DNA of 64,000 nt from Takakia lepidozioides (taxonomy: Eukaryota; Plantae; Bryophyta): positions 47,926,001 to 47,990,000 of the forward strand of contig CM060732.1 in NCBI GenBank assembly GCA_030704615.1, given 5' to 3'. How positions within the stretch are numbered: position 1 is the stretch's first letter; the number at the start of each line of letters is the position of its first letter. Position numbers and translations under genes: made by a program. The notes below the pieces were generated by a model. That model ran no database searches. It was given only the letters and a program-made list of their open reading frames with translations, and was not told where the DNA came from. This document shows, one piece after another, positions 1 to 64,000 of this stretch.

Positions 1-3000
1 TCCAGCACAAGCAACTGCTTCATGGCATCGCCTTGATCCAAGATCTCCTCCGTTGTAGATGCAAGCCCAGCGGGATCGGGAACCGCAGGGACTTCCTCCT
101 CATTGTACAATGAATGCGTGTTTGCTGCTGGCATATCCATGGTTGATGCAGTAACTGAAATAACCGGGCTGTTCAGAATACTCACATCTGGCCTCGCAAG
201 GACCTGCTTGTGGGGAGACAAAAAAGCTTGAGGGCCCCCGTAAGACGACTCCCACTGCCCACGATGCTCAATAGCCTTGACTACTTCACCCCCGCCTGCG
301 ATGGCCTTCTTCGAGGGAGCTGCAAGGTGTACGCGGCCGAGCTCGCTCACAGTTGGCTGGATGGAGCGATCGACATAAGGGGTGGCTAAGAACTCCCCAT
401 CTAGATCCTCCAGAACGCCATCCGCGATAGGAGGTAGCGGCAAACAATCCTGCAATATGTCCGCTTTCTCTAATAGCGTGCTAAGACCTCCGTCTGAAAA
501 CTGGCTGCCTCCCTCCAAATCCTGCAGACAATGAACGCAAGCATAATGAAAAGTAGAGCAAAAACAAAAACAAACAGCAAAGCTTAGAAACAACAAAGCC
601 ATTGGCACGGGGGCTGCTATTTCATGAGCGGCATGAGCATGAGCGGGATAAAAAAAAGCATGAGCGGGCCATTGTCTGTCCACGGAAATAGGGTTAGGAG
701 GCACGGAAATAGGGTCATGTGGACTCGTCATAGCAATGAAATGCAACATTTTATTGCAAATTTTGTGGCAAGCCACGTCTATACAAGTGTGTCCTAACTG
801 TCATAGCAGGAATGGGAACTACTCTCCTACACCTTCCGAGGAACTTGGCCCTCCTTCTTCCTCATCCCCCTCATCCCCCCCATCCTCCGAGCTTTGTGAT
901 GCATCGGTTGCAGTATGCCTCTCAAAAATGCCGTCCTCTCCTTGGGGGACTGTCCACCTCACCTCCTGGGAATCTTCTGCCTCTTCTCCCCCACTTTCCT
1001 CAGCATAATCCAAGACAAATCTACGAGCCCGACGGGCTCTAATAGCTGCTGCCTCCTCCCTCATCTTCATTTTCTTGAGGCTTGCCTCGTCTAAAATCTG
1101 CTGTACACGACTAGGTTCGGAACACCTCCTAATGGACACCGAAGCAAGCCGGGCAGCATAAGTAGGAAGGATGTAGTCCCTTTCTGGACTAGGCATGAAA
1201 TCCCCCCTGGCAAAAAAAGGCACGTTCCTCCTGCCCATGAACTCCGGTGTAGACGTCCTTCCTGCCGTACTTGGCATCCTACAGTAAGAACAAATCCACT
1301 TCAAGAATGTCAATACCAGCAAAAGCAGAAAGGGTTTTCAATGAAATAAGAGAGCAAAGGGAGGTGCCTCACGAAATCTGGAGGCAACTTACAATGCGAC
1401 CACTCACTCGTACACCGGGGGCTCCTCGGCCTCGATCCCAACTTGTTCCTCCCCCTGCTCCTTCTCGGATTTTTCCTCATCCTCCGAGGATGCCTCTTCC
1501 TCTTTTGGCAGACGTTCAGCCGCTGCAAGTTCCGAGTTGTGGAGGGCAGTATCTGGCTCGAAGGCGAACACATGCCTATCGGACAACGTCCCTGCCCACA
1601 TTGAAGCACCTGAGGAACAAAGCAGGCGGTTAATAGTTTGCAGCATGCAATTGCAATCGGGCCAGGGGACAAACTGAGCACGTGAAGGCTTACCCGTGCC
1701 GCATGTGAGGTCCAGAATCCGCCCTTGGACATCCGAGCACGTCTCCATGAGGGTTTGGATGAAAGCAGGGCTCCGGGTCCGGCTGTACCGCCATGGTTTG
1801 CCTGTCTTTGTGTCCTTCGGCATACTGGAGTGGGGCACATAGTTGTAGAGGACATCTTAGGTAACAGGGTCCACAGCGGCATCAACAAGACGACCGTCGT
1901 TGCGGAATTTGAACGTAGACCCTCTCTTCACAAAGCAATATGCCTCAAACACCAATGTCTGCACATCCACAAAAGAGGGATCAACTCCGGGATCTAGTTT
2001 AGATACACCACAATATGAGGTGAATGCAATAGATTGATAACTTACACTTTGGCCCTCTGTTCGCAACCCCTGTGTATTGATGCAGAACCATTTTCTGAGG
2101 AGGACCGAGGTGACACTTTTTGGTGTCCATCTTGCCACCGCATTCTCTATGGTCTTCCCTCTTGTGGCAAGGACAACCACACATCCACCGTCATCCAGGA
2201 GCATCCCCGCCAGCCCAAACCGGCTTTCCAGTAGTCCTCAGTAAACCTGTTCCAGGTGGGCACACCATCCAGGCCCTCCAGCAGCTCCCCATCTGGAATG
2301 TCGAGGAGAATCATATCGCAAGTTCTCTCCACCTCAACCCCCCCCCCGAGTGCTCTTGCAATCTGTGCTCACAGCCGTGAAGAATTCCATCATGGCTTCA
2401 AAACCAGGGGTGTCTTTAGGCTCTGTACAGGCAGCCCTCTTCTTGGCTTTCCCTTCTGCTCCGCCAGAGACTTGCTGTGTGCCACCTTCTTCGCCCTGGC
2501 AGCAAGAGCGTCAAGGAAGCTCTCATTGACGCATTGGATGATGGTTGGAGGTTCTAGCTTTGGCCTGTGCGTAAACGTCACCGCCGAATACCGCTGTGTA
2601 GGCTCGCCCTCAAATGCCAACTTCTTGGCAGAGCCAGCCCCACTCCGAACTGACTTGGGAACCCGGACGACCGGTGACTTGGTAGCAGCAACAGCAGTCG
2701 CAGGACCTTAAACAAAGTCGTCGTCCGAGTCACTCCCTTGGGTCCCCTCTTGCGCCTCCTCCGATGCCCCGATGGTTTTCTGTTTTTTGGGTGTTACTGT
2801 ACTCACCTGTTTCCTTGTCCTTTTCCTTTGGCCTTTATTCTTCTCATTCAATTTCTCCTGAATTCCTGCCTGAGCAAGCTCTGCCGCTTTCCTGGAGTTC
2901 GCAAGCGCTTTTGCCTCTTTTGCACCCAGCGGAGGCAGCGGAGCCCGGTTTCGTCGGGCCTCAGCATCCAGCTTCAATTGAAACTCGGATGGGTCGAGCG

Positions 3001-6000
3001 AGCCGGGCGGAAGGTCCACATACCAATGGCAATCACGCAAATGTTCCAGATGCCACTCCTTCACAATATCGTCAGTGTACATGGAGTCAGCCCCAGGGTT
3101 CCTCCATGCCAGGAAGAATGGTGGCTCGAAAGACAAATAACCTTTCTCCAAAAGGGAGAACTTGCAGTACCTGCATTCATGAAAAACACAATGAGGTCCC
3201 TGAACTGCAAATTCGGCACCATTTTCCCAGGTTGGGGCGGATCTGACTGGGCCTAGAAATGGAAAAATGGCTCCGAATTTCGGTTTTCGGTGACAGCCAC
3301 CCTAGGGACTTAGCCATCTTGGGAGCCCGGAACTGGAAATTCGGCGCCATTTTTCCCGGTTTGGCCCGAAAATGGCTAAGTTCCAAAACTGCCAGGGCCT
3401 AAAACTCGAAAAATGGCGCCGAATTTCGGTTTTTTGTGCCAACCACCCTAGGGACTTAGCCATTTTCGGAGCCCTGAACTGGAAATTCGGCGCCATTTTC
3501 CCTGGTCCGGCCCGAAAATGGCTAAGTCTCAGAACGGTAATAGGGCCTAGAACTGGAAAAATGGCGCCGAATTTCCAATTCAGGGCCAGCCACCCTAGAG
3601 ACTTAGCCATTTTCGGAGCCCTGAACTGGAAATTCGGCGCCATTTTCCCTGGTCCGGCCCGAAAATGGCTAAGTCCCAGAACGGTAATAGGGCCTAGAAC
3701 TGGAAAAATGGCGCCGAATTTCCAATTCAGGGCCAGCCACCCTAGGGACTTGGCCATTTTCGGAGCCCTGAACTGGAAATTCGGCGCCATTTTCCCAAAG
3801 ACCAATTTTCATGCGCCACATGAGGCCTCTAACATCCTGAAATGCAAGGACTTGAAAGGAAGGCATCGCGTATGTACCTGTACAGAAGGCGCATTGCTGC
3901 TTTGTCCGCGTTCGGCTGGTCGGTGAACTCGTGGCTCCGGCGGGCATGGGGTATCTCCCGAAAGAATAGGTCGGTTTTGTAGAGCAGAAAGTACCTCGTC
4001 ACATAGTCGCGTAGGCTCTCTGCTGCAGGAGAAATCTCCATCTTGAACTGATGTGCTTATGTGTCCAGCTGCTCTTGCGCATTCGTCGTCACCTGTGGAG
4101 ATTCTCCATCAGATCGTTTTCCTCAAAAAATACAATGAATCCACCCCCTACAAGAGTAGAAGCGCCAAACAAAGCGTGGGGAAGTACCTGAAACCACCAT
4201 GTCATGCGGTTCATCCACATGTCGAATGTGGGGTCAGACAGTTTGTCCGGTTTGGGGAAGCTCCACATGTCCCTTGTACTTTGGGAACCATTCCAGATTT
4301 GGAGCCACCGGGTTGTCCAACCACCCAGCATATTCGTAAGCGCCAAACACCACAAAAACGAGTTGTTGCCACCACAATTTGGTTAAGAATGTATCACCTT
4401 TTCTGTTGCATCCACACAGGATGTGGCTAGATGATGGAGCTTCTCCAATGTCATCGTGGGCTTCAGAGCGCGGGAGTAGTGCTTCCCCACCTCCACCAGA
4501 AAGTCGGCACCAAGGGCGGGATCAGCTATGGCCACGTACTTTATCATCCGCGACTTGTACTTTATGCGGGCCCTGGCCTCCGCAGCTTTGAGATACGATT
4601 CGAGTGCCGGGAGGGTTAGATTCTTCTCCTCTGACTCCATGTAGAACCTCCGCGCATGTGCCAAATCCTGCTGAATTTTTGTCTGTCAAGAATGCGCACA
4701 TAAGATTAGAGATCCTGCTCAACACTTTTTCTTCTATTGGGGGAGGAGAGACACATTAGCTCAACAAAACAGTGAGGAGCTTTACCCGAAATATGTAGTC
4801 CACCATGGCGTCCATGCTCAGCCTATACCAGGTTTTGTCTGCCTTTGCCTCCGACTTGCGCAAGAGGTCGGCACTGAGCGAATTGGCAAACTCTTGCACC
4901 CCCTGCTTCCCGACATCCTTCACTTGGAAGAGCATATGGGACAAGTTGGTGGCAATGAAGGCATTCTCAGTCACCCTGCAATGCCACATTTCCATCAAAC
5001 AATACTGAAATGGGAATTTTCAACAAATATGAGGATTCGCAATGAAATGACTTACAATCGGATGGGTCCAAAAGCAAGAGGCGTTGTAACTTACGAGTTG
5101 ATGTCCGCCATTGCAGCTTTGAGAAGACTGCGATCTTTGGGCCCCGCAACCTTCAGCACAACACACTCCACGGCGAAATGCCAATCGAGGTCGTTGGGGT
5201 GGGCTTCGGCTATGTGCTCCATCCATGCCAGGAGGCGATGATTGCCGTCCCACACGTAAAACATCTTACCGGACAAGTGCTGGAAAAGAGGATCAGTAGC
5301 AATCGTTCTCTCGAACTCCTCATTTCGCCTTTGCCAATGGGGACCCCATTTGTCCACCTCATCGGAAGTGTGGGCACAGGAAGCTCCGTGGTCATTCTCA
5401 ATGGAAACGTAAAACGCGGCAGACCCCATTCGATATCCATCCCGGAAAGAGAATTTTAGCTTGTCGATATCGCCTGGGAGGGCAGGTCTCACCACCTGCA
5501 ATGACACCAAGCAGCAAAGGGGAATCCGAAGCTTGGCCGGGTACACCATGCCCCCCAGCACCCTGCCAATGTTGCTATGGGTTGCCTCCAACATCTTGGC
5601 AGCGGCCAACTTCATATCCGCCTCCAACATGACGTCTGCTGCAGAGGGTTTCTCCGGCAGCCCACCAGGACGGCCAAATCCAGCCTGTATGCTGCGGGTT
5701 TGGGGCCTGGGGATGTCCGGGAGGATGTCATCCTGGTCAGAAAGCTCCCTGTCGTCCTCCTCAACATGGTCAGCCACCGGCGAAACCACCTCGAGCACTC
5801 TCCCCGTCTGTACTGCCCTCTCCCCGGCTTCACCTCGAACTGGCACAATCCGTGCTCTTTCTGGTGTTCTTTCCTCTCCTCCACTCTCCACCGTATGGGT
5901 AATTGCAGGGGCTGCTCTTGCCCGCGATGGTCTAACCGGTGTGTTACTGCCTCTTTGTGGTGTCTTGGAGGGATCCACCGTCTCTGTGCATCCCTCGCTT

Positions 6001-6536
6001 ACATTGGCATCTGTCATTTGGGCACCCCTGGCCTCTTTAGTGGCCTTTTCTCTTTCCTCCTGGCTAGCATTCTGTCTCGCCTGTTCTTTTGCCCTATCTT
6101 TTGCCCTCTCACGGGCTTTCTGTTTCTTACTAGGGCTAGCAGCAGGGGAGCCCTCCAGGACGACCACCTTTGATTGAGGCGAACTGACACCCTCGCGCAC
6201 ACTGCTCACTCCCCCCTCCGCAGCCTGTGACGGCTCTCTCGCCGGGGATTGCATGTGCTTAGCTTTCTTCTTCTTCTTTGCGTGGGCGGGCCCTACTGCA
6301 TGTGCATCAACAACCTCCATTGCCGGATCTGCTGTCCTCACGTCCTCACGCCCTTCACCTGCCATGCCGCCTGCACCAACCTCCCCAATGCCTATTCTGT
6401 CGTACTCTCGCTGCAGGTCCTCCCGTCCACCAACAAAAGGTTTAAGTTTGCCCTCTCGCCCCAAGTTGGGCGATTCAAACATGCGATGAGTTGGAGCTGT
6501 CGATGATACCACCAGCGTGCCGGCTCGTCGTCACTC
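1..6536 (-). pseudogene. Multi-exon gene encoding a ParB-like domain fused to a beta-class N4/N6 DNA methyltransferase-like domain; disrupted; 3' end runs off the window
   Basis: Minus-strand ORF pieces join through GT-AG introns (4976-5094, 4683-4785, 3171-3877, 1959-2045, 1610-1693 and others). ParB/Srx motif FYVWDGNHRL (DGNHR at 5235-5249). MTase motifs in beta order: DMILLDIPDG (DIPD at 2291-2302), LLDDGGCVVV, FEAYCFVKR, then RSPAFIQTLMETCSDVQGRILDLTCGTG|ASMWAGTLSDRHVFAFEPD. In-frame stops (e.g. 2708, 1857, 1404) and a frameshift near 2210. The last visible exon (521 to <1) is open. Confidence 0.8.
3195..3797. repeat. ~147-bp tandem repeat (~4 copies) inside an intron; each unit carries inverted GGAAATTCGGCGCCATTTT arms
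   Basis: Unit marker gccc(t/g)gaactggaaattcgg at 3325, 3471, 3618 and 3765; lies within intron 3171-3877. Confidence 0.9.
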
Positions 6537-7484
6537 TGTCATTCCCAAAAATCGTGAGAACCAACATCGGTGCCAAAACCAGCATCGCAACGAGCAGCGC
6601 AACCACCATAGCAACAATCGTGGAACAACAATGAAAACAAAACAAGTTTAGGAAGTATGGAGTGCCATGGAACAACAATGAAAACAAATCCAACCAATGC
6701 CTAAGAATGACATGCACAAGCAGCCTTCTCCAGAGTTGTCGGCTTTGCACACGCATTGCAAACTATGTAAGGTTCACTCAACCGGTAATATGAAACACGA
6801 TGAACAAATGATCAGGAATTCCATAAGACGGGAAAACAGAGTGAAATGTTTTGAAGGCACTTCATCTGCTCAGACATTCTTCTCAGCTCAGCATGGATTT
6901 CCTTAATTTTTAACCACTCAGACCTTGATCATTCTTCGCAACAGCTCCTGCTTTTGCGATGCAACCATACGCTTCCAGCGATGCCAGGATGAAGATGCAA
7001 AAACAAAGCGAAACAACAAAGCGAAAGCAAAAGCAAAAGCGAAAGCGAACAAAGCGAAAGCAGAAGTGGCTTGCCTGAGAGTACTCGGCTTCAGTTGGCG
7101 CGGGTTGTGAGCAAGACACTGGAATCTCCTGCTGGAGCTTAAGTTTGGCCATGCGAGAGATTGGCCGTCGTCCAAAGTACAAAGCTCTCAACTTCCGCCG
7201 CGGTCTGGATGTGGGGTCTCTCTCAGGAGAGCCACGCCCTTCAGGCGGCATAAATCCCAGCCAAAAAGAAAAAAAATCTCAGTTTTTTGGGGTACATGCC
7301 TCGAATAGAAGTTAATCCAAGTTTAGCATCAGATTTAGGGTACGTATCAAGGAAGCAACCGCGGAATCCCTGTATCGCCAGCCCGAATCAAAACGGACGG
7401 CGGTGGACATTTAATGCCCAACTACGCAATTAAATGTCGGATGAAGCCCTCCCTGTCGGATAAAATATGACGCAACTCGGCCCC

Positions 7485-8310
7485 GCGCAGCAGGATGGGA
7501 ATCCGGCGTCGGATTTCCATCCTGCAGGTAATTCGGAGCGCGGATAAATGGAAATCCGGCGCCGGATTTCCATCCGCCAGGTAGGGCGGCGCGCGAAATT
7601 TCCGTCACGCAGGTAATTCTGCACGCGGATGGATGGAAATCCGGTGCCGGATTTCCATCCGCCAGGTAGGGCGGCGCGCGAAATTTCCGTCATGCAGGTA
7701 ATTCGGAGCCGGATGGATGGAAATCCGGCGCCGGATTTCCATCCGCCAGGTAGGGCGGCGCGCCAAATTTTCGTCATGCTGGTAATTCGGAGCCGGATCC
7801 GGCGCCGGATTTCCATCCCCAGGTAGGGCGGCGCGCAAAATTTCCGTCACGCAGGTAATTCTGCACGTGGATGGATGGAAATCCGGCGCCGGATTTCCAT
7901 CCGCCAGGTAGGGCGGCGCGCGAAATTTCCGTCATGCAGGTAATTCTGCGCGCGGATGGATGGAAATCCGGCGCTGGATTTCCATCCGCTAGGTAGGGCG
8001 GCGCGCCAAATTTTCGTCATGCTGGTAATTCGGAGCCGGATCCGGCGCCGGATTTCCATCCCCAGGTAGGGCGGCGCGCAACATTTCCGTCACGCAGGTA
8101 ATTCTGCACGCGGATGGATGGAAATCCGGCGCCGGATTTCCATCCGCCAGGTAGGGCGGCGCGCCAAATTTTCGTCATGCAGGTAATTCGGAGCGCCGAA
8201 TTTCCATCCTGCAGGTAATTTCAAGCGCCGAATTTCCGTCATGCAGGTAATTCGGAGCCCGGATGGATGGAAATTCGGCGCCGAATTACCATCCTGCAGG
8301 TAATTCTGAG
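7485..8310. repeat. Tandem array of ~85-bp units (~243-bp higher-order repeat) built on the 30-bp palindrome GGATGGAAATCCGGCGCCGGATTTCCATCC
   Basis: ggaaatccgg cores at 7550, 7635, 7719, 7877 and 8120, with shorter variants between them. Confidence 0.9.
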
Positions 8311-8419
8311 TGTGGCCGCTTGGTTTTTCGGTGAAAAACACAGTAAACTATAGTTTTGTGGCTGAAGTCCACTTTTAGACACGTTTTTCATGGACTCCTC
8401 GACTGCTAGAGGGAAATCA

Positions 8420-9290
8420 GAACGGCCCCGGACGGAAATTCGGCGCCGTTTTTCCATCCTGGGAGGTTTTTATATCGTCCAATTTTCGGCCTCACCACCC
8501 GACCGGACTTCCTTTGATGGGGCCCGGATGGAAATTCGGCCGAATTTTCATCCGGGGGATGCTCTCTGGCGGACAGGTGTCGTCCTCTCCGCCCGAGACG
8601 ACTTCATCCGGGCGTCCCCTGTTGGATATTCGGTGCCGAATTTCCGTCCGAGGGTTGAAATGTGACGGCCAGGTGCCGGCCTCTCCCCCCTCCCCGACTG
8701 CATCCAAACGGCCCTGGATGGAAATTCGGCGCCGTTTTTCCATCCGGGGAGGTTTTTATGTCGACCAGTTTTCGGCCTGACCCCCCGACATGACTTCCTT
8801 TGGGGGGGCCCGGATGGAAATTCGGCGCCGAATCTCCATCCTGGGGATGCTTTCTGTCGGACACGTGCCGGCCTCTCCGCCCGAGGCGACTTCATCCGGG
8901 CGTCCCCTGTTGGATATTCGGTGCCGAATTTCCGTCCGGGGGTTGAAATGTGACGGCCAGGTGCCGGCCTCTCCCCCCTGCCCGACTGCCTCCGAATGGC
9001 CCCGGATGGAAATTCGGCGCCATTTTTCCATCTGGGGAGGTTTTTATGTCGGCCAGTTTTCGGCCTGACCCCCCGACCCGACTTCCTTTGGGGGGATCCG
9101 GATGGAAATTCGGCGCTGAATTTCCATCCGGGGGCTGTTCTCTGTCGGATAGGTGCCGGCCTCTCTGCCCCAGGCGACTTCATCCGTGCGGCCCCGGTTG
9201 GATATTCGGTGCCGAATTTCCATTCGGGGGTAGTAATGTGACGGCACGTTCTCCCCTTCAGCCGACATCATCCGGACGGCCCCCCACTTT
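8420..9290. repeat. ~287-bp tandem repeat (3 copies) with several GGAAATTCGGCGCCG-type motifs per unit
   Basis: Marker ggtttttat at 8465, 8751 and 9039. Confidence 0.9.
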
Positions 9291-9605
9291 CTGACTGCAT
9301 ACCGTTGGCAGTTATTGCGCAAAGACCAGGGGCCGCATTCCGGAGACAAGGTTCATTAACACTCTGACTGTGGATTTTTGAGATAGTTGGCTCCCTGGAT
9401 TTGGATCAGGCTTCGTCGCTCGGACAAATCGGCACCGCATTCCTTCCCATCGTTGCATCCCCCTTCTACCAGGGAGCTTGCCCGCACGCCATCCTGGCAA
9501 TCTTGTGTGCACATCTCCCATGGCGGAAACCCGAGCGCTACAGTATACTGCCTTCCTCACGAGCATAGAGCTTCATTTCCGTGCAGAGGGGACATCTGCC
9601 GGGTG

Positions 9606-12326
9606 ATGGAGAAATATCTGTGCGTTCGATACCACCTGAAACCGGGGTCGGTTTTTTTGGAGGAGGAAAGGAAGGACTCAAACGGCGTTGTTGTTGAGAG
9701 TATTGTTGTGCTCCACGATGATTTTGGTGATGGCAGGGAATGGCGAGTTCCACCATCGGACAGCGTCATATACAGGGCTGTTAGGGACTTCATTTGCCCG
9801 CCAAATGCACCTTCTATCCTGGCGCCTTCAACGAAACAATCCGCGAATCAGAGAGTGGGTACCTCAAAGAGAGAAGTCCGCAACGAAGTAAATCCAGAGC
9901 CAAACCCATCAATGAAGACGAGCAAGAACCGGGTTGTTCACAACCTATCCGACTCAGACGAGGTCATGGAAGTTCCGAGATCGTCCTGGAGATCAGGCAA
10001 GTCCTCAATGGACGTCAGTGGACGAGGGAGTCATATTCCCAGCACGAGCACCGCAGTTCGATCTATTCTTGAAATTCTGCGAGGGCTTCACATGGAGGGA
10101 CACCGCTCGGAGCTGGCCGGGCTGGACTACAACAAGTTCGCAATTAAATCGGTTACATGCCTTCCCGCAAACGTTGACGGTAATATCTTCTTTGAGTTCC
10201 CTCCTCGGGAGGACTACTCGAGGGCGTCCGGAATGTTGACAAATATGGATAGAAAACATGACGGTCATCCTTGGTGCGTTACCAAAACCACCAGCATGAA
10301 GATGCTCGATGGTGTGCGGGTGCGCTACGTTGTTTGTGCGGGCGCGTTGCGGTGTTTCTCCCCAACTTGCTTCCACTTTAAATCCAGAGGTCACAGGAAC
10401 GAGACCGATTGGACAGGCACAACTCATCAACCATTTCAAGCTCAGGAGAAGGTTCCGAACTCCACATTTAAGTGTGCGCATTGCAAAGAACCACCACACT
10501 ACATGTCTGTTTGTAATGCCAAGCAGTTCTATGTGTTGCACCGTTTCCCTGACCTCACCCGAGCTTGCATACACGTTGGTTCCCATTGTCACAAATTGGC
10601 GAGGGGGAACTCGCGGGAGGCTGCCCACGAGGCAGAGCAGCTCGTTTAGGAGGAGGTTAAGTTGAGACCAGGTGCCAAACCCAAACAGATACAGCTCCAA
10701 GCCGCCCATAAGATGGCATTGGCCAGAATTATGTCGGAAGACGGCTCCGACAGAGTTCCTCTCGATGACAAGGAAATGGAGGCATTGCTGGAGTCGGTGT
10801 CCCACGTCTGTTCACCGAATGTCCGAAACCACATTGTGTCATGCAAACAGAAAATTGGGCGTGGCTCGGATATGCACTCCATTCTGGAGATGAAGCGACG
10901 ATGTGGATATGACTACATTCATGGAAGTCGGTTTCCAGGACAAGGGACTGAGGCAGATCGTTGTTTCGTATTCAAAATGTCGACGTGTGGACCTGGCAGC
11001 GGCGTCGAACTGGTCGACAGGATGACGAGTGGGGACTTGTCAAACAGTTGGGTCATGTTCGACCATATCAAGCGAATTACAAATCACCAGTGGGTGACAA
11101 TAGGTGCACATGTCTACGACACCCACTGCAGGATGCTAATGACAATTGCTATTTGTGAGATGAAAGGAGAGGACACACAATCGGAGATGCTTCTTTGGCA
11201 GGGAATAAACGAACAGATGGCCAAGGCGGGATTGCCCCCTCCCAATTTCCGTGGTTTCATGGCGGACAACGCACAAGCAAATTGGGCTGCCATCCGAAGG
11301 GTGTACGGGCAAGACCCCAATGTTCTCATGGAAGGCAAGGAGAGATCTTGTGGGTTCCATTTTCTGCAGAGCCTTTCGCAGTACACAACCAGGCTCGTGG
11401 CGCCAGATTTCAGAGAGGAGCACCGTTCCATGTGTCTTGCGTGGAAGCGCGCTCCCACCTTGGATGATGCAGAGACACAGTTTGCATGTATACGGGCTTG
11501 GTGGACATCGTCAGGTGCTGTAAGGAAATCAGACGAGGGAGCAATGGTCAGTTGGCTAGCATGGTGGCATTATCGTTTCCTCCAGTTCGGCGACTATATG
11601 CGGGAGGTGAGTTGCACAAATTCGCGTCCCGTTGAATATTATTCTAGGCATTATTTGTGACTTGCTTGTAACCTCAACATGTGCTTGTGCGGGTAATGTG
11701 TCTCGACTCCGACACCGACATGCCCACGACAAACATGGCCGAATCAGTGCACTCTTCCTGGCGTGCCTCCTCTGCGGCGCATCTGGTGGACATCCTCACT
11801 GCCACAACGGAGGACATTGTGAGGTCAATTATGCAGCAAAGCAGGTACAACGAGTTCTTGAAAGGGAAACAGTGGGGCTTGGGGCCGGACAGGCAGGAAA
11901 TGCTGATGCGGACTGCCTCCAGATCGAAGAATCCTCGAAAAGTGGGCGGCGGCCTTGAGAGAGGGCCTTCGGGACACGCCATTGCTTCGAAGAGGCCAAC
12001 ATTTGGAAGGAGATGTTCATACCCGTCTAGTGAGACGAAGACTTGACGAGGCACCTGGCGGAGAAGAGGATTCATGGCGAGCTGACAAGAATATTCGCAC
12101 GCTCCCTCGTGGTCCTGTGATGTTGCCCGAGGAGGTATCGTCGAGCACCGCAAGTCCTGCACGTTCAAGATCGTCATCTCTTTTGAGCACAGGGCGCGTG
12201 CCCCGGCAACATAACGAGCCATCTGTAGTAAAGCAGTACAACATTCCCATTGTGGAGACAAGAGTGTCGGAGTCACAGTGGAGAATTGCGAGGACATTGC
12301 CGGCATTTCGAGGGAAGTGTTGCGCT
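9606..12326 (+). pseudogene. Mutator-like (MULE) DDE transposase with an N-terminal GCM/WRKY-like Zn domain; disrupted and 3'-truncated
   Basis: Cys/His-rich segment (CAGALRC..C..CAHC..C..HVGSHCH); WVMFD (D at 11061); FMADNAQANWAAIRRVYG (D at 11265); CGFH (CxxH at 11349); TTNMAES (E at 11741). One in-frame TAG at 10647, an intron starting gtgagt near 11607 with a degenerate acceptor, and a frameshift near 11945. Cut off at 12326 by Gypsy sequence. Confidence 0.8.
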
Positions 12327-12822
12327 ATCCCAGAGCAGACCAAGGGCGAAGACCTAATGGTGAAGAACTGTGTTACTATTGTAATCAGGTAGGACATCGT
12401 AAGGCAGCTTGTCCATTCTGGATTAGACACCAGAATGAGATGACAGCTCCTATGAATGAAGGCCCAGTGGTGGCAGCTCACATGGTTATACCATGTGTTG
12501 TACCAGAAGTAAGTACAATGATAGTAACCAGAAGCAAAGCTAAATTAATACCTCCGGTAGATGAGGAAGGTGATGATAATGAAGATGGCAGTGATGTGCC
12601 TGAAGATGATGAGGCTTGGAGAGATGAGAAGGAACTGCACAAGGAAGTGGCAGATACCATAAGGGAAATGCAGAAGAATGCTGATATTCCTATGGCAGAT
12701 TCCTCTGATTATGAAAGAGAAGAGGAAGTGAGTGAGGATGAAGGGAAGAAAGAAGCTGCAGAAATGCAAAGTAATGAAGGGACTTTGGCTTAAATAATAT
12801 GCCAGTCCAAAGCGGAGATTAC
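12327..12822 (+). mobile_element. 496-bp Gypsy gag fragment (CCHC knuckle and acidic linker), near-identical to 20415-20910
   Basis: Direct match from atcccagagcagacc to cggagattac; CYYCNQVGHRKAAC zinc knuckle. Confidence 0.9.
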
Positions 12823-15800
12823 TGTAGTGTGAATACAGGGGAGTGACATTAAATTTTTGTCTTACTCACTGAGATTCTGCATTGCTACAAAGGAAGGGCC
12901 CTGGTACCAATGTGAAAATAGGTTGAGTTGTCCCTGCAATTTATTCCATACATGTTTCTTGGTTACATCATGGGAACGATGGGGGACTATTGGCCAAGAT
13001 GAAGATGCTCAATTTATTTCATACATGCTATGGGCGGAATTCATCCCTGCCTACAGGTTATTTCATGGGCACACTATGCTGATACTTTGCCAGGATGAAA
13101 GTGGCTAAGTCGTGACCAGGCGTATTTTCCTCCGGAGGATGAATGGATTACATCCATGCTTTCTAGATGACTCCCAGGAACGAGGACGAAGGATCCAGTG
13201 CCAAGGATGCAATGAATTTGTAATTAACTCTGTTAATGAAACCTAGCACGTTTTCCGTTCGTGAAAATGGATGACTTTCATCACTGGTGATTACCCTAGA
13301 AACGCGGGACGAGGAAGACGAAGGGGAAGATGACGGGCGCTCTGAGCAGATGTTGCGAACAGTGGAATTGGCAGGGCATTGTGTCAAGGGCGATTGCATC
13401 TACACTGGGGCATTCTGACTTGCATTAAGAGAAGTGTTAATGTAGAGTATAAGGGCACAACTTGGTAATCTGTGCAGCAGGGGAAGCGGTGCCGCCATCT
13501 TCTTGGTAATGATCAATTTCTGGAGGATATGCTTACAGGGAGATCGGTGTGGCATGCGATGGAGCAATCAGTTAACAGGTGGTGCAGTCGCTGCTATGGT
13601 GAATGGGTAGCTTAGGGCTTGCTGGAGGATAATCGTACAGGGAACAGCTTGGAAGAGTTGTGCTCAAGCCAGGTGAAAGGAGGCGGTGCTGTCACGAATC
13701 TTGTGCAACCACCAGAGCCGCCATTGCCTTGATGAACATGATCATGGGAGGATGAGCATGCAAGGGAAACGGCCAGCTGCCAGAGAATAGGGAGGTGGGG
13801 TTGCTGGCACAATCAATGGAGAGTCAGGATGAAGAGCAGCTCGACATAACGAGCATCTGCCAAAGCGAATGAGGGATTGGCTTGTGGATGGTGACTCAGG
13901 TTATCTGTAAATAAGGAGGTAAAGATTGGAATGTACAGATGCAGGAAGCTTTCAGATGATCACTGTCTTCTTGTTATAAGATCATATCAGATCTTAGGGT
14001 AGATTTGCTTAGATAGTGAGATAGGGTAGTTAGTTGGCAAGCTACAGGGGTGTTGCCATAGGCTGAAGCAGGGCCGTCATGACTTAATGAACGCTGGAAT
14101 CGTCAAATCCAGACGACAAGAGGAGTTAAGGTAGCTGCTGACGGAGATGGTGAGGTGCCATTTTGGGCAGGCAGACCCATCGCTTCACCTGGAGTATAAG
14201 ACAGATAAGTTCGTAGATACTAGCCTTCTTCTTTTTGGCATTTAGGAATTGTTGTTGTTAAATTTTGGTAGAGACTCTCAAACTGAGAGCATGCTGAGGA
14301 CAGGAAAAAAACTTTGAGAAATGAAATGGGGACTCTGGACTTCAAACCAGGATGGGGTGGAGATGAATGCACATGTCTGTAGGAGTGTTGATTGAGGGCA
14401 GATGTAGTTCACCCACACTGACAGAATGCTTGCTGTTTGTTTTGTTTTTGTTCCTTTGGCTTTAGTATCATGAATCTGCATACAATGCGGCTCTGGGATT
14501 TTGATGATTAGATGTAATGCAATCCAGTGTAGTTGATGTGAGCACTAGTGAGGGTTAGTTGTAACCTCTTTGAAATCAGAAAGAGGAAGAGATGGATGGG
14601 GCTGCAAACTGACACTGATGTGGAGTTTAGAACTGGTTCAGAGTGGACTCAGCATTTGAACTTTGTGGTTCAAATCTGAAAGGGCAAAAGTGAGCTGTTG
14701 GGGTGTTTAGATGCAGATCTGTAGAAGGGTTGGGAACTGACTGACAAACTGGGTTGTCCCTGGAGGCAAACAGTGTGAAGGGTCTGTTTTGGGTGAGAGA
14801 AAGATTGATGGAATGATCATGTCTTGTGTGACCAAGGTTTGATTCCAAGGCTGGATTCACTGGATACATGGCTGAATGTGTTTGCATTGCATGTAGATAG
14901 GCTGCTGGTTGGAAGAAAATGAGCCAGGGAATTTTACAGCGGGAAGGAGAGAGAAAAGGTTTGGGAAGGGAGAGAGCTGCTCAGTAAAAGGGGTAATGAG
15001 GGATGGTCAACTGGGAGATAGAGGAAAAACCATAATATCTACAGAGAATCACTAGGCCTGTAATTCATGGCAGATCTGAGTTGCCTTCCTCTTATCAGTG
15101 ATCTCATTACAAAAGGGGTTTCAACGTGTGTTGCTCAAGGGTGATGCCCACATGGGTCGCATTTAGCTCCGTCATAGGGCTGGTTGTATCACTGAAAATA
15201 TCACAGCAGCCCTATTGGTGCTGCAATTGTATAAAGATTATGTAAATCATGAACAAGAAGGATTCAATCCCCATCCATGTTTTCTCTTCCGCTGCGGCGT
15301 GGATGAGGATATATGAACTCTGATCATGAACGATAGGAGGGAAACCATAACCGTGTGCCGCTGGTAGATTGCTAGGTCGTTCTTTTTATTGGAAGAAGTA
15401 CAGTTAGAATTACATAGAAGGGGATTTATGCCCCCTTCTTTTGGTATCGGAGCGGGCCGGTCTTTCTTCCGGGAGATGTAGGATTTAGTGTAGGAAGGTG
15501 GAGGAGCGATTTGCGAGCAATGGTGACTAACATTCCATTTTACGGGAAGGAAGATGAGGATGTTTACAGCTGGATCCAGAATCTGAAAAGGGATGGTGAG
15601 GGCCGGAGCTTTGGCGAGCACAAGCTATTTATATCGGCAAGGCTGAATCTCAAATCACAAGTTGATACCTTGTATCGCATGCAAAAACCAAGACCCATGA
15701 ACTAGCATGATTTTCAAGTAGCCATAGTCTTGAAATTTGGAGAAGAAGGTCAATCAAGAATGAGGAAAGTGATGTTAGCAAGGAAGTTTGATGGGTTAGA

Positions 15801-17085
15801 TACAAATGTGGAAGAGTCTGCCACAGGGATAGAGGAGAGATTGTCTCTGATTGAGAAGGATAATCACGAGGAGTTCACATCAGTGAGTTCCATTGATTGT
15901 GAGCCAAGATCAGATAACAAAACAACGTCACAGAGTTGCTTTAAGGTGAAGCCACAAACCAGCGAAGTCCCTGCAATGCTTCCTTGAGGTCTCAATTTGA
16001 ACAACACAAGTCAGCAAGTGGAGTGTCGCACTACATGTCCATCAAGTCAGAATCAGATCCGAAGTGAAAAGAATCACCGGCTGGGGCTGCAAGTGGAAAC
16101 ATGTGGAATGCAACATTCATGCTGCGAAATGTTGGGACAATGGGAATCGAGGAGCAGCAAAAGGATGGAGTTCGAAAGTGTAAGCTCTCTTGGCACAAAC
16201 TGTGTGAATGTGTTTTGTGATATGGAAGAAGAGATCTTGGAAGACATCTTTTGTTCAACGGAGAGTCAATCAGGTGTCAATGAAGAGTGTACACCTAGAT
16301 TGCATGTTCCTGTGCAGATCCCAAACTCTTCTACAAGGGCACATGAAGATCAAGACATACTTGGCGAGTTTGGGCATAGCGTTGCCAACTCACCAAGGAT
16401 TGGTGGTACAACCTGTGGAGTGAGTGTCATGAGAGAGGAAGATGACAAGGAGTCTTGGGCAGATCTGATGGGATGGGTGGAGGAAGAGTGTACGTTGCTT
16501 GCTCAAACCAGAAAGGGTCTGGATCAAGATGCACACCTGGATCAAGACATACTTGGGGAGTGTGGGAATAGCGTTGCCAACTCACCGAGGATTGGTGGTA
16601 CAACCTGTGGAGTGAGTGTCATGAGAGAGGAAGATGACAAGGAGTCTTGATGGGATGGGTGGAGGAAGAGTGTACGTTGATTGCTCAAACCAGAAAGGGT
16701 CTAGATCAAGATGCGCACCTAGATCAAGACATACTTGGCGAGTTTGGGCATAGCGTTGCCAACTCACCAAGGATTGGTGGTACAACCTGTGGAGTGAGTG
16801 TCATGAGAGAGGAAGATGACAAGGAGTCTTGGGCAGATCTGATGGGATGGGTGGAGGAAGAGTGTACGTTGCTTGCTCAAACCAGAAAGGGTCTGGATCA
16901 AGATGCACACCTGGATCAAGACATACTTGGGGAGTGTGGGAATAGCGTTGCCAACTCACCAAGGATTGGTGGTACAACCTGTGGAGTGAGTGTCATGAGA
17001 GAGGAAGATGACAAGGAGTCTTGGGCAGATCTGATGGGATGGGTGGAGGAAGAGTGTACGTTGCTTGCTCAAACCAGAAAGGGTT
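12823..17085 (+). mobile_element. Probable fragment of a second, degenerate LTR retrotransposon with a gag remnant
   Basis: Starts with TG exactly where the Gypsy match stops; gag-like IPFYGKEDEDVYSWI...FQVAIVLKFG near 15530-15740. No second LTR seen. Confidence 0.45.
16348..17085 (+). repeat. 192-bp (64-codon) tandem repeat, ~4 copies
   Basis: gatcaagacatac at 16348, 16540, 16722 (10-bp deletion in the preceding unit) and 16914; cut by the LTR at 17086. Confidence 0.9.
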
Positions 17086-17958
17086 TGTTAGAGGGTTGCT
17101 TGGGACTTAGACGCTTTTATGGGTTCTGTGGGGTACCCTTAATTTTTGCGCAGACTGAGACCAACAAGAGTCTTGGGGGTGGCAAGAGCAGGCTTTAGGG
17201 GGGTCACACAGCCCGACACAGCTTCGCACAGCCAGTCACAGCCCGACACAGCTTTACACAGCTTCACACAGCCCGACACAGCTTTACACAGCCAGTCACA
17301 GCTCGGCAAAGCTTGACACAGCCTGTCACAGTACATGTGGAACAGTTATCATTGACAGGGAACGACTGTGATGGGACGACATCTGCAGAGGGAACGTGTT
17401 ACTTTAGGGGTGACGGTTAGTTAGTTAGGTGGTTAGAACAGCTTGCGGGTAGATTAGGCAGAGCAGCAACAAGAAGGGGATCACTTCTTGAGGAGGGCGA
17501 CTTGTTCAGGAGAGGAGGAGACGAAACGGAGAGCGGAAAAAAGTGTACAGGAGATGATGACTTGAATGAGGCTTAGTTCATGCAAGCTGTAGAATTATAC
17601 AGTAGGATAGAATAGAGACACCATGGCATAGGCATGATACATGATTAATCTTAATCCGATACTGAATCGATACAAACATATTATGTAGAGAGACACGAGA
17701 GAAGTTGTGGAATGAATGCATGATTAATTGGAACTTAGTAGATACTGAAGCAATCTGATACTTTAGTATACACGGTAAGGTAAATTGATAACATGAAGGC
17801 AGGAAAGAATACAAATAGGAAGCACAACCATGATTCACTAGCTGCAGGTCATGACTAATTGTTCTGAGCGGGCCGAGTGCTTAGAGATATCCAACTCTTC
17901 TATCTTGGAGTTTCCACCTCGGATAGCGAAGGGATGGGTGAGTAAAAGCCGTTCGACA
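17086..17958 (+). repeat. 5' LTR
   Basis: tgttagagggttgc...gttcgaca; homologous to 29081-30011. Confidence 0.9.
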
Positions 17959-17960
17959 TT

Positions 17961-17978
17961 TGGCGACCATACTGGGGA
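17961..17978 (+). promoter_or_regulatory. Primer-binding site
   Basis: tggcgaccatactgggga begins 2 nt after the LTR terminal CA. Confidence 0.75.
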
Positions 17979-18566
17979 TCTGGGTCATGAACAACCAGAT
18001 GTGACAGGCATCTTGTGGGATCATGGTGGATGGAGAATTAAAGAATTTGATGTGAATCAAATTCCCTGTGAAACTGAGAAGGAAAGATTGTCCAAATAAT
18101 TCTTTCAGAGGTTCTTGGAATTGCCAGACGGTTGTAAAGAAAACATTCTCAAGAGAGTGCATGATGCTGACCCTGAGTGGGGTCTGGAGAAATGAGTGAT
18201 AAAGATTTATCAGGTGGCTTGTAGAGGAAGAGCACGTTGGTTACCAACGTTGGTTTATGTGATAGCGTTGCTATCCATTAAGCGAGTAGAGTTTGAAGGC
18301 TGGGAGGAAAAGAAGGTGAATGTTTATACTCATATGCATGAAGAGCTTGTACTGGTAAAGAATTGGATTCCAAAGGATATTCTGTGGATCAAACTCACAC
18401 CAAGAACAGCTTTCCAGACTTGTTTGCCATATGGTTATATGGTAACGGAGACTTCTAGTATAGCCAAGGGTGCATTGAAGCTTGAAAGAAATCCAGGCAT
18501 ATACGAGAGATACTACAGAAGAGAGTTTTGGTTATTGCCACATTAAAGAAATGAAAGACATGGGAC

Positions 18567-21046
18567 ATGAGTGATGAAAGAGAAGTTAGACTCCAGAGAT
18601 ATTCAGCAAAAAGAGAAAGTTATCTGAAAGCTAATTATCCATATCTTTGGGAGAGAGGAATAGACATAGGGGAATCATCTGGACCTCTCACACCATTAAG
18701 ATCAGAGAGTACATCACCCATACCGGAAGAACTAGAGTTGGATGCCACTCCTTCTTTTTCTTTGCAAGAAAGATTAAGGGAATTGGTACGGGAAGAAGAT
18801 CAACCACGAGGTGAAAGATCTGAGGTACATCCCTGGATAAAAGATTTGACAGAAATCTTTGATAAGAGTTGGCATGGAACACCAAAGGCAGGAACTCCAG
18901 TTTCTAAAACAGAAGACGAAGAAAGAGGAGAGGATGTGGCAGAGCAAACGGAGAGTTCAGACTCTCCAACACCATTGCAATTGAGTTACATGAGTGAAGA
19001 AGAAGAAACCCAAGGGCAGAACTTGGAAGATGAAAACAGAGAGAAGAAATTGGAAGAGGAAGAGTATGAAGATGTAGACCCAACAGCTGAGACTACAACC
19101 AGGACATCCCAACCCGTTGAACCTGGATCAAGTGGAGCACTTGGATCACAGGCTAACGAAGGTGTCGGCTCAGGGGGATCAGGCGAGCAGCCTGGATCTG
19201 GCTTTGGGGGGACAGGGAGTGTGGGAAGTAGTGCAACTGGAGCTGGGAATACTGTGAATATCGTGGGGCCAGTAGTAGGGAGTGCTCAAGGGCCACCACT
19301 GGGTGGAAGATCCACCACAACTACAACAGGTCCTCAAGGACCAGCACCAGTAAGGGGGCCAACATCTATCAGTGGGCAGAAGGTAGGGCCACAGATGGCG
19401 TTACAACCAACACGGGCAAAACCACCTTTTCCAATATATTCAGGAAAAGGGGATCCTGATGTACACATTAGCCAATTTGAGCACATGTGTATTGTGAACA
19501 ATGAGAATGGCGATGATGCCAAGATGACATTGTTTCCTTGTTCACTTATCAAGAAAGCAAGTGAATGGTATGCAAGATTCCCTGATAATCATTTCCTAAC
19601 CTGGAATGGCTTGAATACAACATTCCGAAATAGGTTCAGGACAAGTAAAACTGAGGATGAAGTGTATGGAAGTTTACAACAGTTAAAGCAAAAGAAGCAT
19701 GAAACTGTTGAGGAGTATATGGAAAAAATGGAATTGATGATGAAAAAGCTGGCTGTTGTACCAGCACCAGGTTTACAGAAGACTTGGTTTGTGAGTGGAC
19801 TAAGACCAGAGTTGCAAAAGAAAGTGGATATGTTACCCCATAATACAGTGGAGGAGGCATTTGAAACAGTGAACATAATTGAGCAATTGTGAATGCTCAG
19901 GAGAGAGAAAAAAGATGATGAGGACTCTGAGGATGAGTCAGATGAGGAAGAAGAGCACGAGCTTAAGAGGAAGAGTAAGAGGAAGGAAAAGTTGAAGAGG
20001 GATAACTATGAGAAAAGATTAGAAGAAATCTTGAAGAAGTATGCCACAGAGGCTGCAACACATTGGAGGAAGGGTGTTTGGTGTGCAAAATGCCAGAATG
20101 AAGGCCATACCACCACTGAATGCCACATGAAGGAGAAACATTGTACTATCTGTAAAATGGATAACTATTCTACTGAGAATTGTTACTACAACAGAAGGAC
20201 AGCAACAAGAGAACCTAGGCAAGTAAGGGTGCATCAAGTGCAGCCCCAACCAAGAAGAAACAGTGACCAGGACCACTATGGTAGGCCTGGTGGTTATAAC
20301 AATGGCATGGAAGGGAGAGGTAATCCAAGAGGGAATTACCAAGGAAATTCCAGAGGCAACTATCAGGGTAATCCAAGGGGAATTACCAGCCAGGGAATCA
20401 GGATTACAGAAACAATCCCAGAGCAGACCAAGGGCGAGGACCTAATGGTGAAGAACTGTGTTACTATTGTAATCAGGCAGGACATCGTAAGGCAGCCTGT
20501 CCATTCTGGATCAGACACCAGAATGAGATGACAGCTCCTGTGAATGAGGGGCTAGTGGTGGCAGCTCACATGGTTAGGCCATGTGTTGTACCAGAAGTAA
20601 GTACAATGATAGTAACCAGAAGCAAAGCCAAAATAATACCTCCAGTAGATGAGGAAGGTGATGATAATGAAGATGGCAGTGATGTGCCTGAAGATGATGA
20701 GGCTTGGAGAGACGAGAAGGAACTGCACAAGGAAGTGGCAGATACCATAAGGGAAATGCAGAAGAGTACTGATATTCCTATGGCAGATTCCTCTGATTAT
20801 GAAAGAGAAGAGGAAGTGAGTGAGGATGAAGGGAAGAAAGAAGCTGCAGAAATGCAGAGTAATGAAGGGACTTTGGCTGAAGTAATATGCCAGTCCAAAG
20901 CGGAGATTACCATTAGACGGCTATTGGCTGTGGCACCTTATTGTAGACACAGGCTGTATCAAGCAATCAATCGAATTGCCCATGTGACAGGGAACACAGA
21001 CCTGAACAGCAAGGTGACCAGTTATAATGTGAAGCCGGAAGAGTGA
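18567..21046 (+). pseudogene. gag (capsid plus two Zn knuckles), disrupted
   Basis: YSGKGDPDVHISQF, LFPCSL..A..WY, LKQKKHETVEEY, WFVSGLRPEL; CAKCQNEGHTTTEC; TGA at 19890 and a later frameshift. Confidence 0.88.
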
Positions 21047-24000
21047 GAAACAGTCATGGACTTTGATGATTCTATGCCAGTAATCCATTGAGAATTGGAA
21101 GCACAGAACTAACTGATGTACTGATAGATGGAGGCTCTGGAGTGAATATCATGACAGACCAATTAAGGCAGAAGCTTGGTCTAAGTAACATGAAACCAGC
21201 CCCGTTTACAGTAACAATGGCAGATCAAATAAGTGTACAGCCATTGGGATTGATAAGAGGAGTTAAGATACAGATTCAAAAGATGATCTTTAAGATCACA
21301 GTAACTGTATTGAAAATGGATGAAGTCATGGAAGCTTACTCCTTATTGTTGGGTCGACCGTGGCTGAAACAGGCCAGGGTATTCCATTACTGGAATTCCC
21401 AGTTACTAACTGTGCATGATGGGATGCACAAGATACAAATCACCACTAAGAAATCTAGTAGATTACCTGCTAGGAGAAGACCTCGAGGGGTCAGGGAGTA
21501 TGACTGGAGGGGGGACTGGATGAGGAGCAGGAAGCTACCCTGTTCGCTGCACACCCAGAGTGGGAGCAGGTTGCAGAGATGCAGCTGGAAGGCCTAAGTT
21601 GTTTAAAAGGTATCTGTTGTGGTGTAGTGATAGCAACACCAATTGAAGGTGAAACAATCAGTTACCCACCACATTTGTATGAAGAAAGAGAAGGAGAAAT
21701 GGAAATCCTAGAGAAACCAGCCACTGTGAGTCTACAGGATGAAGTGGTGACTGGTTGGACAATCACATGAGTATCTGGATGATTTCATGCAGGTGTTCTT
21801 GGATGATTTCAGTGTGTACAGCTCTAAGAATGAGCACTTGCATAATTGGAGTTATGTTTGGCCAGATGCAGGATGAGAGGTCTGTGTCGCGCACCTCACT
21901 TCGGTAAGCTCCCCTTCAAGTCATAGTTACTCGCTTTGATGCGCGCGCCTGACTCCCAACCTGGCCGCCCGGGCCAACTTGGAGCTTCGGCTGCTCACCG
22001 GGACATAACGGTCCCCCTTCGCTTCCCACTAAACCCTCCACCTATTTGGGACTAGGAGAATTCCCTTTGGTAGATGGCAGTCCGGAACAGCTCCCCACTC
22101 TTTGGTCGCTTCCGGCTCGCTCGCTTACTCACTAGTTTTTGGTCCCAACGGGCTTGCACCGTTCTCGGGGTCACTACTCCCCTTATATATACTTCTGTAG
22201 CTGTCCGCGGGGGTTTTCACAACCAGCCATGCCATTTTATGGCGAACCACCACGAAAACCCTCGACTCTCGGTGATGAGTTGCGGTGAGTCTTGGCCCAC
22301 TCACCACGGCCCCTATGGGACCGTGATGAGTCCCAAGACTCCCCACGACTCCCACCACGAGGTCTCCGCCCCCATGGTGAGTCCTATGCCACCCCCACTA
22401 AGTCCGCTAACTAGCTACCACCACCCCTTGTGGAGCCACCCCCACCGCAACCCGGTGTGCGGGGCTCCACCTAGTGAGCGCCTCCGCTTCCCTGAGTGCC
22501 TTGGGCACTCAAGGGTGCTTCAGCCCCCCCCCCATACCTATCGCTGCCGCTGCCCCCACCACAGGGGCAGCCCCTCGTGTGTCCCGACCCCCTGCCCTCA
22601 AGGCAAAGGGCCGCGACAGTCTGGGCCTGAATCCAGAGAAGTGTACTTTCAGTGTGAACTCAGGGGTGATTTTGGGACACATTGTGTGTAAGAGGGGACT
22701 TCTTGTGGATCCCAGGAAGACAGAGGCTTTTGAGGAACTTACATTGTCAGTAACAACTACACCTGTGCTGATTAACCCTCACTGGCATGTAGTATTTCAT
22801 GTTCACTGTGATACCTCAGGAGAAGCGTTGGGAGCGGTGTTAGCCAAAATGTTACAGGAAATATAGATCACCGGTGGTACTATGTTAGCAGGTTGATGAA
22901 CAGTGCTGAAAGGAACTATAGCACAACTGAAAGAGAAGCACTGGCAATGATTTATGCAGTCAAGAAATTCAGGCATTACCTATTGGGAAGAAAGTTTATG
23001 TTTTACGTGGATCACCAGGCTCTGATATATCTGGTGAACAAACCTTTGATAAGTGGAAGGATAGCAAGGTGGTTAATAATCTTGCACGAGTTTGAGTTCG
23101 AAGTTGTTTACAAACCTGGCCGTTTGCATCTTGTGGCAGATCATTTGTCACGCCTATCAACAGGAGAGCCCGCCACACGAGTAGACGATCAATTGCCTGA
23201 TGCGAGTTTATTTGCAATGGAGGTGCAAGGAAGTGTAGATGAATGGTTAGATTGGCAGTGGCCAATCAGATACTACCTTACTCATGGTCAGTGCCCACCT
23301 AGTTATGGTAAGGAGCAGAGGAAGAGAATCGCTATCAAGGCTTTACCTTATACTATGGTAGGGGGGCAGAATGTATAAGCTAGGACCTAATGGAGTACTT
23401 AAACGATGTTTGTACCACCATGAAGTAAATAAAGTTTTGGAGGAAGTTCATAAAGGAGTGGCTGGAGGTCATTTTGGAGAAGAGACTACCAGTAGAAAGA
23501 TACTACTTGCAGGTTACTAGTGGCCTACTTTGTTCAAAGATGTACACAAGTATTGTCAGAGTTGTGATGAATGTCAGAGGCTAGGACCTTTGCAGAGATC
23601 TGGGAAGATGGCTTGGCATCCTACGATGCCTACTGAACCATTTCAGAAATGGGGACTAGACTTTGTTGGACCAATTAACCCCCGGCCAAGAATACACAGA
23701 ACAAGTATATAATTACAGCCACTGATTATACTACGAAGTGGGTGGAAGCTAAAGCTCTGAGGAACAACACAGCCAAGTCCACAACAAAGTTCCTGTATGA
23801 GAACATACTTACACGATTTGGCTGTCCCTTGGAATTTACCAGTGACCAGGGAAGTCACTTCATCAATGAGACCATTGAACTATTGACTAAAGAGTTCATG
23901 ATTGTGCATAGGAAGAGTACAACGTATTACCCACAGGGTAATGGGCAGGCAGAGACTACCAACAAAATACTATGTACTATCTTGGCTAAGATAGTCAATG

Positions 24001-24560
24001 CAAACAGAATGGATTGGGATACAAAGCTGCTGACAGCTTTGTGGTCATACATGACTTCATATAAAGTCACCACTAAGTATACACCATTCCAATTAGTTTA
24101 TGGAATAGAAGCTTTACTTCCAGTGGAATTCTTGTTACCTACCATGAGAACTGAATGGGGAAAAAGAATGGAATTGGAAGATTCAATTAAGGTCAGGAAA
24201 CATGAATTATACCATGTGGAAGAAGTACGTACTGATGCAGCTGATAACATGACCAGAATTCAGATGAAGAGGAAGGAACAGTTTGATGAAGGCAAATTAA
24301 AGACTTTTAAGACGGGAGATTTGGTTCTCTGGTTGCAGAAGAAGGGGAAGATTAAAGCTTCTAAGCTTAAATCACCATGGAAGGGACCTTATGTCATACA
24401 GAAGATGTATGATAACAACACAACCATGTTACAAACCATTAACAAAGAGATGCTGAGAAGAGTCAATGCCAATAAGTTGAAGGGGTACAGTGGTATCCAT
24501 GACAAACCATTGCAGCACGATTTGCATGTTGAAACGCAAAAGCAGTCACGGGCTGCGCCA
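21047..24560 (+). pseudogene. pol: aspartic protease, partly deleted RT, RNase H and integrase
   Basis: VLIDGGSGVN and LLGRPWL (PR); YLDDFMQVFLDD near 21772 with the RT N-terminus missing; ERNYSTTEREALA (RH); GGHFG..CQSCDECQR, WGLDFVGP, SDQGSHF, YYPQGNGQAE, WKGPY (IN). Confidence 0.9.
21885..22618. mobile_element. Solo LTR inserted in the RT region
   Basis: 734 bp with termini TGTCGCG...CGCGACA and a perfect 5-bp TSD gtctg (21880-21884 and 22619-22623). Confidence 0.85.
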
Positions 24561-24637
24561 GTGATACCAACGGAGTATGGAGCACTTGTCGCTAAGCCGA
24601 GCATATATGACCAGGGCGGGAACTACAGGTGTTCGCA

Positions 24638-24845
24638 TACCTATCACAGCCCATCACAGTGCCACACAGCCTATCACAGCCCATCACAGCGTGGCACAGC
24701 CTATCACAGCTTATCACAGTGCCACACAGCCTATCACAGCCTACCACAGCATGACACAGCCTATCACAGCTTACCACAGTGCCACACAGCCTATCACAGC
24801 GTACCACAGTATGACACAGCCTGTCACAGCTCAACACAGCCTACC
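24638..24845 (+). repeat. cacagc-based 10-mer/30-mer tandem repeat
   Basis: Repeated cacagcctat/cacagtgc units; a related 10-mer array (cacagcccga) occurs in both LTRs. Confidence 0.85.
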
Positions 24846-25564
24846 AGGGTTACACAGTCCATAGGATCAGTGACAGGTGGACGTGGGTTAACATCCGGAG
24901 AGTGGCCGGCGGAAAAGTGGACGGAGGCAGGTTTAGAAATGGACACGTGGATGCCAGGGCGAGACACACAGCCGGACATGAATTGCAAGAACGGGTGTCA
25001 TCAAGAAAGAAGACAAAATTGGCCGTCAAAGTACCTACCCGGCACGTTAACCGAAATTGTGGGCCCATTAATGCATACATGGAAAGGGTAACGGAACCCT
25101 TTACAAGTACCGAAAAGCGAAATCCTTGTCACATGTGCTATCCTAGTGGACAGTCCAGGGGGGGAAATCCACGGAAGGGAATTAAATTACAGAGCCAACA
25201 GCCAATCATGAGCCAAAATTACCTGCAGAGGGTATTTTCCAAGAAGCAAGATCAAGAATTTAGAGAAATTATGAGCGCAAGAGTCGGCGTGGTTCCGAGT
25301 AACGGACGTCTCGACAGGGGAGACAATCAAAGCTATAGCTTTGAAGCTATGGCGGAAATAACAGACTACACGCTCGCCTTACTACTTACACAGTGGCACA
25401 AGGACAGACGAACGGAGAATATATTTTCTCTAAATCAATACTTGCAAGCCCCATAGGCTTACAAGCACTTACCCATTTCATTCTGTGCCAACCATACCTT
25501 CATGCTCTGTGCCCTGCAAGCTTTCCTTCAGCTGTTTCAAACAAAGCCTTTCTGTTTGTCTAGA

Positions 25565-28500
25565 ATGAAGAGAGTGAGGGGAATGGAGGATATCAGGGTG
25601 AAGAGCACGATGATACTGTAGAAGCAAATAATTGCAGCACCGCAGGCAGTACAGCTGCTAAGGGAGTTGCGATTGGAAGGGCTGCTACGCAAGGACCGGT
25701 CCTTGCATCATCGGCAGTTCATGATACAATTTCTTCAGAATTTTGAGCCTCGGACGGGAGTAACTCAGGTGAGGGGAGTAGATATAGAAATTACTCCCTA
25801 GTACCTGTAGCAATTGTTTGATTTGCCATCAGGACATGTGGATGTGGATGAGCACAGGGCAAGATTGCAGATAGGGAATTTGTTCCAAGAAGGGAGTTTC
25901 TTTAAAACTCAAGGCTATGCTTGTACCAAAGCTGAGTACCCAGGGCTTAGGGAAGTTGGCCAAATCTTGAATGTTCTGTTTGCCATGAAACAGAACCAAC
26001 AGTATTTGAGCAGGTCATTCACAGAGGAGATCCTGAAAGCTTTGAGGGGAGAGGATGTCGCTTGGGCGGAGTTAATGTACAATGGATTGGTGGACAAGAT
26101 GAAGAGGTTACAGGGCACTGCTACTAAGTCTCCGATCATTGTGTCTGGTCCAGTCATTGCCCAAATAATTCTTGATTCTTGCATACTTGATACTCGAGAA
26201 CGGAAGGAGATGGGAGTGTTTGAGGCAGAAACCACTGCAATCGAAGAGCAGGGCTCTTCACACAGTGAGGGTGGATTGGCAGGGCAACGCCAGTCTAAGA
26301 GACAAAGGCGGGGTATGACTGTAGTGGCGGATCCACTAGCTTCACGGAAACCGCACGATAATGTTTCCCAAGCTCTTGTGCAAGATGGGGCACAACAGCA
26401 CAGAGAGCTGCTATTATTGGAAGCACGGCCTTCAGAGAGGGAAGAGGAAGTCACTTCGATACCACAACCACCACAACCAATTGACTCAGTTGTTTTAGAG
26501 GTTCCATAGTTAGTATATGTTGTGACATCACCCCCAATTGCTCTGGAAGGAGAAAAGTTGGACATTCCCACTACAGAGCAGGTCGTGGCCGAAATTGAGA
26601 AGGGTGACCTTCTCTATGAAAACTCTGGCTTGATAAGGGAATCAGTGATTCCAGAGGTGCAGCGGTTATCCAGGGGAAACCCTGCTGTGCATGTAAAACC
26701 CACACCTGTGACGGAGGTACCAGGGGTAGAATATCAAGACACTGCAGCACCTGTGGTGGATGAGGTGGTTCAGGAAGAAAATCTGGTGTGGCAATGGCCT
26801 GAATGGTTGGTGAGGCATCACACTGTTGAGGATCAGGGAGAACAACAGCAAACTCCCCATGAAGACCCTCAGCAGGCCATGCTTATGAGTTCCATAAGCA
26901 GAACACTTAATTTGTTGGGCACTTATGTGAAATCCCATGTTCCATCTACCCAATTGGCAGCTTTGAGGGAGGAACTCAGAAAGGAGTTTGAGGCTCGACT
27001 TGCCACCGAGTGTGCAAACAAGGTCGATGAGGAGATCAATCTCAAGTTACAGCAAGAGTTAGAGGATACAAAAGCTGCTTTGCAGTTGGCAAAGGAACAT
27101 TTGATTGAAGCAGGCCTCGTGTAGGACCAGTTGCACGAAGCACATAAACAACAGTTATACCAAATACAGGTGAAGCATGAGGGCAAGTTGCAAGAAGTGA
27201 ATGCACTACATACAGAGTTGCAGGCAGTACATGAGAGGATGACCATACAATGTGCTACACTCACAACTACTCTTGAGCAAACTGCATTAGAAGTTAAAGA
27301 ATACAATCTGTCGCAATGAGAATACTTTCAAGCAATACAGACAGGTTGAAGCTGACCAAGGGAGGTACGTCCTGGAGTGATACAAACGGTCATGGTAAAT
27401 AGAAATGAACTCTCTGTGGCTAACAAGGCTTGGAAGGAAGCCAATAATCTGGCTGCTGCCTATGCGAGTTTGGTTGAACCTCATGCGAAGCGCATGGAGG
27501 CGTTACAGCAGCAGTTAGATGTGTACAGGCTCACAGAGGAGCAGACTCTCAGGGGTGCCACACACAACTTGGTGGATAATCACCTTATGCAGGTCTGGTT
27601 AGCATAAAGGTCGGTGGAAGGCAAAGCACTACGGAAGCTCACCCAGGGCGAGATGAATGAGCTCAGACTGCAGGTGCAGAACATTGTCACAACTACTATA
27701 GACAATGTCTATAGTAGGATAGCGGAGCTACAGGAGGATGTAGAAGGCTTGCAGACTCAGGTGGATGACCTGAGTTCAAATATTGACAAGAAAGTCTTTG
27801 TACCTGAGGAGCAGCTGATGGCTACTTATTTACAGGCCAGAACTCTAATTTTTTAGTCTTCTTCGCAAGGGGTGCAGGAGATGTCAGTGGTAGAAGGGCC
27901 AGTGCTACCAATACCACAACAAGTGACTGTGCAGGTAGCTGACCCTGTTGTTACTACAGCCACACCACAGCCTGAGGTATGGGGGGATGCTGATTTTAAC
28001 CCACCTTAGACTCCTGCTGCACGGGAGTACAGTCGGGCTATGATTATGCTCTTCAACCAAATTCCCATTGTGTTGGATTTGGCTTGGAAGGAATTTAGTC
28101 CTCCGCAGTCGTTGGCACATTACTACCAGATCATGCGCATTTGGCTGCCAGTGGCAACTAGGACTAAGGTTCTTCCGAACAATCGACCCATTGAGGATCA
28201 TTACTTTGCGAGGTACTGGTCTGAAGCAAGTACCATGTTGAAGGAATTAATTGTCTTCCAAGTTGTACATGGGTACATTTATACCAAGACCAAGGAGGTA
28301 GCAACTATTGTTATGGGCTGTGGATTATACTATGCTGCTTGTTTTCTGGCACGTTATCACATTGAGCAACAGAGGATGCAATCGCGATTTCTGAGTTATT
28401 CCAGTGGGGATCATTGGGTCTTACCTTCAGTGCCACATCATATGTACCTATATGAAGCAAAAGTTATGATGCAAAAGGATTCCCAACTTCGTTCATGGTT

Positions 28501-29041
28501 TCATTCGGCCTGGAACAATTTGACAACACAGAAATTCGGCCCTGACGATATTTTCTTTAAGAGACATGAGGCATGGAAATACTTGCAGTGTTCCCAAGTC
28601 ATTGGCACACCACTCACCTATACGGACAAGGAGTTCAGGGTGTTCACTAATTTTGTCATTAAGCGCTTACAGCAAGTTGTACAGTTTAAACTTCCAGACA
28701 TGGTGGGACCACATTGTATGCCCCACAGGATTCCAGTTAGAGTTCGACCGTTAAAACACCTCAGGGGGGACGAGGATTCCGATACTACTGTTTCTTTAGC
28801 GGACTCTTTTGACATGGCAGAAGACTATGCACTTCAGATGGCAGAAAAGAAACGACGGGGATCTCCTATGCCTGAGAGGTTACCTCGATATCAGCCAAAG
28901 GAGGGTCAGACATTTCCAGGTAGTGCTCAATCATCTCCGTCAACCAGTGACAAAACTCGGGCTCGCACACGGAGTCCTTCACGAGACTCTCACCGTCAGA
29001 AGGATGTTCGATCACAAAGGTTTGCTAATCCTAAACAGTAA
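25565..29041 (+). pseudogene. 3' accessory ORF of the Gypsy element (~1158 codons), broken only by nonsense substitutions
   Basis: ORF-track pieces at 25814, 26522, 27131, 27377, 27614 and 28040 share the frame of the ATG at 25565. N-terminal FLQNF..TQVRGVDIEITP..L..LFDLP resembles plant retroelement accessory domains; the middle looks coiled-coil. Confidence 0.75.
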
Positions 29042-29062
29042 ACCGTGAGGACACAACTTTTT

Positions 29063-29080
29063 GAGAGGGGGAGGGGTAAA
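29063..29080 (+). promoter_or_regulatory. Polypurine tract
   Basis: gagagggggaggggtaaa directly before the 3' LTR. Confidence 0.85.
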
Positions 29081-30011
29081 TGTTAGAGGGTTGCTTGGGA
29101 CTTTAACGCTTTTACGGGTTCTGTGGGGTACTCTTAATTTTTACAGACTGAGACCAACAGGAGCCTTAGGGGTGACAGCAACAGGCTTTAGGGGGGGTTA
29201 CACAGCCCAACACAGCCCGCCACAGCTTCGCACAGCCCGTCACAGCCAGTCACAACTGCCACAGCCCGACACAGCCCGTCACAGCCAACACAGCCCGACA
29301 CAGCCAGTCACAGTCGCCACAGCCGACACAGCCCGATACAGCCCGACACAGCTCGGTACAGCTTGACACAGCCTGTCACAATACATGGGGAACAGTTATC
29401 ATTGGCAGGGAACGACTGTGAGGGAACGACATCTGCAGAAGGAACGTGTTACTTCAGGGATGACGGTTAATTAGTTAGGTGGTTAGAACAGCTTGCGGGC
29501 AGATAAGGGGAGCGGCAACGGAAAGAGGGGACACTTCACGAAGAGCGCTTGTGGGTGAGGGGAAGAGGAGATCAGGCGGAGATCAAGAAGAAGAGCAGAG
29601 AGAAGGAGAAAAGATGAACAGTAGATGCTTATTTCATGCAGAGCTGTAGTGATACTGTAGGGCGGATTAGAGTCACCTTGTCATTGGCCTAGTACCTGAT
29701 AAATCGTAATCTGATACTTATTCGATACAAGCAAACTGTGTAGAGAGACATGAGTGAAGCTGTGAAATGAATGCATGATTAACTGGAACTAAGAAGATAC
29801 TGAAGCAATCTGATGCTTCAGTATCAGATAAGGTAAATTGATAACATGAAGACAAGAAGGAATACAAATGGGAAGCACAACCATGATTCACTAGCTGCAG
29901 GTCATGACTGATTGTACTGAGCGGGCTCAGTGCTTAGAGATATCCAACTCTTCTATCTTGGAGTTTCCACCTCCGATAGCGAAGGGATGGGTGAGTAAAA
30001 GCCGCTCGACA
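29081..30011 (+). repeat. 3' LTR
   Basis: tgttagagggttgc...gctcgaca. Confidence 0.9.
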
Positions 30012-30454
30012 GGCGGGCGCAGGCGTGCGACGGCCGGGCGTCGCACGTAGGCGCCGCGCCCTTTTTTTTTTCCCCTAAGTGCTTGAAGCATCTCTTTCCC
30101 CTCCTTTTTTGTTTGTTCTTTGGGAGAGAGGTAGTTCAGAGAGTGGGGTTTAGGGTGGAGGAGAAACGCACCTGCTGCTGAGCCCGAGGTGGTCGCAAGG
30201 CCCCAAGGAGTTCTCACTTTCTGTCTTTTTTTCTTGCCCTAAGCACGGGCTGATGTCTCTCTCCCCTGTGTGGTAGGAACGCCGCGCAGAGGCGCAACCT
30301 AACGAGCTGAAGAGAGAGAGAGCCATGGTGAGCAGGGGAGAGACGCCCTGCAGCGGCGGGGACCCGCGCTGCTGGCAGCCGCGACAACACCGCAGCAGCT
30401 TGCCGCGCCAGCTCGCTTCAAGCAGTAGCAGCAGCAGAGGTACGTCAGGGAAAT

Positions 30455-33400
30455 TTCACTCTCCCTTTCCTCTCTACTTCTGTTTACTGTTCAAAGGTAG
30501 TCTTCCTGCCCTGACTTTAAATTTAGGTCTGGTGCTAAGAGTGGGATAGACCCTTGAGCGCATCCATGATGTCCTCCCCCATGTCATAGACTGGAAACAG
30601 GTTCAGGGAAGTTTTCTTCCTAACTTCATTTTCATCGGACAATTTTCTGGTAACAGACATGGCTTTGGACACTACACTCTCTAAGTCAGGTTTATCCAGC
30701 AAGGTCAAGACTTGCGGGTCCAGATTCAGATCCTTGAGAATCTCTTTTACTCTCTTCTCCCAGGGCTCACCCTGTTTGACAAGGCGGTCCTGTTTCCAAG
30801 ATATAGAGTCGATTAACTTAGGATATCTGGTGTTGGACATATGTTGCAGCTGAACCCACCAGCTAACCTTGAATTTAGGATGTCGGGAGCTTAAAAGAGA
30901 GCAGCACAGAAGAGAGGGAGAGAGAGGGACAAAGAGAGGGAGTGAGAGGGAGACATCAGGGGGCAACAAAGAAAAGAAAAGAAGGTGGGGGGGGGGGGGA
31001 GTGACTGAGCAGCTGCTGCTGCTCAGTCACTCCCCCCCCCACATTCTATGTTTTTCTTTGTTGCCCCCTCTCTTGGGGAAACAAAAGGGACATATCCTAC
31101 CTCTGTCAGGGGCTGACGTTGGTAGTAAGACTTACCTTCACATATAGAATTAATCCGGGTTTTCCAGATATCCTCTACAAATCCCTTCACACAAGCATCA
31201 ATATGCTGTGTGTGAGTTGCCCAAAAACTAGGCCTCAGAAGGGGCTGGGCTTTTGGCTCAGCCTCGACTTTTTCAAAGTTAGTAAACAGAGGTACATGCA
31301 CAATTTCTTTGATAGATTTGAAGAGAGCGTCTCTTTGGTGAGAGAACCCCGGACACTGTATCAGAAAATGAATAATGTCTTCAGGTTGCCCACAGACATG
31401 GTTGGACACTACAAAGTCTAAGTCAGATTTATCTAGCAGGGTGAAGACTTGCGGTTCCAGGTCCAGGTCCTTGGGAATCTCTTCTACTGTCTTCTACCAG
31501 GACTTAGCCTGTTTGACAGGTCGGTGGGCGGTCTAGTTTCCAAGATATAGAGTCGATTAATTTAAGATATCTGGTGTTGGACATATGTTGCAGCTGAACC
31601 CACCATCTGACCTTGAATTTATCTCGTCGGGAGCTTAAAAGAGAGCAGCACAGAAGGAGCTGCTGCTGCTCAGGCACTCCCTCCCCCCCACATTCTCTGT
31701 TTTTCTTTGTTGCCCCCTCTCTTGGGGAAACAAAAGGGACAGATCCTACCTCTGTCAGGGGCTGACGTTGGTAGTAAGACTTACCTTCACATATAGAATA
31801 AATCCGGGTTTTCTAGATATCCTCTACAAATCCCTTCACACAAGCATCAATCTGTTGTGTGTGAGATGCCCAAAAACTAAGCCTCAGAAGGGGTTGGGCT
31901 TTTGGCTCAGCCTCGAGACTTTCAAAGTTAGTAAACAGAAGTACATGCACAATTCCCTTGATAGATTTGAAGAGAGCGTCTCTTTGGTGAGAGAACCCCG
32001 GACAGTGTATCAGAAAATGAGTACTGTCTTCAGATTGCCCACACAACGGGCAATTGCACTCTCCCTTTCCTCTCTGCTTCTGTTGCTGTTCAAAGGTAGG
32101 CTTCCTGCCCTGAGTTTAAATTTCAGTCTAATGCCGAGAGTGGGTAGACCCTTGAGGTCATCCAAGATGTCCTCCCCCATATCACTGACTAGAAACAAGT
32201 TCAGGGAAGTTTTTTGCCTAACTTCATTTTCATCAGACAATCTCATGGCAACAGACATGGTTGGACACTACAGCCTCTCAGTCAGATTTATCCAGCAGGG
32301 TGAAGACTTGCGGTTCCAGGTCCAGGTCCTTGAGAATCTCTTCTACTGTCTTCTGCCAGGACTTAGCCTGTTTGACAAGTCGGTGGGCAGTCTTGTTTCC
32401 AAGATATAGAGTCGATTAACTTAGGATATCTGGTGTTGGACATATGCTGCAGTTGACCCCACCATCTGACCTCCCCCCCCCCCTCCCAACCCATTTTTTT
32501 TCATTGTTGCCCCCTCTCTCCCTCTGTCTCCCTCTCTCTCTCTCCTTCTCTCTCCCACTCTGTCCCTCTCTCTTATTAACTTTTTCTACCCCCTCTTTCC
32601 CTCTGTGGTTTTTTTTTTTTTGTGAGCAGCACGAAAGAGAGGAGAGAGAGAGAGAGAGAGGGAGAGAGAGGGACAGAGAGAGGGAGTGAGAGGGAGAGAT
32701 CAGGAAACAAAAAGATAAAGAGGAAGGTGGGGGGGGGGGAGTGACTGAGTAGCAACTGCTTAGTCACTCCCCCCCCCCCCCCCCCCCCCCCCCCCCACCT
32801 TTTAGTTTTTCTTTGTTGCCCCCTCTCTCCCTCTGTCTCCCTCTCTCTGTCCCTGTCTCTCCCTGTCTCCTTCTCCCTCCCTCTCCCTCTCCCTCTCTCT
32901 TTTTAACTTTTTCTGCAGAGGGGTCAACTCTGAGGTTAAGAAAACCATGCTTTGTCGCATTATTAGACCTGCCTTGGAGTACGGATCTGCAATATGGGTT
33001 GAGAAATCTGACTTAGAGGCTGTAGTGTCCAAAGCCATGTCTGTTACCAGAAAATTGTCTGATGAAAATGAAGTTAGAAAAAAAACTTCCCTGAACTTGT
33101 TTCCAGTCAGTGACATGGGGGAGGACATCTTGGATGACCTCAAGGGTCTACCCACTCTCGGCACTAGACTGAAATTTAAACTCAGGGCAGGAAGCCTACC
33201 TTTGAACAACAAACAAAAACAGAGAGGAAAGGGAGAGTGCAATTGCCCGTTGTGTGGGCAATCTGAAGACAGTACACATTTTCTGATACACTGTCTGGGG
33301 TTCTCTCACCAAAGAGACGCTCTCTTCAAATCTATCAAGGGAATTGTGCCTGCACCTCTATTTACCAACTTTGAAAGTCTCAAGGCTGAGCCAAAAGCCC

Positions 33401-33548
33401 AGGCCCTCTTGAGGCCTAGTTATTGGGCAAATCACACACAACAGTTTGATGCTTGTGTGAAGGGATTTCTAGAGGATATCTGGAAAACCCAGATTAATTC
33501 TATATATGAAGGTAAGTCTTACTACCAACGTCAGCCCTTGACAGAGGC
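30455..33548. mobile_element. Cluster of internally deleted LINE 3'-end fragments in both orientations, separated by GA/CT and poly-G/C tracts
   Basis: Plus copy at 32917-33548 reads KKTMLCRIIRPALEYGSAIW (post-RT motif) then CPLCGQSEDSTHFLIHC (C-terminal CCHC). Minus copies at ~30455-30890, ~31095-31630 and ~31745-32470. Confidence 0.75.
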
Positions 33549-33589
33549 AGGTTCTCCATTGACTGGGGTCAAAAAAGTAATCATTCCAC

Positions 33590-34005
33590 AGTTTCTCGTC
33601 ATTTGCCCCTAAGTCTCCAAAGCCTCCACCCCGCGCCCTTGCTATGCATATCCTGCAATCATCACTCCACAATACCACATGTCGTTCAGCCATACTGTCG
33701 AACACTCCCTTTGCATCCTCAATGCACCCACATTTGGCATACATGTCCACCAGGGAGTGTTCAGAATGACAGGTGCAATTCCAGATTTGATGATGTCACC
33801 ATGCATCTCTTTGCCCTTTTCCAGGGCTGCCAGGCTTGCACAAGCATTGCAAACACACAAACGTGATCTGGTTACACTTCACCCCTTCCCCCATCATTTG
33901 CTCATAGGTCTTGCCTCCATCTCGCGCCCATGTTGTGCATATCCTGCAAGCATGGCATTACATGACACCATATCTTGTTCAGCCATACTATCGAACACTC
34001 CGGTG
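33590..34005 (-). pseudogene. PLS-class PPR gene fragment
   Basis: DMYAKCGCIEDAKGVFDSMAERHVV and CNACASLAALEKGKEMHG, with frameshifts. Confidence 0.85.
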
Positions 34006-36559
34006 AATGCCTGTTACATTTCAGAGAGTAGCAGACACAATATCATCATAGGAACTAGTGTGATAAGCTGAGTTGGGTGTTTCCTAGAACAAATATAGGC
34101 TGCTGCTAGCAGCAAGGCAGGGATGAATGCATCATTTGTGCATAGGCATGGATACCTGAAGGAGCAGAGATAGAGTGTGGGTCCATATTCATCCAAGGGG
34201 GTCAGATTTCAAGCACAAGATTACCTATGATTCCCTGTGGATCAATAGCTACAAGAAACCTGCATGGGTAGAATCTGATGGTCTATTCCGTGGGACTCAA
34301 TCTGTCACTGAAGTCTTGCATTATGAGGATCAGAAATGCTTGGCAGCTTACCTGCACGAGGCCTTGACCTTTAGGCAATCCCCTGAGCAGTAGTTGCGTT
34401 TGGGCTGCTATTGTATGTAGCTGGTTGCTAGTCCAGCACTTCTAAGGAGTTTTGATATATACTTCTATGTATTTGGGAGTTGGGATGACAGTTCAAGGTG
34501 AGAGATCATGTTCGGCTACTTGATGTCAACAGCAAACGCACTAAGGTTGGATGTGACCTTTTTGTTGGTCTGCAAGGGAGCATGGTGGGTGACGGGTACC
34601 CTGTGGTGCCACTCGATTATGCTGCTCTATCCATCAAAGAGGCGAGCATAAGTAATTCTCCTCTGAGAGAGTTGGGGCAGGTGGTAGGAAACACCACAAT
34701 TTGGAGCCTGAAGCTCCTGAAACATGATGCAATGTAGTTGAAAATATGCCACCGTGGTGATATATAAATAGAGCTCTTCAATTGTAGGAGTACTAGTGGA
34801 CTGCTGCCCCTATGTGGGCTTGGGTTTTTGGGACTTGTAGCTTTTGAGGCTTGGTTATTTATCCATGTGGCCTTTCAGGCTTCTTGATTGTAGAGCCTTT
34901 GTGGCATCATTTTTCCCATTGGATTTTTGCAGTATGAGTGACATTCCAGAGACAATCTATGTATTTGTGTGAAATTCTTTCATTCAATTAAATATATTGC
35001 TTTATATATTTAAACACATTTGAATATCAAAACGATAAATAAAATTTACATGAAATAAATAAATAAAATAGCATTAATGGTTTTATAAACTAATTAAATA
35101 AAGACATGTGTTAGATGACCTACTAGAACCAGAACAAAGCTATAGTGATGGAGTCATATTTGTAGTCATGAAATATGCCACATGCTACCCTCTGTGATGT
35201 AGTGAGTAGTGATATAGTCATAAGTGTAGTCATATACATCCGTGGGGTCACACGTGTCATGGAGAGACCTCTCCATGTTGGCACTCATCTGTAGTGACGT
35301 AGTCGTAAGTGTAGTCATGACACGTAGCCTTGTAGTCGTATAATTATGACTACAGCACTACACCCTACGTCACTATGAGTCGTTGGGCAGGTGCCACGTC
35401 TAGTGCAGTGATGCCCATCACTTCGCACTTATCACTCCGCAGTGATGGTAGAACTGACTTCATGTTTGTCACTGCATAGTGATGTAGTCATAATCGCACT
35501 TATCACTGCAAATGTAGTGATATTTGCAGTCATAAAAACGATAATATGTACTAGTGTGAGGTAACTCGGGAGGGTATTCCAGTTTCAGTACCTTGGTTTT
35601 GGCATCTAGATCATGGTTGTAGCTTGCCTGGAGGAGGTGTGTCCGGGCTGTTGCGTGGGATAGTTTCAAATCGCGATTTCTGATGTTGTATCGCATATTC
35701 TTTTCGTGAGAAGAATAAGTAACTTTTGTACGTCGTTGCTCGTTGTGTCTTTTGACTTTTCTAAACTCCAGTTATTAGTACGGAATAAAGAATGACGGTT
35801 TGGCTCTGATGAATGTAGATGATGGGTTGTGTAGATTTTTATTCTGTGACAGCCGACATCGGGGATACTCTCCTGTTTTAGTGCAGGTTGCTATTTCGGA
35901 TCTGATTTCTCCCCTTCTCCCCTTCCTTTAATATCAATTTCACTGCTTGTTCTCTCCTTCCTGATCTACCTGGACTATTGGCTTGGAGTGGACCTCGATT
36001 CTTAGCCTTCAAGACATTGTAAGGTTATTTTTTCCTACCTTTCAATAAAATTTCGAGGGCCACTGTCCCTTATTCTGTGAAAGGAAAAATAAAAATAAAA
36101 AAATAAAATAAAACTAGGTAATATGAGTATTGGGCAGATTACGAGGTTCATCAAATCCGCCGGTTCCGGTTATAGTCAAATTTTTGGAGTTCGTGTGCAT
36201 TTCAGTTCTACACAATGAATTTTTAAAAACATTGGCAGCATCTTTTGTAGTTATGCACATTATCTTTTTCCCATTTTTATCGGGTATGTGCCTCAACTAG
36301 AACCAATGTAATTAGTATAGAGGAGAAATGACTATAAAGATAGAGTTAGCTACAAATAACAGGTAGTGAGCTCAAAAACGTGCTCCGCGTCCATTCAACA
36401 CCTTGTTATTTATATCACGCAACCTCATAAAGGGGCGATCGTCTCACAGAGAAGTGGCGCCAGCTAGATGTACCCAACAGTACAAATGCACGATTATCTA
36501 TAAAGCCGTGGCTAGAGAAATTTAATATTGCTGATTAACATGGACCATAGCCATAAGCC

Positions 36560-37450
36560 AGTCTTGTGTTGAGGATAAAAGAGATGTATCACTAGAAATG
36601 AATGACGAGAGATATTGCCTACAAGTATATAGCTTGTGTGTGTTTGCAAAGCCTACAAAGCCGCTTCATAGAGCCCCGATTACAACTACTACGCAACGTT
36701 TTCCTATGAAATCTGCTTTTGCATGGGTGGGGATGGACGTAATTGGACCCTTACAATCCACATCTAAATGAGAATTATTACATAGCTATAGCAACAGCTC
36801 ACTATCTGACCAAGTGGGTTGAGGTTCAAACATTACTGGCGAATGGAAGTGTGAGGTGGCTCAATTTTGGTTATGCGACATGGTTGTCCACTATAGATCC
36901 TCATAGATCATGGACGTGAATTTTGCAATCAACTCTTGATGGTCTTGTGCTTCAAACTTGGAATCAAGCAATCTACAATAAAACCATACAAATCCTCAGT
37001 GCAATGGTCTTGCAAAGCGCTACAAGAAAACCTTATGTCTCATGTTGGAGTGCACCGGTTGTTTGCTCGGAGATTGAGATACACTTCATCCCCCATTGTT
37101 TAGTCATATATGATTGTCGTACAATCTATTACCAAACATATCCCATTTGAGTTGTTTTATAGGTTTAGATATATTTACTCATTTGCATAGCATCCGTCTA
37201 ATTGGTCTTGCTTTATAGATGAGTTGCTCATGACACATTCTACAATCTAGGAGAAAGTCAAAGCCAACATTGGAATGGTGTAAGCTACGCAAATTTGCTA
37301 GTATTATTGGGTCATGTACTCATAAAAATTCCTCGTAGGCCAAACTGTGTGTGTGAGGTTACAACACGACGAGATTCAGTCTAAGAAGAAGGATATGATA
37401 CAATGGTCTTACTTGATTGATGACAAGCTTGAAGACAATTTCTTTCTTTT
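36560..37450 (+). pseudogene. Highly degenerate Gypsy integrase remnant
   Basis: FAWVGMDVIGPL (~36718), YLTKWVEV, PQCNGLAKR; many frameshifts. Confidence 0.6.
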
Positions 37451-39471
37451 GTTGCAAGAAACAGGACTATTATTGATCATGATGCTCCTACGACATAGTT
37501 GTTACATTCCGGATTGCACTTCAATTCCACCTGTGTTGATGTGGAAAGAAAGACTTGGCACTTGACACCTAGACTCCATAATGTTGCACGCAAGAAACAT
37601 AGCAAGGAAAATGCACGATTTGCCATCCGAGTTTAGATCCTTGAGTACACCTGATAAATTATAGCTCATGGTACCACCCATTTAAAAAAAAGGCACCATT
37701 GCATCTAAACCTATATGGTTTAAGACAGCTAATTGGAGTATATATGTGCACCAATTGCCAAATTACAAGATAGACCAAATGTCTTGGAATATGGACTTTT
37801 GAATTTGGATTCTATAGACTCCAGAGTTGACGACAAAAAATGAAGTGGATTAAAGAATTGTCATCTACACTTGTGCAATGGCTCTCAGATTCAAAGTGGT
37901 GAGTGGTTGAAACCATTGCAATATCATATCATATGGACAAATTGATTTGTCATATGGAAGCTATGGACTAATTTGTATGCAAAAAACATGTTTAAAAAAA
38001 AGTCCATAGCGTTTTTGCATTTGGTTTTTTGGGTGCTAGCTTTTACCAAAATGGTGTAGGTTTCTTATAATCTAAAATGGCTAGTTCATGCACAGCCAAA
38101 CGCATCACAAAATCATGCATTGATTGTGGAGTTATAGAATAAAATAATAAAATAAAATCAATTCAAATTTAACCAATAAAATTCGTCGTAGGAAATGTGA
38201 TATGCACTTCATGGAATTACCATATGCCATTTTTGGTCCACCCAATCCTACAACTACCCTGATGAGGGAGAGAAAGTGGTCTCACACCACTACAAGATTG
38301 AAAGGGACGCTTCACATGTCGCAAATGGTGTAGACGAGCTGAATATTTATTTGACTTGTATGAATGTTGAGGGACGTTATCATTGTTATGGAGCTTACTC
38401 CCATAAGGTAAGAAAATCTGATGCTCAGAAAGTGCCGCGAAGTGAATTGTGATATGCATTTATGTAGTGTAGGTTTATAATTGACCACATCGTTTATTTA
38501 AGATTTTTCTATAAAGAACTCTCAACTGCCATAAGGCTCTCACATAGGAGAGAGAGAATGTACCAGTATTGTTTCCGCATTTGAATTTGCTCATACCAGT
38601 CGAGGTACTGATATCACACTTGAACAATTTTGTGATACCAACTGGTATGCATACGTAAATGGTATGAAGAATGCAGTAATATTTGTTCATGACCTGATAT
38701 GAACTCGATTCATGCGAGAAGTTTAATACTAGCTGGTTCAGAGTCCGGATTTGATATTAGCTTTAACTCAAAATATTAACTCAAAATGACTTGTAAAAAC
38801 CACATTAATGAGTACAATGAGACCACACATAAAATCAATTTGCGAAGCTGAATGCTAGCAATTGAACAATGTCCTCATAATCAAATAGAAAAAACATGTA
38901 AGGGTGACACGTGCATGAAGATCTTGTTTCCCATTGTAACGCAAGATCATTATGTTCTAAGTTATGAGAGTGAATGTCCATTCATAAGGGCCTTGAATAG
39001 ACCTAAGAATGACGAGTATGAAGCTTATAATACAAGGGTTGTTGCATTGGAGTTTTTATGGGCATTGTCAGAGCATGTGAAACATTTATTATACTGCTTC
39101 CAAGTTTCTCGTATTTTCACTTATGATTGACGAGTTCACAGAGCAGACTATGGAACAACACTTGATTGTCTATTCTTCTCATCTAAGTTTCGAAGGGAAA
39201 TGTCCTCAAACTCATGCCTTCGAGGAATTGTTGGCAATGAAAGATGCGATAGGAAAAAACATGTATCTTACGACATCATCACTACTGAAAACGTTGGTTT
39301 GGAATCCATCGAACTAATGGCTCAGACTTGCTAGGAATCAACGGAGAGTCCATTGTGCTCAAAAATGCTATTACGTCCAGGGTAGGCCTGGACTAAGTGA
39401 CAAGATAGGAAATAAATGTACCTACAATTGCCATATGTTTGTGGCATACCTACATATTTAAAGGTAACTGC

Positions 39472-42400
39472 TTAACAGTCCAATGTATTTTCAAGCTCCC
39501 ACAAGCTGAGATGATTAGAATATGACTGCCATTGCTCCATCTGCAACTTCGTGTAGCTACTGATAAACTCATTCCCCAAGGCCTGTATTACACCATTGCA
39601 GAACAATCAGCTCCACATCCTCTGTAGAAGGTTTGAACAATTTTAAAACACAGTCCCGATGTACTCGACAATAAGCAGGCCAACACCCATGAGGATACAT
39701 TTGTTTGGAAATATTCTCAGTTCTTGATACAGTATTCTACAAGTGTGATCCTTTCAGTAATGCAACAATGTTGAGATTTTTCAACCTGGAGATATCCAAC
39801 AAGTGAATACAAAGTCAACTTTCTTGCTCTACGAAGTGCAGGAGAATCATTGTTGTGAAACAAATAACCCATTGGATTTTTTCGCTAACCTCTTTCAACG
39901 ACTGAGAAGTAGCAAGCTTTCGGATAGCATCGAGCAGATTGCTAGGGAGAGCAGTCAACTCCTATGACACAGATTTCCAATCAGCACTCCTGATAAGAAA
40001 GTATGGACACTTGCACCAAAGACTAATATATGTAATCAAATTTAGGTAGCACAGAGGTTAGCTTCCATCACAACTGAGGTCAAACCCAAAGAATCTCTGC
40101 AAATGAAGAATGGGAAAGATGTATTAAAAACTTCAAGAATTCAAAGGGAAATGTAACAAGCACACCTGCCCATCAGGGGGAGGCAAGTGACCATTCCAGT
40201 CACATCTGGGTCCTGCCTCCATCTTGTTAACTATTCCCTCCAAACCACTTGCTGCAATCACAAACGGAAGACTGTAATACACGTAATACAAGGGAAGACA
40301 GTGTAGAACAAAGAACTTAGGCACAGTTCCTATTATACTTCCGGAAATCGAACTCCGGGAGTCGAGGGGGTCCGCGGCAGTGTCATAGGTCCCATAATTG
40401 TGAACTTTACCCTGGACGGATTAGAAGATAGAGTAACTAGACCTGGAAGAGCATACAATCAGCTTCACACTCTCACACCTCAGCAAGATCCCTGCTACCC
40501 CAAGCATGAACACAAGACTGCCACTCTAACTTGCACCCTCAAGGAAGCATTTAGCCAACTAAAGCCATGAGCCCAGCCATCTGCACATACAGGTTACTTG
40601 CCTAATATTGCTGCCTGTAGAAGATATGGATTGACAGCGCCATCCGCCAGCCTCAATTCAAATCTGCCTGCCTCTGGAATGCTGTATTTCATAATACCAT
40701 ACAGAATGCACTTAACCTGAGTGAGATGGGGGCTCGAACAAGGCAGTTGAGAACCATCTTACTATCATATCAATCATATTACACCTATGCCCCTGCTGTT
40801 CAGTAACTGAAACTGAAACTTGTCAACAGCAGACATGAATAACTAAATGTAGATCCTAATGGTAACAAGACAACAAAAAGAAAACTTCCAGAGCAAGAAA
40901 TAACTCATTCTAATCTCAGGGCAATCAGCTCATGCCATGCTAGTTTGTGTGGTCTGCTAGAGCTAACCGAACATCACAAACCATCGTCTAGAAAGGTGTA
41001 CTCATAAGACGTTGTTTGCCGTAGCCTTGTGGCCATTGACCCCGCGCTCAGTTTGAGCGGAACAGAAGGGACAGAACTACCTTTGTCAGGGGCTGACACC
41101 GGTAGTATGACTTACCTTGGAACAGACAATTGATCCGGGTTTTCCAGTTTTCCAGTTTTTCCATCGTCTAGAAAGAATGGAAATTTATGAGAGAGAGCAC
41201 AAACCGTAACATATGAGTGCGGTTGTCTCCAGTGTAAGAAATGGAGCAAGGAGCCCAGGATGACCCTGAAGTGGTTGTTGGCCCATTAATGCGCTTGTAG
41301 CTATTCACTGTGGGATTCAATATAGCTGTGAGTGCCTGCAAATCTCAGCTTCTTGTATGAGCTCTTCTGCACTACTTAGCCACAAGAACATAATATTGCT
41401 TTTCCAGCAGAGTTGAATCATAACCTATGAAACATCCACAAGCTGTGTCTGCATTTTCTAGCCTGCCATGATAACACCATCTGTAAAAGCCTCTTCACCA
41501 ACCTACAACTCTTAGACCCAGCATATGTATACTTCCTAAATAAAAGATCCCGAGCTCTTCTGCACTACTTGCCATGGGAAAATAATGCTTTTCAAACAAA
41601 GTTGAATCATAAGATAGTAAATGTCATCCACAAGATAGGTCTGCATTTTCTTGCCTGCCATCATAACACCACCTGCAAGAGGCTCCTGACCAACCTCAAC
41701 TCATTGACCCAACATCTGAATACCCTCTAAATCTTCCCAAAAGATCCACACACACTAGTTAAGGGTTCCCTCTGCACGCCACTTAGAAAAGGAGAAATGG
41801 AAGGCTTCAAGAGTGATGTCTTGCTTGGGTGAAGGGAGGACACTGACAGGTGAGTTAAAGGATTCCTCATGTAAATAACTATTGCAAAGTGCAGTTATTG
41901 GTGACAGTATGACACCTGATGATTCTGCTTAGAACTTCTACCATACAGCTGATCAGAACGTTTGCCAGAGTGAACTCTTACCTCCACCAATTCAAGCACT
42001 AAATAGGTAGGGTCCTTGGTTCAGTAAGCAAAACTAATTCAACCTATTAAATGAGTTGATACCTCTGCATTTGCCAGCACCCCTGCAATGAAGTTGTAAG
42101 CCAGGCTTGTCAATCCCTGCATTGCAATGCATACAGGAAAGAGACTGTAACAGAGGGCCAACCAACCAATTGCCACCCTGACCAGAAAAAGGCTCTATCT
42201 TCGCACCTACTACCTTGGTGGGAGTATTCGGCCTTCTCAAAGGCTTCTGACAATGCATCAAGTTGTCTTCTTGCAAGGAGATCTTGAAGAGTTCTATTAA
42301 TCGCCAGCCTCAGTTCCACTGAATGGATCTGGAAGCGCCACAGCAATACCCAAGGGTGGACACGCACATGGAGCCCTGCAGATGTTCCTTTAACCAGTGA

Positions 42401-45400
42401 CAATCTCTACAACATGAAGCAATCTAAGTACTCGCTTAGGGCATTACTCAATGCCTCCTGCTGTGAAAACTGATAAAACAAGAGCATTGGTGGGACTCTG
42501 TTATGGATTGAGTGAAATGTACCAAATTCCCACCCTTGTCAAGAAACAGGTTGGTTGTGCCTGCTGGATCCCACAGAGACACATGGCAGTGTGCACCATT
42601 GCCAGTTCGATGGAGAAAGGGCTTGGGCATGAAAGTTGCTCGGAAACCTGCACCCCTCGTCACCAGCAAAAGATTTGTTTGAAGCCAACCAAGTGGCCTT
42701 TTGCAAACCTGAGTACATTTGAGCTTCCAGACTAAAACAGAGGCCAATGGAAGGGCCGCAGTCGTACACCCCAACATACCTGTCGGGAAATGGAATCACT
42801 AATGTGGGCTTGGAAAAAGTTGATGCCTTACCATGCTTCTCTGCAACAGACTTGATCATGAACTTGAAGAAGGTGTGTCTATCGGCAGTGACCAAGCAGT
42901 CATCATATTCCCAGTTCAACTCAAACTGCCCATTTCCATCCTGCCATCCCAATTCACCCTTTGTCTCATATTCTATCCAGCTCATACCCTAATGATCTGA
43001 CAGTTGTGTTCCTGTGGGGATGACTCACTTGAATTAGACGTATCATGTCCACACATTCAAACTAATGCCTACCTATCATAATGACCGTTGGCTGTGCTCA
43101 ACAGTCACTCATATACTGCGGTTTCTTGTAGCTGTGTGGCCAAAGATCCCATGCCCTGTAGGATGGACGATGTTTGGCATTTTTTGCTTCCCCAGCCAAA
43201 TACGCATATATGTGCCCAAAGACTTCTTTGGAGAAAAAAAGAATTGTTTCCTGCAAAATGTTTCAGTTTGGTGCTCTCTGCAACCACATTCAAATTGTGC
43301 TATGTGGACTCTTTCTTGTGGTGAAGATGTAGCACTATGTTCACCTTGATATGTGATCAAGCTGAGTAGTAAATAAACTTTTGCATATACGAGCACACAC
43401 TTAACTCTTAAGAAGGCTTAACAATGTAGTTCTGTTGAAGATTGCATTCTATTAGGTATATGGGCAATCAAGAGACATAGCAATGAGTCTTCTACAGAAA
43501 TTGGTTTGGCTGCAATAACTTACTGGAGGAAATTTTGGAGATACCAATGAACATCTCTGTGCATAGCCACATACAGACATTGGCACCTCAACCACCATCT
43601 TGTCACAAACAACAATCATTTTCCCTACAAACAGACCCTTGAGGTTTGTTCAAACTATGTTTGATATTTGGTATTACAGTTTCAGAAGAATGACAATCTT
43701 TGACTTCCACAATTTGCGAGTTAATCCACTCTGGTACCACCGCATTAGACCAGATCATGAGGGAAGGAGCTCCCACATTTGGTGACATGGGAGAAGTAAA
43801 TGGCTCACCTCATGATCAGCCTGATAGGGTTTCCAGCCAAGACTCTCCATATGGTCACAGACCTCCGATATAACTTTGTAGTGCCGCATTAGTGCACCCT
43901 GAGATTCCATAATGAATGATACAAATAATATACATCTTTGGTATACCAACAAAGTTGTCAATCTGCACTGGAGATACTCCTGTCCAACAATTGCCTAATT
44001 TTGAAAAGAAGAAGATATTGCCAGTGTTTTGCACACAAACAACCAGAAAGATATCTCACTCTCTTCCCCTTAACTAAGTCCTTGGAAAGTTCACCTTCAT
44101 AGACAGCTACAACCTAGTCACTCCCAGATTGCAAATTGCATGCAGATGACGATTCCATGGGTATGAAATAACTGCATGCAGTGCAACTTACGTCAACACT
44201 GCAAACAAGTTCATCAATCCCATTACTTCATATACCGCTGTTATTTTGAAGGCAGCATTGTCTCACATAGTCTCACAGTGGATACTACCACAAGAGACAG
44301 CTGATGTTCCAGGCATCTCATGACACATTGGTGTGCATAAGGAGACACTGGACTTGTGGGGATGAGGAGACTCAGCATTCTGGAATGAGATCTAATGAGT
44401 TGACCCTCAACCCTGTGAGAGGAGGGCACTGCAGTTATAGGGGTAGAATATGGTTGTGCCAGGCCGCTACGATTGATGCAGTCGAACCTCAAGCTACCGA
44501 ATGCAGCACAGTGGTGCTCCAGCAGGAAATAAAGACACCAATGCACTAATCCAAAAAAGGAAATGTTCAAAATTTACTCATTTTCCTTGCAAAGCATTCT
44601 TCGAGCCCAAGACACTTGACAGAGGTACAAAGCTGCTTGCATGTAGGGCATTGGTGTTTATGTCCAGCAGCAATGACACTTTGAAAGAGCTCCTCAATGT
44701 AGGCCTCAGAGTGGCTCCTGGGAAGAGGACAAGAAAAGAAACCTGGTCATAGCATGGCTTTTTGGCGATATCCTTGGTATCAGCAACTTGGACCTCTGTG
44801 CCAGGTGAAAGCAGGAAAAACTCGCACTCAACGCCACTCTTCATCTGGTACCCTTCTGTTACAGCCTTTGCAATCTGAAATGAACCACTCAAGTGTGACA
44901 ATCTCACATAATACCTTGATTGCCGCATGCTTGCAAGTTCAAAACTTTGCTTGCATGTCTTGCCCTCCTCTGCTAAAATTCCACTATAATTCTCATCTGA
45001 CAAGAAAATTGCTTTAGATCACCAATATGCTTGCCCCTACGCAATCTGAAAAATCAATGCAATTGAAAGGTTTGAGGGATACCTGGGCTTTCAACACCTG
45101 GCGAGGTGCTTGCTCCACAAGACTGCCATTCATATATAGATCACTGGCAACCCATGCTACATCCCGGTTCCAAGGTAGCTGGATCACACTCTTTGCATCG
45201 GGCACTGCAATCTGAGTTGCATCCAACAGGTTTTATGTGTGTCAAGCTCTCACATTTCACAGCACCCTTGCTAAGCACTAGTAAGTAAATCTCCTTAGTA
45301 GCTAAGAAGACGTTGTCAGGGGTCACACCACCTGAACAGACTCTGTGTGGAAGGAAACTGTCCCTTTCTAATTGGTAATAGTCAACGTTTGTTCTGTATT

Positions 45401-46262
45401 TGTGGGATAATGCATATTTGCAGCTCCAGCTTTCTACTCTGACATTCTTTCAAGAAGAGAAAAACCTGCCCAGTTGCTGGAAAGGGTCATAACAAGCTCT
45501 TGCTCCCCGCCAGCTTCTCTATCATCTAAGCTATTAGAACAATCAAGGACTGATATTTTGTGCAACACTGTTGTTCTAAAGTGGCAAAGTAGCAACCATA
45601 CCATGTCAGGATGTGCGGGGGTCAGGTCAAAGTATGCAGCATAGCCTGCAAAGCCTGCTCCTTTTTTCTCCATATCCCTAATGGCAGCACTTGGAACCAG
45701 CTTGGAGCGCACCATCCCCAGCAGGTCAACATAACTGATCTGCATGTCACTTACAAGGACCACTTCATTTCGCAATTGCGTAAGAAATCCTGGAGATGTC
45801 GCGAGTGTTCCTTCTTGCATCTTCACTTGTTAATTTAAAATGCATCGGTCGAAGGCCAACGAAACGTCTAAAAAATGCCAATGGAGCCATGATCATGTTT
45901 TGACAGACAGCTGAAAGCTCAAACTGGACAGTTGCAGACTCGGAGCAGTGGATAGAGATGCAACCAAGAGTTGAAACACATATTCCAACGGTTCCAACGG
46001 GGAGGTCATGGAATTATGATCTCTGCTCTACGTAATATTGAGCACTTACCTGCACGCCACTCAAAGCCATTTTCAGACATGCCTGAATTACACATAGGAC
46101 CCTGGACAAGGCTTTCCGCTCTCGAGAGTGCTGCCAGAGTTGCGGACAAAAAATATAATCTTCATTCTGACGCAGTATAAAACAGAAGATCATGAAACTC
46201 ACAAGGAAGAAGCTAACGCCATAGTCAGCTGCGAATTGGTCCAATGAACCCGAATACCCCAT
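39472..46262 (-). CDS. Bacterial-type GlnT (GSIII)/GmaS-like glutamate-amine ligase, 13 exons, 438 aa, intact
   Basis: Exons 46262-46203, 45739-45602, 45211-45083, 44874-44743, 43898-43809, 42940-42832, 42647-42523, 42116-42063, 41335-41205, 40681-40602, 40251-40166, 39961-39890 and 39582-39472 sum to 1317 nt in frame. Motifs: GAGFAG..FDLTPAHPD, GVECEFFL, KPCYDQ, DHEDGNGQFELNW, ATFMPKPF..TGNGAHCHVSLW, NPTVNSYKRI, DNRTHMLRIP, RFELRLADGAVNPYL, WELENTLDC*. Confidence 0.92.
40996..41160 (-). mobile_element. 5'-truncated non-LTR retroelement 3' end in an intron of the GlnT-like gene
   Basis: Flanked by the 15-bp direct repeat ccatcgtctagaaag (40981-40995 and 41161-41175); shares ggtaagtc(a/t)tactacc..gtcagcccctgac with the LINE fragments at 31-33.5 kb. 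Confidence 0.8.
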
Positions 46263-46876
46263 GGCAACGTCCTTTCGTACAAGAGAAAGACAAAGGAAGG
46301 TGTCAAGGTTTGATCTTTACTCCACGATCTGGGTGAGGGCTTTTCTTATCATACATCATTCACAAACTCCGTTGTTTGACAAAGTGCGCGACCTGCATCT
46401 TCGCCATACTGGACTGATGGGTACGGGGATGAATTGGAGACGGATGTTCAAAACGGCCTACGGATGAGGTCGGTTCTTGCTGTACGTGCCCTGAACTGGA
46501 AGTCCTGAGCTGTCGATCTTAGGACACCACCCACAATGTCGGGGGGAGGACTGAAGCTTCTGAGCTGGGCAGTTCGTCCGATGCTGTGCATGTGGCACAC
46601 AAAGAGGGGATCGACTGAAGATGAGAAACAAGTCCATCTGCTGTGTCGTCTTCCAGGAAAGTGAAAGTGGGTCCCGCCCCGATCTTCCCGTGTAGCTGGG
46701 ATTGCAACAGCTAAATAGTTGGGAGTGGTGGCAAGCAATCGAACACTCTCGGAAGCGGTGCAGGAAGAGGGTGGTCACAGTCTGTGCAACCGCAAATGGA
46801 TGTTTTGAAATCGGGAGTACAATTTCTTCAGGCACATGGTTCCCCATTAAGGATGTGGCCATCTGTACCAGCTTTC

Positions 46877-48232
46877 ATGCCCGTTGCTTGGCCGCGGTCC
46901 GCCAACCTGCTGCTACTGCTGATTTTGTTCTCAATGAGCGAGTGGGTCTCAGTTACCAGTAAGCTTCTGTCCGTTCTTGAAAGCAGGGTGATTTGTTTGT
47001 TCAGCTGGTTTCGATTGGTAGCGTGTCTCTTGCATACACCCAGGTCTGCGGACCTTCTTGTTGCACCTAGAAAGAATTTTCGATGTGTTTCAACCCACCA
47101 TGTCAATACCGCGTTGAAGGGCCTTGAATTCCTCATGCTCTGTAGTAAAGTCTGATATGTTATGTTGCCATCTGATTGCTCAAGGCTTTCCTAAATTGGA
47201 ATAGAGCAATGAAACCATGTAGAGCATATATTTATGAGCATCTGTGCAGATGGGTCTACTATTGGAGTCGCCTATGGCACAAGTGGGGATAACCTTCCAT
47301 CGCCGCAACAAGTAGTCCAACTACTCCAATCTTTACAGGTGCAGAAAGTCAAAATTTATGACACCGATGCAGGGGTGCTTGGAGCATTTGCACACACAGG
47401 GATTGACGTCTCCATAACAATGCTGAACCAGGATATTCCAGGTATAGCTTCCAGTCAAAGCGCGGCACAAACCTGGGTTAGCACCAACTTGCAGCCGTAC
47501 ATCCCTGCTACTAATATCAGCTTGATTGCTGTGGGAAACGAGATATTGACTAGCGATGGTGGGATAGCGTTGCAGCTGGTACCAGCAATGCAGAATTTGC
47601 ACAGTGCTCTAGTATCTGCAGGTTTGGATGGGAGCATTAAAATCTCAACTCCACATGCTTTCAGTGTGCTGCAGACCTCATACCCTCCATCTGCAGGAGC
47701 TTTCCTCAACAGCTCCGCTACATCAGTCATGCAGCCTGTCTTAGGCTTTTTGGCACAAACACAGTCGGTGTTCCTAGTTAACGTTTTCCCGTTTTTCAGC
47801 TACACATACAATTCCGGAACGATAGATCTAAACTACGCGCTCTTCAACCCAGACGCCCCCACAGTTACAGATCAAGGCCGAACGTACAACAACTTGTTTG
47901 ATGCACAGATTGACGCATTAATCTCTGCCATGACAGCCCTTGGTTATGGGGATATACCTATAGTGGTCACAGAGTCTGGGTGGCCTTCTCTCGGTGATCC
48001 CGACCAGGTGGGTGCCAGCTTGGCAAATGCACAAACCTACAACAACAACCTTGTGAAGCACGTTCTCGCAAATCCACCGCTTGGCACCCCTCGGAGACCT
48101 GGAGTGGCAATTCAGACTTACATATTTGCAGTCTTCAACGAAGACCAGAAGACTGGTGCCACCACTGAGCGCAACTGGGGTCTTTATTATCCCAACATGA
48201 CACCAGTGTACACCACGAGTTTGTCCGTTTGA
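46877..48232 (+). CDS. Glucan endo-1,3-beta-glucosidase (GH17), secreted, no X8 domain; 2 exons
   Basis: Exon 1 (46877-46958) encodes a signal-peptide-like NLLLLLILF stretch (alternative ATG at 46853); phase-1 GT-AG intron; exon 2 is 47250-48232. Motifs IGVAYG..GDNLPSP, IAVGNE, VVTESGWPS, YIFAVFNE..K, ERNWGL. Confidence 0.93.
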
Positions 48233-50508
48233 GGTAAGCTTCTGTGATTGTGCTTACTCTTCCACCATGCCAGGTTTCAACTTGACACCTCGGCAGGGTA
48301 CTTAGATGGAACTATCAGACCTGAAAACCAAAACTTCTTCCCGGCTCTTAAGAAAGGTTTTTTTGTGAGTTGCAATCTGAATTAAGGGATAGTTGTATAT
48401 TGACAGAAACTTTCATTCTACAGAACCTGATTCTATCTTTTTTATTCACTCACTGACATGATCAGGATCAGAGTGATCACCAGACAGAGGCAGGTGATCA
48501 ACCAATACACACCATGTACATCTTGGGGCTCCAACTTATTTTTTGAATGATGAATACTTGGATTTGAAGTCCCGCATCTGATAATTTCTGACTTCCAGAT
48601 TTGCACAAAGCATCTTGCCTCTTGACTCTTTGTTTCAGAGACAAAATACTGAAGTTGTTGATATGTCAATGGAGCTTCCCGTTGTGTGCACAAGGTGAGT
48701 AAATGCATTGTCTTACAGTAGCATCCTGGTCAACACATTGTTATGGCCCATTCACACAATAGTGGTAAGGCTAACTCAACATTTTATGTGGCATGTGAAC
48801 ACTAACAATTTGTCTGATGTGGCAAATTTAACGCGGATGGGTTCAGGTAAAAATGGTGAAGAATGTTATCTTACTATAAAAGACTTCATATGTTTCGCAA
48901 TCTAAACTAACACATGAGAAGGGCAGAGGAAAATTAGCTTATGATAAATGTTCTTTATGTTGAAAATTAATTCCTTAGCAAGTTAGATCTATTCAAATTT
49001 ATTGTGACGGAGTGCAATAATAACAATGAGGACAAGTCTCAGTTAGCAATGACTACAAGTCACAGTACTAAAATAGCTGCCTGTTGCATTGGGTGCTGTT
49101 AGGATTTGTTTTTCTCCACATTGTTTAGATTCAAGTACAATCTCTTTTGCATAACTGCTCACAATGCTTCTTCCGTGAAGCTTGCTCGTTGTGTGATGAA
49201 GATCTGCATGTCATTCAAACCCATAGTTAGCATTTTTTGTGTTTCTTGTTCAAATCTCTTAGAGAAAATGGTAATTACTTGGTAATAGTAGCTAGTAAAT
49301 GTTTTTGGGAAAAACAACCCTACCCCTAAAATGTTATGTCTTTTGTCTATTGCTGCCAATTCCTCATTGGATTGTGAGAAAACATTATCCTGCGCTGTGA
49401 CCATAGTACATATCAACATCTGTTTTGAACAGAAGCACTGGCTTTGTTTCTCGGTTTTCTTCATATGAGAGTTCTGAAATAACTTACGCAAATCCAATTT
49501 TTAAGATTTGAACACTGCAAAAGCTTATACTTCTATTAAGAAATAGTCCTTGGTTGGTGCAAGTTATGTGTGAACCATCTCTATTAGGAAAGAATTATAA
49601 GGTGCGTTTGCATAAGAGGTGACGATTGTCCATGATATATTATGTGGCTTTAGAGACGTGCATAGAAGAAAATCACGCATCAAAAACGTGGTGAAAGCTT
49701 GTGGAAGTGGATTATTATTGAAGTGAAAAATATTGGAATTGATAATGATCTCAAGGCTCTCGAGTCTCCACACACAGGGTGGTATGTTGGAACTTTAGAA
49801 CTATGGGATTAGACATGTACCAATTGGGGAAACTCATAGTTTTATTCCATGATGTGAAAAACGAGATGGTTCAAGATTGATGACACTGCAACTTTGGAGG
49901 TTCACAGCGCACCATTCTTGGGTCTGTTCTTGTTTGGACAAAGCACAAGAACCCATCTCCAAAACACAAGCCCTTCCAATAACGTCAGGAACTTCACGGT
50001 GATAGAGAGGACTTGGCTTCTTCGTTTTCGCTACTACACTTCGTATCAACTAATGTTCAGATATTGGACGAAGTGCGCCCCTCAAAATCACTTGAAGGTC
50101 TTGCCTTTTCATTTGATAAATCTGTTGAAGCTGTGCAAATTTTGCAGAATTTGAAATTGTCCACAAAATCTCGAAGACATCTTCTAGTATTTCCCTACCT
50201 TCAAATTATAATTGCTTCTCTTAGATGCAACCTTCAGAAACACCATATCACCCATAACAAACTTACGGAAACTTCTATGCTTATTAGTGTAACACTTTAC
50301 TCATTCATGTGCACTTTGCATACTACATTTTGCCAAGTCCAATACATAATGAATTTCTTATATTTTATCATTGACACCATGTACCTTGGACAGTCATGAA
50401 ATCCAAGAAGTGAGAGCCGAACAATCATGACCGATATACAATACTTCAAAAGAACTCATTTCAATTGCACTATTTAAAAATGCTTATCATAAATTACATA
50501 GTCACGAC

Positions 50509-51383
50509 CAGTGTTGTATGGGTCCGGGTTTTGAAGGCGGGTACCCGGCGGGTTATGATCCCCGTTACCCACACCCGGACCCGGGCTATCACAAAAAACC
50601 TGGACCCTGATCAGGGTTCATTTCTAAAATGAACCTGGGACCTGACCCTGCCTGCTGGGTCCAGAACCCGTTAAACCCTCTACCCGGGGGCCAATGTAGC
50701 GGGTTAGGGTCCGGGTCTTAATTTTAGATGGGGCATGCGGGGTCCACCTTAGATCTGGTGACGAGCAGCAATAGGCCACTGCAGCAGCAGCCCCACCACC
50801 TTGTAGCCCAGTGGTAATGGTCACATACCACCTCAAAAGCGGTTGTGGGTTCAATCCACGGGCGTGGTGTCACAAAGTTGTGCCCTATGGGACCATAATT
50901 TACACCTCCCAAAGGAGGCGTCTTATATTATTATTAGGCCAGATCCTACACATCCATGCTATAATGATCTATCCTTGAGGCATATTACTATTCTTAACAT
51001 GTTTAAAGAATTGATATTAAAAAATAGAAAATGGGACTCAAACTTCTATTTTAATTCTTGTAATACATATTCATGGTATATTTTCTCTTAAAATAAAATT
51101 CATTATTAGGATTTTATTTTTTTTCCAGCCAAAAATAATTTTATCCCTAATTAATCTAATTTATTTAATCAAATAATTAGACCCGGATCCGAACCCGTGA
51201 ACCCGCTAATATTTCCCAACAACTACCCGGACCCTAACCCGAGTCCGTGTTGACAAACCCGGACCCGAACCCGGACCCGGATTTTCCAAATTTCAAAAAC
51301 CCGGATCCAGACCCAGACTTGGCTCTAAGAAAAAACCTGAACCCGGACCCGACGGGTTCCTTGGCAGAACCCGCACAACACTG
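50509..51383. mobile_element. Non-autonomous hAT-like element (MITE)
   Basis: TIRs cagtgttgtatgggt / acccgcacaacactg; imperfect 8-bp TSD gtcacgac / gtcacggg; many subterminal acccg/cgggt motifs. Confidence 0.75.
50801..50936 (+). mobile_element. tRNA-derived SINE-like element
   Basis: A-box-like tagcccagtgg (50804), B-box ggttcaatcc (50848) and a (tat)n tail; homologous copies at 59160-59400 on the minus strand. Confidence 0.7.
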
Positions 51384-52189
51384 GTCACGGGCTACTCAAA
51401 CATCGGGAGGAGACTACGCTTACCCGACGAGTTGAATGCAAGCGTGGGAGCCTTGCCGGTACGGTCGCCGGGGATGGCAGCACCGGCTACGTTCCGGCAC
51501 GGTGCACTATCAAATCCCCAACCCCCCTTGCTCCCTCTCACCTATGAGCCTGTATTTGTAGATTAAAGCATTAGGAAATCAAGGGCTTTGAAAGAAGCGA
51601 ATGGTAGTGTGGTGGCTAGGTGTTGAGTGCCTCAAAGATGAGTATTGAGGGTCAATTCTTGGCAGTGTAGTCACATTGGTTGCACATGGGGCTGATTAAT
51701 AATTTTCATCTCCAGAATAATCCTAAGTCCAAGACGCTACGCTCCCATGTTCCCTCTGTCCCCTCCTTGTTCCCAGTCCCGCTCCCCAACCCTTGAGTTG
51801 GACTCTCGTTGGACTTTGTAGCTACTGCTTGTTTTGCAACACATGGAGTTGGAGATTACGAGCTCACTTTTCAACTAATTCCAAAGCTTGGAATTCTATA
51901 TGGTCGGCTTTCCAAAACCCTTGAGGGCCAGCATCTGGCCATTTGAAACAACTTGAGGTAGTATAGACAAACTATTGTTTATCCAACATGTACTTTCTCA
52001 AAATGAGACCATGAAAAGCATTCACTTATCCAAGCAGAAAGTAAGTCCAATTTCATAAGCCACAAATCCATGGCGTGTAGAACTTTGATGGAGAAAGAGA
52101 ATATCGATTGTACATCTTGAGAGGTGAGCTGAAGTATTGCAATCACCAGTTATATATAGTTCCTATGCTCTAGGATTTAATACTGCACA

Positions 52190-52750
52190 CAATATACAAT
52201 TGTTACCACAATATTCCCAATTGCAGGACATCCTGACACTAAGTAGACCTATTGGTTGGTCTAGAAGCATTACTTTTAATGGTTAGGTGTGAAAAATGAT
52301 ATTAAGGAATACGTGGAAAAGTGTTTCCCTTGCCATGTCTCAAAATCATAGAGAGTTAGACTTCTAGGACTTTAACAACCATTTTCTGTTCGTGGACGTT
52401 GGACTTGAGAATCCATAAACTTTGATTTTATTGTGGCTTTGCCTCCATGAACAAAGAATAACCACTACAAGATCATAGTGGTGGTGGATAGGTTGTCTAA
52501 TATGACACACGATGTACCCACAAAAATAAATGCCAAAGCTTCAAAGATAATGTCTTTATTTATGAAAAAGATATTTCGAATTCATGGTTTGCCAAGGAAG
52601 ATCGTTTATGACAAAGATTCTAAAGTTACATGCCACTTTTTGGGGACATTCAAGATAATGAGAACTAAGTTGAGATTGAGCATAGCCTTCCACCTGAAGA
52701 TAGATGCCAAAAATAGAAAGAACCTATCCTACAATTGAGGATACATTGAG
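52190..52750 (+). pseudogene. Degenerate Gypsy (chromovirus-like) integrase fragment
   Basis: VVVDRLS..H, IFRIHGLPRKIVYDKD, LSIAFH. Confidence 0.7.
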
Positions 52751-53520
52751 AGGGCAAGGACTACGCTTACCCAATGAGTTTAAGGCAAGCGTGTGAGGTG
52801 GTGGGGCCCGCTGGCCTGAGCTCAGGGAGGCTCCGGCAGACTACCTGTCAAATGTCTTCCCCCATTGTGAAGGTGGGGAGCGCTCCACTGCTCCCTCCTC
52901 ACGCTCCCCACCTTTAGGACCATGTTCCTCAACATTCTCCAATTTTGCTCCCCTGTTCCCTGGATCCTTCCTCCCTATAGTGGACAAGGGAGCGGGGACC
53001 ACGAACAGGGGAGAGAGCCGCATTCCACAGGGCGAGTAGGGGAGCGGGGTCAGGAACCGGGAGCGAGGAGCGGAGCGAGGAGCGGAGCGAGATTAGGAAC
53101 AGGGGAGCGAGGTCGAGAACCGGGGGCGAGGAGGGGAGCGAGGTCAAGAACCGGGGACGAGGAGGGTAGCGAGGACCGGGAACAGGGGAGCGAACCGCAT
53201 TCCATAAGGCGAGGAGGGGAGCAGGGACCAAGAAAAGAGGAGCGAGGACAAGGGATAGGAAGAAATCTCGTCGTGAGAACCCCTACTCCTCCAAATCATG
53301 CTTTGGAGACGGCCGCGCCAGTTCATCCACCTGAATAGCCATTGTCCTCATGCGCGGCGATGTATGTCTCCTGCCCCATCATGCTAAACCCCATCATGCC
53401 ATCCGAAATATATAATACCCAAACTCATTCTCAAGATGAGATTTGGATCATACCGAATATGTACCCTGTTTCTCTACTCCCAAGCGATGGTGAGGGGAAA
53501 TACCTCTTTCGTGCATGATG

Positions 53521-56500
53521 TAGGGAATTCCAAATAGGCCTTGATGTGAAATGCAGCGCAATTCACTTGATCAGATGCCAATTCAATTGAACTAACCCTA
53601 ATTTGCAATTCAATTGAATGTAATCTATAATTTTTAACGCAGTTTTGTATATAATATATTATCATGTGTATGTATGTGTATATGTATCATATACACATAT
53701 ACATACGAGAGTATAAGATGAATATACATGCTGGCCCGTCTATTCCTGCTGCCCGTCCATCCTTTGCTTGTGGTAAGGCAGTAAGGCCTAAGTCACGACA
53801 TGAGTCGCGTACCCTAAAGGAGAGATATATACTACACATATATACTAGTAGAGGTATCGTCATTAGGTTGTAGCCCTGTTTGATATATCTACAGAGGTAT
53901 AGTATTTCATTTTACAAGAAAAGTTGGCCAAATTAATCTATATTTATGCGGAGGTATCGTCATGAGACAGTAGCCCTGTTTAGTATACCACCAGAGGTAT
54001 AGCGCATGACTTACAAAGAAACCTGGTCAAATCAGCCTATATGCAGGTTGAGGTATCGTTATGAGGTAGTTGCCATGTTTAGTATACCTACAGAGGGATT
54101 GGCAACGTACGCATTCTTATCTCTGTTTTTATCCCAGTCCTCGCTTGTTAGATTCTACAGCTGTTCATCGTGTAGCACTTGGCTACATGATGTCTATTGT
54201 TTCTGGTTTACTCAATAAGAAGAGTGGGATAGAAATGTCAAGTGAGTTTTTCATGGTACGTGTCATGGTTGGGTGGACAGGAAGAGGCCAAGGAAGAGGC
54301 AGCAGCAGAGCTGACACATTTGGTAAGGCAACCGTGTCCATCCTGAGTATGAATGATGCTGCACCCTCGGAAATACAAGATGCTTCAAGTAAGTTCAAAG
54401 AGCTTTCTTCTCTTTCTGGTGTGCTGGATATGTATGCAGAGGACAACTAATATCACCTTAGGTGCCAAGGCAGAAACAAACAACCAAACCCTATTTCATT
54501 TCATTTCTCTCTCTCTCTCTCTCTCGTGTTTCTCCCTGTCCTCTAGGAAGCCTATTGACATTGGGTGGACTTGAAACGGGAGTACATTAATGTCTCTGTC
54601 ACTAAATGCCGGCCTTCTGACCTCGTGTCCTTGTTTGTTTCGACCTTAAGCGTTTTGCTTCAGGTAAGGTAGTGCATTGGATTTAGTTGGAAAGCTTGGG
54701 GCCTTTCCCTCTTTAGAATATGCCTACACGGGCCATTCCCTGCAACTCCCTGGAGTGTGATCTCTGAATGGTAACAAGCGGACTCCTACCGCTTGGGGGC
54801 AGCTCCTCCGCCCAAATTGGGCAGTCGTATGCTCTGTCTAGCATACTTGGCACTTGGGCTCGGGTTGGTTCCTGTGCTTAAACTTATGGCCTGCGAAAAC
54901 AATCAAAAATTTAGCTCCTATCACCATCAACACTCCTCAGGGTGATCCCTCACAAGTGGTTACTTATGCCAAATCTAGGGCTTCATGTGTAGTTTTTGGG
55001 GTGAATCCCAGGATGGACGATGTGTCCTTTAAAACTACATGCTCTACCTTAGGCTTGGATTTCATGGTTAATGGTACCATCTCAAGACTTGATAACAGGG
55101 GTACGTTGAAGGTTGCAATGACCAAAAGTGCTTCTAATAGAGTCCCACATCAATTCAATCTCAAAGAAGTTCGTTCGTGATTTCTTGTTTGACAATTGTG
55201 AAATTATCAACAAGGGTTTGAGGTACAAGCATAGTATCTAGCTAAAACTGAATTTGAAGGGCGGCATGAGTACTCTGCTGGACCTCTTTGTCCGTTGTGT
55301 TTACATGCCCACAGAGGGGACCCTGTGTGCAAACACTTATAATGAAGAAGGGACAAACAATGATGGAGGAGATGAGGGAGAGGAGGAAGAAACAGATGAC
55401 GACGATGCAGATGAGGAGGAGGAGGAGGAGGAGCATGATGATGATGAAGAGGAAGGAATGTAGAACAAATCGAATCAGGGCCTCTTTTTTGGCTACCTTC
55501 ACCTTGTAAGTATGGAGAAAATTCTGAGACTTGTTTGTGTGTTTCTTCTTACTCTCTTTTTGACATTCTAGTTGCCTAAGAAAAGTGCCCAAATAATGGT
55601 ACAAAGATATGGACTACACTACTCCATTGTAGGGAGGCTATGTCGCTATTGTCCTACCAAGAGGAATGTGGTTTGCAGGCTGTGTAGGCGCCGGGTGGTT
55701 TTCCTAGCCTCAAGTATAGCTCCCAGGAACCTTTGCTAAATGGGTGCATACAACATAAAAGTTGTAGGCCGAGGCTATGTACATATTTTGAGGCTGTGGA
55801 TACAGTGACTGCTTTAGGATTAAGCATGTAAATGGGTACATTGGGAGTCCAATTCACTTACTCTTTGGCCATGTTGCTGATCTGGTGCTTGTGCATTTGT
55901 AGGATTTTAAGCAAAAGTATCCAGACGTGATTGTGCCAAACCCACTAGAAGCCATTCAACAGCTACGAAACAGGCAGTCGATGCTTCAGGATGTGGCCGA
56001 TCTAGACCTTTGTGACTATGTGGTTGGTTTTAGGCCAGTACACAGTGCCTTCAACCAGCTCTTATATCTATTTGACCTGGAGTTTCGGTTTAGGGGCATC
56101 AATTTAATCAATTTTACTCACACTGAGAACCAAATTTTGAGTAACCAGTCATATTGCAGACTTAAGTTAATTTAAATCTCAGTGATTGAGTGAGTGAGTC
56201 CACGGCAATGCCTGGATACATGAGAAGTTGACCTGCATTTTGTTGTTTTCCATTTCTTGCAACTTTTGGAATTTGAATATGGTCCTGGACGACCATCCGA
56301 TCTGCTTCCTTCTTTTCATAGCCAAGGTTTTCATTTTGCTCGTGTTGTTTGCAATCTGAGTATCCCGCAACAAAGAGGAAGATTTAAAGAACTTAGTTGA
56401 TGAATTATGTTCTGCATGATTCCCACATCTGAGGAACAACGGAATCACCAGTCATGAAGCAGGTTAGAGGTCTGCTACAAGTGGTCACTTGCGTATGGGC

Positions 56501-58480
56501 TAATATGGACTTGGTAGTGATCTTCATGTGCAGACCGTTGTCCATGTGCTTTTCAATCAATCTGCGGTTCCAGTACAAAAGAATGTAGAGGTATTGACCA
56601 CAAAAGGAAGCAATATAACTTGGCATAGGGGCTGATATGGACTTGACATTGATCTTCCATGTGCACACCTCTCTCCATGTGATGCTCATCCACCACTCTA
56701 CCCACTGCCTGCGTATCGCTGGTTTGACTAAGTGACTGGTCACTAGATCACCAGTCACACCTTCATAGGAGTGGGCATGTGGCTTGCAAGTGTTGGGCTG
56801 CCAATAACAAACCCACTACAACGTTGCACTACAACCATAATCTCATCACTATTGTAGAACTTAGCATTCATGCTCTCGATTCCCACTCCAGCCTTTCAAA
56901 TTCCTCAACTTCCATTCAGCATCCCATGAACCCCACATGCAGCCCGAGTGTTATTACAAGCACGTTATGTGCTTTGGTAAATACTGTTGTTGGAATGAGG
57001 CAAAGCCCTCAAACCTTGGCCAAATGTTTATGCAAACCTCCTTAAACTGCTTGTGAGGTAAATGGGTTTGATGTGCATGCCAGGGCTAGCTCCATCTCAT
57101 TTTTTGGGGGACCCTTTGGGAGACAGATGGCTTACTCAGAAGTGCTTCAGCTTCCTCTGATTCACTGGCAAAAGATATATGGCTACCTCTGAAAGAAACA
57201 AACAATTTCAAACCTCACAATTGATGAATGGCTTCCCCTGCATCATCATGTACTCCCCTGGCACTAGTATCTGGCCCCCATGACACAACCCCAGAGAAAA
57301 CAAAAGACATGTTCATTTCGAGAATTATCTCCAATAATCTTGTTTCGATACCCTTGCAAAGGTATCATGTTGCAATTGGGCTGTGTGTTCGATAGAGAGT
57401 TTAATATATCAACTCTTAGACGTTGATACTCTTACAGTGGTATCATGTTTGGTATATGTACATAGCCATATATTGGCACTATAAGGGCTTGGCAGTATGA
57501 AATTGGTTAGTGTCTCAAGGTGCAGATGAAACATGCTAACATATTTAGATTGTAAGCAACACCCACCAGTCAAAATCATCCTCAGAAGAGATTGATACAC
57601 AAAAATTTCTCAGGGTCGTTGGTGCGCAGGCTATCCTAAAATGTATTAGCAAACCACAGTACACAGTGTGGGCAGGTTGAAGACAAACCATGTGATCAAG
57701 CTCTTTCTTTCAGTGTATGTGTTGAGGAGCGTTTGGTAACCCACTCTACTACCCCTAAAGTTCTCTCCTCAAAACTCATGAGTCACCTGCACGTACACAA
57801 GAACTACAGCTTTAGCTAAAATGATATCTTTATCAATGATTGGGGAAACTCATGCCAATATGGGAATGTGCTTACTCATGGGCAGATCTTGTCATTTGGT
57901 GATCCAAGAAGGCTTCCATCATACATAGCGCCACCACCGCTCCACCACCGCTCAACCCTAAACTTGTTGTTGCATTCTTCTCTCGTTACTTCTCGTCCTC
58001 CAACTGATTTGATCCTTTCACTTTTAGGGCACCTCTGCCCTAAAAACCCTTCATCACTTCATTTCTCTCTCCCTTTCCCCTCTCGCTCTCTCTCTAGTAT
58101 ATATCTCTCCTTTAGGGTACGCGACTCATGTCGTGACTTAGGCCTTACCACAAGCAAAGGATGGACGGGCAGCAGGAATAGACGGGCCAGCATGTATATT
58201 CATCTTATACTCTCGTATGTATATGTGTATACGATACATATACATATACATACACATGATAATATATTATATATATTATATACAAAACTGCGTTAAAAAT
58301 TATAGATTACAATTCAATTGAATTGCGAAGTGGCAATTCAATTGAATTGCCAGTTGGCAATTCGATTGAATTGCAAATTAGTGTTAGTTCAATTGAATTG
58401 GCATCGCAATTCAATTGAATTGGCATCTGATCAAGTGAATTGCGCTGCATTTCACATCAAGGCCTATTTGGAATTCCCTA
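53521..58480. mobile_element. 4.96-kb non-autonomous TIR element with ~310-385-bp TIRs and captured gene sequence (Pack-type)
   Basis: 53521-53833 is the reverse complement of ~58095-58480 (tagggaattcc...ggaattcccta); 7-bp direct repeat catgatg at 53514-53520 and 58481-58487; no transposase inside. Confidence 0.85.
55903..56020 (+). pseudogene. Captured exon resembling plant inositol-tetrakisphosphate 1-kinase (ITPK)
   Basis: After the ttgtag acceptor: DFKQKYPDVIVPNPLEAIQQLRNRQSMLQDVADLDLCDY, matching the plant ITPK AIQ.L.NRQSMLQ.VADL segment. Confidence 0.75.
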
Positions 58481-59159
58481 CATGATGACCCTGCAAATCG
58501 TCACGTCTACATTGCCATGCGCCTCGTACACAGAGCCATGATTTCCATCCTCTAAAATATCCAGGCAACAAATCTTGGTGTGAAGATATGATCAAGTGGC
58601 GATACTATCAAGATCAGATAGATGCCACATGGGAAAAAGAAAAAGAGTATTCAAAACTATATATTCATTCGTTTTCTATCATTGAGGAGTGATTTCTAGT
58701 AGAGGTATCATATTAGATACCTAACCTCTATTTAGAAGAATGTTGAACATAAAATTCAAATGCGGTAGAAAATTGTTGAGTGAGCAATTGCAAACTTGTC
58801 GGTGTAGGTTGAGGTATTTAACAACTGCAGCCGGACGACCGAAGAGGTGCTAAAGCGATGTCTTCGGTACTGAAGAGATGGTCTCAAAAGATGACGATGG
58901 ATTTATATAAAGAATTTGAGAAGTGACGATAGGAGATAACCTAAATTGGATTGGTTGTGAATGTATATAATAATGCTCACAAGCTTGACGATGCATGGTG
59001 CAGCAGTTGCAGGATGGTCCGGGGATCTATACCTAGAACTTTGTATCAAATTGCAGTTCCAATAGTGTATAGAGGTTGACGTAATAAAACTATACACGTG
59101 GCTTTTAATATGTCGATAAAGTTCCAATTTTTTTTTAGCTTCATAACCTTGAACTGCAA

Positions 59160-59400
59160 TTTGGACCCACAACCATTTCCGAGGGTGGTGTGTGCCCATC
59201 ATCACTGGACTACAATTTGGTTGTCATGGGTCAATAATAATAATATGTGACGCCTCTTGAAGAGAGCGTAAATTATGGCCTCTTGACCTCGAAGAGCTAC
59301 TTGGATAGGAAAGTGGACAGCTTTATGACACTAATTGGTGGATTGAACCCACAACCACTTCCGAGGTGGTATGTGCCCATTACCACTTGGCTACAACTTG
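59160..59400 (-). mobile_element. Two copies (one partial) of the tRNA-derived SINE-like family
   Basis: Reverse complement reads ttgtagccaagtggtaatgggcacataccacctcggaagtggttgtgggttcaatcc, with an (att)n tail near 59233. Confidence 0.65.
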
Positions 59401-59950
59401 GTTGTCCCAAGTTGTCAGGTCAATGTATTTAATGTGTGGGTTACACAAGGACTTTCGAGTCATTGGAGGAGGATTGGGAAATTGCGTTGCTCCGGGTATA
59501 GTCGCTAGAATGTGTCCACTTGTATTGGGGTGAAGTGATACCATAAGATATTCTAGAGTCTTCCTTCTTCTTCCAATATGACCAAGAAAATGCTTTGAAC
59601 CAATAGGAATATTGTTGCATTTTGAGTTGGTCTTCATTTTGGTCCGTCATATTAAGCGGCCCTCACCATCAGCCTTTCCATATAAGTCGGCCCTCACGTA
59701 AATGGGCCCTCTTTATGCCATTGTTATCAAGGAAAGATAATAGGAATAATGTAAAAACTTAATGCACACGTGCAACCTTTGACAAGATGGTACGCCGGTT
59801 TCCGGCATGTCAAATCTTCCCCACCCTCTCTTGAGAGTGACATGGAACTGAAGGAGTGTCAACTCCAGTCGGGGTTACACTGGGTTACATGACGAGGTGT
59901 GTAACTCCACTTGGGATTACATTGGGTTACACTACGAGATGTATAACTCC

Positions 59951-60288
59951 ATTCGGGTTTACACAGAATGGAGTGTAACTCCACTCGGTGTATCTCACAC
60001 TTGGTCTCGAAATTTGACTAAGTCCAAATTTGGCTGAGTATAAAATGGACTAACCAGAATTACATGAGAAACCGGGGTTACAGAGGGTTACACCACTGGA
60101 GGGTTACATCGACCAGGGCATTCGGGTTTACACAGAATGGAGTGTAACTCCACTCGGTGTAACTCACACTTGGTCTCGAAATTTGACTAAGTCCAAATTT
60201 GACTGAGTATAAAATGGACTAACCAGAGTTACCTGAGAAACCGGGGTTACAGAGGGTTACACCACTGGAGGGTTACATCGACCGGGGT
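59951..60288. repeat. 169-bp tandem duplication in a gggttacac/gtgtaactcc-rich region
   Basis: attcgggtttacacagaatgg at 59951 and 60120. Confidence 0.85.
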
Positions 60289-60494
60289 TACACTACCGGA
60301 GCCTCCCATCAAGAATCGAACTCTGAACCTTGCCGCCTGCAATGCTATCACCTTACCATCACGTTGTACCCACCACAGCTTGCAACCCACTTGGATTCCT
60401 AAGTACTAGGGCTTCACATTGCTCCGCACTACTAGCGACGAATTCTGAGAACTGCGTTCAATTGGTACAAAAAGGGGTGGGTCATCCCATGGTC

Positions 60495-62581
60495 TTACAT
60501 CTCCAAATCTCGTTCAGCCATATTGTTGAACACTCCCTCCGCATCCTCAATGCTCCCACATTTGGCATACATGTCCACGAGGGTATTGTCCAGAATTACA
60601 TCTGGTACAATTCCAGTTTTGGCAATGCAACCATGCACCTCTTTGCCCTTTTCCAAGGCTGCCAGGTTTGCACACGCACTGCAAACGCACACAAACGTGA
60701 TGTGGTCGGGCTTCACCCCTTCCCCCATCATTTGCTCATAGGTCTCCAACGCCTCCATCCCACGCCCCTGTTGTGCATATCCTGCACTCATCGCACTCCA
60801 CGACACCACATTTCGTCCAGCCATACTGTCGAACACTCCCTTTGCATCCTCGATGCACTCACATTTGACATACATGTCTAGCAGGGCAGTGTTCAGGGTG
60901 ACATCTGGTACTAATCCAGCTTTGACGATGTCACCATGGACCTCTTTGCACCTTTCCAGGGCTGCCAAGCTTGCACATGCATTGCAAATGCAAACAAACG
61001 TTATGCGGCACATCAATTGCTCATAGGTCTCCAAAGCCTCCATCCCGCGCCTTGCAGTGCATATCCTGCAATCAGTGCACTCCACGACACCACATCTCGT
61101 TTAGCCATACTGTCGAACACTCCCTTTGCATCCTCGATGCATTCACATTTGACCTACATGTCCAACAGGGCAGTGTTCAGGATGACATCTGGTACTAATC
61201 CAACTTTGACGATGTCACCATGGACCTCTTTGCACCTTTCCAGGGTTGCCAGGCTTGCACATGCATTACAAATGCAAACAAACGTTATGTGGTCGGGCTT
61301 CACCCCTTCCCCCATCATTTGCTCATAGGTCTCCGAAGCCTCCATCCCGCGCCCTTGTTGTGCGTATCCTGCAATCATCGCCCTCCATGACACCACATCT
61401 CGTTCAACCATACGGTTGAAAACTCCATTTGCATCCTCGATGCACTCACATTTGACATACATGTCCAGCAGGGCAGTGTTCAAAATGACATCGGGTACAA
61501 TTCCAAATGCGATGATGTCACCATGGACCACTTTGCACCTTTCTAGAGCTGCCAGGCTTGCACACACATTGCAAATGCAAACAAACGTTATGTGGTCGGG
61601 CTTCACCCCTTCCCCCATCATTTGCTCATAGGTCTCTAAAGCCTCCATCCCGCGCCCTTGCTGTGCATATCCTGCAATCATCGCCCTCCACGACACCACA
61701 TCTCATTCAGCCATACTGTCGAAAACTCCCTTCATACATGTCCACGAGGGTATTATTCAGAATGACACTTGGTATAATGTAGCTCTGACAATGTCGCCAT
61801 GGACCTCTCCGCCCTTTTCCAGAGCTGCCAGACTTGCACACGCATCACAAATGCACACAAACGTGATGTGGTCAGGCTTCAGCCCTTCCCCCATCATTTG
61901 ATCATAGGTCTCCAAGCCTTCATACCACGTCTTTGTTGTGCATACCCTGCGAGCATCGTCTTCCATGACACCAAATCTCATTCAGCCATAGTGTTGAAAA
62001 CTCCCTTCGCTTAAGTCACCCACATTTGGCATACATGTCCACCAGGGTAGTGTTCAGAATGACATCTAGTACAATTCCAGCTTTGACGATGTCACCATGG
62101 ACTTCTTTCCCCTTTTCCAGAGCTCCCAGGCTTGCATACGCATTGCAAACACAAACAAATGTGATGTGGTTGGGCTTCACCCCTTCGCGCAGCATTTGCT
62201 TGTAGGTCTCCAAAGCATTCCTACCACACCCATGCTTGGTAAATCCTGCCAACATTCTCACGTGATCAAAGATCGTTGAGGCATTCTGTTGAACACTTGG
62301 TGAGCATCCATGATGCTCCCGCACTTAATATATATGTTGACAAGGGTGTTGAGTAGAAAAACATTTGGTATGAATCCACTTTGGATAATGTGAGTGTGCA
62401 CCTGTTTTCTAGCTTCCAGACCTTCCATCTTGATGCACTTAAGCAAGAGACAGAGATACGTATCTGAATCTGCTGAAATGCCTCCTTGGTTTGGAGTCTG
62501 TAGAGCCTCTGCCAAGCTACCTGCCGCACAAAGTATCTTCACATGCAGGTTTATTGTAGCTATTGATCCACATCGAATCAT
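60495..62581 (-). pseudogene. PLS-class pentatricopeptide-repeat gene, frameshifted and truncated before any E/DYW domain
   Basis: Repeated VVSWRAMIAGYAQQG / VKPDHITFVCICNACASLA / LLDMYVKC triplets with a 303-bp period (e.g. 61343 and 61646); several frameshifts and stops. Confidence 0.9.
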
Positions 62582-64000
62582 AGGTCATTTGGAGCTTGAA
62601 GTCGGCCCTCTTGAATCTGTCCACCCACACACTATCCCTACTCCTTCAGCTATCTATGCCTCTGCACGAATCATACATACATTCTTCCCTGTTGTCACAT
62701 TGGCAGTATCATGTCAAAGTCACTCCAAACTATCAAAGGTACACTCAACCAGCTAACTTGCAGAATTCAACATGAAAATTTAGGGCCGATTGTGATAAGA
62801 GGGAAAAACAAGGTGAAATATTTTGAAGAAGGTGCCTTCGTTAGCAGTACCTGAATTTATCAATTGTATCACTGCTACTGCGGCTTCCAGTTGACCATCT
62901 ACCCATGCATGTTTCTTGTAGCTATCCTTCCACAGGGAATCATGGGTGATCGGAGCTTGAAATCCAGCCCTCTTGGATGAATCTGGACCCACATCTCAAG
63001 GTCGAATCTGATGAGAGGGCAAAACAGGCTGAAATAGGTCGAAGAAAAAGGTGCCCTCACCACATTGTCCTTGACCTTGTTTCATGACCCATGGAGACCT
63101 GCTAGCAGCTGACACCCCAATTCTAAATTGCATCTGCTTCTCTCTGTAGTCCAACAGGCATTCACCTTTTTGTCTCCATTGTCCCACCATTGACTGGGGT
63201 TTGAAACATGGTCTGCTAAGACCAAGCTGAATCTTTCAAGAACATTGTAAACATCAGGAAGAATAACAAATCATGGTACTAAGAGCCCCCATTTGCAGGA
63301 TGGACAAACTTCTTCACATCGTGCATTAAGAAAAGCCACACCTTGCAATTGCTCCTGCTGTGTACTCATAATCTGAGAACGTCTCCTGCGAATCGCAATC
63401 GGCCTGTGAAACCCCTCCTGCGGTTCAAGAAACGGGCAGTTTGGGCAGTTTCGAAACACTTGGCGCCACGAATTCTATTGGCATTTTTTGGGCGGGCAAT
63501 CCGGACAGATTTAAAGAATTTGACAACGAAACGTGGCGACAATGACGTGCGACGAAAATGTGGCACTTTGGCACCATATTCCTGCTCTACGCTAAACTAG
63601 CTTCCGACCTTCAGTCGTCACTAGAACTAGGGCTTCGCGTTGCTTTGCACTACTAGCGACGAATTCTAAGAACTACGTTCAATTTTTCACAAAAAAAAAA
63701 AAAAAAGGTGGGTCATCCCCATATGTTACATGTAGAGATCCCGGGTTCTGTTTTTTTCTGGAAGAAAAATGGCGGATCTGCATTTCAATGTTCAATTTTC
63801 ACAAGACTTATCAATCAATAACAACATACCCAAATACCCTTACATTCACTATATGTAACCAGGATGATACCACTGGGGAGGATGAGCTGAATTCTAATGG
63901 AAGACCTTTAGATCAAATTTGTCATTCAGTCAAACAATGATTCCATCCATGTCATAGATGGTAGGTTGTAGTCTTGATCTGCATCAATACAAACTAGAGT

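Follow-up and report, generated by a model that had tools for sequence, protein, structure and literature searches.

The 64,000-nucleotide stretch of Takakia lepidozioides contig CM060732.1 analysed here (the window) raises the question of whether a transposase gene, a gene combining ParB and DNA methyltransferase features, and the palindrome arrays between them form one mobile element, and what such a combination might do. The element occupies positions 1-12326 and is a decayed copy of a high-copy transposon of the Mutator superfamily. A Mutator-like (MULE) transposase gene on the plus strand and a spliced gene for a ParB/β-class amino-methyltransferase (MTase) fold protein on the minus strand, hereafter the cargo, lie head-to-head. 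Layout and motifs bear out the initial annotation, in which the two genes, the second with introns, diverge from palindrome arrays. Gene and palindromes together are best read as a parS-like self-recognition cassette, for which we infer a function that is probably anti-silencing.

The copy had also been described as decayed, with invisible termini, and this holds. The transposase frame contains a stop at 10647, and at 12326 the element is truncated on its right by a retroelement gag (zinc knuckle) piece (12327-12822, plus strand), which is not part of it and is 96% identical to 20415-20910. Neither a target-site duplication (TSD) nor termini are visible in the window copy, and the remaining element parts are absent elsewhere in the 64 kb.

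The MULE-type DDE transposase (9520-12326, plus strand, from an inferred start) has a Cys/His-rich N-terminal domain and a decayed 3′ part that ends at the cut. Its D (11061), D (11265), CxxH (11349) and E (11741) residues are present, with CxxH after the second D as in the Mutator/MULE group; the corresponding motifs read FDH, MADNA, CGFH and NMAES, and the first three are kept in homologues. A Pfam scan of the window ORFs gave no match for the transposase, ParB or MTase exons, so that identification needed homologues. A transposase homologue is nearest to MULE clusters, at 0.93-0.94.

Palindrome copies sit between the two genes and inside a cargo intron. The first intergenic array (7495-8300) has an 85-bp period and the palindrome variant ATCCGGCGCCGGAT, and the second (8421-9245) has a 96-bp period, a 288-bp higher-order repeat and the variant ATTCGGCGCCGAAT. 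The intronic tandem array (3249-3796, 147-bp period) holds eight lopsided copies in alternating orientation, each with 3-5 mismatches, and its 3328-3715 part has no depth in an RNA-like run. Four copies of the 22-bp core are exact and 26 lie within five mismatches. All 26 fall in 1-12326 and none in the other 52 kb (0 expected from Markov shuffles). The initial observation that the intergenic arrays and the intron of the MTase gene have a palindrome core in common is confirmed.

The cargo gene (1-6585, minus strand) has several exons, is decayed and of uncertain start, and runs off the left edge of the window at its 3′ end. It encodes, in order, a low-complexity N-terminus, a ParB domain, a helical region, a β-class MTase fold and an acidic tail; a correction to the initial annotation is that it continues beyond the MTase domain into more exons. 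Its introns are of the GT-AG type, and a close copy is spliced, with one contig lacking two of them. A full-length homologue (P0184, 1207 aa) comes from Riccia sorocarpa. The ParB/Srx nucleotide-binding domain (5097-5585, minus strand) was assigned by motif tally and fold match. Its GxxRxxA motif, DGNHRLLA, stands in the context WDGNHRLLA, and the model has a pLDDT of 85-98 over residues 1-160. The best structural match is the plasmid repressor KorB (Z = 8.0, r.m.s.d. = 2.8 Å over 95 residues), and PadC is also matched (Z = 7.3). No helix-turn-helix was recognised after the domain, where the helical region is modelled at low confidence and without a specific match, and no element examined contains a ParA-like gene. 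The C-terminal acidic motif (999-1019, minus strand) is FVLDYAE in the window and [FY][IV]DD[E]A in relatives, and is found at 9 of 11 loci against a background of 0.02 per region. We presume that this conserved tail may contact chromatin factors.

The MTase motifs follow the β order, IV before X-I-II. Motif IV is at 2294-2305 (minus strand), and motifs X, I (DLTCGTG) and II (FEPD) lie at 1527-1802 (minus strand), split by an intron at 1610-1693. A second correction concerns motif IV, which reads DIPD instead of the canonical amino-MTase form DPPY/SPPY and departs from the (D/N/S)PP(Y/F/W) of β-class amino-MTases. Across the family it reads D-x-P-E/S/H/T/D: among 66 homologue rows D/N is kept in 61 and P in 53, and the aromatic of DPPY appears in only three, a fern copy with DVPF and two others with Y. 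In a published model this aromatic stacks against the flipped base (PMC10406627). Motif I is relaxed as well (ASTG, AGGWG), and the residues that contact SAM (D of motif I, E/D of motif II) are retained across liverwort, fern and moss-type copies. Judged by its sequence, the MTase part looks catalytically altered and the fold is a probable pseudo-methyltransferase. Its AlphaFold model is poor (pLDDT 41). It comes closest to PF01555 enzymes from phages and bacteria, and a search of JGI metagenomes gave nothing closely related to the motif IV exon in the window.

Relatives occur in a liverwort (Riccia), a fern (Adiantum) and moss-associated samples, and homologues of 30-50% identity have the same layout. 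The head-to-head arrangement is present in the window, in loci L001-L003 and L093, in Riccia L006 and L009, and in the fern locus L007. Complete relatives are 11-13.5 kb long. TSDs of 10 bp in Riccia L006 and 9 bp in Adiantum L007 lie within the 9-11 bp of MULEs, and both loci have short degenerate terminal inverted repeats (TIRs) of the G-initial, long-or-degenerate kind accepted for the superfamily. Their combined TSD and TIR scores (48 and 42) compare with a null median of 21, and 1 of 90 was higher; the same search found none for L001-L003, L005, L092 and L093. Three Riccia copies on two chromosomes are 97% identical and have a common right end. From a DNA run 22,997 contigs were aligned, and the family is high-copy in this genome. 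The proposal that transposase, arrays and ParB-MTase gene belong to one element thus holds in relatives, with conserved layout, TSD-bounded complete copies in two genera and dispersed copies. A single-copy host gene, the outcome that would have spoken against it, was rejected on the dispersed 97%-identical copies and the high copy number. Partial loci also exist. L005 has a transposase and palindrome clusters with no cargo within 10 kb, L008 has cargo without transposase, and of 12 distinct moss-metagenome loci whose upstream DNA is long enough, only 3 have the transposase, most of the others being fossils with stops and a CpG observed/expected ratio (o/e) of 0.1-0.4.

Each subfamily has its own palindrome of 14-22 bp multiplied in non-coding DNA, and at least six different palindromes occupy equivalent non-coding places across subfamilies. 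The core TTCGGYRCCGAA is common to the window, L001, L002 and L093 despite 40-52% ParB identity. Copies lie within cargo introns in the window, L002, L093 and L010, and are also clustered near both ends in L006 and L009; in L006 and L007 the TIR motifs differ from the internal palindrome. At L092 the cargo and an L003-type palindrome adjoin a hAT transposase, with no MULE match, and this cargo is sister to that of L003 (support 100/99). No TIR pair marks the hAT gene as a nested insertion, and the ends of L092 were not found. The L003 transposase groups with those of L001 and L002 (94/97) though its motif differs; the cargo tree does not resolve the window cargo inside the L001/L002/L093 clade. 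Because the L092 cargo keeps its palindrome beside a hAT transposase, the motif appears to follow the cargo rather than the transposase, with this one locus recording a swap. Independence of cargo from the transposase, which the initial annotation named as evidence against its proposal, is therefore seen to a mild degree, but the palindrome is retained there.

The designation as a candidate new system stands only in part. Algal transposons that combine inverted-repeat arrays with accessory genes for ParB and N6/N4-MTase are already on record, and the hypothesis put forward for them is the same (PMC12477816; bioRxiv 2025.02.11.637652). The architecture here matches those cassettes; for a land-plant version we found no description, most subscription papers lying outside the search. 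The Ectocarpus giant DNA transposon Sola1-1_Ec32 encodes, on the strand opposite the transposase, a 1104-aa ParB and N4/N6-MTase fusion, whose proposed role is to bind the element that carries it and to modify that element (PMC12477816). The likeness is one of architecture, in a brown alga with a Sola1 transposase, and the passage on it gives no palindromes or catalytic motif. The Bostrychia Plavaka genes PAG2/PAG3 likewise combine a ParB-domain accessory gene with adjacent inverted-repeat tandem arrays and an N6-MTase accessory gene, in a cassette that moves between transposon types, including Chondrus Mutator elements (bioRxiv 2025.02.11.637652). In these red algal EnSpm/Plavaka elements, however, the domains belong to two genes, one joining ParB to a 2OG oxygenase and the other joining the MTase to SET, whereas the land-plant family has ParB and MTase fold in one gene, on MULE (and probably hAT) elements, and its motif IV is degenerate.

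Arabidopsis VANDAL elements also pair a MULE with an accessory gene, VANC, and with family-specific motifs in tandem repeats of intronic, intergenic and terminal non-coding DNA (PMC5735166); such amplification of a family-specific motif is found here. VANC motifs are 8-9 bp in one orientation, whereas ours are palindromes of 14-22 bp, and the cargo has prokaryote-type domains and no VANC-related family in a Pfam scan. Anti-silencing is proven for VANC and inferred for the cargo. Bacterial ParB/parS, KorB and Noc have the same ParB/Srx fold, GxxRxxA motif and clustered palindromes of ~16 bp, but the cargo is eukaryotic, spliced and fused to an MTase fold, and lacks ParA and a recognised helix-turn-helix. 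The motif order is that of the β-class amino-MTases (CcrM, M.RsrI, phage N6_N4, MpDN4MT1, rotifer N4CMT), from which the cargo differs in motif IV. MpDN4MT1 (TSPPY) and N4CMT (SPPY) are host genes, and neither motif nor architecture supports kinship to them.

We see an even chance that the cargo recognises its own subfamily through the palindrome and acts in anti-silencing, with a mostly pseudo-enzymatic MTase. The accessory protein would bind the palindrome as a dimer, as ParB binds parS, and so recognise elements of its subfamily; the ParB nucleotide switch could govern loading and perhaps spreading along the element. The cargo would counter host 5mC silencing and thereby keep the element expressed or mobile, in the way VANC acts for VANDAL. 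The MTase fold has probably retained SAM binding and dimerisation, acting in most lineages as a binder or scaffold rather than as a canonical 4mC/6mA writer. A bolder version is tentative: a portable parS/ParB system of seed-free land plants, in which a CTP-gated clamp loads on subfamily palindromes, slides over the whole transposon to shield or re-mark it, with the cassette moving between MULE, hAT and perhaps Sola elements, and some lineages, such as the fern with DVPF, still writing 4mC/6mA. Of the initial interpretation, the single mobile family stands and the VANDAL-like logic fits, but the active writer is weakened because 63 of 66 homologues lack the aromatic residue of motif IV. That the cargo binds the palindrome and lays 4mC or 6mA through a non-canonical motif IV, blocking 5mC or licensing the element, is unlikely, though the preserved fold, SAM contacts and motif IV D and P, the three aromatic copies, the spliced MTase exons and the known plant and rotifer 4mC enzymes speak for it; at the base-stacking position nearly every member has E, S, H, T or D, and motif I is relaxed.

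Somewhat less probable still are palindromes that serve as transposase sites, following the logic of subterminal repeats, with the cargo bridging or compacting a long element without sequence specificity. The terminal clusters of L006/L009 and the cargo-free L005 would suit this, as would AtMu1, whose transposase binds and activates cognate elements, but the motif stays with the cargo across the MULE/hAT switch, the TIR motifs are different sequences, and copies lie inside cargo introns. MULE transposases are also able to remove methylation from elements of their own (bioRxiv 2026.08.24.746577). It is improbable that the cargo is a KorB-like, sequence-specific regulator that limits harm to the host by repressing or timing the element: the location of sites between two divergent promoters, KorB as best structural match and a dead MTase fold befitting a pure binder point towards it, yet sites also lie in introns and 3′ regions, and high copy number and CpG retention fit activation better. 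A captured gene with self-amplifying satellites and no functional link would explain why the window copy is broken and many copies are fossils, but it is largely refuted, and very improbable, because distant lineages have kept the layout, the domains and a 12-bp core but not the flanks of that core.

According to the Bostrychia authors, no transposon other than VANDAL has been shown to bind its own sequence and modify it (bioRxiv 2025.02.11.637652). The algal ParB cassettes are so far hypotheses, and their hosts are difficult experimental organisms. The land-plant family extends the system to a liverwort and a fern and includes complete, young, TSD-bounded elements in Riccia, which is related to the model Marchantia. 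For at least six subfamilies it offers matched protein-palindrome pairs, which together with a natural transposase swap make sequence-specific escape from silencing and a ParB clamp on eukaryotic chromatin directly testable; if binding is confirmed, the pairs would be natural orthogonal sequence-specific chromatin tools. An MTase domain that is perhaps not a writer alters the published hypothesis.

A search of viral contigs gave no ParB-family relative. The single prokaryotic match, L091 on a cyanobacterial MAG contig, was rejected as contamination because its exon spacing is plant-like. The coding parts of the element have a CpG o/e of 0.60-0.85, against 0.38-0.44 in neighbouring DNA, and this retention may reflect youth rather than protection.

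In the window, the plus-strand MULE-type transposase proposed by the initial annotation retains the MULE transposase signature of D, D, CxxH, E, and a homologue groups with MULE clusters. The minus-strand gene, described there as an intron-bearing ParB-MTase gene and referred to here as the cargo, indeed has GT-AG introns, a ParB motif and an MTase domain of beta order. The palindrome arrays are likewise present, between the genes at 7495-8300 and 8421-9245 and in an intron at 3249-3796. All derive from one palindrome, whose 26 copies (≤5 mismatches) lie without exception within 1-12326, with a chance expectation of none. The copy is decayed, as had been supposed: internal stops are present, and one base found in other copies is missing here at each of 1968, 2219, 2450, 4313 and 6521. 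Its right side is truncated at 12326 by a gag fragment with a duplicate at 20415, and its left side extends beyond the window edge.

Homologues of the element parts come from Riccia, Adiantum and assemblies associated with mosses, which would fit a seed-free land plant as the source. Two separate queries, one with the ParB domain and one with the transposase, returned the same head-to-head gene pair, at 30-50% protein identity, in two Riccia sorocarpa loci (L006 and L009), the Adiantum nelumboides locus L007, L001-L003 (ENA ERZ25073694) and L093, a further relative. The recurrence of this pair, with complete elements bounded by duplications, bears out the proposal that the parts belong to a single element. 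Inspection of full-length copies for TIRs and TSDs of about 9 bp gave a 10-bp duplication, GTGAAATTTA, around the complete 13.5-kb element of L006 (2362-15849) and a 9-bp duplication around the 11-kb element of L007; the ends are degenerate (G-initial in L006), and such termini were not found in the window copy. At 48 (L006) and 42 (L007), the end scores surpass all but one of 90 null scans. Judged by the features examined in these complete relatives, the element is a MULE. Three Riccia copies, 97% identical, lie on two chromosomes and have a common right end. In a DNA run of the species that the window comes from, 22,997 contigs align with 5.8 kb of cargo-gene sequence. One contig, from what is guessed to be an RNA run, joins 2046-2343, 1692-1958 and 1401-1607 with two introns missing, so a close copy is transcribed and spliced. 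The ParB domain family is large, with 481 clusters at 50% identity (E < 1e-10). The transposase is absent nearby in 9 of the 12 distinct moss-metagenome loci with enough flank; most such copies are fossils with stops and a CpG o/e of 0.1-0.4, L008, with an open ParB exon, being an exception. Cargo also occurs with plant-like exon spacing in a contig of a cyanobacterial MAG (L091, CADCWO010000058.1), which is probably plant contamination.

The N-terminal domain of the cargo gives a confident structure model, which matches KorB (Z = 8.0, r.m.s.d. = 2.8 Å, 95 residues), as well as PadC and a Pnob8-like ParB. A Foldseek list is headed by ParB and Noc, with weak E-values, and the GxxRxxA motif is retained. 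For the helical region that follows, comparison of structure and features gave no clear match, the nearest feature neighbours being fungal DUF3723 proteins, a weak lead. For residues 165-670 (ParB and helical region) of P0184, a full-length homologue of 1207 aa from Riccia sorocarpa, language-model features place fungal DUF3723 clusters nearest (0.85), which is no more than a lead. The C-terminal domain has a beta-class amino-MTase fold, nearest to phage and bacterial PF01555 enzymes. A further conserved exon carries LPxYA and an acidic motif, [FY][IV]DD[E]A, seen in 9 of 11 loci and presumably reminiscent of the acidic motifs of Spt6, Spt5 and Mrc1. UniRef lists the Riccia cargo proteins P0184, P0182 and P0185 as 'Trimethylguanosine synthase', a label probably misapplied to the MTase fold.

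Each subfamily has its own palindrome: TTCGGYRCCGAA in the window, L001, L002 and L093; TCTCGGGCCCGAGA in L003 and L092; CAGCGGANTCCGCTG in L006; CCTGCGTTGACGCAGG in L007; TAGTCGCTCTCCGACTA in the second element of L010; and GTTTCACAAGCGAAAC in L086. They lie between genes, within cargo introns and 3' of genes. A common 12-bp core is retained where the surrounding bases differ, which indicates selection for a putative binding site. The second Riccia cargo at L010 (767-4900; DLPT) is divergent, and its gene span contains a palindrome of its own in six copies. At L086 (3726-4081), a fossil cargo is preceded by GTTTCACAAGCGAAAC-type palindromes that look like the bacterial parS consensus lengthened by two bases at the centre.

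A carrier swap at L092 and a discordance at L003 point to the cargo as the predicted palindrome binder. In L092 (3004-11000), the cargo is sister to that of L003, with a motif type common to both, and its head-to-head partner is a hAT transposase whose 684-aa ORF is uninterrupted; examination of the locus gave no MULE match and no sign of nesting. The proposed tie between cargo and MULE transposase is mildly weakened by this one locus, and the motif type stays with the cargo. The L003 transposase groups with those of L001 and L002, and its motif differs from theirs. TIR motifs differ in sequence from the palindromes. Against the cargo as binder, no cargo lies within 10 kb of the palindromes and transposase of L005, the carrier swap rests on a single locus, and MULE transposases are themselves able to activate cognate copies (bioRxiv 2026.08.24.746577). 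An arrangement in which the palindromes are transposase sites and the cargo a helper seems distinctly unlikely. The L005 stretch 7554-17900 holds a Riccia transposase flanked by 17 copies of the palindrome GRTCTCGCGCGAGA, which has the half-site of the L003 motif and a shorter spacer, and L092 has a separate array of seven copies of TTGAGGTGGACCTCAA (246-898). DUF7869 ORFs, possibly another carrier type, adjoin the elements of L092 (14062-17400, with three copies of their own palindrome, ATCGGCGGTCCGCCGAT) and L005 (19670-20977).

The 4mC or 6mA writer initially proposed is weakened: the MTase fold keeps its acidic SAM-contact residues, and its catalytic motif is degenerate. Motif IV aligns on the DPPY of CcrM. 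Among 66 aligned rows, the residue after D/N-x-P is E in 38, one of S, H, T and D in others, and aromatic in only 3 (the fern row is DVPF); a model of N4CMT has this aromatic stacking on the target base (PMC10406627). An active writer with a non-canonical motif IV is an unlikely alternative. On the element, cassette, lineage-specific sites, close-copy splicing and degenerate catalytic motif established here, we build a reading that we consider about evenly balanced between right and wrong. A cargo dimer would recognise the palindrome, as ParB does parS; the ParB switch would serve it to load or spread on the element; the cargo would keep its own subfamily active against 5mC silencing; and the MTase fold would act as a probable pseudo-enzyme. 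CpG o/e is 0.60-0.85 in element coding parts versus 0.38-0.44 in neighbouring DNA, which fits protection and could also be age. A KorB-like self-repressor would suit the structural match of the N-terminal domain, yet is improbable, and a neutral passenger, set beside the retained 12-bp core, is very improbable indeed.

The layout is similar to that of VANDAL/VANC (PMC5735166), but the land-plant element is not a member of that system. Ectocarpus Sola1-1 has a ParB-MTase gene on the opposite strand (PMC12477816), and Bostrychia Plavaka elements combine a ParB gene, inverted-repeat arrays and an MTase gene in a cassette that moves between types of transposon (bioRxiv 2025.02.11.637652). The idea of a ParB/MTase transposon cassette is already published for algae, as a hypothesis. 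A literature search, with many journals outside its coverage, returned no land-plant description of ParB-MTase cargo elements, and none of the motif-cargo pairing or the degenerate MTase motif IV.

Beyond the element, the window holds LTR-retroelement pieces at 12327-24500, among them a zinc knuckle and, at 22900-24440, a stretch similar to an integrase region, alongside 10-bp CACAGCC arrays at 17206, 24640 and 29200. A 303-bp tandem array at 60503-62400 has a consensus resembling PPR repeats on the minus strand, with a related piece at 33599-34001.
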